Of a stretch of DNA of 64,000 nt, positions 1 through 64,000 are shown piece after piece. Positions within the stretch are counted from its first letter, which is position 1. Each line of letters begins with the position of its first letter. Under the pieces are notes generated by a model, which worked only from the letters and a program-made list of their open reading frames with translations, had not been told where the DNA came from and did no database searches. The DNA comes from Acidimicrobiales bacterium (GTDB lineage: Bacteria > Actinomycetota > Acidimicrobiia > Acidimicrobiales > SHLQ01). The stretch is from the NCBI GenBank assembly GCA_020628865.1, contig JAHDEJ010000028.1, positions 398 through 64,397 of the forward strand, given 5' to 3'. Both the position numbers and the translations under genes were made by a program.

Positions 1-607
1 GAAACGCGACACAGTTGATGGTGTTTTCGATGCCAGCGAACTCCGAGTAGGCGAGCCTCGAGTAGGCATCGATCGCGGTGTGGATGTGGGTGTAACCGAG
101 GCCTCGTTTGGCCATTGACCCGTTCCGGGTTCCCGTCCGGCCATGCACCCGATGGCCGCCCCCGTCAGGGATGCGGGCGAGTTTCTTGACGTCGATGTGG
201 ACGAGTTGCCCGCAGCGGTCGGTTTCGATACGTCGGATCACGCGTCCGGTTGGCCGATCGATCCAGGACAGCCGGTTGAGGCCGTGACGGACCAGAACGC
301 GGTGAACAGTCGACGCGGGGACGTTCACGACGCCAGCGAGGCGGGCCGGTCCGAGCCGCTGGGATCGGCGGATCGAGATGATGCGTTGTTCGAGTTCGGG
401 CGGGGTTTGGTGTGGGCAGGTGTGTGGTCGTGATGACCGGTCCTCGAGCCCGGCCGTTCCTTCGTTGCGGTAGCGGTGCCACCACTTGTGCGCGGTTTGT
501 CGTGACACGTTCATTGACTCGGCGGTTGCGGTGATCGACCAGCCAGACTCGATCCGGCGGACAAGGCGAAGCCGCCCTTGTGGGGTGAGCGGGGCGTTAC
601 GGTGCAT
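1..607 (-). CDS. IS481-family transposase (partial, absent from ORF track)
   Basis: Hand translation from ATG 607: MHRNAPLTPQGRLRLV...VSRQTAHKWWHRYR...GLEDRSSRP...LVHIDVKKLARIPDGGG...HTAIDAYSRLAYSE (HTH plus rve DDE). Confidence 0.92.
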   Translation of the reverse strand, partial: MHRNAPLTPQGRLRLVRRIESGWSITATAESMNVSRQTAHKWWHRYRNEGTAGLEDRSSRPHTCPHQTPPELEQRIISIRRSQRLGPARLAGVVNVPASTVHRVLVRHGLNRLSWIDRPTGRVIRRIETDRCGQLVHIDVKKLARIPDGGGHRVHGRTGTRNGSMAKRGLGYTHIHTAIDAYSRLAYSEFAGIENTINCVAF

Positions 608-706
608 CAGAGCCTTCCTGGGGAGCGTGGTTCCTAGACAGCTCCACACTCGCTCAGGAGGCTCACCCCTCACACAACTACGTCAACAACGTCCCAAGAC
701 ACAACA
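1..706 (-). mobile_element. IS481-family insertion sequence, left end; runs off window start
   Basis: Minus-strand end 5'-TGTTGTGTCTTGGGACGTTGTTGAC at 706 (TGT terminus typical of IS481), followed by a transposase ORF. Confidence 0.85.
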
Positions 707-740
707 TCTAGGGGTCAGAGCCCTTTGGTACGTTCTTCGG

Positions 741-1457
741 ATGGAGACTTCGGAGTACCTTGCTCACCTTGGGACCGAGAGCCAGTCGTTCATCGACGCT
801 GCGCTCGCCGCGCCGGATGCAGCCGTGCCGCAGTGCGGCGACTGGACCATGAGCGACCTGGCCACCCACACCGCCCGCGTGTGGACCATCGCCACCGTCA
901 ACGTTGAAGCCGCCAGCGCCGATCCCACCCCGCCCGGCGATGCACCCGAAGGAGCTCCCGCCGAGTGGCTGCCGGCCATCCGTCAGCGGATGCTCGACGT
1001 GCTCGGCGCCGCCGACCCCGCCGCACCGGCGTGGTCCTTCGCCTCGGCCTACCAGACCGCCGGATTCTGGCAGCGCCGGATGACGCAGGAAACGCTCGTC
1101 CACCGATGGGACGCCCAGTACGCCGGTGGCGCCCCGCAGCCCATGGACGTCGACCTCGCCCGCGACGGCATCGACGAATACCTCAGCGTCGGCCTCCGCT
1201 TCTCCTCGGCCCGACCCAACCGCACCTACCCGTCGACCTCCCTCCACCTTCACTGCACCGACACGGACGGCGAATGGATGCTCGTCGGAAACGACGGACC
1301 GGAAGTCACCATCACCCACGAACACGGCAAGGGAGACGCGGCCGTTCGGGGTACCGCCGAAGCCCTCCTGCTCTGGATCTGGAACCGGCCCGGCGGCGAC
1401 ATCCAGATCTTCGGCGATGAAGCGGTCGCCTCCACCTGGCAACAACTCGCTCCCTGA
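741..1457 (+). CDS. Maleylpyruvate isomerase family mycothiol-dependent enzyme (MDMPI/DinB fold)
   Basis: VPQCGDWTMSDLATH, FWQRRMTQETLVHRWDA, DGIDEYL motifs; TACGTT 6 nt before ATG 741 suggests a leaderless start. Confidence 0.85.
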   Translation: METSEYLAHLGTESQSFIDAALAAPDAAVPQCGDWTMSDLATHTARVWTIATVNVEAASADPTPPGDAPEGAPAEWLPAIRQRMLDVLGAADPAAPAWSFASAYQTAGFWQRRMTQETLVHRWDAQYAGGAPQPMDVDLARDGIDEYLSVGLRFSSARPNRTYPSTSLHLHCTDTDGEWMLVGNDGPEVTITHEHGKGDAAVRGTAEALLLWIWNRPGGDIQIFGDEAVASTWQQLAP

Positions 1458-1511
1458 CCCGATGGGCCGAACGGCCCTCGGACCCTCCTCCCCTCCGCCG
1501 ATTGGAGGGGC

Positions 1512-3479
1512 ATGTACAAGGGACAGATCTTCGGCGCGGCTGCACTCCTTCTCGTGCTTGCGATTGCGGTGGCCCTCAGCGGTGAGTCTCGCGACGCGTC
1601 TGCTGCCATCAACCACCAGGGACTCGTGGACCCCGCTCCGCAGACGGGCTGGCCCGTCATCCTCGGCACACCGACGATCACCAGCTTCGAGAACGGCTGC
1701 GAGGACGGCTGCGAGATTCCGCGTGAAACCCTGGCCGTCGAGCACATCGGCGACCACATCATCTCCGGCGGCAACTTCCAACACGTCGAACTCGCCGACG
1801 GCACCGTCATCGACCAACCCCACCTGTTGATCGTCGACGCCGACACCAAGGAACCCGTCTGCACCAGGATCGACGTCAACGGTGAAGTCCTGGCGATCGC
1901 TCCCGGACCCACCGACAGCACCCTGGTGGTCGCCGGCCGCTTCTCCCAGGTGACCGGAGCCGACGGCAAGGCCCGCCCCCGCAAGCGCATTGCACTCCTC
2001 GACCTCGACCTGTGCCGGGCCGACAAGAACTGGATCATCGGTGGCATCGATGCCCGGGTCACCGAGCTCGCCGTTCACGAGGACCGACTGTTCATCGGTG
2101 GCGACTTCGAGACGATCGACGGCCGCATCATCGAGCACATCGCCGAGGCCAGCCTGACGACCGGTGAGATCGATCCGACGTTCAGCCTCGACTTCCAGGG
2201 CGAAGTCTCGAACCCGATCGTGGCGCTCGGTGTCAATGCCGACGGCAGCCGACTCCTCGTCGGCCATCGGACCGCGTGGATCTCTGGCGCCGCCCTCCGC
2301 GGCACGGCGGTGATCGACATCAGCGACCCACTCAACGGACCGACGGTCACCCCGCATCGACTCGAGGAAACGACGATCGCCGCCTCGAAGTACTGGCTCA
2401 TCCAGGACGCGGCCATTTCGCCGGACAGCAGCCACATCGCCATCGTCCAAGGCACCGTGACAACGGGCGACTACGTCCACCTGGTCCCCACCACCGAGGC
2501 ACCAGGCCAGATCGCCTGGGCCCACTTCATGCGCGACTCCAGCTTTGGTGTCGGCGTGTCCGACAGCGCCGTGTACGTGAGCGGCCACTTCTGCAAGATC
2601 GACGAAGGCCCGGGGATCACCGAACCCGGCACGCCACTCAACGGGTTCGACGGGTGCACCGGCGCCATCGAATTCGACGGGGGCGTCTGGCGCTCACAGC
2701 TCGCGGCCCTCGACCTGACCGACGGTACTCCCCTCGACTGGAACCCGGGATCGGATGCCTTCGTTGGCGGCCGCGTGGTCACCGTGACCGACCACGGCCT
2801 CCTCATCGGCTTCGATGGCGAACTGTCCGGAGGCGTCCGCACCGGCACCACTGCCTTCTACCCGATTGCCGGCAACCCGATCGACCCGGGTGATCCCGTC
2901 GACCCGGTGGACCCGGTCGATCCCGTGGACCCCGTCGATCCGGGCGTGCAAACCTGCACCGCCACCATCGACCAGGGCGGCATCAGCCTCGAATGGACCG
3001 CAATCGAAGGTGAAGACGTCTACAACGTCCGCGAGGGCGGAAGCTGGCGGGCGACCGTCGGCACGCTCGGCTGGACCACGACGATCGGCGACCCGGCGAA
3101 CGAGTGGACGGTGCGCAGTCGCACCGGTGGCGTCACGACAGACACCCCATGCGACTTCGGAGACATCGATCCCGTGGACCCTGTCGATCCGGTCGACCCC
3201 GTCGACCCCGTCGACCCGGTTGTGCCGGAAGTGAACTGCACCATTGCCGTGAACGGCGAACAGGCAACCATCACCTGGTCGGCGATCGAGGGCGAGGATC
3301 TCTATCAGGTTCGACGCCGCAGCGACGACGCGGTGACCTTCAAGTGGGTCGCCGAGGTGTCGGGCCTCGAGTACGTCGATGAACCGGGAGCCGGCGAGCA
3401 CTCCTGGCAGCTCCGCAACCGCATGGACGGCGTCACCACGACGCACGACTGCACCCCGGACCCCGTGGCGGTGGGCTGA
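1512..3479 (+). CDS. Secreted beta-propeller protein with DPV linkers and two C-terminal Ig/FnIII-like repeats
   Basis: Signal peptide; GGxF blade motifs (GGNF, AGRF, GGDF, SGHF); two homologous Cys-bracketed domains containing W.AIEGED.Y.VR. Confidence 0.65.
   Translation: MYKGQIFGAAALLLVLAIAVALSGESRDASAAINHQGLVDPAPQTGWPVILGTPTITSFENGCEDGCEIPRETLAVEHIGDHIISGGNFQHVELADGTVIDQPHLLIVDADTKEPVCTRIDVNGEVLAIAPGPTDSTLVVAGRFSQVTGADGKARPRKRIALLDLDLCRADKNWIIGGIDARVTELAVHEDRLFIGGDFETIDGRIIEHIAEASLTTGEIDPTFSLDFQGEVSNPIVALGVNADGSRLLVGHRTAWISGAALRGTAVIDISDPLNGPTVTPHRLEETTIAASKYWLIQDAAISPDSSHIAIVQGTVTTGDYVHLVPTTEAPGQIAWAHFMRDSSFGVGVSDSAVYVSGHFCKIDEGPGITEPGTPLNGFDGCTGAIEFDGGVWRSQLAALDLTDGTPLDWNPGSDAFVGGRVVTVTDHGLLIGFDGELSGGVRTGTTAFYPIAGNPIDPGDPVDPVDPVDPVDPVDPGVQTCTATIDQGGISLEWTAIEGEDVYNVREGGSWRATVGTLGWTTTIGDPANEWTVRSRTGGVTTDTPCDFGDIDPVDPVDPVDPVDPVDPVVPEVNCTIAVNGEQATITWSAIEGEDLYQVRRRSDDAVTFKWVAEVSGLEYVDEPGAGEHSWQLRNRMDGVTTTHDCTPDPVAVG
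2883..2942 (+). repeat. 9-bp tandem repeat encoding a (DPV)n linker
   Basis: GAYCCSGTS units visible in the sequence. Confidence 0.9.
3168..3221 (+). repeat. Second 9-bp tandem repeat encoding a (DPV)n linker
   Basis: GAYCCNGTN units. Confidence 0.9.
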
Positions 3480-3503
3480 CCTGACGCCTGCAAGAATCGG
3501 GGC

Positions 3504-4733
3504 ATGACCGAGCTCGATCTCACCTTCGTCCGCTCCCAGTTCCCGGCGTTCTCCGAAGCGTCACTCGAGGGATGGGCGTTCTTCGAGAACGCCGGCGGTT
3601 CGTATGCGTGCCGTCAGACGATCGACCGCTTGACGCGCTTCTACACCGAAACCAAGGTCCAGCCGTACGCCCCGTACCCGGCGTCCACGCAGGCCGGCAA
3701 CGAGATGGACGACGCCCATGTGCGGCTCGCCGCGCTCATGAACGTGGGGGACGACGAGCTGCTGATTGGCCCGTCCACGTCGCAGAACACCTACACGCTC
3801 GCCCACGCCTTCCGGGCCGGTTGGGACGAGGGCGACGAGCTGATCGTCACCAACCAGGACCACGAGGCGAACTCCGGTGCGTGGCGGCGACTTGAGGCCA
3901 CGGGCATCACCGTGCGCGAGTGGTCGGTCCACCCCGACACCGGCGTGCTCGATCCGGCTGACCTCGCCGAACTGCTCAACGACCACACCCGGCTGGTCGC
4001 CTTCCCCCACTGCTCGAACATCGTCGCCCACATCAACCCGGTTCGCGAGGTGTGCGACATGGTTCGTGCGGCCGGGGCGGTGTCGGTCGTGGACGGTGTG
4101 TCCGCGGCACCGCATGGCCTGCCCGACGTCGACGCGCTCGGCGCCGACATCTACCTCTTCTCCGCCTACAAGACCTGCGGGCCCCACCAGGGTGTGATGA
4201 CGGTTCGGCGCTCCGTCAACGACGGCCTGGCCAACCAGAGCCACTGGTTCAACGAGGGCAGCATCCGCAAGCGCCTCGTCCCGGCCGGGCCGGATCATGC
4301 ACAGGTCGCCGCGTGCAACGGCATGGCCGACTACATCGACCTGCTCCACGAGCACCACTTCGACGACGGCGCGCCGGCGGCCGATCGGGGCCGACGGGTG
4401 CACGACCTGATGCGTGCGCACGAGACCACCCTCGTCACTCCCCTGCTCGAGTACCTCGATGGCCGCGACGACGTCCGCATCATGGGACCCGCAGACCCGA
4501 CCGTCCGAGTCCCGACCGTTGCCTTCGTTCCCGACGGTCATGCGCCATCTGCGGTCGCCTCCCGATTGAGCGAACATCGGGTCATGGCAGGTGCCGGAGA
4601 CTTCTACGCCGTTCGCCTCATCGAAGCGATGGGCCAACCGGCGAGCGAAGGCGTCGTGCGGCTCTCGTTCGTGCACTACACGAGCCCGGCGGAGATCACG
4701 CAGGCGATCGAGGCGCTGGAAGCCGTCCTCTAG
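3504..4733 (+). CDS. Class V PLP aminotransferase / cysteine desulfurase-like protein
   Basis: FENAGGS, DHEAN, VVDGV, FSAYKTCGPH (PLP lysine), VRLSFVHY. Confidence 0.88.
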   Translation: MTELDLTFVRSQFPAFSEASLEGWAFFENAGGSYACRQTIDRLTRFYTETKVQPYAPYPASTQAGNEMDDAHVRLAALMNVGDDELLIGPSTSQNTYTLAHAFRAGWDEGDELIVTNQDHEANSGAWRRLEATGITVREWSVHPDTGVLDPADLAELLNDHTRLVAFPHCSNIVAHINPVREVCDMVRAAGAVSVVDGVSAAPHGLPDVDALGADIYLFSAYKTCGPHQGVMTVRRSVNDGLANQSHWFNEGSIRKRLVPAGPDHAQVAACNGMADYIDLLHEHHFDDGAPAADRGRRVHDLMRAHETTLVTPLLEYLDGRDDVRIMGPADPTVRVPTVAFVPDGHAPSAVASRLSEHRVMAGAGDFYAVRLIEAMGQPASEGVVRLSFVHYTSPAEITQAIEALEAVL

Positions 4734-5431
4734 GTGGCGCTGAACGCCGCTTCGTCGACCAGCACCGTGGCACGGGCCTGCGTGGGCAGCGTCGCCGGAA
4801 TCGCCGGGTCGGCGTTCAGGTACTGCGACAGCGCCGGGCCCTTGTCTTCACCTGCGATCACCCACAACTGGTGCTTGGCCCGATCCAGCACCGGCCAGGT
4901 CAGCGACAGTCGGCGGCGCCCGTTGTAGACCTCGGTCGGCGCCACATCCCGATCGTCGACCGCAAGAATCGGATCGTCCGGGATGAGCGACGCGGTGTGT
5001 CCGTCGCTGCCGAGCCCGAGCTGCACCAGATCGAACACCACGGGAGAGCCTGCGATGCGATCGACCGTGGCTGCGTAGTCGCTGGCCGCTGCGTCGAGGT
5101 CCTCATCGGTCGCGGGCATGAGCCAGACTCCGCCCACGTCGTGCCGAGACCGGAACGAGTCGGTGAGGAGCGCCTCATCGAGCATCGTGGCGTTGCGGTC
5201 CGGGTCACCGTCCGGTGCCACCCGTTCGTCGACCTGAAAGAGATGGATGCGTTCCCAGTCCACACCCGGCCGCTCGGCAAGCACCTCCAGCATCCGTCGC
5301 GGCGTCGAACCGCCCGAGATCGCGAGCGTGAAGATGCCACGTTCGTCGATCGACTGATTCGCGATCTCGACGATCACATCGACCGCCCGCTCGGCGAGCG
5401 CTTCGCGGTCCGCCACCACCTCGAGCATCAT
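4730..5431 (-). CDS. pgl: 6-phosphogluconolactonase
   Basis: [25 protein letters not shown]; directly downstream of zwf. Confidence 0.9.
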
Positions 5432-6810
5432 GCGTCGGGTATCCCTCCGAAACGCTCCGCCTCCGCCGGACCCCACGAACCGGCCGGGTACGGCAGGACC
5501 GGATGGATCGGTTCGAGCATCGGCTCGACGATCCGCCACGCCTCCTCGACACCATCCTGACGAGCGAAGAGGCGCTCATCGCCGATGATGGCATCGGCCA
5601 TCAGCCGCTCGTAGGCGTCGGGGCCGTCGCCACCGAGTTGCGCTTCGTAGTCGACGGTCATGTCGACTGCACGGCTCACCATCTCCATGCCCGGCACCTT
5701 CGCCTGCATCGAGAGCGTGATGTTGTCGTCCGGCTTCATCCGGAAACGCAGACGGCTGGGCTCCGGACACTCGTCGACGTCGGCGAACAGCATGCTCGGC
5801 GGCTGCTTGAATTCGACAACCGCCTCGGTGACCGTCTTCGCCATCGACTTTCCGGCCCGGATGTAGAAGGGCACGCCGGCCCATCGCCACGAGTCGATCT
5901 CGATCTGCATTGCGGCGAAGGTCTCCGTGTCCGATCCCGGCTCGACGCCCTTCTCGTCCTGATATCCCTCGACCTGCCCGCGCACGACCAGCTCCGGGTC
6001 GAGCGGCTTCATGGCACGGAACACCTTCACCTTCTCGTCCCGAAGCGCCCCGGGGTCCTTCGACGACGGCGGCTCCATTGCAAGCAGCGCGACCATCTGC
6101 AGCAGATGGTTCTGCACGACATCACGGATGGCACCGACCTGGTCGTAGAAGGCGCCGCGACCCTCGATGCCGAATGCCTCCGCCATCGTGATCGTGACCG
6201 ACTCGACGTGATGGCGGTTCCACACCGGCTCCAACAGCGAGTTGGCGAAGCGGAACACCATGAGGTTCTGCACCGGCTCCTTCCCGAGGAAGTGATCGAT
6301 GCGGAAGATCTGGGACTCGTCGAGGTGCTTGTGCAGCGTGGCGTTCAGCTCCCGAGCGCTGGCGAGATCCCGACCGAACGGCTTCTCGACCACGACCCGA
6401 CCCCGATCGGTCATGCCCACGCCGGCCATGCCCTCGACGACGTCGTCGAAGAGGCTCGGCGGGATGGCGAGGAAGGAGACCGGCACCTTGGCCCCCTCGG
6501 TGAGCTCGGCGACGCGGGTCCACGTGGACGCGTTCGTGTAGTCGCCTGAGAGGTAGCGGAGACGGGAACACAGTGCGTCGAGCGCATCGCCGTCAACGTC
6601 ATCGCCGAGCTTCTCGACGACGGACTCGCGGGCGCGGTCCCGCAGATCGTCGTCGCTCCAATCGCTTCGGGCGATGCCGACGACTGGCATGTCGACCCGA
6701 CCCTCGCGGGTCAGCTCGTAGAGCGCAGGAAAGAGCTTCTTGCGTGCGAGGTCGCCGGTGGCGCCGAACAGCAGGAAGGCGTCCGCCGGTGCCGGGGAGG
6801 CGTCGGTCAT
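5428..6810 (-). CDS. zwf: Glucose-6-phosphate 1-dehydrogenase
   Basis: [44 protein letters not shown]. Confidence 0.96.
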
Positions 6811-6811
6811 G

Positions 6812-7825
6812 TCAGTCCGCCTTCTTCTCGTGATGACCACCGAATTCCTTGCGCATGGCCGACAGCACCTTGTTCGCGTACTCGTCGTTGTCGCGGCTGG
6901 CGAACCGATCGAACAGCGAAGCCGAAATGACGGATACGGGCACACCCAGCTCGACGCCGGCCTGCACGGTCCAGCGACCCTGGCCGGAATCGGACACCCG
7001 ACCCTCGAATGCTTCCAGGTCCGGATCGTTCGCAAGCGCGTGGGCGGTCAGGTCGATGAGCCAACTGGCGATCACCGAACCGCGTCGCCAGACCTGGGTG
7101 ATGGCGGTCGTGTCGAAGTCGTACTGGAAGTACTTGGGATCGCGCAGTGGCGACGTCTCGGCGTCCGCCTGCCGCTCTTCGGTACCGGCGTCGGCGCCTT
7201 CGAGAATGCCGAGCCCTTCCGCGATCGCCGCCATCATTCCGTATTCGATGCCGTTGTGGATCATCTTGACGAAGTGACCGGCGCCGTTGGGTCCGCAATG
7301 CAGCCAGCCGGCCTCGCCCGGGCGTTCGGGACCATCATCGATCGTGCGCTCCGCCGCAGCCATGCCCGGAGCGAGCGTGGCGAAGATCGGTTCGAGGTGG
7401 GCGACGGTATCGTCCTCACCGCCGATCATGAGCGAGAAGCCCCGCTCCTCGCCGTACACCCCACCCGAGGTGCCGATGTCCACGTAGTGGATGCCGCGTT
7501 CGGCGAGCTCCTCGGCCTTGTCGACATCGTCCTTCCAGTTCGAGTTGCCGCCATCGATGATGATGTCGCCGGCCTCGAAGTGCTGGGCGACCGCGTCGAC
7601 GGTGGAGCCCACGAAGGCCGCGGGCACCATGACCCAGGCGATCCGGGGCGCCTCGAGTGCTGCGGCGAACTCCTCGAGGCTGTACGTGCCGACGGCGCCG
7701 TCCTCGACGATCTCGTCGACGGCCTCCGAGCTGATGTCGTAGGCGACCGTCGTGTGGCCGCCCGCCATCAGGCGACGGGAGAGTCCTGCGCCCATGCGAC
7801 CGATGCCGACCATTCCTACCTGCAT
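6812..7825 (-). CDS. gnd: Decarboxylating 6-phosphogluconate dehydrogenase (short form)
   Basis: [39 protein letters not shown]. Confidence 0.95.
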
Positions 7826-7921
7826 TGCGAATCCTCTCGTCGGGGGCCTGTGAAACCCATCATGGCCGCAACTGCTTCCCCGGGTGGGCGTTTGCGCCGG
7901 TTCATCGTCACGCTTGACGTC

Positions 7922-8752
7922 GTGTCGAGTTCTGCACCGGAAGAGCCGGTCCTCACCTGCGAAGTCGCAACCGACCTCGCAGAACTGGTCTCCGTCCTGC
8001 TCTTCGAGCACGGTGCGCTGGCGGTCGGCGAAGAACCGGCCGGCGACACCGTGCTGCTACGCGCCGGGTTCTCCACCGAGGCGGAGGCTCGTGGCGCGGC
8101 GGAAGCGATTCGGTCGTGGACCGTCGCCGCGGTCGACATGGTCGCCCCGACCTGGCAGGACGAACAACGCGTCGGCCTCGCCCCCGTCCTGGCCGGCGAG
8201 TGGTTCGTCACCACGCCCGAGTCCGATGATCCGGCGCCACCCGACACGACGCACCTGCGAATCGACCCCGGTCGCGCCTTCGGGCACGGGGCCCACCCCT
8301 CGACCCGCCTCCTGCTCGAGTTGTTGCCAGCGGCGGTGTCGCCGTCCGATCGGGTGATCGACGTCGGAACCGGAACCGGCGTGCTCGCGCTCGCCGCGGC
8401 GAGTTGCGGCGCCGCAGTGCTTGCCGTCGACGTCGATCCGGTGGCCGTCGAGTGCGCCCGGTCGAACGTCGATCGAAACGGCACCTCGGGATCGGTGCAG
8501 GTCGCCCTGGTCGACGGCGGTTCGATGCCGGTCGTCGAGAACCACGATCTGGCGTTCGTGAACGTGACGATCGACCAACACCGCCGGATCGCCCCGTCCT
8601 TGGTCCACGTTTCAGACGTGCTGGTGTCCGGTCTCCTCGAGCACCAATTCGAGGAGGCGTGTTCGCTGTACGACCGCCGGGTGAAGGCGACGCGACGGGA
8701 CGATGGTTGGGTGGCGGCCTGGTTGAGCGCCGGAGCGACCGACGGCGGCTAG
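7922..8752 (+). CDS. prmA: Ribosomal protein L11 methyltransferase-like (start approximate)
   Basis: IDPGRAFGHGAHPST, VIDVGTGTGVLA, VDVDPVAV. Confidence 0.75.
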   Translation: MSSSAPEEPVLTCEVATDLAELVSVLLFEHGALAVGEEPAGDTVLLRAGFSTEAEARGAAEAIRSWTVAAVDMVAPTWQDEQRVGLAPVLAGEWFVTTPESDDPAPPDTTHLRIDPGRAFGHGAHPSTRLLLELLPAAVSPSDRVIDVGTGTGVLALAAASCGAAVLAVDVDPVAVECARSNVDRNGTSGSVQVALVDGGSMPVVENHDLAFVNVTIDQHRRIAPSLVHVSDVLVSGLLEHQFEEACSLYDRRVKATRRDDGWVAAWLSAGATDGG

Positions 8753-10413
8753 AAGAGACCCGGGTCGTCGGCCAGCAGGAACCAGAGACCGACAGCAACC
8801 ATCACGACGAGCAGACAGATCGCGATCGCAAAGGCGAGCTGGGCGAACCACGTGGGCGCGTAGGTGGAGGACTCTGCGGATTCTTCCGCAAGCGATCGTT
8901 CGCGATCGAGTTCGACCCGACGCCGGTCCCGCTGCACCCGGCTCTCGGCCTTTTCGACCGCCCGCTGATGACTGCGGAGGCGACGCTGTCGACGCCGGAC
9001 CTCGCGGCGACTGAACGAGTCCGCCGGTTCAACCTGGTTGGCCGCCTGGTCTGCGATCAGCGCACGCGCCTCGGCGGCAATCTCTTCCTGCGTCTTGCGT
9101 CCGGCCGCATCTCCGAACGGCACGGGGAGCATGTCGTCCGAGGGAGCCTGCGGAGCGAAGGAGAAGGTCGGGCCCGCGTCCTTCTCGGTGGAGATGGTCG
9201 GCGGAGGTGTGACAGGCGGGGCCGGAGCTTCCGGAGCGACGCTGACCAGCCGGGGGTAGTCCGTCGGTTCCTCGGGCGCCGCAGGTGCCGGCGGCGCGGG
9301 TGTTTCCTGAACTTCGATGTCGGGAAGCGGCACGACGTCGGTCTCGAGCGACCGGTTCGGCCCTTGCCAGACAGGCCACTCGTGGGCGGTCGCCTCGGTC
9401 TGCAGCTCGATGACCTCGGCGAGGCCATCAGACTCCGCGGACCGATGCTTCGAGGGAGCGTCGGCGATGTCGACGACCACGGCGTCTGCCGCAGACAGAT
9501 CGCCGAGACGCGACTCCACGGAGATGACCTCGTCGTCCGAAGATGCGTCGTCCTCCTCAACGTCCTCAACAGCCAGCTCAGGATCCGCCACGTCCTCAAC
9601 AGCCAGCTCAGGATCCTGAGCGTCGGCAGCGGGCTCCTCCGCAACGGCAGGATCCGGGTGCAACTCGAATTCGTCGCGCTCGGGCTGCAGGGAGTTCGAC
9701 GCCAACGCCGCGGCGATGATCGGAGAGACCTCGTCACTGGTGAAGGGCGCGATGGGCGCGATCTCGATCGTCTCTTCGGCGAGCTCCGGTTCCGGCCGTC
9801 GAGCCCGTTCGACCCGCTCCAGAATCGCCGCGCGACGTTCCTCCCAGTCGCTGCCGGCCAACGCTTCGGTCGCAGCGCCGAGCTCGTCCGTTGCGGAAGC
9901 CGAGGCGCGGTATTCGAGATCGATGGGAGAGTCGGTGATGTCGACGACGAGCTCACCATGCTCCATCGATGGCGGCGGCGGAAGTGTTCCGTCCGACGCC
10001 TCGGAGGCGAGCAGCTGATCCGAGAGGGAGGACGCCCCCAGCAGCGATTGTGCAGCCGACTCGAGGTCGGCCATCGCCGCTGTGCTGATCGACGCCAGCA
10101 GCTCGTCGTCGCTGCGAAGGCGTGCGGTGAGGGCTTCCACGCCGCGCCGTTGTGCCGCGAGGGCGGAGCGTTCACATGCATGCAGGTTCACGTGCAGTTC
10201 GTGTTCCGCCGAGCCGGTGGGGGCGACGACGATGGCATCGCCGTGCAGCCCGCGGAGGCGGCGGGCGTCGGTCAGGAATTCACCGGCGACCCGGGCCATG
10301 TCGGCCGTGTCGGCACGATCGTTTGCGGCGAGCGTCGTCGACAGCGCACGGAACGAGGCGAGGGATGGCAACGCCGCATGCTGCGCCGCCGCAGATTCGG
10401 TGATGTCCGTCAT
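8749..10413 (-). CDS. Hypothetical acidic low-complexity protein with C-terminal transmembrane anchor
   Basis: Long ORF, GC3-biased codons, hydrophobic C-terminus. Confidence 0.6.
   Translation of the reverse strand: MTDITESAAAQHAALPSLASFRALSTTLAANDRADTADMARVAGEFLTDARRLRGLHGDAIVVAPTGSAEHELHVNLHACERSALAAQRRGVEALTARLRSDDELLASISTAAMADLESAAQSLLGASSLSDQLLASEASDGTLPPPPSMEHGELVVDITDSPIDLEYRASASATDELGAATEALAGSDWEERRAAILERVERARRPEPELAEETIEIAPIAPFTSDEVSPIIAAALASNSLQPERDEFELHPDPAVAEEPAADAQDPELAVEDVADPELAVEDVEEDDASSDDEVISVESRLGDLSAADAVVVDIADAPSKHRSAESDGLAEVIELQTEATAHEWPVWQGPNRSLETDVVPLPDIEVQETPAPPAPAAPEEPTDYPRLVSVAPEAPAPPVTPPPTISTEKDAGPTFSFAPQAPSDDMLPVPFGDAAGRKTQEEIAAEARALIADQAANQVEPADSFSRREVRRRQRRLRSHQRAVEKAESRVQRDRRRVELDRERSLAEESAESSTYAPTWFAQLAFAIAICLLVVMVAVGLWFLLADDPGLF
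9560..9616. repeat. 27-bp exact direct repeat, period 30 (DPELAVEDV x2)
   Basis: acgtcctcaacagccagctcaggatcc at 9560 and 9590. Confidence 0.9.
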
Positions 10414-10604
10414 GCTTGCCCTTCCACACGTCTACCCAGCCGCTGGCACAGTGTACGCGGTGCCACTGGAATGGAGCCAATTGCCACTCTGAGTGAATTT
10501 GCACGTCAGATTGCCTGATCGGCTCAACAAAACGGGATACAACACGGAGCAGCGGATCGCCCCAGCGGCTCATCTGGACGCTGCGCCGGCCGAAGTGAGG
10601 AACC

Positions 10605-11483
10605 ATGGCATCAGACGGGAAGAGTCCCGACTACTACCCGCTGCGGTGGAAGGTCGCCGACGGCGTGGAAGACCTTTTCGTGCTGCACCGAGGCAAGGCC
10701 GCAGCCGGCGTGCTGTTGCTGCTCGCCGGTCTCATCTTCGGATTCATCGTCTTCACCGGTGGAGATGGCGACGGCGACCAGGAAGTCGCAACCGACAGCG
10801 GCTCGACCACGGTTGCTCCCACCACGACCGAAGCCACCACCACGGTTGCACCGACCACGACGGAAGCGACCACGACCACCACCGCTCCGACGACAACGAC
10901 CACCACCACGACGACGACCACCGTCGTCGTCAGCGAACGGGCGCCGGCGAGTCCCGCGGAACGCGATGCCACCAGCCCGGGTGCGATCATCGAAATGGGT
11001 CCGTCCACCATTCGGCTCGTCGGTGGGTTCGCCACCGACCGTGAAGCCGACGAAACGCTGACGCTCGCCAACGCGGTCTTCCCCGGCATCGATGTCGTCG
11101 ATGAGCAGCTGGTCGATGAGAGTTACGAGGCGGTCGAAGGCATCACCTTCCGCCTGTCCGCCGCGGATCTGTTCGGCTACAACAGCGACAACATCAACGG
11201 CACCTACCTGCCCGTCATCGATCAGCTGGCCGCCGCAATGGTGGCCGCCGAGAGCTGGAAGGTGCAGGTGACCGGGCACACCGACGACACCGGTCCGAGC
11301 GACGGCAACCAGCGTCTCAGTGAAGGTCGAGCCCAATCGGCCGCCAACCGGCTGATCAATCAGGGTGTGTCGAGCGACCGCATCACGGTGCTCGGCCTCG
11401 GCGAGGATCAACCGATCGAAACGAACACGACCGAGGCCGGCCGACTGGCCAACCGCCGAGTCGAGTTCGTCGTCACTCCCTGA
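10605..11483 (+). CDS. Membrane-anchored OmpA-C (peptidoglycan-binding) protein with Thr-rich stalk
   Basis: N-terminal TM, poly-T linker, GHTDDTG..GNQRLSEGRA, NRRVEF. Confidence 0.9.
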   Translation: MASDGKSPDYYPLRWKVADGVEDLFVLHRGKAAAGVLLLLAGLIFGFIVFTGGDGDGDQEVATDSGSTTVAPTTTEATTTVAPTTTEATTTTTAPTTTTTTTTTTTVVVSERAPASPAERDATSPGAIIEMGPSTIRLVGGFATDREADETLTLANAVFPGIDVVDEQLVDESYEAVEGITFRLSAADLFGYNSDNINGTYLPVIDQLAAAMVAAESWKVQVTGHTDDTGPSDGNQRLSEGRAQSAANRLINQGVSSDRITVLGLGEDQPIETNTTEAGRLANRRVEFVVTP

Positions 11484-11513
11484 TCGTCGGCGCCGGCAGC
11501 GCCGACCCTCGAT

Positions 11514-12290
11514 TCAGGCGGTGCGATCCGCCCACCACTGATCGAGCCGCGCCAGCAGCTCTTCGCGCGAGAGCTCCCCTTCGGACCGCTTGACCTCGAG
11601 CAGCATCTTCACGGCGGCGCCAACGTCCGGACCCGGCGCAATGCCGAGATGATCCATGACGGCCGACCCGTCGAGGTCGGGGCGTTCGGCCGCAACACGA
11701 TCCGCCTCGGCCAACGTGGCGATCCGCTCTTCGAGCTCGTCCATGCTCGCCTGCAATGCACGCACCTTGCGTTGGTTCCGGGTGGTGCAGTCGCAGCGGA
11801 TCAGATGGTTCAAGTCGCCGAGCAGTGGACCGGCCTCGCGGGCGTACCGACGGACGGCGGAGTCGCTCCAACCGTCGGCGTACCCCTTGAACCGGCCCGA
11901 CATCCGGACGAGCTCGCAGACGTCGTCCACCAGATCCTCGTCGAAGTCGAGCGCAACGAGCCGCTTTCGGGTCATGCGGGCGCCGACCGCTTCGTGATGA
12001 CGGAAGGTCACGCCGCCGTCGTCGATCCGACGTGTCCGCGGCTTGCCGACATCGTGGAAGAGGGCCGCCAGCCGAACCTTGAGGTCGGGCCGCGTCTTGC
12101 TGACGACGGCCACCGTGTGCGCCAACACGTCCTTGTGCCGATGGATCGGATCCTGCTCCATCCGCAGCAGGGACAGCTCGGGCGCGACCGAGTCCATCCG
12201 GCCGGTGTCGAAGGCCGCCCAAAGAGCATCGGTTGGATCGTCGGGTGCGAGTACGTCGACCAGCACCTGCGCTTCAGGAGTGAGAACCAC
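11514..12290 (-). CDS. Stand-alone HD-domain protein resembling the C-terminal half of the actinobacterial CCA-adding enzyme
   Basis: HRHKDVLAHT, LAALFHDVGKPRTR, HHEAVGA, WSDSAVRRY, DCTTRN; GTG 12290 follows TATCCT. Confidence 0.8.
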   Translation of the reverse strand: MVLTPEAQVLVDVLAPDDPTDALWAAFDTGRMDSVAPELSLLRMEQDPIHRHKDVLAHTVAVVSKTRPDLKVRLAALFHDVGKPRTRRIDDGGVTFRHHEAVGARMTRKRLVALDFDEDLVDDVCELVRMSGRFKGYADGWSDSAVRRYAREAGPLLGDLNHLIRCDCTTRNQRKVRALQASMDELEERIATLAEADRVAAERPDLDGSAVMDHLGIAPGPDVGAAVKMLLEVKRSEGELSREELLARLDQWWADRTA

Positions 12291-12383
12291 GACCGAAGAG
12301 GATACCGCTGCTGCTGCGATCCCTTCGCCTTCTCGTCCGAACCCGGTCCCGTCGATCGGCGCTGGGCCACATAGTCTGTCGGT

Positions 12384-13094
12384 GTGGACGAATCGCAACC
12401 ACCCCCACCTCCACCGGCGCCGGCCCCGCCTGCGGGCAGTCCACCGCCTCCGTCGGGAGAACCGGTCGCCGCTGCGCCGCCACCGCCTCCCCCCACGGGT
12501 GCTCCGGCGATCAAGGCCCCCGACAACCCGATCGCCATTGCGGGGCTCACCGTCTCGGTTCTCGGCATCGTCCTTGCGGTGGTCGTCATCGGATTCTTCT
12601 TCGGCCTCATCGGCACGTCGCTCAGCGCTATCGCGCTCAAGCGTTCACGGCAGGGCCTCGGACGCCGGGGGATGTCCATCGCCGGCATCATCGTCGGCGT
12701 CCTGGCGATGCTGCTGTCGGTCGCCGGCGTGTTCGCGATCCTCGCCCTCGCGAACGGCGAGGAAAGCACTCGCAACGGCATCATCACCAACAGCACGAAT
12801 GAAACGCATCCGCCCCAGGACGACCTCGACGCAACCGTGTGCGGTGAGAGCAACTCCGGCCGCATCGCCACGACATCCGTGCGAATCACGAACCGCAGCG
12901 AGTCGTCGAGCGTCTACCGGATCGAGGTTGAGTGGGAGACGGAGGGCGGCGACATCATCTCGTCCACCAACACGACGTCGTACGTGGGCGTGGACGAGTC
13001 GATCACCGTCGATTTCGTGGAGACGTCCGGACGCGGTCTGGTCGACTCCTGTCGGGTCGTCCGCATCGACCGATCGTCGTTGCCGATCTTCTGA
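12384..13094 (+). CDS. DUF4190-like membrane protein
   Basis: Pro-rich N-terminus, two TM helices, GRRGMSIAGIIVG. Confidence 0.7.
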   Translation: MDESQPPPPPPAPAPPAGSPPPPSGEPVAAAPPPPPPTGAPAIKAPDNPIAIAGLTVSVLGIVLAVVVIGFFFGLIGTSLSAIALKRSRQGLGRRGMSIAGIIVGVLAMLLSVAGVFAILALANGEESTRNGIITNSTNETHPPQDDLDATVCGESNSGRIATTSVRITNRSESSSVYRIEVEWETEGGDIISSTNTTSYVGVDESITVDFVETSGRGLVDSCRVVRIDRSSLPIF

Positions 13095-13106
13095 TCGACC
13101 CGAGGG

Positions 13107-13418
13107 TCAGGGAACGAGGGCCTTGGCCAGCCCGGCCAACTCCGGCAGTTCGTAACCGACCGCGGGATCCTTCACCCGCACGCTGATCGTGACACCGCCG
13201 AGCACGCGGGACTCTTCGACGTCGACCTCGAGGGTCCATCGACTCCCCCACACGGTGAGGTGGGTGGTGCGGTGGCCGTCGTCGGCAACGACCTCGACAC
13301 GATCGTGCATGCCCCACTCATCGCCGCTGAGGATTCCGTTGAACCACGACATGGCGGCGTCGTGGTTCATTTCGCGGTGCAGTTCGGAGACGACGTTGTA
13401 AATCTGTGCAGTGGACAC
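13107..13418 (-). CDS. Hypothetical protein
   Basis: ORF fills the gap; GGAAAGG RBS-like sequence upstream. Confidence 0.55.
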   Translation of the reverse strand: MSTAQIYNVVSELHREMNHDAAMSWFNGILSGDEWGMHDRVEVVADDGHRTTHLTVWGSRWTLEVDVEESRVLGGVTISVRVKDPAVGYELPELAGLAKALVP

Positions 13419-13519
13419 TGCGTGGCCTTTCCGGCCCCCGGTCCACCCGAACCGAACGTGAAACTAGCTGCCTTCCCGCAGAGGGTGGTAATCCATTTCC
13501 GAATTTCTTCGGTGTGATG

Positions 13520-13945
13520 TCAGAAGGTCACCGTCTCGTTGAAGACCATGCCCTCGTCGAGGGTCCGGTGCACGGGACACTTCTGTGCGATCTCTGCCAG
13601 GCGAGCCCGTTGCTCGTCGTCGAAGTCGCCGTCGATGAAGATCTCGGCGGTGACGTTGTGGAGGAACCCGTGCGCGTCGTCATCGCAGTGGGCACAGTCG
13701 TCGGCGTGGATCTTGTCGTACGTGTACTGCGCCGACACCGAGTGCAGCGTCCAACCCTTGCGCTGGCAGTAGTAGGACAAGGTGATGCAGGTGCAGGCAC
13801 CCAATGACCCGAGCAACAGCTCGTAGGGATTCGGACCGGTGTCGGTCCCGTTGAGGTCGATCGGCTCGTCCGCACGCCAGACGTGGCGGCCATTCCGGAG
13901 TTCAACGACCGCTCCAGCGGTCAGGTCGGCAGTGATGGTTGTCAT
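13520..13945 (-). CDS. OsmC/Ohr family protein
   Basis: ADEP..GTDTGPNPYELLLGSLGACT, KCPVHRTL. Confidence 0.92.
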   Translation of the reverse strand: MTTITADLTAGAVVELRNGRHVWRADEPIDLNGTDTGPNPYELLLGSLGACTCITLSYYCQRKGWTLHSVSAQYTYDKIHADDCAHCDDDAHGFLHNVTAEIFIDGDFDDEQRARLAEIAQKCPVHRTLDEGMVFNETVTF

Positions 13946-14040
13946 GGGCCGACCGTACTCGAAGGGGTCGGATCGGAGCCGGGACGTCTAGATTCAATCG
14001 GACGGTGCCATGTGGGGGCACCGCAAGTGAGGGTGACCCG

Positions 14041-15117
14041 ATGACCGACGACATGACGAACGAGATGGCCGGCGGCCGGCGCAGGCCGAAACTGCTTCCG
14101 TGGCTCCTGCTCCTCGTGGGCATCTTCGCGCTCTTGTATCTGGCGGCGTGGTTGGCGACGCGAGACGGCGACACCGCCGTCACACAGCCCCAAACGGTCG
14201 AGGCCGAGGCCGAGACCGATGTCGTCGAGACGACAACCGTTCCGGAGACGACTGTTGCTCCCACGACGGCCGCTCCGGAAACGACGGTGCCGCCCACCAC
14301 GGCTGCGCCCGAAACTACGGTCGCGCCAACGACGACCGAAGCGCCGGCAACCATCGGCGACATCGCCCGGGCGAACCCCGAGCAGTTCTCCACGCTTCTT
14401 GCCGCCGCAGAAGCCGCCGGGTTCGACGCTGCCCTTGATGACCCCGGCCCCATCACGGTGTTCGCCCCGACGAACGACGCGTTCTCCAGCGTCGACGCGG
14501 CAACGCTGGGCCTGATCGTCGACGACACCGACCTGCTCGCTCCGACGATCGCCCACCACGTGGTCGAGGGCGCCTACACCTCGGCCGAACTGGCCGAACT
14601 CGGCGAGGTCACCACGCTGGCCGGCGAAACGCTGCTGATCGAGGCAGACGGCACCGTGACCGTGGGCGGCGTGACGGTCGCTGCGCTCGATGTCAACGCC
14701 GACAACGGCGTGATCCATGTGATCGACGGTGTCCTCCTCCCCCAGAGCGTGTCGTCCGCCCTCACGGCGAGCGCCGTGACCACCCTCCTGGCCCTCGAGC
14801 CGATCCAGTTCGCCGATTCGTCTGCGGAGATCACCCAGGCATCGCTCGCCACGTTGCAGGCGGCGCTCGAACTGCTCGAATCCGATCCGGAGGCCCAACT
14901 CGAGATCGCGGGCCACACCGACGACATCGGACCCGCCGACGGGAACCAGCGTTTGTCGCAGCGCCGGGCCGACGCCGTTCGCACCTGGCTGGTCGACAAC
15001 GGCATCGCCGCCGAGCGGCTCACGGCCGTGGGCTACGGGGAGGATCTGCCCGTTGCCGACAACGGTACGGAGGACGGTCGGGCCCAGAACCGGCGAATCG
15101 AGTTCGTCGCCCGCTGA
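14041..15117 (+). CDS. Fasciclin (FAS1) plus OmpA-C domain membrane protein
   Basis: TVFAPTNDAF, NGVIHVIDGVLLP (FAS1); GHTDDIG..NQRLSQRRA, NRRIEF (OmpA). Confidence 0.9.
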   Translation: MTDDMTNEMAGGRRRPKLLPWLLLLVGIFALLYLAAWLATRDGDTAVTQPQTVEAEAETDVVETTTVPETTVAPTTAAPETTVPPTTAAPETTVAPTTTEAPATIGDIARANPEQFSTLLAAAEAAGFDAALDDPGPITVFAPTNDAFSSVDAATLGLIVDDTDLLAPTIAHHVVEGAYTSAELAELGEVTTLAGETLLIEADGTVTVGGVTVAALDVNADNGVIHVIDGVLLPQSVSSALTASAVTTLLALEPIQFADSSAEITQASLATLQAALELLESDPEAQLEIAGHTDDIGPADGNQRLSQRRADAVRTWLVDNGIAAERLTAVGYGEDLPVADNGTEDGRAQNRRIEFVAR

Positions 15118-15283
15118 CCGCTTGACGCGGCCGGGCTCACACAGAGGGTGAATCACCCAGAAAATTGTGTTCCCGGCACGACAGAGTATGACAACTGTGT
15201 AACAATCGTTACCGCTTCATGACCTCTGGGTCGATACGCCCAGTGCCGACCAGTTCGGACGACCCATCGGTCAACTCGCCCTC

Positions 15284-16759
15284 ATGCCTCGCTCCGTCGC
15301 CTCACGCCGCCTCCTCCTGATCGCTGCTGCGATCATCCTCGGACTCGCCGCTCTCGCAACGCCGGTCGACGCTCAAGACGACGCCTCCCCCGCCGAGACA
15401 TCGCCGGTCGCCGTCCCCTTTGTCGGCACCTACGAGGTGTGGTGCACGGAGCGCAACCCGGGTCCGGGCGAGCGAACCTTCTGCGCCAACGCCAACCATC
15501 ACACGTCGCCCGCCATCGACATCGGCATGGAGATCGGCGAACCGATCTACGCGGCGGGGAACGGCGTCGTCACGGATCTGGAGACCAGCTGTCGAATCAG
15601 CAGCTGCTCCGGCGGGCGAGGGCTGTTCGTCGAGATCTCCCATCCCGACGGCACGACCAGCACCTACCTTCATCTCGACTCGGTCACGGTCGTCGACGAC
15701 CAGCAGATCACGGTCGGCCAGCTGATCGGCACCTCCGGCGCCACCGGTCAGAGCAGCTCACCCCACCTCCACTACGACGAGCGGAGCGACGGCGTTCGCG
15801 TGCCCTTCGGAACCTGGTTGGGCTGCGTCGACGGCGCCGTCGTGCAATACCCCGACGTGTTCGGCACCACCGACTGGAACCAGGTCGAATTCGGCAGCGA
15901 AGTCGTGAACGAGGGTTTCGACTGCCTCGGCGGCCTCGAGATCCCAGCGGCCACCCCCTCCGTCATCACCGGCGATGGGCTGCTCGGCATTGCGGCCCCG
16001 ACCGGCACCGAAGGCGAAGCCCGGGTCATCACCGTGGTCGGCGAGGAAGACCCCGAACCGTCACTGCAGACCGTTCCGCTCGCCGAGGGCAAGCTCGTCC
16101 GGATCACCGCCCGCCCCGAGTCCACCGTCTCGGTCCAGTTCCGGGCCCGCCTCGGAACCGTCTGGACGGCATGGTCTGAATCCGTGGTCCTCCAGATCGT
16201 CGAGGACGACCGACCGACCTGCTTCGGACTGCATGCCACGGTCGAGGGCACCAACGGCACCACCGGACCCGATGTCATCATCGGCACCGAGGGCAGCGAC
16301 TCGATCAACTCCGGCAGCGGCGACGACCTCATCTGCGGCCTCGGCGGAAACGACGTGATCGAGGCCGACGACGGCGACGACCGGGTCTCGGGCGGCGACG
16401 GTCGAGACATCATCTTCGGTGGCGATGGCCGAGACACGATCTTCGGCGGTCCGTCTGCTGACACGATCGACGGTGGCGCCAACCGTGATCGCATCGACGG
16501 CGGCCAGGGCGGGGACCTCATCAATGGGGGTCCCGGATCCGACGTACTGAATGGAAGCACCGGCGACGACGAGGTGCGAGGCAACGGCGGACGGGACCGA
16601 ATGCGCGGCGGACAAGGCGATGACGAACTGATCGGTGGACGCGGCAACGACCGCATCGTTGGGAACGTCGGAGACGACGTCCTCTCCGGTGGCGTGGGCC
16701 GAGATCGGTGCGAGGGCGGCGGGGACCCCAACGACACGACCACTGGATGTGAGCTGTGA
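15284..16759 (+). CDS. Secreted M23 peptidase with C-terminal RTX-like Ca-binding repeats
   Basis: HTSPAID, YLHL, PHLHY; multiple GGxGxD nonapeptides. Confidence 0.88.
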   Translation: MPRSVASRRLLLIAAAIILGLAALATPVDAQDDASPAETSPVAVPFVGTYEVWCTERNPGPGERTFCANANHHTSPAIDIGMEIGEPIYAAGNGVVTDLETSCRISSCSGGRGLFVEISHPDGTTSTYLHLDSVTVVDDQQITVGQLIGTSGATGQSSSPHLHYDERSDGVRVPFGTWLGCVDGAVVQYPDVFGTTDWNQVEFGSEVVNEGFDCLGGLEIPAATPSVITGDGLLGIAAPTGTEGEARVITVVGEEDPEPSLQTVPLAEGKLVRITARPESTVSVQFRARLGTVWTAWSESVVLQIVEDDRPTCFGLHATVEGTNGTTGPDVIIGTEGSDSINSGSGDDLICGLGGNDVIEADDGDDRVSGGDGRDIIFGGDGRDTIFGGPSADTIDGGANRDRIDGGQGGDLINGGPGSDVLNGSTGDDEVRGNGGRDRMRGGQGDDELIGGRGNDRIVGNVGDDVLSGGVGRDRCEGGGDPNDTTTGCEL

Positions 16760-18147
16760 CCAACCGTCGTCTGCTGACCGGACTCCTGGCCGCCCTCCTC
16801 GGGCTCGGCGCCGGCGTCTTTGCACTGATGGGAACCGCCGGTGCGGGTTCTGGTGCCGCCGTCGGCGTCATCGACACGTTCGATCGGGCACGAGTGCTCT
16901 CGAGCTGGCAGACACACGTCGAGCAGAACGTCGACCTGAATTCCGGATGGAACGGCTCCGTCGACGGCTGCCGCGCCGGAAACGCAAGTGCCGCATTCGA
17001 CGGGGGCACGCTTGAGACCATCAACTGGTTCCGCCGCATGGCCGGTCTGCCGACCGTCGCCGAGAACACCGCAGCCAGCGTCGGCGCCCAGCAGGCGGCA
17101 CTGATGATGGACGCCGCCAACCGACTCTCCCACTCCCCCGCCACCAGCTGGCCGTGCCATACGGCCGCCGGCGCCGGCGCCGCCGGCACCGGCAACCTCA
17201 CCCTCGGAGTGGCGGGCGCGCGTGGCGTCATCGGCCAGATCGAAGACCCCGGAGCCGGAAACGAGATCCTCGGCCATCGCCGCTGGCTCCTCTACCCCCG
17301 GCTCGGATCGGTCGGCATCGGCAACACCAGCACCGCCGGAGTCGTGACCGTCATCGGCGCTCCGACCACCCGCGCCAGTGGCACACAGTGGATCTCCTGG
17401 CCGCCGGCCGGTTACGTCCCCGCTGATGCCGTCTACGACCGCTGGTCGCTCTCCTGGAACAACGAAACGCCGGCGGATTTCTCCAAGGCCACCGTGACCA
17501 TGACCGAGAACGGGCGCTCCGTCGGCGTCACGATGCTTCCCCTCGTCAACGGCTACGGCGATGCCACCCTCGGCTGGGAGCCCAACGGCATCTCGCCGAA
17601 CCAGGGCGGGGACGTCAAGTACCGCATCACGGTCAGCAACATCATCGTGAACGGCCGCTCCGTCACCCGCACCTGGGAGACCGTCGCCATCGGCAACGGC
17701 GGCTCCGGCGCCATTGCGCTCACCGGTGCGAACGACACCTGCGCCGGTCATCGGGCGACGATCGTCGGAACGAACGGCGACGACGTTCTCTACGGCACGC
17801 CCGGCAACGACGTCATCGTCGCCGGCGACGGATCCGACGTGGTCTACGGCGGCGGCGGCAACGACATCATCTGCGGCGGTACCGGCAATGACAATCTTTA
17901 TGGCGAGGCCGGCAACGACAGCATCTGGGCAGGAACCGGCAACGACAATGTTCGTGGCGGCACCGGCGACGACATGCTCGACGGCATGAACGGCCGCGAT
18001 CGGCTGCTCGGCAACGAAGGCTCGGATCTGCTCATCGGCGGCGGCAAGCGCGACGTCATCATGGGCAACAGCGGCTCGGACATCTGCTGGCCCGACCGTG
18101 CGGGCAGCTCCTCGTCGAGCAGCGACGCCCTCCGCTCCTGCAACTGA
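16756..18147 (+). CDS. Secreted CAP/SCP-domain protein with RTX-like repeats
   Basis: INWFRRMAGL, LSH, LGHRRWLL; GGxGND repeats; GTGA overlap with the upstream gene. Confidence 0.85.
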   Translation: MTNRRLLTGLLAALLGLGAGVFALMGTAGAGSGAAVGVIDTFDRARVLSSWQTHVEQNVDLNSGWNGSVDGCRAGNASAAFDGGTLETINWFRRMAGLPTVAENTAASVGAQQAALMMDAANRLSHSPATSWPCHTAAGAGAAGTGNLTLGVAGARGVIGQIEDPGAGNEILGHRRWLLYPRLGSVGIGNTSTAGVVTVIGAPTTRASGTQWISWPPAGYVPADAVYDRWSLSWNNETPADFSKATVTMTENGRSVGVTMLPLVNGYGDATLGWEPNGISPNQGGDVKYRITVSNIIVNGRSVTRTWETVAIGNGGSGAIALTGANDTCAGHRATIVGTNGDDVLYGTPGNDVIVAGDGSDVVYGGGGNDIICGGTGNDNLYGEAGNDSIWAGTGNDNVRGGTGDDMLDGMNGRDRLLGNEGSDLLIGGGKRDVIMGNSGSDICWPDRAGSSSSSSDALRSCN

Positions 18148-18154
18148 GCGAACG

Positions 18155-18499
18155 TCAGCCCCGGAAGAAGAACCACCAGGCGACAGCGGCCACGAGCCCG
18201 AGCACGATGGCGACCTTCAAGAAGCCCTTGATGGCGCCGTAGACGGCTCCAGCGAGCGCCAGGAGCGCGATGACGAGCACGACGGCAGTGAGGCCGGGGT
18301 TCGACGAGGCGGCCTCAGAGAGCGAGTCCGGGACCTTGTCGGCCAGGTCGGGAGTGAGCTCCTCGAGCGTTTCGGTCGGGATCTTGTCCAACGTTCCATC
18401 GCGAAGCTGCTCAACGATGTCCTCGGGGAGTGCGTCCACCACGTCGGCAGGCAGCTCCTCGAGGGGGGTCGATTCGTCTGATTGTGCGTACTGGGCCAT
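18155..18499 (-). CDS. Small membrane protein
   Basis: Acidic N-terminus, two TM helices. Confidence 0.6.
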   Translation of the reverse strand: MAQYAQSDESTPLEELPADVVDALPEDIVEQLRDGTLDKIPTETLEELTPDLADKVPDSLSEAASSNPGLTAVVLVIALLALAGAVYGAIKGFLKVAIVLGLVAAVAWWFFFRG

Positions 18500-18551
18500 G
18501 ATGTAGTGTCGCACCTCCACCCCAGCGCGGGGTGCCACCCATTCACGCCCG

Positions 18552-19367
18552 ATGAATCAACGCTCACCGCTCGGTTACTCCGCCCGCCTCGGCCCGCAAT
18601 CCTCCGCTCCGCGGCGGGGCGCCAGCCTGCCCATCGGATGGATCGCCATCCTCGGCGGGCTCTTCGCCATTCTCGTACTCCTCTGGATCGTCGGAGCCAC
18701 CGGTGCGACGGAGCAGGCGGACGCCACCGATCAGTCAGCGGAGCTCGCCGAGATCGTGCGTCCTGCACTCACACGCGCCGGATACGGCGACATCGTGGTC
18801 AAGGCGGACGATCGCACGGTCGTGCTCGAGGGCGAGCTCGCCACGCGGGCAGACGTGGTTGCTGCGAGCGCAGTTGCCAGCTCGATCGCCGAGGTCGCCT
18901 ACGTGGACAACCGCCTGACCTATGTCGGCGAGCCGGAGCTGGGCGACCTTCCGGGCGACAACACACCCGGGCCCGTCCAGGGTGGCGCCACGTCGACGGA
19001 CGATCTTCTGCTGCAGGCGGCGATGGCCGGCATTGCCGCCCGGGATCCGATCGAGTTCGAGACCGGAAGCGACGAGCTCACGCCCGAGTCGGCCACGACG
19101 ATCTCACAGATCGCTGAGCAGCTCCTGGAGCGTCCGCTGGTTCGAATCGAGATCGGTGGCCATACCGACAGCGACGGCGAGGCAGAGGCCAATCAGCTGC
19201 TCTCTGAGGCTCGTGCGAACGCCGTGCTGAACGCACTGCTCGCTGCCGGCATCGAAGCGGACCGCATGACGGCGGTCGGGTACGGCGACGCCCTGCCGGT
19301 CGCCACCAACGAGACGGCCGAAGGCAAGCGCCGCAACCGCCGTATCGAGTTCCTCGTCGTCGTCTGA
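18552..19367 (+). CDS. BON plus OmpA-C domain membrane protein (ArfA-like architecture)
   Basis: TM; VVLEGE...VDNRL (BON); GHTDSDG..NQLLSEARA, NRRIEF. Confidence 0.85.
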   Translation: MNQRSPLGYSARLGPQSSAPRRGASLPIGWIAILGGLFAILVLLWIVGATGATEQADATDQSAELAEIVRPALTRAGYGDIVVKADDRTVVLEGELATRADVVAASAVASSIAEVAYVDNRLTYVGEPELGDLPGDNTPGPVQGGATSTDDLLLQAAMAGIAARDPIEFETGSDELTPESATTISQIAEQLLERPLVRIEIGGHTDSDGEAEANQLLSEARANAVLNALLAAGIEADRMTAVGYGDALPVATNETAEGKRRNRRIEFLVVV

Positions 19368-19473
19368 CGCCGAGGTCACCGACCAACCGAACGGGCACCA
19401 GCACCCACCGCGCGCGCCCCACCACAACTGGGGACGACCTAGCCTGTGGTGCCGCACGCAGAGCGAAAACGCA

Positions 19474-19503
19474 GAACGCCGTGTCCCGGAGGACACGGCG
19501 TTC
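19474..19503 (-). terminator. Intrinsic terminator downstream of rpmB-rpmG (may be bidirectional)
   Basis: Perfect 13-bp stem gaacgccgtgtcc-cgga-ggacacggcgttc, followed by TTTT on the minus strand. Confidence 0.75.
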
Positions 19504-19541
19504 CATTCGATCGGTGGAGGCGATGCCTCCGAGGCGTGGAG

Positions 19542-19703
19542 CTATCGCTCCTCGCGGAAGACCACGTGCTTGCGAACGACGGGATCGAACTTCTTCAGCT
19601 CGAGCCGCTCACGGGTGTTGGTCTTGTTCTTGGTCGTCCAGTACTGGTAGCCGGTACCAGCGGTCGAACGAAGCTTGACGAGAGGTCGCTTGTCGCTTGC
19701 CAT
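19542..19703 (-). CDS. rpmG: 50S ribosomal protein L33 (Cys-free form)
   Basis: [18 protein letters not shown]...[18 protein letters not shown]. Confidence 0.97.
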
Positions 19704-19939
19704 CAGACTTTCTGTCCCTTCCGGCGCATGTCCGCCACAACGCTTTCGATTCCACGCTTGTCGATCGTCTTGATGCCCTTGGCAGAGACGGTCAGCGTGA
19801 TCCACTTCTTCTCGGACGGAAGGTAGTAGCGCTTCTTCTGGATGTTGACGTCCCAACGGCGGTTCGTGCGCCGATGCGAGTGGGAAACGTTCTTGCCGAA
19901 CGACGGCTTCTTCCCGGTTACCTGACAAACACGTGACAT
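19703..19939 (-). CDS. rpmB: 50S ribosomal protein L28 (long, non-Zn-ribbon form)
   Basis: [32 protein letters not shown]. Confidence 0.97.
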
Positions 19940-20091
19940 GGTCACATTCCTGACTGTGCGATCAAACTGGTGAGGCCGGGCTGCGGAAGCAGGCGCAAAC
20001 CGGACCAGCTGACAAGGTTACCAGCGGTCCCCCACGCCACAAACTCGCGTCGTGCGCACAATCTGGGGCGGTGGGAGCCGGAGGCGGTCGA

Positions 20092-21735
20092 TCAGCCGGT
20101 GGAACCGAGCGTGGCGCTGAGCGTCACCGGTTCACCGTTGCGGATGATGTTGATGTCGATGTTGGTGCCCGGCGGGTTATCGATGACCCGGGCCCGAAGG
20201 TCGGTGCTTCCACGGACGCTCTCGCCGTCGAGGCCGACGAGGAGGTCGCCGACCTGGATGCCCGCAGCTTCAGCGGCGGAACCCGGCACGACCTCGGCGA
20301 CGAGGGCACCCGGCTGGCCGTCGGCCGACGGCTGGGTGCTCACGCCGAGCTGAGCGAGCTGTGGGGTTTCGCCGGCCACGATCTGATCGGCGATGATCTC
20401 CGCCAGGTCGATCGAGATGGCGAACCCGACGCCGGCGCTGGAGCCGGACTCGGTGAAGATCAGGTCGTTGATTCCGACGACCTCACCGGCGAGGTTGATC
20501 AACGGGCCACCGGAGTTGCCCGGGTTGATCGGTGCGTCGGTCTGGACCATCGAAGGTCCGCCCTGCGTGGTGATGCGGTCGACGCCGCTGATGATGCCGG
20601 CCGTGACGGTCCGCTCGAAACCGAACGGCGAGCCAACGGCCACCGCGAGCTGGCCGACACGAATGTCGTCCACGTCGGCGAGGGCTGCCGGCACGAGGTT
20701 GCGACCAGCAGGGTCGATCTTGACGACGGCGACATCGGTCGGCTCGTGCGTTCCCACGACCTGGCCCTCGACGGTGGAGCCGTCGAACAACCGCACGCTC
20801 ACCTGCGAGTTGTTGCCGACCACGTGGGCGGCGGTGAGGATCGTGCCATCGGCATCGATGATGAAGCCGGAGCCGAGGCCGTCGGCGAGCGTCAGCTGAA
20901 CGACGGAGGGTTCGATGATCTCCGCGGCAACGGCGAAGGGCTCGGTTGCGAGAATCGACGGATCAGCCGACTGGACGACGGCTGGTGTGGCCGCCGGCGC
21001 CGGATCGGCGGGATCCGCAGCGACCGGTGCGGCTTCGGCGACGGGAGGCGTGGTCACCGGCTGCTGGACACTGTCGGCAACGAACCAGGCGAGCAGGCCG
21101 GACGCACCGATCGTGAAGAGGGCCAGCAGGAGGAACGGCCACATGCGACGCTTCGGTGCCGGTGCCGCGGGCACGGGCGCAACCGGTGCGGCCGATGGTG
21201 GGAGTGCGGAGAACGACGGACGGCTGGCACCGGTGCTCGACACAGTGGTGCTTCCGGATCCAGCGGACGTGGACGGTGCGGGGGCAGCCGGAGCGGCGGG
21301 CGGCGCCATGGAGAACGGCGTCCGTTCGGCGGCGGACGGGGACGGAGCCGGCGCAAACACCGGAGGCGTCACGACCGGGGCGGCCACCGACACTCGGTCG
21401 GCCGTCGGGGACGGAGCGGCAGGAGCAGCGGTCGGTCGGGCCGGCTCAGCGGGCCGAGCGACGGGAGCTGCAGGAGCAGGCGGAGCGGAGGCGCTCGTCG
21501 GGCCGTCTGGCGCAGCCTGTGGGGCGAGCAGCGAGGTTCGCGGCGCCGGTGGGGTCGGCGCTGCGACGGGGGCGTCGGAGCGCCACGTGGGCTTGGGGTC
21601 CGCCGGGGTTTCGGCGGCAGCGGTGGACCCAACGGCGGGCATGCGCGGAGAGCTCACCTCGTCGGTCTTGTCTGGGGTGTCTCCGCTGGGCGAGTCCCAC
21701 ATGGATGGCAGTCCTTTCTCTCGTGCCTCAGGCAC
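20092..21735 (-). CDS. HtrA/DegP-family membrane serine protease with PDZ domain
   Basis: LTAAHVV, DVAVVK, TDAPINPGNSGGPL, C-terminal PDZ; Pro/Ala-rich N-terminus (start uncertain). Confidence 0.92.
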   Translation of the reverse strand: MPEAREKGLPSMWDSPSGDTPDKTDEVSSPRMPAVGSTAAAETPADPKPTWRSDAPVAAPTPPAPRTSLLAPQAAPDGPTSASAPPAPAAPVARPAEPARPTAAPAAPSPTADRVSVAAPVVTPPVFAPAPSPSAAERTPFSMAPPAAPAAPAPSTSAGSGSTTVSSTGASRPSFSALPPSAAPVAPVPAAPAPKRRMWPFLLLALFTIGASGLLAWFVADSVQQPVTTPPVAEAAPVAADPADPAPAATPAVVQSADPSILATEPFAVAAEIIEPSVVQLTLADGLGSGFIIDADGTILTAAHVVGNNSQVSVRLFDGSTVEGQVVGTHEPTDVAVVKIDPAGRNLVPAALADVDDIRVGQLAVAVGSPFGFERTVTAGIISGVDRITTQGGPSMVQTDAPINPGNSGGPLINLAGEVVGINDLIFTESGSSAGVGFAISIDLAEIIADQIVAGETPQLAQLGVSTQPSADGQPGALVAEVVPGSAAEAAGIQVGDLLVGLDGESVRGSTDLRARVIDNPPGTNIDINIIRNGEPVTLSATLGSTG

Positions 21736-21842
21736 GTCCTACCTCTACCACTGAAACGGTTGAACGTAAGGCCGGGTTGAGAGTCTCCTGAGGTGATCGG
21801 CAAAACCACCGAAAGACTGATGATGTTCCTTGTGGCGCCCAG

Positions 21843-24134
21843 TTGTTTGGTTGTTCATTACTCTTGAGGCCGATGCACTCTGGTTTGCGCGCTGTCCACG
21901 ACCTTGCCTCGATCGATGCGACCACCTGGCGGATCACCGGCGGCCGACCCACCCTCACGTTGACCGAGGTGCCGGCGCCGGGCTGGTATCTCGTGACGAC
22001 CGACCTCGCCGGGCAGAGCGATGTGGACGATGAGGCTCCGAGCGACGCACCGATTGCGCTGCGGTTCATGCCGGCGACCGGTTCGGTCATGCTGGCCCGC
22101 CGTCCGATCCCGGCCGTGGCCGGACGCCGCGCGCGGGTGGTGCATGTGCCGGAGGGAACCGAACGCGTGCACCTCGATGTTTCGCCGTGGCTGTCGGAGC
22201 TCACGGCGACGACGGTCGGTTTCCGGGCGCTGCCTCAGGCTGCGGCGGCCTCGATGATGTCGGCGGACGTGGCCGCATCCGGCGTCGGCGGCACAACGGA
22301 CCGGGGCGGGCTGTTCGCCGATGTTCGGTCGGCGTTCAAGCGTGGAGGTCTGCGCGGCTCGATCGAGCAGGTCGCCGTCGCCTACGAGCATCTCCAGCAC
22401 CGCCGAGCCGGTGACGGGGTCGACTACCCCTCGTGGCGAATCCGCAATGCCACCTTGTTCGACGACGACGTGGAACGCCTGCGCGGTCGGCTCGGCGACC
22501 TGCCTGGTGGCGGCCCGTCGTTCACCGTGGTCATGCCGGTGTACGAACCGGAGGAACGCTGGCTGCGGGCAGCGATCGAATCGGTTCGCAATCAGATTCA
22601 CACCCGCTGGCAACTGGTGATCGTGGACGATGCCTCGCCCGGCCCGGTCGCCCGTCGGGTCCTGGCGGACTATGCCCACGACCATCGAATCGTGGTCCAC
22701 CTTCGCAACGAGAACGGCCACATCGCCGCCACGACGAACGACGGCATCGAGCGGGCGACCGGCGAATTCGTGGCGTTCATGGATCACGACGACGAACTCG
22801 CGCCCGCTGCGCTCGCGCTGCTCGCTCTGGCTTCGCCGCAGGCCGATGTCCTCTACACCGACGAGGACAAGATCGACGAGAACGGCAAGCACTTCGATCC
22901 GCATTGCAAGCCGTCATGGAATCCGGAGCTCCTCTTCGGCCAGAACTACATGTCGCACCTGACGGCGATTCGACGGATCGTGCTGCAGGAGGCGGGTGGG
23001 CTCCGGACTGGAATGGACGGCTCGCAGGATCACGATCTGCTCCTTCGAGTGACGGCGGTGACCGCCCCGGATCGCATCGTGCATGTTCCGCACATCGCCT
23101 ATCACTGGCGGGCGATCTCCGGCTCGACGGCGCAGACCACCGACGCCAAGGACTACGTGGAAGGTGCGTCGATCGCTGCGCTGCGCGACCGCCTCGGCGA
23201 GGACTGGACCGTCGAAACCGCGGCGGCTCCCACCACCTACCGGTGCACGCCGCCGATTCCCGAGGACATCCCGCTCGTGTCGATCCTCATCCCGACGCGG
23301 GACAGGGCGGATCTCCTCGAGCAGTGTGTCGCGAGCCTCGCCCGCACCACGTGGCCGGCGTTCGAGATCATCATCATCGACAACGACTCGTCGGACCCGG
23401 AGGCGCTCGAATGGCTCGATGCGTTCGACAATGGCCACGATCGTCGTGTCGTTCGACATCCGGGTGCGTTCAACTACTCCGAGGTGAACAACCATGGCGC
23501 CCGGGAGGCGAAGGGCGAACTGCTCTGCCTCCTCAACAACGACACCGAGATCATCGAGCCCGACTGGCTGACCGAAATGGTGCGTTGGATCGGCCAGCCG
23601 GGCGTCGGCGCAGTCGGGGCGAAACTGCTGTACGGCGACGACAGGATCCAGCATGCGGGCGTGGTCCTGGGGCTCGGCGGTCTCGCCGGGCACGGCCATC
23701 ACCTCCTCGACGCGGACGCCTTCGGCTACTTCAGCCGACTCACCATCGCCCATGAGGTCGGAGCGGTGACCGCCGCCTGCATGCTCACCATGCGATCGAC
23801 CTGGGACCTCCTCGGCGGTCTGGATCCGGAGCTCGCCGTCGCATTCAACGATGTGGACTACTGCCTCCGCGTTCGTCACGATGCGGGCCAACGGATCATC
23901 TGGACGCCGCATGCGTTGCTTCATCATCACGAAAGCCTGAGCCGAGGCGCGGAGGACGACCCGGTCAAGGTCGCACGGTTCAACGCTGAGGTGGAGACGG
24001 CGATGGCTCGCTGGGCGGACCGACTCGGGGACGACCCGGCCTACTCCCCCAACCTGACGCTCGACGCCGAGTCGTTCACGTTGGCTCGCCAACCGCGGCT
24101 CGATGTGCCGTGGGCGGAGCCGGGTACGGCTTAA
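21843..24134 (+). CDS. Double-domain GT2 glycosyltransferase (start uncertain)
   Basis: VVMPVY..DDAS..MDHDD..YTDED; second domain ILIPTRD..LLNNDTE..FNDVDYCLR. Confidence 0.9.
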   Translation: MFGCSLLLRPMHSGLRAVHDLASIDATTWRITGGRPTLTLTEVPAPGWYLVTTDLAGQSDVDDEAPSDAPIALRFMPATGSVMLARRPIPAVAGRRARVVHVPEGTERVHLDVSPWLSELTATTVGFRALPQAAAASMMSADVAASGVGGTTDRGGLFADVRSAFKRGGLRGSIEQVAVAYEHLQHRRAGDGVDYPSWRIRNATLFDDDVERLRGRLGDLPGGGPSFTVVMPVYEPEERWLRAAIESVRNQIHTRWQLVIVDDASPGPVARRVLADYAHDHRIVVHLRNENGHIAATTNDGIERATGEFVAFMDHDDELAPAALALLALASPQADVLYTDEDKIDENGKHFDPHCKPSWNPELLFGQNYMSHLTAIRRIVLQEAGGLRTGMDGSQDHDLLLRVTAVTAPDRIVHVPHIAYHWRAISGSTAQTTDAKDYVEGASIAALRDRLGEDWTVETAAAPTTYRCTPPIPEDIPLVSILIPTRDRADLLEQCVASLARTTWPAFEIIIIDNDSSDPEALEWLDAFDNGHDRRVVRHPGAFNYSEVNNHGAREAKGELLCLLNNDTEIIEPDWLTEMVRWIGQPGVGAVGAKLLYGDDRIQHAGVVLGLGGLAGHGHHLLDADAFGYFSRLTIAHEVGAVTAACMLTMRSTWDLLGGLDPELAVAFNDVDYCLRVRHDAGQRIIWTPHALLHHHESLSRGAEDDPVKVARFNAEVETAMARWADRLGDDPAYSPNLTLDAESFTLARQPRLDVPWAEPGTA

Positions 24135-24688
24135 AGAACCGCCAGAACGACGGCAAGCGCGACCGTCAGCAGCACGAGGAAGAGCACGGGCAGCACCCAG
24201 CGCCGCCTCCGCCTCGCCTCCTCGACCGCCGACCCTTGTTCGTCGTCCTTCACACTCACCGGAAGCACGGGCACGTTGTGCGGTGTCGGGGCCTGCCGAA
24301 CGACGGTCGGTGCAACGGCACCGTGGCGGCCGTAGCGCGAGTCGTGGTCGACCCGGGCCGACAGCGCCACTCGGCTGCTCTCGCGAGCGATCACTTCGCT
24401 GACCGGCGCAGAGTCTGGTTGCCCGACCACCGGCTCCGCTGCCGGTTCGACTGCCGGAGCCGTCAGATCGATGGTGGGCTCCGACACGGCAGGAGGGGCG
24501 ACCGGAGGTGGGGCCACATCCGCTGTCTGGGCCGGTTCCACGACGATTGCCGGTTGTTCGCTGATCGGCGGAGGCGACGGCACTGGTGGCGGTTCGCGCA
24601 GGTCGATCTCGCGCGGTGCGCGCGAGAGATCGTTCAGTCGATTCAAGATGTCCTCGAGCGGTCGCCCGTCGCCACCCACCGTTGTCAT
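24131..24688 (-). CDS. Hypothetical Pro-rich protein with C-terminal TM
   Basis: ORF composition; RRRRRW followed by a hydrophobic tail. Confidence 0.55.
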   Translation of the reverse strand: MTTVGGDGRPLEDILNRLNDLSRAPREIDLREPPPVPSPPPISEQPAIVVEPAQTADVAPPPVAPPAVSEPTIDLTAPAVEPAAEPVVGQPDSAPVSEVIARESSRVALSARVDHDSRYGRHGAVAPTVVRQAPTPHNVPVLPVSVKDDEQGSAVEEARRRRRWVLPVLFLVLLTVALAVVLAVL

Positions 24689-24804
24689 GGCCCCATGGTG
24701 CACGGTGGCATCACACCTCGTCAATCACTCGCCGCGACCTTCTCCCGTCCCGGCGCGTCATCCATGTGGCGGCGAACCCCCAACCCCTTCGAGGAGCAAC
24801 GACG

Positions 24805-25359
24805 ATGAGTGCAGGACGGATGATCGGATCGCTGGTGGGCGCCTTTGGCGGCCGGGCGCTGGGCGGCATGCTCGGCGGAGGCACCGGTCGGATGGTCGGC
24901 AGCCTCGTTGGGTCGATGTTGGGTAGCCGCGGCGGCCTCGGTGGACTGACCGGCGGGCTCGGTTCCGTGCTCGGAGGACTCGGAGGCGGCAAGGACGAGG
25001 ACACCGCGCCGGAGATCGATGATGAGACCGCAATGGTGCTGATCCGTGCGATGACCAGCTCGGCGAAGGCCGATGGCGAGGTCTCCCAGGACGAAGTCGA
25101 CGCGATCGTCCAGCGGGCCGGCGACCTCGACGCCGACGAGGAAGCACTGCTCCGCCACGAATTGTCGACGCCGCTCGATCTCGATGCCCTCATCGAGTCC
25201 GTGCCTTCCGGCATGGAGAAGGACGTCTACGTTGCGTCGCTGCTGCCGATCGAGGTCGACACCATCGAGGAGCGCGACTACCTCCGGGACCTGGCCGACG
25301 GCCTCGGTCTCCGCGAAGACGACGTCATCGAGATTCACGCAGCGCTCGATCAGCGCTGA
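24805..25359 (+). CDS. DUF533 / TerB-like protein
   Basis: Gly-rich N-terminus; LIRAMTSSAKADG, YVASLL, ERDYLRDLA; GAGGAG RBS. Confidence 0.85.
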   Translation: MSAGRMIGSLVGAFGGRALGGMLGGGTGRMVGSLVGSMLGSRGGLGGLTGGLGSVLGGLGGGKDEDTAPEIDDETAMVLIRAMTSSAKADGEVSQDEVDAIVQRAGDLDADEEALLRHELSTPLDLDALIESVPSGMEKDVYVASLLPIEVDTIEERDYLRDLADGLGLREDDVIEIHAALDQR

Positions 25360-25365
25360 TCGCGT

Positions 25366-26190
25366 TCAGGTCGCGAGGTCGTAGCTGGCGATCGTGCAAC
25401 TGACGGCGAAGATGGGAATCGGTGCGGTGAAGTGCACCGTGCCCGTTGCACCGCCGGCCGCTGCGCTGACGGTGAGGAAGGTGCGGATCTCGAAGCCGCC
25501 CTGGCCGGCGTCGGCGTAGACCGTGAGGTCGTCGTAGTCGAGAAGCGCGTCCTTGTCGTTGCGACACCATCGCTCGAGGAAGTCGAGGTCCCACGCCTCG
25601 TTGATCTTCCCCGAGTCCGGGGTGGCCGGCCAATGACTGATTCCGCCGGTGCCGACGATGGCGATCTTCTCCGGCACCGAGTCGGCGGCGCGACGCAGCG
25701 CCTCGCCGAACGCCCATGCACGATGCAGCGGTGTGAGCGGCGGGCCCTGGCAGTTGATGTTCACCGGAATGACCGGAAGGTCGAACCGGGGTGTCAGGAA
25801 GTGCAGCGGCACGGCGATGCCGTGGTCGAACTTCCACTCCTCGGCGTAGCTCACGTCGACCGTCTGCATCACCTCGGTGATCAGGCGCTGCGCCAGGTCC
25901 TTGTTGCCCGGCGCCCGGAACTTGTCGATCTTCAGCCAGCCCGGGTCCTCGATCGGGCCGTCGTAGAAGTCGGCCATGCCGATGGCGAAGCTCGGCATGT
26001 TGTTCATGAAGAAGTTGGCGAAGTGTTCGGCGGCGATCACGACGATCGCCTCGGCGCCACTGGCTTCGATGTCGGCCCGCATCTGGTGGAACGCGTCGTA
26101 GAACGCATCCCGCACCTCGGGGTCGGCCTGCTCGGCCCGGCCGGTGATTCCCGGTGCGTGTGAACACACGCCTGCGTAGACCAAGCTCAT
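25366..26190 (-). CDS. Class III extradiol ring-cleavage dioxygenase, LigB-like catalytic subunit
   Basis: CSHAPG, EHFANFF, FDHG..VPL, GTGGISHWP, GGFEIR. Confidence 0.88.
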   Translation of the reverse strand: MSLVYAGVCSHAPGITGRAEQADPEVRDAFYDAFHQMRADIEASGAEAIVVIAAEHFANFFMNNMPSFAIGMADFYDGPIEDPGWLKIDKFRAPGNKDLAQRLITEVMQTVDVSYAEEWKFDHGIAVPLHFLTPRFDLPVIPVNINCQGPPLTPLHRAWAFGEALRRAADSVPEKIAIVGTGGISHWPATPDSGKINEAWDLDFLERWCRNDKDALLDYDDLTVYADAGQGGFEIRTFLTVSAAAGGATGTVHFTAPIPIFAVSCTIASYDLAT

Positions 26191-26204
26191 GAAAAGCTCT
26201 CTCT

Positions 26205-26269
26205 CGCTCGACACTTCCGGTCGAGATTGCGGTCAATCAACATGGTCGCTCCCCTTCGGTCCGCTCCCC
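26205..26269. repeat. 65-bp imperfect direct repeat, copy 1 (REP-like, contains hairpin)
   Basis: cgctcgacacttccggtcgagat..catggtcgctc..cgctcccc, same block spacing as copy 2. Confidence 0.85.
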
Positions 26270-26613
26270 GTCTGCCCTTGTCCCAATCGCTGAGCGTGGG
26301 CGTCGGTGCCTTCATATCCCGTCATTGCGTAGACACCTTCGCGGACGGGGCCGTGTTCCTCGATGCCGTCTCGCATGCGTTGCAGGTAGTCCTGCCACTC
26401 GATCTGGTGGAACGCGGCGAAGTGCATGAGGATCTGACCGTTCACACCGAGGTGGAACAGCAGGCCGATGTCGGGCTCGGTCAGCGCCCGGACCTCTTCA
26501 TCGGTGAGGTCGTACGGCTCCAGAGGTGCGTGGCGGTCGGCCGTGTAGGCAGCCTGCACCTGCTCATCCCGATTCAGCTCATAGAGAAACTTCTGGACGT
26601 AATACAACGACAT
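26233..26613 (-). CDS. LigA-like small subunit of aromatic ring-opening dioxygenase
   Basis: MSLYYVQKFLYELNRD..YDLTDEEVRAL..DIGLLFHLGVN; adjacent to the LigB-like gene. Confidence 0.75.
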   Translation of the reverse strand: MSLYYVQKFLYELNRDEQVQAAYTADRHAPLEPYDLTDEEVRALTEPDIGLLFHLGVNGQILMHFAAFHQIEWQDYLQRMRDGIEEHGPVREGVYAMTGYEGTDAHAQRLGQGQTGSGPKGSDHVD

Positions 26614-26651
26614 TCGTCAGCGCCCTTTCCCGGGCGGGGTCATGCTGCTCC

Positions 26652-26716
26652 CGCTCGACACTTCCGGTCGAGATCCGTGTTCACCCTCATGGTCGCTCAC
26701 CTCCGGCTCGCTCCCC
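26652..26716. repeat. 65-bp imperfect direct repeat, copy 2
   Basis: 23-bp exact match to 26205-26227, plus two further conserved blocks. Confidence 0.85.
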
Positions 26717-26729
26717 CAGAACATCGATC

Positions 26730-28259
26730 TCAGCCCCCCAACTTCGGGATCGAATGCGTGTCGAGGGCGACGGAGATGTTCTTTGTCTCCATGTAGAAGT
26801 CGAAGCTCCAGTCGCCGCCGTCGCGGCCGATGCCGCTGGCCTTCGTGCCGCCGAATGGCGTGGGCAGGTGGCGGACGTTCTGGCTGTTGACCCAGATCAT
26901 TCCGGCATCGAGTGCGTCGGCGACGCGGTGCGCCCGGCCGACATCTCGTGTCCAGAGGTAGCCGGCGAGTCCGTAGTCGATGTCGTTGCCGATCTTCACG
27001 GCGTCGGCTTCGTCGGTGAAGGGGATGGCGGTGAGCACCGGGCCGAAGATCTCCTCCTGGGCGATGCGCATGTCGTTTCGGGCGTTGGTGAAGAGCATCG
27101 GTGCGACCCATTGGCCGTCCGCCGGTGCCTCAGCCCACGGTGTTCCCTCGATGACCGTGGCCCCGTCGGCTTCGGCGATCTCGCGGTAGCTGCACACCTT
27201 CTCGTGATGACGCGGGTGGATGAGTGGGCCGATCACCGAGCCGGGGTCGAGCGGATGGCCCACGGGCACGTTGCGCATCTTCTCGGCGATGCGTTCGGTG
27301 AACTCGTCGTAGATCGTGTCTTGGATGAGCACCCGGCTGGAGCTGGTGCATCGTTCGCCGTTGAGGCTGTAGATCATGAAGACGACCGCGTCGACGGCGC
27401 GGTCGAGGTCGGCGTCGTCGAACACGATCACCGGGTTCTTGCCGCCGAGCTCGAAGTGCACCCGCTTGAGGGTGGGCGCGCCCTGCGCCTGGATCATCGA
27501 GCCGGTGGAGCTCTCACCGACGAAGGCGATGGCCTTGATCGCCGGATGTTCGGTGAGCGACTTGCCGGCGGTCTCGCCCATGCCGTGCACGACGTTGAGC
27601 GCACCGACCGGCAGCCCGGCTTCCTGCGCGGTCTCAGCCAGAAGGTGCGCGGTGTAGGGGCTCCATTCGGCCGGCTTGTGCACGACTGTGCAACCGGCGG
27701 CGAGCGCCGGGGCGATCTTCCACGTACTCAGCATGAAGGGCGTGTTCCACGGCGTGATCACGCCGACCGGGCCGATGGCCTTGCGGGTCGTGTAGTTGAT
27801 GTGGTCGCCGGATGGGAGCGACAGCCCGTCGGCGGCGCCCGGTGCCTGGTCGGCGAAGAACCGGAAGTTGGCGGCACCGCGCAACGCGGCGGCGCTCATG
27901 AACCGCATCGTCTGGCCGGTGTCGACGCACTCGGTCACGGCGATCTGGTGAGCCCGCTCCTCGATCAGGTCGGCCACGTCGTGGAGGATCGCCTTGCGCT
28001 TGGTGCCCGGCATGTTGCTCCAGGCACCGAACGCCTCCTGGGCCGCGGCAGCGGCAGCATCGATGTCGGCGGCGTCACCGGCCGAGACGTCGCCGAGGTG
28101 GGCTCCGTCGATCGGCGACTGGTTGGCGAACGTCTCGCCGCTGACGCTGGGAACCGCCTCGCCGGCGATCAGATGCGGCAACGGTTCGCTGCGGAACCGG
28201 GCGAGATGCTCCTCGGCTGCAGCGAGGTTCTCGGCGTAGGTGTGGCTGGATCCGGCCAT
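26730..28259 (-). CDS. hpaE: 5-carboxymethyl-2-hydroxymuconate semialdehyde dehydrogenase
   Basis: ITPWNTPFML, FELGGKNP, YSLNGERCT, EEIFGPV, NSQNVRHLPTPFGG. Confidence 0.9.
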   Translation of the reverse strand: MAGSSHTYAENLAAAEEHLARFRSEPLPHLIAGEAVPSVSGETFANQSPIDGAHLGDVSAGDAADIDAAAAAAQEAFGAWSNMPGTKRKAILHDVADLIEERAHQIAVTECVDTGQTMRFMSAAALRGAANFRFFADQAPGAADGLSLPSGDHINYTTRKAIGPVGVITPWNTPFMLSTWKIAPALAAGCTVVHKPAEWSPYTAHLLAETAQEAGLPVGALNVVHGMGETAGKSLTEHPAIKAIAFVGESSTGSMIQAQGAPTLKRVHFELGGKNPVIVFDDADLDRAVDAVVFMIYSLNGERCTSSSRVLIQDTIYDEFTERIAEKMRNVPVGHPLDPGSVIGPLIHPRHHEKVCSYREIAEADGATVIEGTPWAEAPADGQWVAPMLFTNARNDMRIAQEEIFGPVLTAIPFTDEADAVKIGNDIDYGLAGYLWTRDVGRAHRVADALDAGMIWVNSQNVRHLPTPFGGTKASGIGRDGGDWSFDFYMETKNISVALDTHSIPKLGG

Positions 28260-28282
28260 GCGCTTGTCGTCCCCGATCGAAG

Positions 28283-28303
28283 ATGTTTAACATGTGTAGT
28301 ATT
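28283..28303. promoter_or_regulatory. Probable HpaR (MarR) operator in the divergent promoter region
   Basis: AT-rich palindrome ATGTT-T-AACAT between divergent hpaE and FAH-hpaR genes. Confidence 0.55.
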
Positions 28304-28356
28304 CAGTGATCCGCTGGCGATTGCAAGCACGACCGCCACAGACCCGACGAGACCCC

Positions 28357-29250
28357 ATGCGCTTTCTCTCCTTCACGGCCGCCGAGACCAACAGCTTCGG
28401 AATGCTCACCGCCGACGGTGATGGCGTCATCGACCTCGGCCGCCGAATGGGCGACGTCCGCGATCTCGGCGACCTCGTCGCGCAGGAACGCCTGGGTCAA
28501 GCAGCGCAGTTCTCTGGCGAACCGGCCGACCATCACCTCTCCGATGTGCAACACGAGCGCCTCCTGCCCTGGCCCGGCAAGATCTTCTGCATCGGCGTGA
28601 ACTACGGCGGCCGCGCCGCCGAGTACGCCGACAAGAGCGACGCCGCCTACCCCTCCGTCTTCGTCCGCTTTCCCGATTCCTTCACCGGGCACGACCAGGC
28701 ACTCGTTCGCCCGCCCGAGAGTCCGCAGCTCGACTACGAAGGCGAGATCGTCGTGGTGATCGGCAAGGAAGGCCGACGCATCCCCATCGAGAACGCACGG
28801 GACCACATCGCCGGCCTCACCCTCGGCAACGAGGGCACGATCCGTGACTGGGTGCGTCACGCCAAGTTCAACGTGACCCAGGGAAAGAACTGGGAGTCCA
28901 CCGGCGCGTTCGGGCCCCACCTGGTCACCATGGACGAGATCGGCGACCTCGAGGCCCTGCACCTCACCACGCGGGTGAACGGCGAGCTCCGTCAGGACGA
29001 TCACCCGGCGACCATGAAGTACTCGATCGAGTACCAGATCCACTACCTGTCCACGTTCACCACCCTTCGGCCGGGCGACATCATCTTCAGCGGCACACCG
29101 ACGGGCGCCGGGGCTCGCTTCGATCCACCGATCTGGCTCGAGCCCGGCGACGTCATCGAGGTCACCGTGCCCGAGCTCGGCACGCTGCGGAACTCCGTCG
29201 TGGACGAGTTCCCCGACGGCAGCACCCACACCGCACCGGAGCCGCAGTGA
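28357..29250 (+). CDS. Fumarylacetoacetate hydrolase family protein (HpaG-like)
   Basis: KIFCIGVNY, LDYEGE, GKN, PGDIIFSGTP. Confidence 0.9.
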   Translation: MRFLSFTAAETNSFGMLTADGDGVIDLGRRMGDVRDLGDLVAQERLGQAAQFSGEPADHHLSDVQHERLLPWPGKIFCIGVNYGGRAAEYADKSDAAYPSVFVRFPDSFTGHDQALVRPPESPQLDYEGEIVVVIGKEGRRIPIENARDHIAGLTLGNEGTIRDWVRHAKFNVTQGKNWESTGAFGPHLVTMDEIGDLEALHLTTRVNGELRQDDHPATMKYSIEYQIHYLSTFTTLRPGDIIFSGTPTGAGARFDPPIWLEPGDVIEVTVPELGTLRNSVVDEFPDGSTHTAPEPQ

Positions 29251-29729
29251 GCACCGCGGCGCGCGGTCCGACGACGACGCCGTCGATGCGTTCGTTCGAC
29301 GATTCGCTCCCGATGGCGCTTCTTGCGGCTCGAGAGTCGGCGATGCAGTACTTCCGCCCGATGCTCGCCGCCCACGATCTGACCGAACAGCAGTGGCGAA
29401 TCCTGCGCGCGCTGCGTGCCGCAGAGGCACCGGTCGACGTCGGGCATCTCGTCATCGCCACGAACCTGCTCGCACCGAGCGTCAGCCGAATCCTCGCCAA
29501 CCTCGAGGATCGAGGGTTGATCGACCGCACCCAGGCCGCCGACGATCAACGGCGGTCGGTCATCTCGCTTTCCGCCAACGGCGTCGCAGTGGTCGGCCAA
29601 GTGGCGCCCGAGTCGGAACGCATCTACGCGATGATCGAAGCGCGCTTCGGCACCGAGCGGCTGCACTCGCTCATCCGCGAACTGCACGACCTCGCCCAGC
29701 TCCTGCCCGATCCGGAGGACTCGCCATGA
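29247..29729 (+). CDS. hpaR: Homoprotocatechuate operon MarR repressor
   Basis: SLPMALLAARESAMQYFRPML..LTEQQWRILRAL, PSVSRIL. Confidence 0.88.
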   Translation: MSTAARGPTTTPSMRSFDDSLPMALLAARESAMQYFRPMLAAHDLTEQQWRILRALRAAEAPVDVGHLVIATNLLAPSVSRILANLEDRGLIDRTQAADDQRRSVISLSANGVAVVGQVAPESERIYAMIEARFGTERLHSLIRELHDLAQLLPDPEDSP

Positions 29730-30532
29730 CCATCGATGCAGGCTTCGCCGCTGCGGAGGCAGCCCGCCTCGACGAGGCTGAGCGGTCAGCCGCACAGATG
29801 CGCCAGACCACCGAGGAGCGGCCCGATCTCACCATCGACGACGCGTACCTGATCCAGGCCGCGTGGAAGGACCTGCGACTTGCCCGCGGCGAGAAGATGG
29901 TCGGCCACAAGATCGGCCTCACCAGTCGGGCCATGCAGGCAGCCATGAACATCACGACACCGGACTCCGGCTTCCTCACCGATGCCATGGTGTTCGCACC
30001 CGACAGCGAACTCGACGCCGCAACCTTCTGTGATCCGAAGCTCGAGATCGAGCTCGCCTTCGTGCTCGCCGAGGATCTTGCCGGCCTGGACCTCACGGTC
30101 GACGACGTGCTCGACGCCACCGACCACGTGACGCCATCGGTCGAGCTCATCGCAGCCCGATCCTTCCGACGTCACCCCAGTACCGGCCGCACGCGGACCG
30201 TCGTCGACACGATCGCCGACAACGCGGCGAACGCCGGGATCGTCAACGGCGGCCGACAAGTGGGCCCCCGAGAGGTCGACCTCCGCTGGGTGAGTGCACT
30301 GGGCTACCGCAACGGCATCGTCGAAGAGACCGGTGTGGCCGCCGGCGTGCTCGACCATCCGGCCAACGGCATCGTCTGGCTGGCCCGTCGCTATGCCGAG
30401 CAGGGGCTCACGCTCGAGAAGGGGCAGACAATTCTGGCCGGTTCGTTCACCCGTCCGATCGACGTGCGAGCCGGCGACCATTTCCGATTCGACTACAGCG
30501 AACTCGGCAGCTTCGAGCTGTCGTTCCGCTGA
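29726..30532 (+). CDS. hpaH: 2-oxo-hept-4-ene-1,7-dioate hydratase
   Basis: GHKIGLTSRAMQ, EIELAF, DTIADNAANAG, EETGVAAGVLDHPA, LAGSFTRP. Confidence 0.9.
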   Translation: MTIDAGFAAAEAARLDEAERSAAQMRQTTEERPDLTIDDAYLIQAAWKDLRLARGEKMVGHKIGLTSRAMQAAMNITTPDSGFLTDAMVFAPDSELDAATFCDPKLEIELAFVLAEDLAGLDLTVDDVLDATDHVTPSVELIAARSFRRHPSTGRTRTVVDTIADNAANAGIVNGGRQVGPREVDLRWVSALGYRNGIVEETGVAAGVLDHPANGIVWLARRYAEQGLTLEKGQTILAGSFTRPIDVRAGDHFRFDYSELGSFELSFR

Positions 30533-30559
30533 CGCGACCGGAACACGAGGGGGGAACAC

Positions 30560-31846
30560 ATGGCCGACGAAGGCAACAGCTACCACCAGGCGCCAAGCGG
30601 AAAGGTGGCCGCGCCAGCGGGGTGCCCGGTGAACCATTCGTGGTCGCCGCTGAACGACGACTACCTGGCCGACCCCTACCCCATCGCCAACCAACTTCGC
30701 GAGGAGGGGCCGATCTTCTTTGCCGAGGAGCTCGGCTACGTCGTCATCACCCGCATGGAGGACATCCTCGAGGTGTTCACCAACCCGGATGTGTACGCCT
30801 CGACGAATGTGCAGGATCCCGTCTTTCCCATCGGTGCCGGAGCAGCCGATGTCCTGGCTGCGCCCGACTTCGATCCGGTCGCCGTCATGTCGAACCGGCC
30901 GGAGCCCGACCACGGCCGCATCCGAGTGCACACCCGCGCCGGGTTTTCCCGCCGCCGCCTGAAGACGCTGGAGCCCTACATCGTTCGCCGCAGCCACGAG
31001 CTGATCGACGAGATGCTCGCCGGCCCGCAGCCCACCGAGTTCATCGACGCGTTCGCCTTCCCGCTCCCGGGCGAAACGGTGTTCCGGTTCATCGGTTTCC
31101 CCGAGGCCGACGACGAGCTGCTGAAGAACTGGTGCAGCGATCGAAAGGCGTTCTCCTGGGGCAAGCCGACCGAGGACGAGCAGGTGGAGATCGCCGAGAA
31201 GATGCTTGCCTACTGGCGGTACTGCCGCGAGTTCACGGCATCGAAGCGCGACGAACCCGGCGACGACTTCGCGTCCGAGCTCGTGGCCGCCCATCTCGCC
31301 AACCCCGACGACATCACCTACCGGGAGGTCGAGTCCGTCATCTACGGCCTGTCCTTCGCCGGCCACGAGGCGGTCACCAACCTCATCTGCAACTGCCTGC
31401 TGTCGCTCCTCCCCCGCCGCGATCAGTGGGACCAGCTCTGCGCCGACCCGACCCTCATTCCGAATGCGGTGGAAGAGGTGGTGCGGTTCGAATCGAGCCA
31501 GATCTCGTGGCGCCGGGTCACGACACAGGCCACGACGCTGGCAGGGGTCGACATTCCGGCAGGCACACCGATCTTCATGAACTTCGCCTCGGCCAATCGC
31601 CAGCCCGACCTGTTCGACGACCCGGACACGTTCGACATCCACCGCCAGAACGCGGCCCACAACATCAGCTTCGGCAAGGGCATCCACTTCTGCCTCGGCG
31701 CGAACCTCGCGAAGCTCGAAGCCCGCCTCGTGCTCGAGACGCTGTGCGAGCGGGTGCCGACGCTCCGACTCACCGAGGGTCAGGACATCTGGTCGTCGCC
31801 GAACATCACGTTCCGCGGCCCGGAACAGCTCCTGGTGGAGTGGTGA
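30560..31846 (+). CDS. Cytochrome P450 (CYP116-like heme domain, no fused reductase)
   Basis: EEVVR (ExxR), FGKGIHFCLG heme ligand, C-terminal PNITFRGP..L.VEW. Confidence 0.93.
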   Translation: MADEGNSYHQAPSGKVAAPAGCPVNHSWSPLNDDYLADPYPIANQLREEGPIFFAEELGYVVITRMEDILEVFTNPDVYASTNVQDPVFPIGAGAADVLAAPDFDPVAVMSNRPEPDHGRIRVHTRAGFSRRRLKTLEPYIVRRSHELIDEMLAGPQPTEFIDAFAFPLPGETVFRFIGFPEADDELLKNWCSDRKAFSWGKPTEDEQVEIAEKMLAYWRYCREFTASKRDEPGDDFASELVAAHLANPDDITYREVESVIYGLSFAGHEAVTNLICNCLLSLLPRRDQWDQLCADPTLIPNAVEEVVRFESSQISWRRVTTQATTLAGVDIPAGTPIFMNFASANRQPDLFDDPDTFDIHRQNAAHNISFGKGIHFCLGANLAKLEARLVLETLCERVPTLRLTEGQDIWSSPNITFRGPEQLLVEW

Positions 31847-31907
31847 GTTCAGGTCGGCGATCCGACGCCGCCGTCGCGCCCCAGCATCGCTGAGTACGAT
31901 CATCAGA

Positions 31908-33080
31908 ATGGCGAAGGACACGATGGCGGTCGTGAGATTCCAACCTTCTGATGAGAACGATCTCGTCCGAGAGACGACTGCCCTCCTTCAGGCCGGGTTC
32001 GACGTCGACGTCATCTGCGTCGCCCGACCGAACGAGCGTCGGACGGAAGTCCGGTCCTTCCCTGGGCCAGGCCCGGAATCGTCGACACTCACGATCCGAC
32101 GCCTGCGCATCGGCAAGAGCCGAGGCTCGATCGCGAGCTACCTGTGGCAGTACACGGCGTGGCTTGTCGGCGTCACCTGGTTGCTGATGCGGCACGGCTT
32201 GGTCCGCCCGTATCACGCAGTGCAGATCACGACGCTCCCCGATCATCAGGTGCTCGCTGCCCTCCCGGCTCGGATTCGTGGCACCCGACTCGTGGTGTTC
32301 TTCAAGGAACCGGCCGAGCAACTCTTCGACACGCTCTTCGGCGGCACCGTGTCTCGCCTCGTTGCCCTCACGACACGGCTCGCGTGTCGCACCGCGGACC
32401 ACTGTCTGTGTGTCACCGAGGCCCATCGCCAGCAGCTGATTGCGAGCGGTGCACCTGCCACACGCATCGAGGTGATCGGCAACGCCACCGCACCCGACCG
32501 ATGGCCGGACGTACCCGCCGAGGCCATTCCGCCGGACCATTTCGTGGCCGTCTGCCATGGCACGATCGAGGAGCGATGGGGACACGAGGTGATTCTTCGG
32601 GCCGCCGCTCGGGTCGGCCGAGAAACGGATCGCCTACGCGTGGTCTTCACCGGAACGGGCGGGTTCAGCCCCCGGGTGGGCGAACTGATCCGCGAGCTCG
32701 AACTCGACGACGCCGTGGAGAATCGAGGCTGGGTGAGCGAGCCCGACCTCTCCGCCCTGCTCCGCCGCGCCGACGTCGGCCTGGTCGCGCAGCTTCCGTC
32801 GCCGTATTCGAACCTCGTGCACACCGGGAAGATGTACGACTTCTTCCAGCTCGGCGTACCGGTGATCGCTTCCGATCTCGCGGCCACCCGGTCCGACTTC
32901 GACGGCTGTTGCCGCTTCTACCGTGCGGATGCGCCCGAGGACCTTGCCGCCGCCCTGCTCGACTTCATCGCCGACCCCGAGTCGGCGGCCGCCTACGCCG
33001 ACGCCGCGACGGCCCGCCTCGACACGATGGGCTGGCAGGCGCTCGAAGAGCGCTACGTGCGGGCCGTCGCCGGCTCCTGA
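31908..33080 (+). CDS. GT4 glycosyltransferase
   Basis: ADHCLCVT, HGTIEERWG, KMYDFFQLGVPVIASD. Confidence 0.85.
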   Translation: MAKDTMAVVRFQPSDENDLVRETTALLQAGFDVDVICVARPNERRTEVRSFPGPGPESSTLTIRRLRIGKSRGSIASYLWQYTAWLVGVTWLLMRHGLVRPYHAVQITTLPDHQVLAALPARIRGTRLVVFFKEPAEQLFDTLFGGTVSRLVALTTRLACRTADHCLCVTEAHRQQLIASGAPATRIEVIGNATAPDRWPDVPAEAIPPDHFVAVCHGTIEERWGHEVILRAAARVGRETDRLRVVFTGTGGFSPRVGELIRELELDDAVENRGWVSEPDLSALLRRADVGLVAQLPSPYSNLVHTGKMYDFFQLGVPVIASDLAATRSDFDGCCRFYRADAPEDLAAALLDFIADPESAAAYADAATARLDTMGWQALEERYVRAVAGS

Positions 33081-33122
33081 CAGGCTCTGGGCCACCGCGC
33101 CTCGGCGACAGCGGGGGCGAGA

Positions 33123-34298
33123 TCAGAAGCCCGGCGTTTCCCATCGCCGTGCCTGCAGCTCGCCGTCCACGAGGTCGAGGTAGTCGAGCGCAGCTGCATC
33201 GAGCCAGCTTCCGCTGAACCAGGCCCCCACGCAGCCATCGACATTGCCCGCCACACCGCCGGCGAGCCAGGAGAACCCGCCTTCGTAGCATGTACGGAGC
33301 CAGGCCAATGCGTAATCCACTCCGAACGCGGTCGAGAGCGCAGAACGTGGATAGGTGCCGAGGTGCACGCTGCCCTTCACCTGCAACAAGCCGTAGCTCT
33401 GATGACACGGACGGGGCAGACCGAGCTGTGAGCAGGCCACGGCGTCGGTCGTTTCGTCGCCGAGCGTCGACATTCGCCAGCTCGACTCGACGACCGCACG
33501 GGCCATCGTGAGATCCTCATCGAATCCCCACTTGCAGGCGCCCCAGCGAAGGATGTCGATCGTCGTTCCGCTGAACGACCCGTCCACCCGGGGTGAGTAG
33601 CGGGTGTTCCACTCGGGATCCGCTCCATCGACGTTGACGAGAGGACCGCCCGTCGCCCCGTTGGGCTCCAGATTCTCCGGGCGGTGTTCGACACCGGTAC
33701 TGAGCGATCGAACCTGCGCAGCGCACTGCCGGCTCGTCGGCAGCGGCGACCCCGGGGGCAGCTGGGCGAAGTAGCCGGAGTTGCAGGCTGTCGCGAATTC
33801 GGCGGAACACGTGTTGCGACCCTGGGCGTCGACGGCCGTGTCGACACCGGCGCCGCCGATCAACGTGTCGTCGGCGGACCCTCCTTCGAGCCGGTCGCTG
33901 CCCGCCGACCCGCGAACCGTGTCGCGGCCTCCGCCACCTTCGAGATGGTCGGTGCCACGTCCGCCATTCAGAAAGTCTCGACCCGATTCACCCATGAGGA
34001 CGTCGTTGCCCGCGCCACCATTGAGCCGATCCACACCCTCGCCTCCGCAGATCACGTCGTTCCCGGCACCACCCGAAATGCGGTCCCGTCCCCCCAAGCC
34101 GGCGATGACGTCGTCGTTCGGCGTGCCACTGATCCGGTCGGCTCCGTCGGTGCCCACGATCGTCGCGACCTTTCCCGCGCAGAGGGGGATGTGATCGGCG
34201 GCCAGTTCGGCCGGAGCTCGGAGCGAGAGCACGCCGGCGACGATCGCCGCCGCCCCCATCATCAGAACCACGGATCGCAATCGCCTCATCGGTACCAC
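33123..34298 (-). CDS. Secreted RTX-repeat protein with C-terminal lysozyme/transglycosylase-like domain
   Basis: Signal peptide, GGxGxD repeats; ARAVVESSW..SYGLLQVK..VGAWFSG. Confidence 0.65.
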   Translation of the reverse strand: MVPMRRLRSVVLMMGAAAIVAGVLSLRAPAELAADHIPLCAGKVATIVGTDGADRISGTPNDDVIAGLGGRDRISGGAGNDVICGGEGVDRLNGGAGNDVLMGESGRDFLNGGRGTDHLEGGGGRDTVRGSAGSDRLEGGSADDTLIGGAGVDTAVDAQGRNTCSAEFATACNSGYFAQLPPGSPLPTSRQCAAQVRSLSTGVEHRPENLEPNGATGGPLVNVDGADPEWNTRYSPRVDGSFSGTTIDILRWGACKWGFDEDLTMARAVVESSWRMSTLGDETTDAVACSQLGLPRPCHQSYGLLQVKGSVHLGTYPRSALSTAFGVDYALAWLRTCYEGGFSWLAGGVAGNVDGCVGAWFSGSWLDAAALDYLDLVDGELQARRWETPGF

Positions 34299-35279
34299 CT
34301 ACCCGAAGTTCCGATACAGCAGGGCGCCGGCGTCGGCGGCGACATCGTGTGGAACCCCTTCGCGAGTGAAGAGCCGAGTCAACTCACCGAGCAGCCGCCC
34401 ACCCGCCGCCGCGTGCGGGTCGATGGATGCGGACGGGTTCCAGTGCAACGAGACCAGCGGCCGCTCCTCGGTTGCGAATGCGCGCTTGAAGTGGAGAAGC
34501 CCGGGCTGGTCGGTGTCGCTCCGACCGAGATCCATCGACGCGCTCCCCACCTCGACCGCATGCCGGCAGCCCGCAGCGAGAAGGCCGGTGGCCGGTCGCT
34601 TCGGAACATTGAGCGACGCGCTGAACTTGTAGTACGTCTGCGACCCGTGGGTGAGGAACACTGCCCCGGCCACACAGACACCGTCGCGATGGGCGCTCAC
34701 GACGACGAGATCATCGCCGAAGCGTTCGTGCAGGCTCCGGAAGAAGTCGAGGGGCTGGGCAAGCATTCCGAACTTCGTTCGCCGGAGGTCGACATGCAGC
34801 GAGTGGAACACCTCGAGGTCGGCCCAGCACGAGGAGACTCTGATCGTCGTTCCGTCGCGCTCGGTTCGACGAACCTTCGTGCGGAATGCAGTGGTGCGGG
34901 TCGCAAACCACTCGTCGAATCCCTCTCGGAGATCGATGCCGTGCCACACCACCTCGCCTTCCGACCGGTCGAATACCTGATCGGACAGTGCGAGTTCGTT
35001 CCGGAACGGCCGGAGCACCACGGGCGCGTCGTGACACATCAGCTCGTCTCGGAACTCGGTCCAGCTCGCCGCACGGTCGATGTGGGGGTCGGCGAAGTCG
35101 GAGAACGGGATCGAGACGACCCGACGCCCGCGAACGTCGTCGAGGATCGAGTACCAGGCGCGCTCCGTTCCGTCCTCCGAACGCCATTCGCGAATCGTCA
35201 GGTCGAAGCCGTCTTCGACGGCACCCCGCCACCGCGCACTCTCGAAGAGCAGCTCGGCGTCGTCAATGGGCGAGATCAT
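34299..35279 (-). CDS. GNAT (FemAB-like / CelD-BcsL) acyltransferase
   Basis: SIPFSDF, YYKFSAS, DLGRSD..GLLHFK. Confidence 0.8.
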   Translation of the reverse strand: MISPIDDAELLFESARWRGAVEDGFDLTIREWRSEDGTERAWYSILDDVRGRRVVSIPFSDFADPHIDRAASWTEFRDELMCHDAPVVLRPFRNELALSDQVFDRSEGEVVWHGIDLREGFDEWFATRTTAFRTKVRRTERDGTTIRVSSCWADLEVFHSLHVDLRRTKFGMLAQPLDFFRSLHERFGDDLVVVSAHRDGVCVAGAVFLTHGSQTYYKFSASLNVPKRPATGLLAAGCRHAVEVGSASMDLGRSDTDQPGLLHFKRAFATEERPLVSLHWNPSASIDPHAAAGGRLLGELTRLFTREGVPHDVAADAGALLYRNFG

Positions 35280-37666
35280 GTCGCACCTTCCTTCGCCCGC
35301 AGCGACCCTACCGTGTCGATGACACACCGGAGGTCGCGCCGAAGGCCGGCGGTTGCGACGTAGTCCAGATCGAGCTCGAGCATCGTGTGCATCGACAACT
35401 CTTCGCGACCCTGCGACTGCCACAGACCGGTGAGTCCGGGCAGGGCAACGAGGCGTCGCCGCAGGCGGGACTCGAACAGCTCGACCTCCCAGATGAGCGA
35501 CGGTCGGGGGCCGACGATCGACATCTTGCCTCGAAGGACGTTCACGAGCTGGGGCAGCTCATCGAGTGAGGTTCGCCGGAGGAACGCGCCGATGCTCGTC
35601 ACCCGACTCGCGTTGAAGCTCTTGCTCGGTGGTGCCTGGCCGAGAATCTCGAGCCGGTTGTGTGCCCGAGCAGCCGCATCGTCGGATCCGGTGGTCATGG
35701 TTCGGAACTTCAGCATCTCGAACGGCAGTCCGCCCCGACCGATCCTGATCTGACGGAAGAGCGCGGGACCGGTGGACGACCGACGAACCGCCACGGCGAT
35801 CGACAGGAACAGCGGCGCAAGCACCAGGAGGCCGGTCAATGCGAGCGCGACATCGAACGACCGCTTCCACCGGGGTGTGGAGTGTGTCAGGTCGAACCGA
35901 ATCGGGAGGGGGCCGGTGGGCTCCGCCAATCGACTCATCCGCGCGTCCGTCACGGGAACACGGCTTCGTTCGAGGTCCCGGGCTGCGCGTGCCAGCCGAC
36001 GCAGGGCGCCCGCATCGTCGATCGTCGTCTCCGGTGTCGACAGGGATCGGAATCGGAGCGACCCCGCCATCAACATCACGGCGCGCCACGCAAGAGCTTC
36101 GGCCGCCGGATCCTCTGCGAACAACGGCGTGGCCAGTCGACCGTGGAGTCCGTCGTGGCAGCGGATGACCTCCAGTCTCGTCGCGGCAATGACGTCACCA
36201 CCGTGGTTGACCATCACGGTGAAACCGGCCGCCGGATCCCCGGCGATTCCTGACGCAGCCGGTGCGCTGCTCGACCCTGTCCGGCGCGAGCGCAGCGCAA
36301 CCACTCGGCGGTCGAGCTCGCCCCCCGACTCAGCGATCTGCAACCGGGCGAGCATGGGCGCCGGATTTGTCGGCCCCCGCAACACATCGAGCCAGCTCTC
36401 GGTCTCGCGTTCCGACGCCCGCAATGCGGGAGAGGTGCACGACACCGTCATGGCGAGCAGCACGTAGAAGACATCGGCCCCGCCTCGCAACGTCAGATGC
36501 GGGTCGAGCAACAGCAGGACGGCCATGACCGCGACGGCGATCTGGGTGCTGGGTGCCACCGAAGCTCCGCCCGGATCGGACGGTCGAACGGCGCGCGCAG
36601 TACGCCACGAGACGGTGAGCATCCAGCCAGCAGCGAGGAGAAGCGGCACTCCCCCGACCCAAAGCAGCCACAGATAGCCACTCTCCAGATAGACCGACTC
36701 GCGCCACGTGTCGGGAGGAACGATCACGGCGTCCGGGCGCACTCCGAGCATCCAGCCACCGTCTCCCAGCTCCGGGAGGAAGAGCCTCGTCACATTCACC
36801 CATCGGATGACCCAGCTCTCGGGTAGCCCCCAGACGTTCTGTGTGTCGGCAAGGCGAGCCGCCAGCACCGGACGGAGTACGAGCGCTCCGGGTATCGCCA
36901 ACACCGCCAGCAGGCGCAGGACATCCATCGTTCGTCGATGGATGAGGGCGACCGTACCGGCAACGACTCCGAGCCCGATCGCAGAGCTGAACTGTCCCGA
37001 TGCAACCGCACCGACCAGGAGCACTGCGCTCGCCGCCAGCCAGCCGGACGACCGCCGTACGGTTGCCAGTGTGACGGCGATGCCGAAGGCAAGCACGATG
37101 TACGCGCCGGTCGCGATCGGGGAACCGAGCGTGGTGCTCCCCCGGCGATCGGCAACGAATCGCGCCTCCTCGGCCGTGCTCACGAACCACCTCGAGAGGA
37201 CATCGAGGACAGGTGCGACCCGCAGCACCTGCAAGAGCCCGATCGCGCTGAGGACGATGCCGGCGAAGACGACCGCTCGGAGAACCGCATGCATGTCGGC
37301 CACCCGTTCGACTGCGATACGGGTGACGAAGTACAGCAGTGCGTACTTGATCAGCGGGAAGGCCGACAGAAGGTTCTCCTGGTCGACCGGTGTGCCCCGG
37401 GCCGTCATCCAGAGAAGCGGCAGGGCCGAGCCGGCCAGGGCGAGAAGTCCGATCGCCACATCGAGCTTCGCAATCGAAACGACGACGCGACGGCCGTCCA
37501 TCCACGCTCTCCAGAGCATGCCGACGACGCCGGCCGTGACGACCAGCAACACCAATTCGGACACCCGAAGCAGTGGCACTGGTCGACCCCGGGGAATTCC
37601 TGCAACCAGGGGCACGACGACGACATAGGCGACGATCAACATGGCGGGCCCTCGGACACCGATCAT
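35276..37666 (-). CDS. Polytopic membrane domain fused to priming sugar phosphotransferase
   Basis: About 10 TM helices, then KRSFDV, FRQIRIG, KFRTM, LRRTSLDELPQLVNVLRGKMSIVGPRP, PGLTGLWQ. Confidence 0.85.
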   Translation of the reverse strand: MIGVRGPAMLIVAYVVVVPLVAGIPRGRPVPLLRVSELVLLVVTAGVVGMLWRAWMDGRRVVVSIAKLDVAIGLLALAGSALPLLWMTARGTPVDQENLLSAFPLIKYALLYFVTRIAVERVADMHAVLRAVVFAGIVLSAIGLLQVLRVAPVLDVLSRWFVSTAEEARFVADRRGSTTLGSPIATGAYIVLAFGIAVTLATVRRSSGWLAASAVLLVGAVASGQFSSAIGLGVVAGTVALIHRRTMDVLRLLAVLAIPGALVLRPVLAARLADTQNVWGLPESWVIRWVNVTRLFLPELGDGGWMLGVRPDAVIVPPDTWRESVYLESGYLWLLWVGGVPLLLAAGWMLTVSWRTARAVRPSDPGGASVAPSTQIAVAVMAVLLLLDPHLTLRGGADVFYVLLAMTVSCTSPALRASERETESWLDVLRGPTNPAPMLARLQIAESGGELDRRVVALRSRRTGSSSAPAASGIAGDPAAGFTVMVNHGGDVIAATRLEVIRCHDGLHGRLATPLFAEDPAAEALAWRAVMLMAGSLRFRSLSTPETTIDDAGALRRLARAARDLERSRVPVTDARMSRLAEPTGPLPIRFDLTHSTPRWKRSFDVALALTGLLVLAPLFLSIAVAVRRSSTGPALFRQIRIGRGGLPFEMLKFRTMTTGSDDAAARAHNRLEILGQAPPSKSFNASRVTSIGAFLRRTSLDELPQLVNVLRGKMSIVGPRPSLIWEVELFESRLRRRLVALPGLTGLWQSQGREELSMHTMLELDLDYVATAGLRRDLRCVIDTVGSLRAKEGAT

Positions 37667-39357
37667 GCGTCGGCGCCCTCTCCGAGTTCGGCGACGATGT
37701 CGCGCCAGTCTCGACCGAAGCGAGACGTCACCCACGAAGTGGACAGGAAGATCACGACGAAGAGGCCGGCCAGGGCCGGCGTGGACGCAGCGGCGCCGCC
37801 GATGTTCGATGCGCCGCGCACCCCGACGACCAGCGCACCCGCCGCTCCGGCGGCGACGACCACAGCGGCCGCGCTGCGACGCAACAGGGTTGTCGCCGAC
37901 GAATCGACCAGCGAGGAGTGGGCGACGCCAGTCGCCACGAGGTCGCCGACACTGACGACAAGACCCAGACCGAGCAGGAGCATCGGCCCCTCCATGGACG
38001 CAACGACGATCGGCAGACCCACCGCCGTGCACACGGCTCGAACGACCGACGATCGGCGGATGCCGGCCAGGTGCTCGGCTGCCATCGACGACTGCCGCAC
38101 CACCTCGAACAGCGCATTGCACGCAGCACCAACACCGAGTCCGAGAATCGCCAGCCCGAGCATCTCGACGGCGCCAGGGTCGTCGAAGCGGCCGACGGCG
38201 ATCAGGGCCGCCAATTCCGAATGCAGGGAGACCATCGCGGCCCCAGCGGGTATGGCCACCCACCCCGCCAACGCGAGCGCGGCCTGGTACCGCCGCACCT
38301 GCCCCGGCGACCGCGAGGGCTGACGAGCGAGGGCGGGAAGCGCAGCGGCGGCGACAGGCCGGCCGGCCAACGCCGTCGGGAGGTGGTAGCCGAGATAGGC
38401 GATCTCGAAGCTCTGCACACCACCGACGCCGGCGAATGTTGCGGCGACCACCAGCAGAAGACTCTGCGCCGACACGACCGTCGACCACCCGAGCGACTCG
38501 CGGATCGGTGCCACCAACGATCGGACGTCGTCATCGCGAACCTCGAAGCCGAGCCGGATTCGGCCGACGGCTCGACGGGCGCCGATGTACTGGATCAGCA
38601 GATGGGCGAGCACTGCAATCCACGAGCCCCCGACGAGCCAGAGCAGTGTGGCGGTGCTCGGAGAAGTCACGTCGGAGTTGAGACCCACCACGACCACCGT
38701 GCCGATCACCCCCAGGTTCTCGAGGATCGACGCCATCGACGGAAGGAGGAACTTCGATCGGGAATGTTGAATGGCCACCAGCACACTGATCGCCCCGTAG
38801 ACGACGGTTTGGGGGATGATGCCGAGGAGAAGGATGGCAGCGATGCGTCGAGCTTCGGGCCCGACCTCGGAGTCGTAACCGCTCGTGAACAGGTCGGCGA
38901 GCACCGGCACGAAGAGAACTGCCCCGACGCCGACGATTGCCAAGCCCGCCACGCAGAGACCCAACGCGTTCGCCCGGAGCCGATCGGCCCGTTCGTGCTC
39001 CCCACGATCCTCGGCCCGTACCAACGGCGGGACGAGAATCGAGCTGATCGCCGAACCCGCGACGATCATGAAGAGTGTCGCCGGCAACGCATTGACCGCG
39101 ACGAACAGGTCGCCGACGAGTGTCGGTCCGAGCACCGCGGCCGAGACGACGACCCGCACCAGTCCGGACAGACGACTCGACGCAGTCCCGACGGCGAGGA
39201 CCGCCGATGACGACACGACCGACGGCCGCTCGCCCGTACTCGACCCCGACCCCACGGGGATCAGCTCGTTCGACGAAGCTGGATCTGGCGACGCCGCACG
39301 ATCCGCCCCACCAGGAGCGCCGGAATCAGCGCAATGAGCGCACCGGCCGCCGCCCAT
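37663..39357 (-). CDS. MurJ/MviN-like (MOP) flippase (true start probably about 100 bp inside the ORF)
   Basis: SRLSGLVR, NALP, LVP, many TM helices. Confidence 0.8.
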   Translation of the reverse strand: MGGGRCAHCADSGAPGGADRAASPDPASSNELIPVGSGSSTGERPSVVSSSAVLAVGTASSRLSGLVRVVVSAAVLGPTLVGDLFVAVNALPATLFMIVAGSAISSILVPPLVRAEDRGEHERADRLRANALGLCVAGLAIVGVGAVLFVPVLADLFTSGYDSEVGPEARRIAAILLLGIIPQTVVYGAISVLVAIQHSRSKFLLPSMASILENLGVIGTVVVVGLNSDVTSPSTATLLWLVGGSWIAVLAHLLIQYIGARRAVGRIRLGFEVRDDDVRSLVAPIRESLGWSTVVSAQSLLLVVAATFAGVGGVQSFEIAYLGYHLPTALAGRPVAAAALPALARQPSRSPGQVRRYQAALALAGWVAIPAGAAMVSLHSELAALIAVGRFDDPGAVEMLGLAILGLGVGAACNALFEVVRQSSMAAEHLAGIRRSSVVRAVCTAVGLPIVVASMEGPMLLLGLGLVVSVGDLVATGVAHSSLVDSSATTLLRRSAAAVVVAAGAAGALVVGVRGASNIGGAAASTPALAGLFVVIFLSTSWVTSRFGRDWRDIVAELGEGADA

Positions 39358-40421
39358 TGGATGGCTGGGTCCAGCGGGGGATCGATTCGCTCCGCCGGCG
39401 GCATCAGGATGCGGATGGGAGCTGCGGTCGCTCCCCGCAGTGCTCGTTCGGCCTGTTCGCGTTCGACTGCCTCGAGCGACGTCCGCACCGTCTCGATCCG
39501 GCGAAGCGTTGCGTCGGGGCGAGCAAGTCCGATCTCGATCTCGCCGCGCCGGACGCGGACCCCCTCGAGCTCCGCGATGAGATCGTCTCGAGCCGCCGCT
39601 TCGCTCTCGCGTTCCTCCGCTGCGCCGACACGAATGGACAACGGCAGATCGGGATCCGAGCTCTGTCGGTCCAGTTCCCGAATTCGTTCGTCCAGACGGT
39701 CGACCTGATCCGCGACGGTCTGCTCTCGCGCTGCGAGCGCGACGTCCTCGAGCTGCACCTCCGTCCGCTGGTCGGCAACGACCTCGAGTTCGGCGAGCTC
39801 GGCGTTGAGGGCAGCCGCCCGATCGTCCAATCCGTCCGAGTCCACGGGCAGCGCGTCGGCGCTCAACCGGAGATACTCGTCGACGATGCGTTCGGTGAGC
39901 GCAATCGCTCGGCCCAGATCGGCATCGGCAACCTCGAGCCGGATCACCTCGCTCAACTCCACGATCGACACGTTCACGGCGGAGCGAAGTTCCCGGGGCG
40001 ACATCCCGAATTCGTCCGCCACCGGACTCAGCACGGCATCGCTCTCCAGCGTGACGACCTGCGTCAGGATCCGACGGTCCTCCCGCAGGAACGCATCCGG
40101 GAGCGACTCGTCGAGGGTGTAGACGAACTCGGTGCGAGCGACTGCGTCACGATCGCGCGAGTTGCCGAGCACCGCACCGATCAGCGCCCCGATGCAGACC
40201 ACGACGGCCATCGCGGTCAATATCCGGCCCAACTCCGGTACCGACATCTGTTCGGAACTGAGCGGACGATGCCACGTCTCCGACGTCGGTGGATCGTCGA
40301 CCGCCGGAGACCTGTCGCCATCGAGCACCTCGATGTCGTCGGTGTCCGCTCTGAGGTCGACGTCGGCATCGGGTTTCGAGACCGATGGCCGCTGCTCCTC
40401 TTCGAGCTCGAATGTGCTCAT
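39261..40421 (-). CDS. Wzz/Wzc-like polysaccharide co-polymerase
   Basis: Two TM helices flanking a coiled coil; operon context. Confidence 0.55.
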   Translation of the reverse strand: MSTFELEEEQRPSVSKPDADVDLRADTDDIEVLDGDRSPAVDDPPTSETWHRPLSSEQMSVPELGRILTAMAVVVCIGALIGAVLGNSRDRDAVARTEFVYTLDESLPDAFLREDRRILTQVVTLESDAVLSPVADEFGMSPRELRSAVNVSIVELSEVIRLEVADADLGRAIALTERIVDEYLRLSADALPVDSDGLDDRAAALNAELAELEVVADQRTEVQLEDVALAAREQTVADQVDRLDERIRELDRQSSDPDLPLSIRVGAAEERESEAAARDDLIAELEGVRVRRGEIEIGLARPDATLRRIETVRTSLEAVEREQAERALRGATAAPIRILMPPAERIDPPLDPAIQWAAAGALIALIPALLVGRIVRRRQIQLRRTS

Positions 40422-41563
40422 GTGTTCGCCTCCCGCTCGGTGTGTTCCAGCACGGCGGTCACCACCGCCTCGACATCGTGATCGCGCATCGTGGGGTGCA
40501 TCGGAATCGACAACTGTCGCCTCGCAGCCTCCTCCGCGACCGGAAGGGTGACCGACGAGGTCCCCTCGAAGGCCGGTTGCAGATGACACGGCGTGGCGTA
40601 GTGGATCCCCGACTCGATGCCGCACTCCGCCAAGTACCGACGCAAACCGTCGCGATCATCCACGCGGACGACCTCGAGGTGATGCACCGACTGGCTGCCG
40701 GGGACCGTTCCGACCATCTGGACCGAGCTCCCGTCGAACGCTTCGGAATACTGCGCATGCACCCGTTTGCGAGCAGCATTCCATGCATCCAGGTGTGGCA
40801 GCTTGATGTCGAGGAACTGCGCTTGGAGGGAGTCGAGACGACTGTTCCGCCCCACGATCGTGTGCAGATGATGATCGGCCCGGCCGTGGTTCGCCATCGT
40901 TCGCACGCACCGGGCAAGCGCCGGGTCGTTGGTCACGACCGCGCCGCCGTCACCGAGTGCCCCGAGGTTCTTCCCGGGGTAGAAGCTGAACGTCGAAGCG
41001 TTGCCGAACGAACCGGCGCGTCGCCCTCGGAACTCGGCGCCATGGGCTTGGGCTGCGTCCTCGACCACTGCAATTCCGGCCGCGGCGGCGGTGGCCATGA
41101 TCGCGTCCATGTCGGGGATCTGGCCGTAGAGGTGCACCACGATCACCGCAGCGGTTCGCGGCGTGACCGCGGCTGCGATCTGTTCGGCGCCGACCAGCAA
41201 CGTGTCCGGGTCGACGTCGACGAACGTGGGCTGCGCTCCGACGTTCGCAACCGCCTCCGCCGTCGCCACGAACGTGTTCGCCGGGATGATCACTTCGTCA
41301 CCGGGACCGATACGGAGAGCGGCCAGTACGAGTTCGAGCGCGTCCGTGCCGTTCCCGACGCCGATCGCATGATCGACGCCACAGAACTCGGCCCAGCGGT
41401 CCTCAAATCGTTCGACTCTTCCGATGAACGACGACGTGGTTAGTGCAGAGCGCCAGGCATCGTCCAACTCGGCCCGAAGCGGGTCGTGGAGTGCAGCCAG
41501 ATCCAGAAACGCCACCGGACGCGAGGACCTCGGAGTTTCCGGCGGGTGGAGCGAGAGCGTCAT
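40418..41563 (-). CDS. DegT/DnrJ/EryC1/StrS sugar aminotransferase
   Basis: GNGTDAL, EDAAQAHGA, SFYPGKNLGALGDGG. Confidence 0.95.
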   Translation of the reverse strand: MTLSLHPPETPRSSRPVAFLDLAALHDPLRAELDDAWRSALTTSSFIGRVERFEDRWAEFCGVDHAIGVGNGTDALELVLAALRIGPGDEVIIPANTFVATAEAVANVGAQPTFVDVDPDTLLVGAEQIAAAVTPRTAAVIVVHLYGQIPDMDAIMATAAAAGIAVVEDAAQAHGAEFRGRRAGSFGNASTFSFYPGKNLGALGDGGAVVTNDPALARCVRTMANHGRADHHLHTIVGRNSRLDSLQAQFLDIKLPHLDAWNAARKRVHAQYSEAFDGSSVQMVGTVPGSQSVHHLEVVRVDDRDGLRRYLAECGIESGIHYATPCHLQPAFEGTSSVTLPVAEEAARRQLSIPMHPTMRDHDVEAVVTAVLEHTEREANT

Positions 41564-41573
41564 GTCGAGCCCC

Positions 41574-42614
41574 TCACGCCGACGCAGCGATCGAACCGCT
41601 GCGGGCGGGAAGCTCGGTCGGGACGAGCACACCGCCTTCCTGACACGATCTGTCTGCCGCTTCGAGTACCCGAACGACGACCAGGCCGTCCCAGCCGTCG
41701 ACGATCGGACGCACGCCGGTCAGCGCGCTGCGAACGAAGTCCTCCAGCTCTGCTCGCAACGGCTCGTGGTCGGCGAGCGCGGGAGCGATCGTGTCGCCGT
41801 GCCGGTATTCGACGTCCATCGACGAGCCGACAGGATGCACTCGGGTCTCTCGTCCCCGGTCGTAGATCCGGATGCGCTCATCGGCGAGGTCGTCGTACAC
41901 GACCATCCGTTCCGAACCGACGAGGGTGGTTCGACGAACCTTGACCGGGTCGAGCCAGCTGCTGCGCACCGTGGCATCCATGCCTCGCCGCTCGAAACTC
42001 ATTCGAAGTGAAGCGACGTCTTCCGCGAACGGCTGGGTGTGACGAGCTCCCCAAGCGCTGACCGCGTCGGGCACGTCGTCGAGAACGGTGACGGCGATCG
42101 AGATGTCATGGACGGCGAGATCCCACAACACGTTCACGTCGTGCCGATACAGACCGAGGTTGAGTCGCGACGAATCCATGAAGTGGAGTTGGCCGAGCCG
42201 GCCAGAGTCGACCAGCTCGCGCATCTTCCAGACGGCACTGTCATACGCAAACGTGTGGCCGACGGCGAGCGTGAGCCGTCGTTCTTCGGCGAGCTCGTAC
42301 AAACGCTGCGCATCCACGGAGCTGGTGGCAAGCGGCTTCTCGACCAAGCAGTGTTTACCCGCCTCGAGCGCCTCGGCCGCCAGCTCGGCATGCGACTCTG
42401 GCGGCGTTGCAATGACCACCGCATCGACCGCATCCAAACCGTCCCCCAGCCGGTCGAAACCAACCGAGACGGCATGCTCTTGCATCACTCTTTCTCGGAT
42501 GTCTCGCCGTGAATCGATGACGACGAGTTCACCCACTTCTCCCATGGACGCGAGCACGCGCACGTGCTTCGCACCCCAGTAGCCACATCCGACCACGCCC
42601 ACCCGTATGTCCAT
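41574..42614 (-). CDS. Gfo/Idh/MocA NDP-sugar oxidoreductase
   Basis: VGCGYWG, LVEKP, WDLAVHD. Confidence 0.92.
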   Translation of the reverse strand: MDIRVGVVGCGYWGAKHVRVLASMGEVGELVVIDSRRDIRERVMQEHAVSVGFDRLGDGLDAVDAVVIATPPESHAELAAEALEAGKHCLVEKPLATSSVDAQRLYELAEERRLTLAVGHTFAYDSAVWKMRELVDSGRLGQLHFMDSSRLNLGLYRHDVNVLWDLAVHDISIAVTVLDDVPDAVSAWGARHTQPFAEDVASLRMSFERRGMDATVRSSWLDPVKVRRTTLVGSERMVVYDDLADERIRIYDRGRETRVHPVGSSMDVEYRHGDTIAPALADHEPLRAELEDFVRSALTGVRPIVDGWDGLVVVRVLEAADRSCQEGGVLVPTELPARSGSIAASA

Positions 42615-42948
42615 TGACCGCTCCGACCGCCTTCCACCTGGGGACCGACCTTAGGCGGCCGATTGCGAGCCAAACAACTGAAATCTGCTGACGCATCAAT
42701 GCGGCAGGCGACGTCCGCTCCGGTCTATGGCATCCATGACACCGATCGACCGCCGTCGCGTGCGTCCGCTGACCGAGCGCGAGAGAACGCCCATACCGTT
42801 GAACGGGAACGCGACAATCGATCGCAATTCGACCCGTCTCGGCGAGCGATGGGCCGATGAAATGAGGACGAAGCCGGCTCGCCAACGCCGATTGGCAACG
42901 ACGTCCATTGGGTAGAATTCCTCAAGGACGAAACGCCGAACGCGGCAG

Positions 42949-43435
42949 CTACTTCAGGCGTGTTCGAAGGAACGCAACGGCCTGATCAAAGGCGTCCTTC
43001 GTCGGGTGCCCGTCTTCGGCCGAACGCTCCTCGGTCAGCACGCTGTGGGCCTGCTTGCCGATGCCGTGCGCCGGGTCGGGTGACGTGATCTCGACACCGA
43101 TGAAGTTGTCGCCGAGCGCATCGCGCAGCGTGGCGAAGCGTTCATCGGGCACCAGAGAGTCGCCGGTGAACCGCAGCCCCATCACTGGGCAACCATCGGC
43201 GGCTCGGGCCGCAGCTCGGGCGAGCTCCTGGTCGTTCAGGCCGACGCTCGCTTTGCGGTCGGCGCCGAGCCCGAACGGCAGCGATGGCTGGCTGAGCACC
43301 GGAGCGACGACCGCGTGGTCGAGGAGCATGGCCATGCCGAAACCGCCGGTGAAGCACATTCCGACGAACCCGACCCCAGGGCCGCCGCAGCGCTCGTGCA
43401 TCTCGCGGGCGAGGGAGCGAAGCCAGGCCGTCGCC
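42949..43435 (-). pseudogene. 5'-truncated dienelactone hydrolase family gene
   Basis: GMCFTGG nucleophile and AHSVLT present; no room for the usual N-terminal region before the tRNA promoter. Confidence 0.6.
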
Positions 43436-43514
43436 GCAGCGTTGCCGCCGCAGCGCCGATCGTCCACCCGACCGGAGCGTTCCACGCAGAGCAGGCCGGT
43501 ATCCTCGTGGTTCA

Positions 43515-43552
43515 GCCCCCGTAGCTCAGGGGATAGAGCGTCGGTTTCCTAA
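43515..43552 (+). pseudogene. 5' half of host tRNA-Arg(CCT), broken after the anticodon loop (probable attL)
   Basis: GCCCCCG TA GCTC AGGGGATA GAGC G TCGGT TTCCTAA, then TGCAAGG with no ACCGA, T-arm or acceptor 3' strand; TATCCT -10 upstream. Confidence 0.88.
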
Positions 43553-43745
43553 TGCAAGGGAGCTATCGGTGCGATCCGGCCTGAGTATCTGAACCATTGA
43601 GAAATCAGTGATTCTGGCTAGCCACAGATTCGACATGCGACCCTGGAAATCCGTCTAACGGATCATGATGGTGTCGATTCGTTGCAAGAATAGTCAGAAT
43701 CGGTCAGCTTGATTCGCATCTCCATACTTTCTACCCTGCAAAGTC

Positions 43746-45023
43746 ATGGATCGCATCGCAGAGAACCGAGACCGTGCGGGGATGTACTTCGAGCGCGTCG
43801 GCACGGCGCAAGGCGAGGTGTACGAGTCGTCCAGTGGTTGGGTGCTCCGAGTCAGGCTGCGCGCCCGCTCGGGCGAGCAGTACACGTTTCAGCAGAGCGT
43901 GCGTGCTGAGGGGAAGCTCGATGCTCAGTCGAAGCTGCGGGATTGGATCGACACGGTCGCTCTGCCCGAGCTCGTTCAGCGCGCGATTGCCGGCGGCGAG
44001 GTGTCCACGGCTTCCACGCTCGCTCAGTGGTGCCGGACCGATATTGATGCCCGGGCGATGAAGGACAACTCACGGCGGACGGTGACGGCTGCTCTCGAGA
44101 CCTACATCGAGGGAACCGAGCTTGGGCGTCTGCCGGTGGATCACGTGACCACGAAGCAGGTCGAGTCGCATCTGCGCGACCTGGTGACCCCGAGAGGGCC
44201 GGCATCGAACTCGACGAAGAAGAAGATTCTCGGGATCATCAGTCGGGGGATCAAGCAGGCGCAGCGGGAAGGGGAGGTGCGCGGGAACGTCTGTGATGCG
44301 GTGGATGGCGCCTACTACCTGAACCGAGACATGCGCGCCGATGAGCCCCCGGCGATGACGCTGCCCGATTTCGCTGATCTGGTCGAGGAGGCGCAGGCAA
44401 GCAAGGACCGGCGCATGGAGATGATGCTGCGAGTCGTCCGGGGTACGGGAGTCCGGCTCGGTGAGCTGGTTGCTCTGCGCTGGGGAGACATCGAGGAAGG
44501 CACGATCCACGTCGAGCGGGCGGCCCGGAAGAACTCGGATGGCGTCTGGGTGACGGAGGGCATCGGCGGCGAAGAAGCTGCGAAGTCAGAGGCCGGTGCA
44601 CGGCGCATTCCGATCGCGCCCGATCTGTTCCACGAGCTCATGTACTACCGGATCGATCAGAAGCAGCCTCCTAGGTCTGCCTACGTGTTTCCCGGGCCCG
44701 ATGGGGGTGTGGAGGCCCCAACGACCGATGGGACGCGCCTGAAGGCTCTGGGAGCCCGTGTGGGGCATTGCGAGAGGTTGCAGCGGTGCCCGGAGACCGG
44801 ACGGAAGATTTCTCGGTACGTGCCGCTCGGTGGCCGGTCGCACGTGCCGGGCTGGCATCAGATCCGTCGGCTCGTCGCGTCGAGGCTCGTGGAGTCCGGT
44901 CAGCTGTCGGATCCGGAGATCATGGCCATCATGGGCTGGTCCTCGGTGGAGATGCTGCACCGCTACTACCGGGAGACCGATGCGTCGTTCGCCCGGAAGG
45001 CTGCGGCGATGGCGGCGATCTGA
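43746..45023 (+). CDS. int: Tyrosine recombinase / phage integrase
   Basis: TGVRLGELVALRWGDI (R), KSEAGARRIPI (K), WHQIRR (HxxR), MGWSSVEMLHRYY (W, Y). Confidence 0.95.
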   Translation: MDRIAENRDRAGMYFERVGTAQGEVYESSSGWVLRVRLRARSGEQYTFQQSVRAEGKLDAQSKLRDWIDTVALPELVQRAIAGGEVSTASTLAQWCRTDIDARAMKDNSRRTVTAALETYIEGTELGRLPVDHVTTKQVESHLRDLVTPRGPASNSTKKKILGIISRGIKQAQREGEVRGNVCDAVDGAYYLNRDMRADEPPAMTLPDFADLVEEAQASKDRRMEMMLRVVRGTGVRLGELVALRWGDIEEGTIHVERAARKNSDGVWVTEGIGGEEAAKSEAGARRIPIAPDLFHELMYYRIDQKQPPRSAYVFPGPDGGVEAPTTDGTRLKALGARVGHCERLQRCPETGRKISRYVPLGGRSHVPGWHQIRRLVASRLVESGQLSDPEIMAIMGWSSVEMLHRYYRETDASFARKAAAMAAI

Positions 45024-45037
45024 ACGCCTGAGGGGTG

Positions 45038-45076
45038 CTTCTGGGTTCCACGTACCAAAGCCGCGGAACCCAGAAG
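45038..45076. terminator. Hairpin between convergent int and lipoprotein genes
   Basis: 12-bp inverted repeat cttctgggttcc...ggaacccagaag. Confidence 0.6.
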
Positions 45077-45080
45077 TTCC

Positions 45081-45548
45081 CTATCCAACTCGTGTTGCAA
45101 ACACTGCAAACTCGCCGCCAGAGAGACGGAGAACCCCGTTCGAATCGACCGCTACCTCGACTCTTGAATCGGCGCGAAGTAGCTGGTTTAGGGCCGTAGG
45201 AGGCTCGCGCTGACAGTCTTCGAGGACTATCTCAGTCGACGATCCGGTCATGAACCCCCGCTTGTCCAAGACGACCCGCATCGTGCCATCAGTTGGACAA
45301 CCGATGTCGTAGATCAGCCCGACCACTCCGCCGACTTCAGCGCCGAAACGGAAGAACCCACCTGGCTTCGGCGCATCCGCGCCGAAGCCTTCGGTCGACA
45401 CCGCCTCCCATCTTGAGTTCACGAGCTCACGAGCATCGAACTCCGGTTCGACTCGCTCGACGGCCTGCTCTGGTTCGGACTCCGTGCTACTTGTACAACC
45501 AGCGAGCAGCATGGACACAACCATCAGCGCCAACGGGGAGAAGCGCAT
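45081..45548 (-). CDS. Lipoprotein, possibly META-like fold
   Basis: Lipobox LLAG-C; L...RW motif, two further Cys, terminal L.L....VF.R strand pattern. Confidence 0.6.
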   Translation of the reverse strand: MRFSPLALMVVSMLLAGCTSSTESEPEQAVERVEPEFDARELVNSRWEAVSTEGFGADAPKPGGFFRFGAEVGGVVGLIYDIGCPTDGTMRVVLDKRGFMTGSSTEIVLEDCQREPPTALNQLLRADSRVEVAVDSNGVLRLSGGEFAVFATRVG

Positions 45549-45553
45549 ACTGC

Positions 45554-46921
45554 TCAGGAGGTCCTTACCGAGACTCCAAGACGGCTCTCGATCTCTGACA
45601 GTGGGTAGACCGCCATGTATGCCGTGTTCCGCTGGCTGCATTCGCCATTATACACCGGGAACGTTCCCCCTCCGGTAACAATGCCGTATCCGTCTCGGTC
45701 GTTGTGTACTGGACCTCCACTGTCTCCACCACATGCAATCAACGTAGCTCCTTCGACGCGCACCCACACAGGAAGACAGACGCCACTGGCACCGCAAATT
45801 GCGAGCCGGGGAGCATGAGTAATGCTCTCCACAGTTCCACAGCTCTTGCCAGTGTTAACGCCGAAATGACACACCCGATCGCCAAACATGTCGGTTCTGG
45901 CGACGATACGAGCAAGATCCTTCCGCTTCTCCCGTTGAACGTGAAAATCATCTGAGAAACCGTTGTCCGCACCAGCAAGGGTGTAGAGCACTACATCGCC
46001 GTAGTATCCATAGATCGAGTCGGAGTTGGGAGCGTTGTTGATCAAGGCCGATGCCCCCAACGGCGTAGCTCGCGCACGGTTGTAGTGGCGTTCCAGCTGG
46101 CGGTCGCCGCCGTTTTGATCACAATGTGCTGCGGTCAGCATGCCACTTTTGGCTCCCTTCGTGGCAGCAAATCCGGCCGTGCATCTCCGACCACCGACGA
46201 CGGAGATGTGAGCACCACCGTGATACGTCCTCATCTCAGACATCATCGGTCGTTCAACGAATTCAACCACGACCGGAGCAAGAGTCGGAGCGACGTCCAT
46301 ATCCATGTCGGTGGCGCGAAGTGCTTCCACCTCGAGCATCTGGTCCGCTGGCTCACCGGGCAACGCCCGAGCGGCGGCGATCGCTTGGACTGGCTCGATA
46401 AGGACACCTTCCGACATGAGTTGCACAGCCGAAGCCGAGTCGAGACCAACTTCGATCGTATTGTTCCGCATGTTGATATCCAGGGACGAGACCGATGCCA
46501 GCACAGTCTCGCTTAGCCCGTGGTTCGCATTATCAAAGTTCTCAAGAACGGCAGCAAGCTGATCGAACCGGTGAGTCGCGCCCAGTTCGACAATGATCTC
46601 GTCGTCGTTGCGGGCGATACGTTGGGTCTTCTTCGTCGCCGGCTCATCTCCAACCAAGTAGACCCAGCCACCAAAGTTTGGCTCATGGACGATACCCCAA
46701 CCAGCAAGGCGGCTTTCCTCCAGTCCACGAATTCGGTTGACCTTTCGCTTGAGTGCGTCGATCCTGTCCAAGCGTCGCTCGGCTTCATCAAGCGAAACGT
46801 CATAGTCTGCCGCATACGAGCTTATCTCGACCGACACCTCCTCAGTTCCACCAGCTGCGGACGCAAATATTGAAGCCAAGAACCCACAGGTCAAGGCCAC
46901 CGCCATTACTACTCGCCTCAT
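45554..46921 (-). CDS. Secreted S1 (alpha-lytic/streptogrisin-like) serine protease with pro-region
   Basis: Signal peptide; CTAGF, LTAAHC, GD, GGDSGGP triad; GGAG RBS; less GC-biased codons than neighbours. Confidence 0.9.
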   Translation of the reverse strand: MRRVVMAVALTCGFLASIFASAAGGTEEVSVEISSYAADYDVSLDEAERRLDRIDALKRKVNRIRGLEESRLAGWGIVHEPNFGGWVYLVGDEPATKKTQRIARNDDEIIVELGATHRFDQLAAVLENFDNANHGLSETVLASVSSLDINMRNNTIEVGLDSASAVQLMSEGVLIEPVQAIAAARALPGEPADQMLEVEALRATDMDMDVAPTLAPVVVEFVERPMMSEMRTYHGGAHISVVGGRRCTAGFAATKGAKSGMLTAAHCDQNGGDRQLERHYNRARATPLGASALINNAPNSDSIYGYYGDVVLYTLAGADNGFSDDFHVQREKRKDLARIVARTDMFGDRVCHFGVNTGKSCGTVESITHAPRLAICGASGVCLPVWVRVEGATLIACGGDSGGPVHNDRDGYGIVTGGGTFPVYNGECSQRNTAYMAVYPLSEIESRLGVSVRTS

Positions 46922-47035
46922 TTTATCTCCCAGGCAATATTGCACCGAAAAACCCGTCCAACCCGGCACGATCATCGACCATCGGCCACCCGAAGTCAAG
47001 GAACTCCAAACACACCGGCGTCGACCAGGCGCGCA

Positions 47036-47086
47036 GAAGCCCCCACCGGACAGAAAGGACCAACTCTCAGAACCGGCGGGGGCTTC
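47036..47086 (-). ncRNA. Stem-loop (terminator and/or candidate sRNA) with anti-Shine-Dalgarno loop
   Basis: 14-bp stem, fully paired only on the minus strand (G-U there, A-C mismatch on plus); loop contains GGUCCUUUCUGU. Confidence 0.5.
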
Positions 47087-47149
47087 GCGTCATCCCACCC
47101 TACTGGGTGGTCGATGTCGTGTGCATTGGCGGCGTACGATGGGCGGTCT

Positions 47150-47223
47150 GCCCTCGTAGCTCAGTTGGATAGAGCAACCGCCTCCTAAGCGGTAGGTCGT
47201 GCGTTCGATTCGCGCCGGGGGCG
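47150..47223 (+). tRNA. Prophage tRNA-Arg(CCT), complete, CCA not encoded
   Basis: Full cloverleaf: GCCCTCG/CGGGGGC, GCTC/GAGC, ACCGC-CTCCTAA-GCGGT, GTGCG-TTCGATT-CGCGC; TACGAT -10 at 47135. Confidence 0.95.
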
Positions 47224-47224
47224 C

Positions 47225-47437
47225 TCAGTGCATCCGGCGGCGCTTCGGCCAGTACCGCATCGACGGCTTGCGGTTCATCTCCTCGATCCGGCACTCCGCA
47301 CATCGGCGCCAGCGAGTAACACCGTGGGAGCAACTTTCCCGGACGTCGTAGTGAAACCGGTTCGGCGGATCGGCCGGGTTCGACACCCGCTCGTTGACGA
47401 TGCGAGTGCGCGGCTTGTTCTTGCCCCTCTTGCCCAT
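47225..47437 (-). CDS. Small basic phage protein with C-x-H..CxxC motif
   Basis: TGATG coupling to upstream gene; CSHG...CAEC. Confidence 0.55.
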   Translation of the reverse strand: MGKRGKNKPRTRIVNERVSNPADPPNRFHYDVRESCSHGVTRWRRCAECRIEEMNRKPSMRYWPKRRRMH

Positions 47438-47781
47438 CAGTCGATGCCGCCTGCCTGAAGGATGTCTCGGGCCCGATCGCCGAGCAGCATCGTGTCCAGC
47501 CGCAACGTCGGACCCTCCGGGAACTGGTTCGTCCGGCCTTGGGTCGGCACATGCTCAGCCCACGACAGCGCGACCGCGGCGACCTGGATCAGTTCGACGA
47601 TCAGCTTGTCCGGGTCGATCTCGGCTGCCGCTTCGCCGACCTCCTCCATGAGGATCGCCAGCCAGGTGTTCGGGTCCCGGCCTTCGAAGCTGGTCCCCCA
47701 CTTGGCGTCCTGCCGGACTCGTTCGTCGACGACCTCCTCGGAGAGCGTGAGCGTCATCGCCGACGCCAGCGTCTCGTCCAT
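47437..47781 (-). CDS. MazG-like nucleotide pyrophosphohydrolase
   Basis: ERVRQDAKWG, ILMEEVGEAA, ELIQVAAVA. Confidence 0.8.
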   Translation of the reverse strand: MDETLASAMTLTLSEEVVDERVRQDAKWGTSFEGRDPNTWLAILMEEVGEAAAEIDPDKLIVELIQVAAVALSWAEHVPTQGRTNQFPEGPTLRLDTMLLGDRARDILQAGGID

Positions 47782-48050
47782 CACGAACCTCCCTCGTACC
47801 GGGCCTTCAGCGCCTCGTACAGCTGCCGGCCGTCCTCCTCGCCCAAGGATTCCATCGGGTTCGGCGCCACGACGAGCAGCGGTATCAGCGAGTCCGGTTG
47901 GCCGGCGGCGTCGGCTCGGGCCTTCATGTACTCGAGGACACCACCGATGGCCTCCTCGAAATTCGGGCACGGGTCGCCGCTGATCCAGATGATCGCCGTC
48001 GAGAACAGGTCCTCATCGGACATGTTCTGAACTGCGGTTTGGAGGCCCAT
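47781..48050 (-). CDS. Hypothetical phage protein
   Basis: Translationally coupled to both neighbours. Confidence 0.6.
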   Translation of the reverse strand: MGLQTAVQNMSDEDLFSTAIIWISGDPCPNFEEAIGGVLEYMKARADAAGQPDSLIPLLVVAPNPMESLGEEDGRQLYEALKARYEGGS

Positions 48051-48481
48051 CAGAACGGGGCCTCACCCGGGTCGGCTGCCTGAGCTGCTGGCGCTGCCGG
48101 AGCCGGGGCCGCAGCTCGAGCTCCGCCGCCGTCCTGCTGCTTGGCGATGGTGGCGGTCGCGAATCGCAGCGACACCGCCACATCGTTGGCCAGCACTGCC
48201 AGTTTCGAGCGCTTCTCGCCCTGCTCCGTTTCCCATGTCGCGTACTCCAAGGTGCCCTGGACGGCCACTCGGTCACCCTTGCGGCACGAGTCGGCGAGCC
48301 CCTCAGCGAGGGTGCCGAACGCCGTGCAATCGATGAAGTGCGTCTTGTCCTCCGCCCCGTTGAACCCCTTCTGGTTCACGGCGATCGAGAACCGGGCGAG
48401 TGCCTTCCCTCCACCGGTGTAGCGAAGTTCGGGATCTCGGGTGAGGTTGCCTACGAAGGCGGTTGTGTTGTCCATCGCCAT
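48050..48481 (-). CDS. ssb: Single-stranded DNA-binding protein
   Basis: GNLTRDPELRYT, FSIAVN, KGDRVAVQG, C-terminal EAPF. Confidence 0.95.
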   Translation of the reverse strand: MAMDNTTAFVGNLTRDPELRYTGGGKALARFSIAVNQKGFNGAEDKTHFIDCTAFGTLAEGLADSCRKGDRVAVQGTLEYATWETEQGEKRSKLAVLANDVAVSLRFATATIAKQQDGGGARAAAPAPAAPAAQAADPGEAPF

Positions 48482-48502
48482 GGCGAAGGTCCTTTCTGTT
48501 GG

Positions 48503-49162
48503 TCAGACGATCTTGGGGGGTGGCCCCTGATCGATCTGGATGAGGTCGTGACCGTCGTGGAGACGATCGAGTTCTTCGAGGGGGTCGAGGCCAGCTTCGA
48601 GCTGGTCGAGGGTCCACTGGACCCAGCGTCGGCGGTTGTCCCGGGGCATCTTCCGGGAGTTCTCGCTCATGGGAATCCACTGGCAGTTCGAGGGTGTGTA
48701 GTTGCCGTCGGGGTCGATGCGATCGAGGGCGAGCAGGTCAGGTCGAGGGGTGCCCTCTGGCTGGTCGATGTAGCCGTTGGCTCGGGCCCAGTCGCGGAAG
48801 ACCTCGTACCGGATCCACTCCGGGTCGATCGTGATCCCGCGGCCGCCGTAGCGGGGCCATGAGTCGTCGCGATCGTTGGTGCACCGGGACTTCATCGAAA
48901 CCCAGACGCGGTAGAGGCGGGTGTACGACTCGCCGTGAGACACCGGGGGCCCTGCGCCCTCGCCCTTCCGGCACCCACATGAACGCACCTGGCCCCGCCG
49001 GAGGCTTCCGAGTGCCACTTCGTGACCCGTGGTTCCGCAATCGCAGTCGCAGACCATGTAGCGGCGGGGCCTGCGGTTGCGGCCCTCAAGCCGGCGCGGA
49101 GCCTCTCCGGTGACGGTGAGATGCCCGAAGACGGAGCCTTCAGGAATCAGAATCGGCCTCAT
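48503..49162 (-). CDS. Phage HNH-type endonuclease
   Basis: CDCDCG, SCGC, MKSRC, YGGRGI, LDRIDPDGNYTPSNCQW. Confidence 0.85.
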   Translation of the reverse strand: MRPILIPEGSVFGHLTVTGEAPRRLEGRNRRPRRYMVCDCDCGTTGHEVALGSLRRGQVRSCGCRKGEGAGPPVSHGESYTRLYRVWVSMKSRCTNDRDDSWPRYGGRGITIDPEWIRYEVFRDWARANGYIDQPEGTPRPDLLALDRIDPDGNYTPSNCQWIPMSENSRKMPRDNRRRWVQWTLDQLEAGLDPLEELDRLHDGHDLIQIDQGPPPKIV

Positions 49163-50384
49163 CAGCCTCCTCCGTCGGCTTGGCCGGATCGTCTACCTCG
49201 AAGGGCTCCGAGTCTCCTCGGAGGTGTTCGGCGATGGCCCACAAGTCGTCGCGTCCCAGCCGCTTCGAGAACGGGGCGATGCCCTGTGCGTGGCACCAAG
49301 AGTCAAATTGCTCGCGTTCGCCTTCGGGGAGACGTCGGAGCCGCTCAGCGCACTCCTCGTAGAGCGTCGCCCGGTTCGCTGCGGCCGGGGCCTTCTCCTG
49401 CTTCTCCCTGGGGATCAGCGTCGTCGAGGTGTCGACCTCGTTCGGGAGGGCCTTGCGGAGCGCGGCGAGGAGCTGCTCGAGCGCCTGCGGATGCACCTTC
49501 GAGAGGCAGTCCATGTCGACCGTGTAGCCGAGGTTGTTGCCGTCGGCGTCGGCGAACCCGGCCCACCAGCCCTTGCAGGCTTCCTGCCGTTCTTCGGGGA
49601 GCTTGTCGAACAGTTCGAGCGCCTCGACCGCCATCTTCGGCGGGGCCTTCTTGAACCGGGAGTCCGACGTGTTCCGGTTGCGTTCGGCTCGGGCCTGCTT
49701 GTCGGCCTGGTCCATTTCGTCGGAGGTGTAGAGGCCACCCATCTCGTTCGGGAACGACGCGCGGAGAGCGTGGGACTCGGCGACCTTGGCCAGCATGTGG
49801 GTCGGCATCGACTTCCATGTGTCCTTGTTGAGGGCCGCGAATTCCTTCCACAGGGCGACGGCGACCGTCGGCGTCGCGTTGCCGGCGCGCATGACCGCCA
49901 CCCGACACGCGGCCGGGTAGCTGTCCTCGAGCCACACGTCCTTCCAGACACCGTCCGAGCCGCACCACTCGGTCGAGACTCGACCCTGGTACTGGCCGGT
50001 CCGCTCGGCGATGAGCCGCAGACCGTCGATGCTGGTCATGATGGTGACCTTGCCCCGATACTTCGTCCAATAGATCTGGCGGGCAAACGGATCGAGGCCG
50101 GTGCGCTCGCACTGGGTCACGAACAGTTCGAGCTCGTCGTCGGTGGCGTCCGGGGCGATGGTCCGTTTGATCAGGTCGATCTGTTCTCGTTCGTACTTGA
50201 CGATTCCCGCTGATGCGTTGGGTTGGACGGCGAGCGCCTGAGCGTCGGTGACGACAGCGGGGAGCGAGTCGACCGTTTCGGGTTCGGGTCGGGTCGCCGC
50301 AACGACCGGTGTGTCCTCGGCCGTGGGCGTTTCGTCGGACTCGACGACCTCGGCGTCATCGATCGGGGTCTCGACGGTGCTCAT
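49140..50384 (-). CDS. bet: Phage recombination protein Bet (Redbeta-like annealase) with long C-terminal extension
   Basis: ATDDELELF..C..TGLDPFARQIY, SIDGLRLIAERTG, W..MPTHMLAKVAESHALR, GLYTSDEM. Confidence 0.92.
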   Translation of the reverse strand: MSTVETPIDDAEVVESDETPTAEDTPVVAATRPEPETVDSLPAVVTDAQALAVQPNASAGIVKYEREQIDLIKRTIAPDATDDELELFVTQCERTGLDPFARQIYWTKYRGKVTIMTSIDGLRLIAERTGQYQGRVSTEWCGSDGVWKDVWLEDSYPAACRVAVMRAGNATPTVAVALWKEFAALNKDTWKSMPTHMLAKVAESHALRASFPNEMGGLYTSDEMDQADKQARAERNRNTSDSRFKKAPPKMAVEALELFDKLPEERQEACKGWWAGFADADGNNLGYTVDMDCLSKVHPQALEQLLAALRKALPNEVDTSTTLIPREKQEKAPAAANRATLYEECAERLRRLPEGEREQFDSWCHAQGIAPFSKRLGRDDLWAIAEHLRGDSEPFEVDDPAKPTEEADEADSDS

Positions 50385-51010
50385 GAGCCACCGCCCAGAG
50401 CGACGGAGAAGCTGCGGTCGGAGACCTCGGCGGAGATGCCGGGGATGATGTCGCCGTCGGCGGCCACGAACCGTTCGGTGTGGGCGTCGTAGAAGCGGTC
50501 CTTCATCTCGCGGGCGCCGACCGTCTCCTTGACCTTGATGATGTCGTCGTGGCCGTTGGTCTTGCACCAGGCGACCAGGGTGTCCATGTCGGTGATGTTC
50601 ACCTTGGTGGACCCGGCCCGAGACTTCAGCGCTCCGGCCGGGAAGGCCTTCGTCGTCGGCTGCTTCTTTTCGCCTCGGTCTTCGGAGTCGGTGTAGACCG
50701 CTCGGTGCCAGTCGGTGACGACCTTGGTCATGTCCTCGATGCGAGGGGTGACGCCGGCGAGCATGTCGGAGCGCCGGTCTTCGAGCACGGCCATTTCGGA
50801 GGCGTGTTGCTCGGCCAGTCGGGCCCGGTCGGAGTCGCACAGGGCGTTGATGCGGGCCTGCTCGCGCTCCAGGTGAGTCAGGGCCCACATGAGGCGACTG
50901 ATGTACTCCTCGTCCTGGAGTTTGGCCGGGACGATCTCGTCGAATTCACCGCCTCGGAGGGCGTCGAGAGCTTCGTCGCGAAGCTCTCCAGATGGTTCGG
51001 TGATGGTCAT
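50381..51010 (-). CDS. Mu Gam-like host-nuclease inhibitor
   Basis: Coiled-coil N-terminus, then TKAFPAGALKSR..IIKVKE..IIPGI; upstream of bet. Confidence 0.7.
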   Translation of the reverse strand: MTITEPSGELRDEALDALRGGEFDEIVPAKLQDEEYISRLMWALTHLEREQARINALCDSDRARLAEQHASEMAVLEDRRSDMLAGVTPRIEDMTKVVTDWHRAVYTDSEDRGEKKQPTTKAFPAGALKSRAGSTKVNITDMDTLVAWCKTNGHDDIIKVKETVGAREMKDRFYDAHTERFVAADGDIIPGISAEVSDRSFSVALGGGS

Positions 51011-51036
51011 GATGGTCCTTTCTGTAGGTGCCAATC

Positions 51037-51065
51037 ACCGTATCAGAATAGTGTGACAGTATCAA
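51037..51065 (-). promoter_or_regulatory. Sigma70-type promoter of the gam-bet-HNH-ssb-mazG operon
   Basis: TTGATA-17 bp-TACGGT; GTATCA direct repeat overlaps both hexamers. Confidence 0.7.
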
Positions 51066-51184
51066 AGTGTTCAGGTCGCATACGTCGCGCTAACCACCCG
51101 AGTCTTGGCCGGTTTCGTCGCTTCTGTCGGTGCAGCGACGATCGCACTCTGGCGACGAAGCCGCTTCAGGACCTATGGTTGGGC

Positions 51185-51724
51185 ATGAACTTGGATACGA
51201 GCTTGTCGTTTCTCGATGTGCTCATCGCCATCGCGTCGCTTGTGTCCGGCGGCGCAGGCGGCACCTTCCTCGGTGCCGTCGCACGTGGTCGACATGTCGC
51301 GCGTGACCGGATTCGAACCGAACTTTTTCCCGTGATGGCGGCGGAACACCTCGCGATGTTGGAGGAAGGCTCGAACCAGCCGGATGTGCATGTCCGGCTG
51401 GAGCTCGAGTCGCTGTTGCTCGGCCTGCCGTACACGGACCGAGTCTTCTACAAGCGCTACGCCAGCGCTGCGCAGAAGGCGATCGAGGCCGGCGGCGACG
51501 ACGCCACGAGATCCGAGCTGGACAAGACCACCAAGGCGTTCCGACGATTCCTGGTCGACAGGGTCAACCCGAGTTTCCTGTCACCGATCCGGAACCGATG
51601 GCGCTCGTTTCAGGCATGGACGAATCGGGTGACGAAAACTACGGATGCCAGCATCTCGGAGAACGTGCCAACACAGCTCGCCGTGCTTCGGGAGTTCCGC
51701 GATCGCGAGACTGTCGACTGCTGA
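51185..51724 (+). CDS. Hypothetical membrane-anchored protein (moron)
   Basis: N-terminal TM; opposite strand to flanking phage operons. Confidence 0.6.
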   Translation: MNLDTSLSFLDVLIAIASLVSGGAGGTFLGAVARGRHVARDRIRTELFPVMAAEHLAMLEEGSNQPDVHVRLELESLLLGLPYTDRVFYKRYASAAQKAIEAGGDDATRSELDKTTKAFRRFLVDRVNPSFLSPIRNRWRSFQAWTNRVTKTTDASISENVPTQLAVLREFRDRETVDC

Positions 51725-51727
51725 CGA

Positions 51728-52141
51728 CTACGCGCCAGCAAGAGGCCGCTCTTCGGCCTCGGTCGTGTTGAACGACCAAATCTGTGCCTGCGCAATCGCG
51801 TTGTCGATCGCAGTGCCGTCCGGCCATCCCGGCGCAGACACCTGACCCGCTCGAAGTGCACCAATCGTGATCGCCAGACCCCACAGGCCGGGGTCAGCTA
51901 CGAACACGCTTGGTTCATGCAGATCGTCTGGGGTGCTCACGACGAAGCTGACCGTCAGGAAGCAGTCGTCCTGAAGCGAACCGTCGATTTCGATCTTGGC
52001 CGCGCCGGAGAGCTCGAGGGACTCCGACATCGCGAACACCAGAGCGTTCACGTCCTCCGTCTCGGCGCCGAGGCCAGAAATTTTCAGCTGACATTGGAAA
52101 CGGATTCGCGTGCTGGTGCTTCTCTGCTTCGTGTGTGCCAT
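51728..52141 (-). CDS. Hypothetical protein (antitoxin-like position)
   Basis: GAAGGAG RBS; starts immediately after the upstream small ORF. Confidence 0.55.
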   Translation of the reverse strand: MAHTKQRSTSTRIRFQCQLKISGLGAETEDVNALVFAMSESLELSGAAKIEIDGSLQDDCFLTVSFVVSTPDDLHEPSVFVADPGLWGLAITIGALRAGQVSAPGWPDGTAIDNAIAQAQIWSFNTTEAEERPLAGA

Positions 52142-52142
52142 T

Positions 52143-52367
52143 TCAGATCACTCCTTCCAGGGCCTTCATACTACGGATCCGATGGCCGATGCTCTCGCAT
52201 CCATCGGCAAGTGCGGTCTGAACGTTGAGGTACCGGAACTCATCCCACTTCGGACACCACAGGACGTATCGACCGGCAGTACCCGAGTATTGCACGGACC
52301 CACCAAGGAGATGTAGTCGGTTGAGCAACTGGTCAACACAAGATTCCGCCGGTACATCCGTCCACAT
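52143..52367 (-). CDS. Small hypothetical protein (74 aa)
   Basis: MWTDVPAESC...ALEGVI; stop abuts the next ATG. Confidence 0.4.
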   Translation of the reverse strand: MWTDVPAESCVDQLLNRLHLLGGSVQYSGTAGRYVLWCPKWDEFRYLNVQTALADGCESIGHRIRSMKALEGVI

Positions 52368-52702
52368 ACTGGGCGCACACGGTATCGGCGATTGGGGGAA
52401 ATCCCCCCATCGGGCGATGCGGGTTTGAAGAAGGGTGTTCACACACTGATCAACGCGCAAGGATGGTCCTCCAATTCCCGCGTTCGGGGGTCGCTTCTCA
52501 GGGCGTGACGCAGTACGACGTGAGGATCCAACCGGTCCGTCCCTGCGCGATGAAATCCCGCACCGCCTGAGCGGACGGGAAGGGCCCGAACTCCCGGTTG
52601 TCCGGGGCCTTGGCATAGAACTCGTAGCGCTTCGCCTGTTGCATGGGTTGAGAGACCCCAGTACCTGAGGTCATGTCGATGGTGGACGTTCAAGCCATGC
52701 GA

Positions 52703-52948
52703 TCAGTCCTCAGGGGGCGTGTCCTGAGCGCCCTCAGGAGCGCCTGTGGGCGCTTCGGGAGGCTCAACGGTGGACGGGTCGATCGGATCGTCGGGAGAGC
52801 CAACGACAGCCACGAGGCCGGCCTTGATCCACACGTCGGCCAGCTCGGTCGGGATGATGCGCGTCGTGCCCCGCTGGAAGCCGTTGAACCCGGTCAGGGC
52901 CTCGACCTCGGTCATCGGGATCTCGTCCTCAGTCTTCTTTTTCGCCAC
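52703..52948 (-). CDS. Small phage protein at end of tail operon
   Basis: GTG 52948 with GAGGAGG RBS. Confidence 0.6.
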   Translation of the reverse strand: MAKKKTEDEIPMTEVEALTGFNGFQRGTTRIIPTELADVWIKAGLVAVVGSPDDPIDPSTVEPPEAPTGAPEGAQDTPPED

Positions 52949-53174
52949 GGCGGCGCCTCCTCTTGTGTCGTGCCCGCTTGGGCAGGTCTTGCGCAGGATC
53001 CAGAGCTGCGGCGAGGAACGTCGCCTGCTCTTCTTCGACCTGCATTGCTTCTTCCTCATCGATCTCGACGATCTCGATGGTGAACTCGCCGTCCCCGAAC
53101 TGAGGTGGCGTGTCGCTGTTCGTGGTCATCACCGAAGCGATGCCGACGTCGTTGACGATCAGGTAGCGCTTCAC
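52929..53174 (-). CDS. Small acidic phage protein
   Basis: GTGA overlap with upstream stop; GGAGGG RBS. Confidence 0.55.
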   Translation of the reverse strand: MKRYLIVNDVGIASVMTTNSDTPPQFGDGEFTIEIVEIDEEEAMQVEEEQATFLAAALDPAQDLPKRARHKRRRRRGEKED

Positions 53175-53740
53175 CAGTTCCCTCCGTACAGATGCGTCTT
53201 GGCCTGGCCGAAACTGTTGGTCGTCGCCGTCGAGGTGAGAACGTCGCCGGGTGCCCGCACCTCGGTCGCGGTCAGCATCAGGGGCACGAACCAGCGCTCG
53301 TTGTTGTTCTGGGACGTGAACGTGACCACACCGCTGTTCGCCGGGTTCAACTGATCCGTGGTCGGACCACCCACGATGTCGGTGCGCTGCCACGTCGCAG
53401 CCGAACCGACCGCCACCGTCACCTGCCCAGTGCCGCCACCCGTCCACGTCGCGATCGACAGGGCGCCACCGTTGGCCTGGTTGCGGGCACTGCGAGCCAC
53501 CGGCGCCGGCGGCAGACCGCGGACCCACACGCCGAACGAGAACGGCCCGTTCTGCACACCCATCTGGTTGTTCCACACGCCGGTGTTCGGGTCGGTGCCG
53601 TTCGGGTCGAACCAGTCGCCGAACGGCCACGACTGGGCGGGCTCACCAAAGATGAACCGGGCCGCCAGATTCGACAGGATCTCCAGGCCAGCGTTGACCC
53701 CAGCGACGAAGGTTCCCCAGCACCATGAACGAGCGCCCAT
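53171..53740 (-). CDS. Putative minor tail / tail-tip protein
   Basis: Beta-rich G/T/N composition; coupled within the tail operon. Confidence 0.5.
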   Translation of the reverse strand: MGARSWCWGTFVAGVNAGLEILSNLAARFIFGEPAQSWPFGDWFDPNGTDPNTGVWNNQMGVQNGPFSFGVWVRGLPPAPVARSARNQANGGALSIATWTGGGTGQVTVAVGSAATWQRTDIVGGPTTDQLNPANSGVVTFTSQNNNERWFVPLMLTATEVRAPGDVLTSTATTNSFGQAKTHLYGGNW

Positions 53741-54381
53741 CAGTACAACATCCCTTCGATTTCAGCGGTCCAGTCGAAGATCTCGACGGTCGGCGTGTCG
53801 GTCGAGCCGTACACCTGCCACCGGACGGTGTCCGCCCAGCATTCGCCCGGAGCGATCGGGTCGCGGGGCGCCAACGGCATGCCCACCGAGATGCCGGCGG
53901 TCGTGATTTCGCCGGCGGCCTCGTAGCGCATCGGCAACGGCAGGTAGATGCCTTCGTGGTTGTCGAGGTTCAGGGCGTACGCGACGAGGAGCACGGCGAG
54001 CCCTTCGAACTCGAGCCGGTAGTTGAACGTCAGGGTCGCGACCGCCATGCCGAGCATCGAATGCGCGCACGACGGGTTGCACACCTCGAACGAGACTTCC
54101 AATGCGTCCTCGGGATCGGTGCGGTTCACGACCGGCAGACCGGACCCCTGGCCTTCCTGGAAAACCTCGATCGGCACCGACGCCGGTCGGGCTTCGGGGG
54201 CGCGCAAGCCGTCTTCGGCGCGGATCAACCCGGCCCCGTACAGCAGCGTCGATGGCTCGCCTTCGCGGTTGCCGTTCTGGCCGAGCACGTCGAGCTCGAC
54301 GGAGTAGCGCGGCGGGGTGACCGCGTAGTCGATCGACACGTCGGCGCAGTCGCCCGATGAGGGCTGCTGTTCACAGCTCAT
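53740..54381 (-). CDS. Putative minor tail protein
   Basis: Operon position; ATGA overlap. Confidence 0.5.
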   Translation of the reverse strand: MSCEQQPSSGDCADVSIDYAVTPPRYSVELDVLGQNGNREGEPSTLLYGAGLIRAEDGLRAPEARPASVPIEVFQEGQGSGLPVVNRTDPEDALEVSFEVCNPSCAHSMLGMAVATLTFNYRLEFEGLAVLLVAYALNLDNHEGIYLPLPMRYEAAGEITTAGISVGMPLAPRDPIAPGECWADTVRWQVYGSTDTPTVEIFDWTAEIEGMLY

Positions 54382-54974
54382 GCGATCACCCAGCTCCAAT
54401 ACAGCCGGTTCCGGCCGTAGTTCGCGGCCGCTGCGGGCCGGGTCGAGTACCAGTGGTCGACGGTGACATCGATGGCCGGGGGCGCTTCGGGGGTGCCCAT
54501 GCCGGCGCCGGCCGGGATCGGGATCAGGGCGGTGGCGCAGATGATCGACGGGACGAGCGCGGTCGCTCCAGCGTTGTAGGGGATGTCCTTCTTGCGGGTC
54601 TTGATCAGCTTGTCGTTGCGCGAGATGCGCAGGTGATGGGTTGATCCGCCGAGGCCGGTCTGGCAGTTGTCGATGATCGCGTTGACGACCACGAAGATGT
54701 GCTTGTCGTAGCCATCAGGGTTCGTGAAGTTCAGGGTGTCGCGGTAGGCGGTGTCGCCGAACGTCGGGTCGGCGAGGATCTGGTTGCGGTCGCCGCCTCG
54801 AGGCCGCCGGACATGCGGTTCGACCCACGCGCCGTCGGGGGAACAGTGCAGGGCGGTGTCGCAGCCGGTGGCGTCGACGGGGAAGGCGTTCTGCTCGTTG
54901 ACCTGGTAGGTCTGGCCGCCCTGCAGGTTGCCCATCTGGACGGATGTGTTGCTGTCGACGGGTGCGAGAGGCAT
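54378..54974 (-). CDS. Putative minor tail protein
   Basis: Operon position; beta-rich C-terminus. Confidence 0.5.
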   Translation of the reverse strand: MPLAPVDSNTSVQMGNLQGGQTYQVNEQNAFPVDATGCDTALHCSPDGAWVEPHVRRPRGGDRNQILADPTFGDTAYRDTLNFTNPDGYDKHIFVVVNAIIDNCQTGLGGSTHHLRISRNDKLIKTRKKDIPYNAGATALVPSIICATALIPIPAGAGMGTPEAPPAIDVTVDHWYSTRPAAAANYGRNRLYWSWVIA

Positions 54975-55022
54975 GTCAGAACCCTACTTTCCGGCTGGTC
55001 ATCATCATGTTTCTCCCGTATC

Positions 55023-55202
55023 TCACTGTTGGCCGATCATCGGGCCGGTCTGACCGGTCGGCACGTAGATGATTCGCAGCTCCGAACCGACCTCGACCGC
55101 CCGCCACTCGTCCGATGGCAGCTTGGCGAGACGCCGCTCGTGCTCACGCAACTGACGCTCCATCCGTTCGAGCTTGTCGACGAGGTCGTTCTCTACGAGC
55201 AT
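55023..55202 (-). CDS. Small coiled-coil tail-associated protein
   Basis: DLVDKLERMERQLREHERRL; TGATG coupling. Confidence 0.55.
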   Translation of the reverse strand: MLVENDLVDKLERMERQLREHERRLAKLPSDEWRAVEVGSELRIIYVPTGQTGPMIGQQ

Positions 55203-56251
55203 CAGGACTCTCCAGCGATCGGGGCGAACGTGACGCGGATGCGCCCGTTGAACGTGAACTTGATCCGGTCCACCCGGAAGTTCTGCTTGATCGGCCGCAG
55301 CTGATTCGCGACCGTCACCGTGCACACGTTCCCCGGGGTCAGCTGACCGATCGACACGGCCGCATCGGGGGACAGCGACGCGTTCTTCGGGAGCTCGATG
55401 AACACTGGGATGCGCAGCTGAGCGAGCCGCTGCTTGCCGGCGACGAGCAGCTCAGATTCCGAGCCCATGGACTGCTCCACGAACGTCTTCTCGAGCAGGC
55501 CGTCCGCGGCGATCAGCACCGGGTCCTCGACGGTGACGGTCAGGCCGCCCTTGCCGATCATGATGACCCGGTTCGCTTGGACCCGGCCCTTGTGGTGCAC
55601 GAAGACCTCACCGAGGAAGTCCCGGTCAGACAGCGAGAACGACGGGGTCAACCGGTCCGACGCGGAGCGGACGTAGACGGTTCGGCCACGCGACACCCAG
55701 TTGCAGTCGGCTCGAGCGAAGTCGGACAGGACATCGCCGAGCATTCGGCCGTCGGCGCCGTCGATGAACCGGGTGACCTCGATGTCGCCGGGGGTGGTGG
55801 CCAGCCCGAAGTTCGGGGACGTGTCCTCAGCCATCGAGGTGTCGTGGATCGATTGGAACACGGCGGTGGCTTCACCGGTCAGGTTCGTGGCCATGGCGCG
55901 GCGGTGCTTCCACCAGTGGGTCCAGTCGCCGAAGTCGATGCTGACGCCTTCGACGCCGTGCTTCACGTCAACGAGCGGCCCCCAGACCAGCTCACCGCCG
56001 AACGACAGGACGCGGGCCTCGTACCGCCAGGCGGCGATCTCTCGGGTGATCGAGTTGCCGACCCGGAAGCCGTCGGGAGCGATCAGCCCGTCATGGGGCA
56101 AGAAGAACTTGCCGCGGCTGTAGCCGGACTCGATCATGTCGACCGAACCCTTGGTGTCGGGGGTGGTGTGGAATGTGCCGATCGGAGGGCCACCGCCACG
56201 AGGCCGAATCTCGACGCTCGTGTCCAGGCCCTCACCGAGCCGAGTGACCAT
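55202..56251 (-). CDS. Minor tail protein (baseplate hub, ReqiPepy6 gp37-like)
   Basis: Second gene after tape measure; ELVWGP, QLTPG, FRVDRIKF. Confidence 0.7.
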   Translation of the reverse strand: MVTRLGEGLDTSVEIRPRGGGPPIGTFHTTPDTKGSVDMIESGYSRGKFFLPHDGLIAPDGFRVGNSITREIAAWRYEARVLSFGGELVWGPLVDVKHGVEGVSIDFGDWTHWWKHRRAMATNLTGEATAVFQSIHDTSMAEDTSPNFGLATTPGDIEVTRFIDGADGRMLGDVLSDFARADCNWVSRGRTVYVRSASDRLTPSFSLSDRDFLGEVFVHHKGRVQANRVIMIGKGGLTVTVEDPVLIAADGLLEKTFVEQSMGSESELLVAGKQRLAQLRIPVFIELPKNASLSPDAAVSIGQLTPGNVCTVTVANQLRPIKQNFRVDRIKFTFNGRIRVTFAPIAGES

Positions 56252-57597
56252 CAGATACCGCCCGCGGTCACGTACTGGTCGCAACGCTGGATCGTTGCGG
56301 TGGTGCCCGCGGCTGTGCCGTTCGGGAGTGCGAGCCCGTCGATGCCGACCCGATGGGCGTCGGTTTCGATGACGACAACCATCGAGGAGCAACCGTCGGA
56401 CGACGGGACGATCATCGGGGCGCCGCCCTCACCCTGCGCGACCTGCCGGTTCACGACCGTTCCGTCAGCCAACTCGATCCACACTCGACCGACTCGGCCG
56501 TCCGCGTGGAGGGTGGCGTCTTCGGGCAGGTACGGGACTTCGATGACGCCGACCTTGCGCTGGCATTCGTACAGGTCGTTGTAGACGGCCGGGTTGCCGG
56601 TGTCGTAGGCGGCATCGCCGGGGCGCCGCTCGTAGAACGCGATGCGCATGTTCCGTGACGGCTCGGCCGGCCCGTTCTCGATGGCGATGGTCGGCACGAA
56701 CCGGCGATCACCGATCGGGTCGATCTGCACGGCGTGGCGAGACACGATGGTCGGCTGGCACCAGCAGTTCCCGACGGTCAGGTCGGACGGGTCGAACGGG
56801 TCGGCCCAGCACGGCGGAGTGAACCCGGAGACGTCGTCGCAGCACGGCAGCACCACGGCGGTCCGGTCGGTGGTGATGTCGAGGCCCACTTCGATGTTGG
56901 CGCAGCCGCCGAACACGTACGGAGACCCGAAGGTCATCTCGAACTCGACCTCATAGAACTGGAGGCAGCCCTGCGTGCCCCACGACCGCACCACCGTCGG
57001 AGCGCCGGTGAGCCGCACATGGTACGCCTCCCGAACGAACGCGAACTCGTTGCCGACCGCGCCGGCAGCGAGATCGGGAAGGCCACAGTCGACGCCGCGA
57101 TGCTGAGGGCGGCCGGAGAACCAGCGCATCGACGTGTCCACGCCCGGCGGGACGCACTTGCCGAGCAGGATCTGCGACATCCACTCGAACCCGTAGTCGA
57201 GCTGAAGTTCGCCGGCGCCGACGAGGAGCCCCTGGAATGTGCGGGAGCGGCCGTTGAGCCGGCCGGGCCCGAACGACGCTCCGCCAGAGCTGCCGCGGTA
57301 CACCGGGCGGCTCAGGGTTGCCCCTCCCCCACCGAGGATGTTCTTGACGAAGAAGCCGGCGAAGCCTTCGGACTCGGCGACGCCAGCCTGATACCAGGGG
57401 GCGCCGTCCGCCGCTGGGTCGGTGTACGGGCCGCCGTTGATGCCGGCCGCCATCGCTGGCCACAGCACCTGGTTGCGGGCAGTCTGGTTGTTCCACCGCG
57501 ACCCGGTCACCCGCGGCGCGTACGACATGACGCGATCGAAGTTGGCGATCTCGGTTTGGGAGTTGGCGTATCCGAACGTCAGATAGTCGTGCAGCAT
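56251..57597 (-). CDS. Minor tail protein (distal tail-like)
   Basis: First gene after tape measure; EIAN..R, DGAPWY..AESEGFAGF typical of actinophage minor tail proteins. Confidence 0.75.
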   Translation of the reverse strand: MLHDYLTFGYANSQTEIANFDRVMSYAPRVTGSRWNNQTARNQVLWPAMAAGINGGPYTDPAADGAPWYQAGVAESEGFAGFFVKNILGGGGATLSRPVYRGSSGGASFGPGRLNGRSRTFQGLLVGAGELQLDYGFEWMSQILLGKCVPPGVDTSMRWFSGRPQHRGVDCGLPDLAAGAVGNEFAFVREAYHVRLTGAPTVVRSWGTQGCLQFYEVEFEMTFGSPYVFGGCANIEVGLDITTDRTAVVLPCCDDVSGFTPPCWADPFDPSDLTVGNCWCQPTIVSRHAVQIDPIGDRRFVPTIAIENGPAEPSRNMRIAFYERRPGDAAYDTGNPAVYNDLYECQRKVGVIEVPYLPEDATLHADGRVGRVWIELADGTVVNRQVAQGEGGAPMIVPSSDGCSSMVVVIETDAHRVGIDGLALPNGTAAGTTATIQRCDQYVTAGGI

Positions 57598-57605
57598 GAT
57601 CGCCC

Positions 57606-59711
57606 CTATCCGGTCGCAGCGAGGTCGTTCTCGCGCTCTTCGATCTGGGTGACCACGTCGAAGGCGTCGACACCGGTGATGTTGTAGGTGCGTTTGGCGG
57701 ACTGGCCGCGCAGGTCGATGACGTTGTCGGACCGGTAGCCGACCGGCACGTTGTCGAGGATCGATCCAGTCGGGGTCCGTGCCGGCAGACCGGCGTTCGG
57801 GTCGCCGCCAGTGAAGCCGGCCTGGTCGAGGATGTAGCCGACACCGGGGAACCGGGAGGCGAAGTCCTGGATGGCCTGCCCGGCGCCTTCGATCTTGTCG
57901 AGCATGTCGTCGATGAACCCGATGACGCTGTTCACGACATCGCCCACGAACTCACCGAACCCGAGGAACACACCCCACAGGGCAGTTCCGAAGTCGCCGA
58001 CCGCTGGTGCAGCGTCATCGACCAGCCAGATGATGAAGTCGCCGAGCTTCTCACCGAGGAACTCGATGGTCGGGATGATGTTGTCGATGATGAACGACAC
58101 GAGATCCGCTGCGGCAGGGACGACGTCGTCGAGCAGCGCGCCGACGAAATCGAGGAACGCCGGAATCAGGTATTCGAGGACGAACGGGACGACGTACTCG
58201 TTGATTGCGTCGACGATGTCCATCAGGAACGGGATGACCGAGTCGCGGATGACGGCGACGACCTCGTTGAACGCCGGGACGAGGTGGTCGTTCAGGAAGC
58301 GGGACAGGGCATCGATGGTCGGCTGGGCGTGCTCGCGGACCTGAGCGATGAACGTCTGGATTCGGGGGACGAGCTCGTCGATGAAGTAGTCGCCGAGATC
58401 GATGAGGGTCGGGAGGATGTTCTGGGCGAACCAGCCCCACATCGACTGCAAGGTCGGGATGGCGTCGTCGCGGATGAACCCGACGAACAGCATGAACGCC
58501 GGGATGCCCTCTTCTTGGATCCAGTTGCCCATGGAGATGAGCGCGGGAACGACGTGCTCCATGATGAACACACCGGCCGTGTCGAGCTTCTCGGACAGCC
58601 GATCGAGGCCGCCGCCGTCGATCCAGGCGTCGATCCACGTGCCCAACATGTCCATGGCGTCGAGGACCTTGGGAAGGATCTTCTCGGCCAGCGTCGAGAA
58701 CGCGACGATGAGCTTGCCCTTGAGTTCGGCGAAGAGCTGGGCCCCGGACCGCCGCTGGTTCTGGTACAGCCGCTCGATGCCATCGAACGTCGCGTCGTTG
58801 ACCTCGACGAGCCGGTCGCGGACGGCGTCGAGGTTGGCCAGGTTCGCGTCGGCGAAGGCCTTCGCTTCGACCGAGCCGAAGAACTCCGAGAGCGACACGC
58901 CTTCGGCCTCGGCGGTCTCGCCGAGCTTCTGCAGGGCATCGAGGACGTCGCCGCCCCCATCGATGAACCCCTTGAACGACTGGCCGTCGAAGATCTCCTT
59001 GAACTTCTTGCCAACCTTGGACTCAGAGTTGGCGAGCTCGTTGAAGAAGTTCTTCGACGCCACCGCCGAGCGGGCGAGGTCCTGGGTTTGCTTCGATGAC
59101 TCGGTGAGCATCGACGCGACCGTGCCCATGTCGACACCGAGCACTGCGGCTGCAGCACCCGCTTCCGGCATGAACTTGGCGAACGTGCCCGCGTCGCCGA
59201 GTGCGTCCTTTGAGGCGACCTGGATCTTGGCGAACGTCGACTCGGCGTCTTCGCCGAAGGCGTTGAGACCGAGCGCAGCCACCCGGGCCGCCGTGTCGGC
59301 GTCGACAACGAGGCCGATGGCGGCCTTGCCGATGCGATCCATTTCGACAGCGAGGTCTTCGGTCTTGATACCGGCCGACAGGGCGGTGAACACCGCTTGG
59401 CCGGCACGGTCCGCGTCGAGACCGAACTGGGACACCATCTCATCGGTGACCGACTTCGCAATGTCGAGGCCGGCGCCAGACGCCACCTGAGCGAGCGGCA
59501 GTTTCGCATCGCGCAAGTTGAGGGTGCTCGAGATGCCCTCCTGCAGACCCTTGGCGATTCCGGCAGCAGCGAGCACACCGGCCGCGACAGCGCCACGGCC
59601 AGCCCACTTGCCCATTGCCCCGCCGACGCCAGTGGCGACGTCAGAGTGAAACGACGAGGTATCGCCGCGGACCTGGATTCGGGCGCTGCCGACCAGCGGG
59701 CCGAACGCCAT
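57606..59711 (-). CDS. Tail tape measure protein (701 aa)
   Basis: VGSARIQVRGD N-terminus, Ala/Gly helical core, periodic ..IP/VP.. amphipathic repeats. Confidence 0.9.
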   Translation of the reverse strand: MAFGPLVGSARIQVRGDTSSFHSDVATGVGGAMGKWAGRGAVAAGVLAAAGIAKGLQEGISSTLNLRDAKLPLAQVASGAGLDIAKSVTDEMVSQFGLDADRAGQAVFTALSAGIKTEDLAVEMDRIGKAAIGLVVDADTAARVAALGLNAFGEDAESTFAKIQVASKDALGDAGTFAKFMPEAGAAAAVLGVDMGTVASMLTESSKQTQDLARSAVASKNFFNELANSESKVGKKFKEIFDGQSFKGFIDGGGDVLDALQKLGETAEAEGVSLSEFFGSVEAKAFADANLANLDAVRDRLVEVNDATFDGIERLYQNQRRSGAQLFAELKGKLIVAFSTLAEKILPKVLDAMDMLGTWIDAWIDGGGLDRLSEKLDTAGVFIMEHVVPALISMGNWIQEEGIPAFMLFVGFIRDDAIPTLQSMWGWFAQNILPTLIDLGDYFIDELVPRIQTFIAQVREHAQPTIDALSRFLNDHLVPAFNEVVAVIRDSVIPFLMDIVDAINEYVVPFVLEYLIPAFLDFVGALLDDVVPAAADLVSFIIDNIIPTIEFLGEKLGDFIIWLVDDAAPAVGDFGTALWGVFLGFGEFVGDVVNSVIGFIDDMLDKIEGAGQAIQDFASRFPGVGYILDQAGFTGGDPNAGLPARTPTGSILDNVPVGYRSDNVIDLRGQSAKRTYNITGVDAFDVVTQIEERENDLAATG

Positions 59712-60073
59712 TAGAACGTCCCGCCGTCAGGGACCTGGTTGAGGCCTTCGTCGAACCACGACGGCGGCAACTGGCCGACGAGATGATCGGGCAGCGACCC
59801 GTCAGCGTCCTGCTGAAGCGGTCGGGCCCACACGTGCTCGAGTTCCTGACGCCGAAGCGCGATGTCGTCGAAGCCTTCCTTGGTGTTGGCGATCGTCGCC
59901 GAAAACTCAATCTCCCGGTGCAGGAACGCGTAGTAGACGTTCAGCTGCTCACGGATGGTCAGGCTGTGGAGGCTCCGCCCTGAGGAGAGGAGGAGTTCGC
60001 CGTCGAGTCGGGCACGGCGGGCGGGACTGGAGTGGAGGGATCCGAGGAGGACGAGTCCCCCTCGGTAGGGAAA
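59711..60073 (-). CDS. -1 frameshift extension of tail assembly chaperone (gpGT-like)
   Basis: Open -1 frame from the slippery site to the stop overlapping the tape measure ATG. Confidence 0.7.
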   Translation of the reverse strand, partial: FPYRGGLVLLGSLHSSPARRARLDGELLLSSGRSLHSLTIREQLNVYYAFLHREIEFSATIANTKEGFDDIALRRQELEHVWARPLQQDADGSLPDHLVGQLPPSWFDEGLNQVPDGGTF

Positions 60074-60417
60074 TCGAAGTACGCCTCGCAGACCGCACCG
60101 AAGATCTCGATGTACTCGGCGATGCCGATGTACGAGCCGTCGGGCTTCTTGCGCAGCATCAGCTGCCTGAAGCGCTTCTTGTCCCCGTCGAGGATGACGG
60201 CCTTCACGAAGTCCAACAGGAGCTTGTTCGCTTCGTTCTCGTCGATCTCCTCGCGTGGAGTCGTGATCATGACCGAGAACTCGATGCCCAACATGGCGGG
60301 GATCTCGGACTCGAGCCGGATGGTTTCGTCGTAGATGTCGAGCACCTGTCCGCCGGCCGCGATGTGGTCGGCGATCTCCTGCTCGCGGGGCGACAACTTC
60401 TTCTTCTGGTTCACCAT
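59959..60417 (-). CDS. Tail assembly chaperone (gpG-like)
   Basis: Upstream of tape measure; ..YFDFPT followed by Ser-rich tail. Confidence 0.8.
   Translation of the reverse strand: MVNQKKKLSPREQEIADHIAAGGQVLDIYDETIRLESEIPAMLGIEFSVMITTPREEIDENEANKLLLDFVKAVILDGDKKRFRQLMLRKKPDGSYIGIAEYIEIFGAVCEAYFDFPTEGDSSSSDPSTPVPPAVPDSTANSSSPQGGASTA
60067..60073 (-). other. Programmed -1 frameshift slippery heptamer T TTC CCT
   Basis: X XXY YYZ in the correct phase (GAT TTC CCT ACC). Confidence 0.7.
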
Positions 60418-60453
60418 ACGTAGAAAGTATCACCAGCGACGTGGGACCCTGCA

Positions 60454-60795
60454 TTAGAAGAACCCCCTGACGCCGAGCACCTCTTCGAGTGCAGTGGCCA
60501 GGAACGGTCGGGCCGGGTGTCGCCAGGTTCCATCGTGAACGTGGATGGCGTGGGCGGCATTGGCGAAGACCTCCCCTTCGGCGTCATTGCCCGATTCGGT
60601 CATCCGATGGCCGATCGAGCCGTGCAGTTCGCCGGATTCCTTGCCGACCATGTCGTCGTTGGTGAGCTGACGTGCGACCTCGGCGACCTCTTCGACGTTG
60701 TCCTCGACCATGGTCGACACCAGGCCGCCGCGCGCGACAAGGAGCGCGAAGAGCTTCGGTTCGTCGAAATCGATGGCGCCTACCCGAAAGTTCAT
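60454..60795 (-). CDS. HK97 gp10-like tail completion/neck protein
   Basis: SGELHGSI, YA-like HAIHVHDGT..PARPFL. Confidence 0.8.
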   Translation of the reverse strand: MNFRVGAIDFDEPKLFALLVARGGLVSTMVEDNVEEVAEVARQLTNDDMVGKESGELHGSIGHRMTESGNDAEGEVFANAAHAIHVHDGTWRHPARPFLATALEEVLGVRGFF

Positions 60796-61427
60796 TGTGT
60801 GATCGCCCCTCCGCCGTGGCCGCCGCATTCGGGGCAATCGGGGTCGCAGTGCGGGACCCGGTCCCATTCGACCCGGAACCGCCAGTTCCAGCCGCCCACA
60901 TCGCCGTTGTCGTGCGGGGTGACGTCACCGGGCAGGACCCGATGCAAGTCGACGTAGGGCTGGCCGGTTGCGAGCAGCTGCGGGTTCTGCAGGATCGTGA
61001 ACGTCTGCTGGACCATCACCGGCAACAGGTTCGACAGGATCGCGAAGTCGACGAGGAGTTCCTCTCCCGCGGCGGTGATCGAGGCGCCGTCCGGGAGCGG
61101 GTTGTCCGGGTCGTTCGTGATCGTCGGCTGGCACTTGCGGCGCAAACCAACCTGGAAATCGAGGACATAGGTGAAGTGGTGGCAGTTGAACCCGATCGAC
61201 TCGAGGAGCGGATCCGGCCAGTTCTCGGTGAGCGTCGGAGTCGACGGAAGCACCCAGCAGCCCACCCAGTCGCCGGCGTCGTCCTTCGGGGTGCCGTGGA
61301 TGGTCTTGACCTCGGCCGGCCGTCCGAGCGGCGAGAGCTCTTCGAGGCAGTCAGCCGCGGCAGCGCCGATCGCGCCGAACGCGCGAGGGAGAAGCAGGTA
61401 CGGGTTGTTCGGGTCGGTGAGATCCAT
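60792..61427 (-). CDS. Putative tail terminator protein
   Basis: Position; VGLRRKCQP, GDVGGWNW. Confidence 0.55.
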   Translation of the reverse strand: MDLTDPNNPYLLLPRAFGAIGAAAADCLEELSPLGRPAEVKTIHGTPKDDAGDWVGCWVLPSTPTLTENWPDPLLESIGFNCHHFTYVLDFQVGLRRKCQPTITNDPDNPLPDGASITAAGEELLVDFAILSNLLPVMVQQTFTILQNPQLLATGQPYVDLHRVLPGDVTPHDNGDVGGWNWRFRVEWDRVPHCDPDCPECGGHGGGAITQ

Positions 61428-63061
61428 CAGACACTCCGAACTCCCCGCGCCATCCAGTCATCAGCGCGGATGACCTTGGACTTGCGCGGCAGCTTGTGCG
61501 GGTTGATCGACGCCAGCCACTTGTCGACGAGCTCGATGCCGAACACCGACCGAGAGTTCGGGTCCATGGCGGCTTCGTCACGGGACAGCTTCTTGTCGAG
61601 GCTGTTGTTCGACTGGTAGGTGGCGATGATCCCGGCCCGGTTGAGGCGAGTCATGTAGTCGGTCGGCAGGCAGCCCGGCTCGCCGTGCATGATCTTGAGC
61701 GTCTCGTCGGCGACCATGCCGGCCAGGCGGGCCACATAGTTCGGGACCACTCGGCCCTGCAGGCAACGGATGGCCCACGCCGAATGCCAGTTGGCGTCGC
61801 GGTCGGCGAGGTCGGCGCGCACCTGCCGTTGCTTGTCCGACATCGGCGCCGGCGCGATCGTCATGCCCTGAATGTTCGGGCCCGCAGCGAAATGCACCTT
61901 GGTCAGCGGGTCGCCGTGCCGCTCGGCGTATGCGGCGCCCGGGTCGTCGCCGTAGACGAGCTGGATGTTGCGGTTCGGGAGCGTCAGGAGCCGTTGGATC
62001 TGCCAGTCCGGAGTGTCGGGCTTGATCACGATCGTTTCGAGCGGAAGCTCCGGCTCAGCGCAGGTCGACGTCGACACGACATGGGCCGAGCAGGCACAGT
62101 TCGTGGTCTGGCCGGGGCCCGAGCAGCAGCCGGTCGAGATGAGCGTCGGGGTGCCGGTGATCGTCGAGGTGCCGCCGCAGACGTAGCGGCGGCCGTCAGC
62201 CGAGTAGGTGTCGCCGTTGGCGTCGCGGCACTTCGCGCACGACCCCCACACGATCGACAGGCCCCGATCCGCAAGCCAGCTGCGGGCCCAGTCCGGGCAC
62301 TTGCCGGGATCGACGAGCTGGCCGACGTCAGGGAACTTCTCGAGCAGGCCGACGCACACGTCGTCAGCGTTGGCCGGGCCGGTCAGTTCCAGGCCGTATC
62401 GGGCGAGATGGGAGCGAGCCCAGTCAGGAAGATCAGGGCAGGCCTCCTCCGGAGGGCAGGACTGCACCGGAAGCATGTAGGGGCTGCGGTAGTCGTCGTT
62501 GCCGCACGGCCAACAGGTTCGTTCACCGGGGCGGGTGACGAGCTCGACGTGGCGGCGCCCGTAGCGGCGGTACCGGTTCGGGTCCCAGTATTCGCCGTTC
62601 TCGACGATCCACTTGATCTGCGCGATCGGGCCGGGGAGCCGAACCAGGGCGCCGACACACCAGCCGCACGAGCACGGGTTCGTCTGGCACGGCCGGATCT
62701 CCCGCTCCACGATCCCGTACTGGCGGCCCGATGCCGCCCACAGCAGATGCGAAGCGAGATCGATCGCGAATCGGCGATCGTCGAGATGCACGTCGTTCCA
62801 CCGGTCCGACAGATGTTCGGGCCCGCACCACGGATGGGCGACGCCTTCGAACGGCGGATCCGGGATCGGCTTCTCTGCCGGGGCCGGAGCGCCAAGGTTC
62901 GGGTCGAGGTTGGCCGCGCGAGGGTCATCGTTGGCCTCGAGCAACGTCGGACGAGGGTTCTCCTCGAACGGGTCGAACCGGTGGTCGACAGCGTCCGTGT
63001 CGTGCTCAGCAGAGCCCAGGTTGAGACGAGCAGGTTCCCACCGGGCGAGGTAGTCGCGCAC
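61427..63061 (-). CDS. Head-to-tail adaptor with large Cys-rich insertion
   Basis: ASHLLWAASGRQY, IRPC, LPGPI, GIELVDKWLASINPHKL; GTG start inferred. Confidence 0.7.
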   Translation of the reverse strand: MRDYLARWEPARLNLGSAEHDTDAVDHRFDPFEENPRPTLLEANDDPRAANLDPNLGAPAPAEKPIPDPPFEGVAHPWCGPEHLSDRWNDVHLDDRRFAIDLASHLLWAASGRQYGIVEREIRPCQTNPCSCGWCVGALVRLPGPIAQIKWIVENGEYWDPNRYRRYGRRHVELVTRPGERTCWPCGNDDYRSPYMLPVQSCPPEEACPDLPDWARSHLARYGLELTGPANADDVCVGLLEKFPDVGQLVDPGKCPDWARSWLADRGLSIVWGSCAKCRDANGDTYSADGRRYVCGGTSTITGTPTLISTGCCSGPGQTTNCACSAHVVSTSTCAEPELPLETIVIKPDTPDWQIQRLLTLPNRNIQLVYGDDPGAAYAERHGDPLTKVHFAAGPNIQGMTIAPAPMSDKQRQVRADLADRDANWHSAWAIRCLQGRVVPNYVARLAGMVADETLKIMHGEPGCLPTDYMTRLNRAGIIATYQSNNSLDKKLSRDEAAMDPNSRSVFGIELVDKWLASINPHKLPRKSKVIRADDWMARGVRSV

Positions 63062-63066
63062 CGGCC

Positions 63067-63831
63067 TCAGGCCGCGTACGAGCCGGCTGCGGTCATGGCC
63101 GGAAGGGTGTTGGTGCCGACCCAGCCGAGCACACCGCAATCACGGAACGCTTCGACGGCCGAGAAGTTGAGGTCCGGGTCGAACGCCGTGCCCGCCGGGG
63201 GCCGGTCAGTCTGCTGGGCGACCGGGGCATTTTCGTCGACGTTCGGGTCGAGGCCGAGCGCCGGGACGAACAGCCGGTTCGACTGGGCGTACCCTTCGAA
63301 CTCGAGATGCTGGGCGTTGCCCTTCGAGAACTCGATCGCGTTGGTGTGCTTCCACGCCGACACCCGAGGTGCGATCCACCGGGCATACGCGGCGCCGGTG
63401 TTGCCGGCGATGTCGCACGCATCCTTGTTGGAGTTGCGAGCCCACACCTCGACCTGCACCGAGTTGCGCTTCCCGCCGACCGTCGAGCACAGGCCGTCGC
63501 GGATCACGCCGCCGTAGATGTCGCCAGCCGTGTCCCGCAGAGCGGCGCCGCCGGTGAGCATCTCGATGTAGAGCGGGTTCAGCGAGCAGATCTTCTGCTT
63601 CACCATGAACCCCTTCAGGCGGGGATCGTCCTTGTCGTGGATGCAGATCGAACCATCAGCGAGGTACTCGACGATCTCGGCGCCGTCCTCCACGTCGGGT
63701 TCGAACGAGATCATCATGAACGCGTTGTCCGACAGCATGCGGTTCGCTGTGGTGAGCGGAACGTCGCATGCGTCCTGAGCAGTGAACCGCTGGCCGATGC
63801 CGACGACGCTAGAAGGGATGATGTGGGGCAC
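63067..63831 (-). CDS. Major tail protein
   Basis: DACDVP, EPDVEDGAEI..ADGSIC, VEVW; GGAGG RBS. Confidence 0.75.
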   Translation of the reverse strand: MPHIIPSSVVGIGQRFTAQDACDVPLTTANRMLSDNAFMMISFEPDVEDGAEIVEYLADGSICIHDKDDPRLKGFMVKQKICSLNPLYIEMLTGGAALRDTAGDIYGGVIRDGLCSTVGGKRNSVQVEVWARNSNKDACDIAGNTGAAYARWIAPRVSAWKHTNAIEFSKGNAQHLEFEGYAQSNRLFVPALGLDPNVDENAPVAQQTDRPPAGTAFDPDLNFSAVEAFRDCGVLGWVGTNTLPAMTAAGSYAA

Positions 63832-63904
63832 GGGGTCCTCCGAGGATCAGGCTGAGAGCTGTTTCTCGAAGGGCCCGGAACACCGGTGGTACGGCCCTGA
63901 CGCC

Positions 63905-63978
63905 AACCTACCCGCCGCCGCGGTCGGGCTGGGATTCTTCAGAAATCCCAGATTTTTTCGCGCACGATTCCGGAATCG
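63905..63978. promoter_or_regulatory. Regulatory region upstream of tail operon: leftward -10 and two palindromes
   Basis: TAGGTT (minus, 63905-63910); CTGGGATT-N7-AATCCCAG followed by T6; CGATTCCGGAATCG. Confidence 0.45.
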
Positions 63979-64000
63979 CGTACAAGATGGGCGTGACCCA

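What the first reader, a model, noticed from the sequence alone, without database searches (positions are those of the whole stretch)
43515..47223. Prophage breaks the host tRNA-Arg(CCU) at the anticodon loop and carries a different, complete tRNA-Arg(CCU)
Seen: a tRNA 5' half with its own -10 box ends at TTCCTAA (43552) and is followed by non-tRNA sequence and the integrase. A complete same-anticodon tRNA with its own -10 box lies at 47150. It is not the host gene rejoined, because its anticodon stem is ACCGC/GCGGT and the host TCGGT cannot pair with GCGGT. Known: tRNA-targeting tyrosine integrases normally restore the gene with a 3' fragment carried in attP. tRNA-dependent lysogeny is reported for some mycobacteriophages. 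Inference: this is a 'break and replace in trans' strategy using a very short core (about TTCCTAA). It would make the lysogen depend on the prophage for dedicated AGG decoding and would select against partial deletion.
Basis: partly seen in the sequence, partly recalled or inferred. Interest (0 to 1): 0.85.

Follow-up and report, generated by a model that had tools for sequence, protein, structure and literature searches.

The report
Prophage splits tRNA-Arg, carries replacement
A very large dormant virus in a marine actinobacterium has cut the host's only AGG-specialist arginine tRNA gene in two without repairing it and carries its own copy of that tRNA, a viral strategy first described in 2024 and seen here for a new tRNA, a new integrase and a new host group.

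Summary
The host tRNA-Arg(CCT) 5' half (window 43515-43552) stops at TTCCTAA. Its missing 3' half lies on another contig of the same genome (C73), behind phage DNA. Together the two halves are identical to the intact gene of the closest relative. The two junctions share only 11 bp (CGGTTTCCTAA), and neither forms a tRNA. The insert is a prophage of at least 108 kb. The only tRNA-Arg(CCT) in the assembly is the phage's own gene at 47150-47224, a foreign-type gene. This is tRNA-dependent lysogeny (Guerrero-Bustamante and Hatfull 2024, PMC10865867), so it is a new member of a known kind. New here are the isotype (Arg-CCT), an integrase with no close relatives, an Acidimicrobiales host and a very large phage. 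A sister prophage in the same cell rebuilds its tRNA-Arg(CCG) target with a 42-bp repeat. In two other genomes of the order, elements cut the same site but rebuild the tRNA with an element-borne 5' half. Dependence on the phage tRNA is not shown, because tRNA-Arg(TCT) is present and precise excision would restore the gene. This scan's earlier AI notes describe the same break-and-replace pattern on other DNA.

The parts
43500..43505 (+). TATCCT, candidate -10 of the host tRNA-Arg(CCT) promoter (inferred)
   Evidence: GGTATCCTCG is conserved at the same distance before the intact tRNA of relative G014. The consensus promoter scan does not call it.
43515..43552 (+). Host tRNA-Arg(CCT) 5' half, positions 1-38 (acceptor 5' strand, D arm, 5' strand of the anticodon stem, anticodon loop); part of attL
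   Evidence: Identical to positions 1-38 of the intact tRNA of G014. No tRNA is called here.
43542..43552 (.). Common core CGGTTTCCTAA (11 bp) shared by attL and attR
   Evidence: There are only two exact copies in the genome, here and at C73:57752-57762.
43553..43745 (+). P' arm of attP, with a candidate arm-type site AACGGATCATGAT at 43657-43669
   Evidence: The same 13-mer lies in direct orientation about 112 nt before the core in the P arm on C73. There is no terminator-like site between the tRNA half and int. There is no vestige of a tRNA 3' half (85 of 300 shuffles reach the score).
43746..45023 (+). Tyrosine integrase, 425 aa
   Evidence: PF00589 E 7.1e-13, 49.1 bits. R (GVRLGEL), HxxR (HQIRR), W and Y (GWSS...HRYY) can be read in the translation (consensus recalled). 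No close relatives.
45081..45641 (-). 186-aa ORF of unknown function, in the lower-G+C stretch between int and the tRNA
   Evidence: No Pfam or PHROG family. G+C is 0.57-0.58 at 45-47 kb against about 0.66 around it.
45554..46999 (-). 481-aa ORF, weakly trypsin-like
   Evidence: PF00089 E 0.0058, 16.9 bits, below the 20.6-bit cut-off. No PHROG.
47135..47140 (+). TACGAT, candidate -10 of the phage tRNA (inferred)
   Evidence: It ends 9 nt before the tRNA, the same spacing as at the host gene. The consensus scan does not call it.
47150..47224 (+). Phage-borne complete tRNA-Arg(CCT), the only one in the assembly
   Evidence: ARAGORN. Rfam 64.5 bits. 1 of 53 tRNAs genome-wide. Foreign-type anticodon arm ACCGC-CTCCTAA-GCGGT.
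47225..64000 (-). Rest of the prophage inside the window: SSB 48050-48481, HNH endonuclease 48503-49162, RecT-domain protein 49140-50888, minor tail 55202-56392, tape-measure-like 57606-59711
   Evidence: Pfam and PHROG hits. The prophage runs on to the end of contig C109 and into C100, C99 and C73.

Best explanation
A temperate phage of at least 108 kb integrated through its tyrosine integrase into the anticodon loop of the host's single tRNA-Arg(CCT) gene. attP shares only 11 bp (CGGTTTCCTAA) with attB. That stretch is four bases of the 5' strand of the anticodon stem plus the loop. As a result, neither attL (5' half only) nor attR (core plus 3' half) is a tRNA gene. The prophage carries a complete tRNA-Arg(CCT) of a different sequence type 3.6 kb inside attL, and this presumably supplies the lost function. 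This is tRNA-dependent lysogeny.

Shown here: the anatomy of both junctions, the single-copy status, the phage nature of the insert, and the soundness of the cargo tRNA as a sequence.

Inferred: that the cargo tRNA is expressed and compensates, and that lysogens need it.
For: - Halves: the 5' half at window 43515-43552 and the 3' half at C73:57717-57751 (minus strand) together equal the intact tRNA of the closest relative G014, base for base.
- Core: exactly two copies in the genome, one at each junction.
- No tRNA at attL. Only a sub-threshold partial match at attR, 21.7 bits against 29.
- One Arg(CCT) among 53 tRNAs, and it is the phage-borne one. In the genus, 4 of 5 genomes have exactly one host-type anticodon arm.
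- Phage genes on both sides: WhiB, RusA and an XRE-type regulator next to attR; helicase, methyltransferase, portal, head-morphogenesis and major head proteins on C73; tape measure, minor tail, RecT, SSB, HNH and integrase on C109.
- Contigs link by 55-bp overlaps, C73 to C99 to C100. C109 and C90 end in the same 55-mer.
- A 13-bp candidate arm site lies in both arms.
- The cargo tRNA differs from the core at 3 of 11 positions, so it is not itself a perfect target.
- Logan contigs of the source sample carry the junction with 0 mismatches.
- The published definition matches point by point (PMC10865867: abstract and sections 5, 6, 10, 11). It includes a phage tRNA unlike the host's, flanking arm sites and cores of 8-17 bp.
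Against: - Need for the cargo tRNA is untested. tRNA-Arg(TCT) is present and may read AGG by wobble (recalled). AGG is rare in host genes, 1.9 per 1000 codons.
- The two halves lie on different contigs, and the path between C100 and C109 is not closed. The middle of the prophage is collapsed with a sister prophage. So the pairing of C73 with C109 rests on the att sites alone.
- Synteny in G014 does not confirm that the two host flanks were neighbours.
- The assembly is 95.9% complete. The source sample holds short tRNA-like unitigs of 46 and 61 nt, at depths of about 100 and 332, with 1 and 3 differences from the 5' half. Four contigs that fit up to 43552 run on in an ACCGTGCG-like consensus. 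I cannot assign them to an organism.
- The integrase has no close relatives, so no family-wide pattern could be shown.
- All read evidence comes from the sample that gave the assembly.
Confidence: 0.8

Rival explanations
1. The integration is simply a tolerated gene knock-out. tRNA-Arg(CCU) is dispensable because tRNA-Arg(UCU) reads AGG. On this view the phage tRNA is ordinary cargo, kept for codon usage or to counter tRNA-cleaving defences, and lysogeny does not depend on it.
For: - tRNA-Arg(TCT) is intact on C106.
- AGG is only 2.7% of host Arg codons, but 4.5% and 4.4% in the two prophages. A codon-usage role is therefore plausible.
- G321 shows the same break, and no intact Arg(CCT) was found in the places examined. 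That genome is only 79% complete.
- The mBio Discussion itself raises anti-defence roles for phage tRNAs.
Against: - The only tRNA supported by both programs in the assembled >=108 kb of the prophage has exactly the anticodon of the gene it destroys. That is about 1 chance in 40 if unrelated.
- The host-type gene is conserved across the order: intact in 7 of 7 loci that held it and single-copy in the genus.
- In 2 of the 3 other breaks examined, the elements rebuild the tRNA. This argues that losing it is costly.
Confidence: 0.14
2. Assembly, binning or rearrangement artefact. The halves on C109 and C73 would not flank one insert. Possible causes are chimeric contigs, two strains, or recombination between the two sister prophages that moved one arm.
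For: - The genome is a 113-contig metagenome-derived assembly.
- The two prophages share a collapsed block, and the C100-C109 link is open.
- Host-flank depth exceeds prophage depth by about a third: 361/371/387 against 268/284/295.
Against: - Both junctions are precise to the base, share the 11-bp core, and sum exactly to a relative's intact tRNA.
- The sister prophage's own ends pair separately: an intact tRNA-Arg(CCG) on C51 and a 42-bp repeat on C90.
- Logan contigs built with another program reproduce the junction in three runs.
- A rearrangement between the prophages would still leave the tRNA broken and unrebuilt.
Confidence: 0.04
3. Decay of a once canonical site. The tRNA would have been rebuilt at integration and later lost its rebuilt half by deletion, so the prophage would be a stranded remnant.
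For: - The 14-16 nt next to the core in the P arm weakly resemble tRNA positions 14-27. In an anchored test, 30 of 2000 shuffles reach the score.
- Elements at the same site in G089 and G069 carry a full 5' half.
Against: - The host 3' half is contiguous with host DNA, the host 5' half is contiguous with host DNA, and nothing is missing between them. The tRNA was therefore never rebuilt in this chromosome.
- The resemblance concerns attP evolution in the phage lineage, not decay after integration.
- The local alignment test was negative: 1929 of 2000 shuffles reach the score.
- The prophage ORFs are long and open.
Confidence: 0.02

Closest known systems
tRNA-dependent lysogeny of actinobacteriophages (Fionnbharth K4, Cluster L, Cain K6, Gaia X, Gordonia CQ2/DL; Guerrero-Bustamante and Hatfull, mBio 2024, PMC10865867; abstract and sections 5, 6, 10, 11 read)
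   Same: - A tyrosine integrase, with attB inside a single-copy tRNA gene.
- A core of about 10 bp (8-17 in their Table 2; 11 here), and no tRNA at either junction.
[quoted passage not shown] Their closest relatives to the phage tRNA were at 88% in other species; here up to 93% in other lineages.
- Putative arm sites flanking the core.
- Closely related phages that use canonical rebuilding instead.
   Different: - The isotype is Arg-CCT. Their table lists Lys-TTT, Ile2-CAT and Leu-CAA. No paper in the searched library holds both 'tRNA-dependent lysogeny' and 'tRNA-Arg'. Supplements were not seen.
- No Mycobacterium or Gordonia phage integrase matched at E<=1e-5.
- The host is an uncultured Acidimicrobiales bacterium, not Mycobacteriales or Propionibacteriales.
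- The prophage is at least 108 kb.
- The core lies on the 5' side of the anticodon loop.
- The broken tRNA may be wobble-redundant, so dependence may be weaker.
- Nothing has been tested experimentally.
Lo5R7ANS-like prophages in tRNA-Leu(UAG) of Sinorhizobium meliloti (PMC11476347; passages read), and Lactobacillus johnsonii prophage Lj965 as cited in the mBio Discussion
   Same: Integration in the middle of a tRNA gene inactivates it. The prophage carries a tRNA of the same anticodon that resembles genes of other taxa more than the host's.
   Different: Other phyla, other isotypes and small ordinary prophages. Those cases were also described from genomes only.
Canonical tRNA-rebuilding integration at the same site (G089 and G069 of the same order), and in the sister prophage of the same cell
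   Same: - G089 and G069 have the same attB and the same break point after TTCCTAA.
- A tyrosine integrase sits near the tRNA.
- The sister prophage is syntenic over both arms at 65-82% DNA identity. Its integrase is 28.5-32% identical. It also targets the anticodon loop of an arginine tRNA.
   Different: - The G089 and G069 elements carry a whole tRNA 5' half, so an intact tRNA stands at the far junction.
- The sister prophage carries 42 bp of the 3' part.
- None of them carries a cognate whole tRNA.

Membership tests
tRNA-dependent lysogeny (PMC10865867) | A phage-encoded tyrosine integrase next to attP | tested here: met
   PF00589 E 7.1e-13, above the cut-off, 193 nt from the core. Catalytic R, HxxR, W and Y can be read in the translation (consensus recalled).
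tRNA-dependent lysogeny (PMC10865867) | attB overlaps a host tRNA gene | tested here: met
   The halves at attL and attR sum to the intact tRNA-Arg(CCT) of G014.
tRNA-dependent lysogeny (PMC10865867) | Short common core (about 10 bp), and no functional tRNA rebuilt at attL or attR | tested here: met
   11-bp core, two copies in the genome. No tRNA at attL at E<=10. attR scores 21.7 bits, below the 29-bit cut-off, and lacks the acceptor 5' strand and D arm. ARAGORN calls neither.
tRNA-dependent lysogeny (PMC10865867) | [quoted passage not shown] | tested here: met
   tRNA-Arg(CCT) at 47150-47224, 64.5 bits. All 9 of its 9 best matches in the phylum sample are tRNA-Arg(CCT) genes.
tRNA-dependent lysogeny (PMC10865867) | The host has no other copy of that tRNA | tested here: met
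   1 Arg(CCT) among 53 ARAGORN calls in a 95.9%-complete assembly. Caveat: unassigned tRNA-like unitigs in the source sample.
tRNA-dependent lysogeny (PMC10865867) | The phage tRNA is required for viable lysogens (clear plaques when it is deleted) | not testable with these tools
   This needs genetics. tRNA-Arg(TCT) is present and may buffer the loss.
tRNA-dependent lysogeny (PMC10865867) | The element is a temperate phage | tested here: met
   Portal, major head, head morphogenesis, tape measure, minor tail, RecT, SSB, RusA, an XRE-type regulator and integrase. Inducibility was not tested.
Canonical tRNA-rebuilding integrative elements (Campbell model) | An intact tRNA at one junction and a displaced fragment at the other | tested here: not met
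   Neither junction holds a tRNA. The same test is met by the sister prophage and by G089 and G069.
Group I intron in a tRNA anticodon loop | An intron RNA fold followed by the 3' exon within a few hundred bases | tested here: not met
   No intron family at E<=10 in 43450-43750, and none at gathering score in the window. The 3' half lies on another contig, behind phage DNA.

The most novel reading that the evidence does not exclude
The phage does more than compensate: it replaces. The lysogen's only AGG-specialist tRNA becomes a phage-controlled molecule of foreign type, with a different anticodon stem and C32 in place of U32. The site it occupies is one where the local norm is to rebuild the tRNA with an element-borne 5' half. 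The broken tRNA may not be essential, because tRNA-Arg(UCU) can wobble-read AGG. The pay-off would then not be rescue from lethality. It could be control of AGG-rich genes, since the prophage uses AGG 1.7 times as often as the host. It could be resistance to anticodon-loop nucleases. It could also be capture of the host tRNA promoter, which now points into int with no terminator between them.
Probability: 0.15. Interest if true: 0.6.

Novelty: new member of a known kind. Interest (0 to 1): 0.4.

Why it matters
It extends tRNA-dependent lysogeny to a fourth tRNA isotype and to an unrelated integrase lineage. It also extends it to an uncultured marine class of Actinomycetota and to a phage of more than 100 kb. 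This supports the authors' guess that the strategy is widespread and arose several times. The same cell offers a natural contrast: a syntenic sister prophage that rebuilds its arginine tRNA target. Relatives in the order rebuild the very same site with a 5' half. That makes the evolutionary step from 'rebuild' to 'replace' unusually traceable. The case also asks whether the strategy works on a tRNA that wobble could make dispensable. On the practical side, island finders that rely on long tRNA repeats would miss such prophages.

Tried and rejected
The real attR has ACCGT and lies on C73.
- A survey of integrase relatives was not possible.
  - Phage collection: 3 weak hits, <=28.8% identity.
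  - 400 other genomes of the order: 0 at E<=1e-20.
  - Word-based search: only the query itself.
  - phmmer over 1.84 billion representatives: best full-length hit 32% identity, plus one 51-aa fragment at 73%.
  - Viral contigs: none.
- The phage has no close relatives in viral contigs, searched by major head protein. The RecT protein found only two distant loci at 47-48% identity, which I did not pursue.
- The 28-base junction sequence is absent from the metagenome, viral and genome contig collections.
- A vestigial tRNA 3' half in the P' arm is rejected: 85 of 300 shuffles reach the score.
- A vestigial 5' half in the P arm gets only a weak anchored signal (30 of 2000 shuffles), and the local test is negative.
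- The RNA from the 5' half to int has no special fold (z = -0.57).
- Synteny of the C73 host flank with G014 gave only multi-copy matches. Only 1 of 10 named relatives keeps the flank gene next to the tRNA.
- A lysogen/non-lysogen mixture could not be resolved.
- G321 has the same break and no intact Arg(CCT) in the places checked, but it is only 79% complete, so it is inconclusive.


Full report
**Observation.** The window is G000:C109:398-64397.
- At 43515-43552 lies a perfect tRNA 5' half: acceptor strand GCCCCCG, D arm, TCGGT, and the loop TTCCTAA with anticodon CCT.
- It is followed by unrelated DNA and, 193 nt on, by a 425-aa tyrosine integrase at 43746-45023.
- ARAGORN and Rfam find one tRNA in the window, tRNA-Arg(CCT) at 47150-47224, at 64.5 bits against a cut-off of 29.
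- Even at E<=10, Rfam sees no tRNA or intron at 43450-43750.
- The complete gene is not the host gene rejoined. Its anticodon stem is ACCGC/GCGGT, and its D loop, variable loop and T stem also differ.

**Where the other half is.**
- A genome-wide motif search found the missing 3' half on another contig, C73, on the minus strand. The core sits at 57752-57762 and the 3' half at 57717-57751. A WhiB gene and an AT-rich spacer precede it, and a hairpin and host genes follow it.
- The closest relative, G014, shares the upstream gene at 79% DNA identity. It has an intact tRNA-Arg(CCT) there.
- That gene equals the C109 5' half plus the C73 3' half, base for base.
- The native tRNA has a T27/T43 mismatch, also seen in six more genomes of the genus and order.
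- The two junctions share exactly 11 bp, CGGTTTCCTAA, and these are the only two copies in the genome.
- attR scores 21.7 bits, below the 29-bit cut-off, and has no acceptor 5' strand or D arm.

**Copy number.**
- ARAGORN finds 53 tRNAs in the 5.36-Mb, 113-contig assembly (95.9% complete).
- Each of the five arginine anticodons occurs once, and the Arg(CCT) is the gene at 47150.
- Of 5 genomes of the genus, 4 have exactly one host-type anticodon arm and 1 has none.

**The insert is a very large prophage.**
- On C109, from attL inward: integrase, two ORFs in a lower-G+C stretch, the tRNA, SSB, an HNH endonuclease, a RecT-domain protein, minor tail and tape-measure-like proteins.
- On C73, from attR inward: WhiB, RusA and an XRE-type regulator, then about 70 kb of mostly small same-strand genes. 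These include a methyltransferase and an SF1 helicase, then portal, head-morphogenesis and major head proteins.
- C73 runs by 55-bp overlaps into C99 and C100. The link from C100 to the end of C109 is open.
- The assembled parts sum to about 108 kb.
- The phage-borne Arg(CCT) is the only tRNA in them that both programs support. An ARAGORN-only Leu call inside an ORF at C109:69293-69389 is not in the Rfam list.

**A sister prophage as internal control.**
- A second prophage is syntenic with the first over both arms at 65-82% DNA identity, with one 560-bp stretch at 99.6%. It runs C51:63839 to 1, then C99 and C100, then C90.
- It shares the collapsed middle block. C99 also links to C51, and C109 and C90 end in the same 55-mer.
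- Its integrase is 28.5-32% identical to the first.
- It sits beside an intact tRNA-Arg(CCG). A 42-bp repeat, running from the anticodon loop to the 3' end, marks the far junction on C90.
- So two related phages in one cell both target arginine tRNA anticodon loops. One rebuilds the gene and the other does not.

**attP anatomy.**
- The 13-mer AACGGATCATGAT lies in direct orientation about 112 nt before the core (P arm, C73) and 104 nt after it (window 43657-43669). I estimate that chance would give about 0.001 such matches, so these are candidate arm-type sites.
- The P' arm holds no vestige of a tRNA 3' half.
- The 16 nt before the core weakly resemble tRNA positions 14-27. In the anchored test 30 of 2000 shuffles reach the score, and the local test is negative.
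- No terminator-like site separates the host tRNA promoter region from int. Read-through into int is therefore possible, but this is inference only.

**The cargo tRNA.**
- Its anticodon arm, ACCGC-CTCCTAA-GCGGT, differs from the core at 3 of 11 positions.
- In a sample of 400 other genomes of the phylum, its best matches are 93% (G565), 91% (G484, G425), 90% (G481, G741), 89% (G686) and 88% (G041, same order). Native host-type genes of the order match at about 81%.
- All 9 of the 9 best loci are tRNA-Arg(CCT) genes, and 7 of the 8 aligned share the cargo's anticodon arm; G741 differs in the 3' strand.
- None of these claims rests on the genomes flagged as unpublished.

**Is the junction real?**
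- Three runs of one sample (an algae metagenome, probably the source of the assembly) hold the stretch.
- Their Logan contigs reproduce the phage side from 43523 onward with 0 mismatches. The host side runs up to 43518-43548, and the break falls at the tRNA, as expected for a branch in a k=31 graph.
- This evidence is not independent of the assembly.
- Host-flank depth is 361/371/387 and prophage depth is 268/284/295, a ratio of 0.74-0.76. This may mean that about a quarter of the population lacks the prophage.
- I could not assign any attB-type contig to this strain. Unitigs of 46 and 61 nt, with 1 and 3 differences from the 5' half, and other short contigs that run on into an ACCGTGCG-like consensus, remain unassigned.

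**Relatives of the site.**
- The integrase has no close relatives anywhere I searched, so I surveyed the site instead.
- The pattern 'host-type 5' half not followed by A' occurs in 5 of 401 genomes of the order, G000 included. One of these, G065, is unpublished and was not examined.
- G089: the 38-nt 5' half is repeated 15 kb downstream as part of an intact tRNA. A 388-aa integrase and one more gene lie just before that tRNA.
- G069: the displaced 5' half (GCCCCCG) lies on one contig. The intact tRNA lies on another, behind an integrase 38.5% identical to that of G089. It has a variant 5' half (GCCCTCG, A26) joined to a 3' strand that pairs perfectly with the displaced copy.
- So these elements cut at the same point but rebuild the gene with an element-borne 5' half.
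- G321 (79% complete) has the same break, integrase remnants, and no intact Arg(CCT) in the places checked. It is inconclusive.
- Of the four breaks examined, ours is the only one without a rebuilt gene and with a cognate whole tRNA.
- The G089-type integrase is only 27.5% identical to ours, over the N-terminal half.

**Host.**
- The named records closest to the flanking gene (84%, 76%, 76% and 74% identity) are titled uncultured Acidimicrobiales bacteria.
- WhiB in the prophage fits an actinobacterial host. That this family is restricted to actinobacteria is recalled, not tested.

**Comparison with what is known.**
- Guerrero-Bustamante and Hatfull (mBio 2024, PMC10865867) define tRNA-dependent lysogeny by exactly these features. 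I read the abstract and sections 5, 6, 10 and 11.
- They show by genetics that the phage tRNA is needed for lysogeny.
- Their Table 2 lists cores of 8-17 bp and the isotypes Lys-TTT, Ile2-CAT and Leu-CAA. The hosts are Mycobacterium and Gordonia.
- Their Discussion cites Lactobacillus prophage Lj965.
- A Sinorhizobium study reports tRNA-Leu(UAG) broken by prophages that carry a cognate tRNA (PMC11476347, passages read). A follow-up found no such case in phiLM21-like prophages (PMC12429752, passages read).
- No paper in the searched library holds both 'tRNA-dependent lysogeny' and 'tRNA-Arg'.
- Earlier AI notes of this scan describe the same break-and-replace layout in at least eight other genomes. 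They are leads, not evidence.

**Mechanism and its limits.**
- Shown: the junction anatomy, the single copy, the phage nature of the insert, and a sound cognate tRNA.
- Inferred: Int-mediated crossover within the 11-bp core, expression of the phage tRNA from its own promoter, and compensation for the lost gene.
- Uncertain: whether the lysogen needs it. AGG makes up 1.9 per 1000 host codons, and 3.3 and 3.1 per 1000 in the two prophages. tRNA-Arg(TCT) is present and may read AGG by wobble (recalled).
- Precise excision would rebuild the host gene. The arrangement therefore penalises partial deletion of the prophage, not its clean loss.

**Verdict.** This is a new member of a known kind: tRNA-dependent lysogeny with a new isotype, integrase lineage, host class and phage size. 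Informative canonical relatives sit in the same cell and at the same site. Interest is moderate.

Noticed in passing
G000:C51:1-63913 with C99, C100 and C90:1-26678 (outside the window): A second very large prophage, syntenic with the first. It integrated canonically next to an intact tRNA-Arg(CCG) (C51 c63839-63913), with a 42-bp 3' repeat at C90:26637-26678. Its integrase (C51:62427-63728) is 28.5-32% identical to the one in the window.
   Followed up: partly
G000 contigs C99 (3672 bp) and C100 (3562 bp); ends of C109 and C90: The two prophages share a near-identical middle block that the assembler collapsed. C99 links to both C73 and C51. C109 and C90 end in the same 55-mer, and a 560-bp stretch near those ends is 99.6% identical. 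This suggests recent exchange between the two prophages.
   Followed up: partly
window 42900-47400 in runs X1-X3: Logan contig depth is 361/371/387 on the host flank and 268/284/295 on the prophage side. Short tRNA-like unitigs (46 nt at depth about 100, 61 nt at depth about 332) differ from the 5' half at 1 and 3 positions. Other short contigs run on into an ACCGTGCG-like consensus. This may be a non-lysogen subpopulation or other community members.
   Followed up: no
window 45081-46999: The two minus-strand ORFs between int and the phage tRNA lie in a stretch of 0.57-0.58 G+C, against about 0.66 around it. One is weakly trypsin-like (below the cut-off) and the other has no family. They look like a later-acquired cargo module.
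   Followed up: partly
window 49140-50888: The RecT domain (residues 234-397) sits in a 582-aa protein, so it has long extensions on both sides that match no family.
   Followed up: no
L095 (G089:C19:113500-129527) and L097 (G069:C29:24000-40000): Elements of other Acidimicrobiales cut tRNA-Arg(CCT) at the same point but rebuild it with an element-borne 5' half and, presumably, promoter. In G069 the rebuilt gene has a G-T wobble in the acceptor stem, and the displaced host copy pairs perfectly.
   Followed up: partly
L096 (G321:C128:1-12000), L093, L094: G321 has the same broken 5' half with integrase remnants on both sides, and no intact Arg(CCT) in the places checked. It also has two displaced 3' fragments of a tRNA with a CTTCTAA loop (Arg-TCT type) on C213 and C199.
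   Followed up: partly
G015:C28:110276-110326 and 112252-112289: A same-genus genome has a second, 86%-identical partial match to the tRNA 5' region 2 kb before its intact tRNA. It may be a displaced 5' half of a small element.
   Followed up: no
L002 about 900-1030, minus strand (G014, just after its intact tRNA): Read by eye, the DNA after the intact tRNA of G014 looks like the start of an integrase-like ORF, so this tRNA may also host a canonical element there. Not tested with any tool.
   Followed up: no
G000:C73:57640-57715 (L013 about 2640-2715): The hairpin GGGGTCTGACCCC... just after the tRNA 3' end matches many places in G014 at 83-88% identity. It may be a REP-like palindromic repeat.
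   Followed up: no
G000:C109:69293-69389 and C51:52597-52672: ARAGORN calls a 97-nt tRNA-Leu(gag) inside a 538-aa ORF of prophage 1 and a tRNA-Pro(tgg) inside prophage 2. Neither is in the Rfam tRNA list for the genome, so they are probably false calls.
   Followed up: partly
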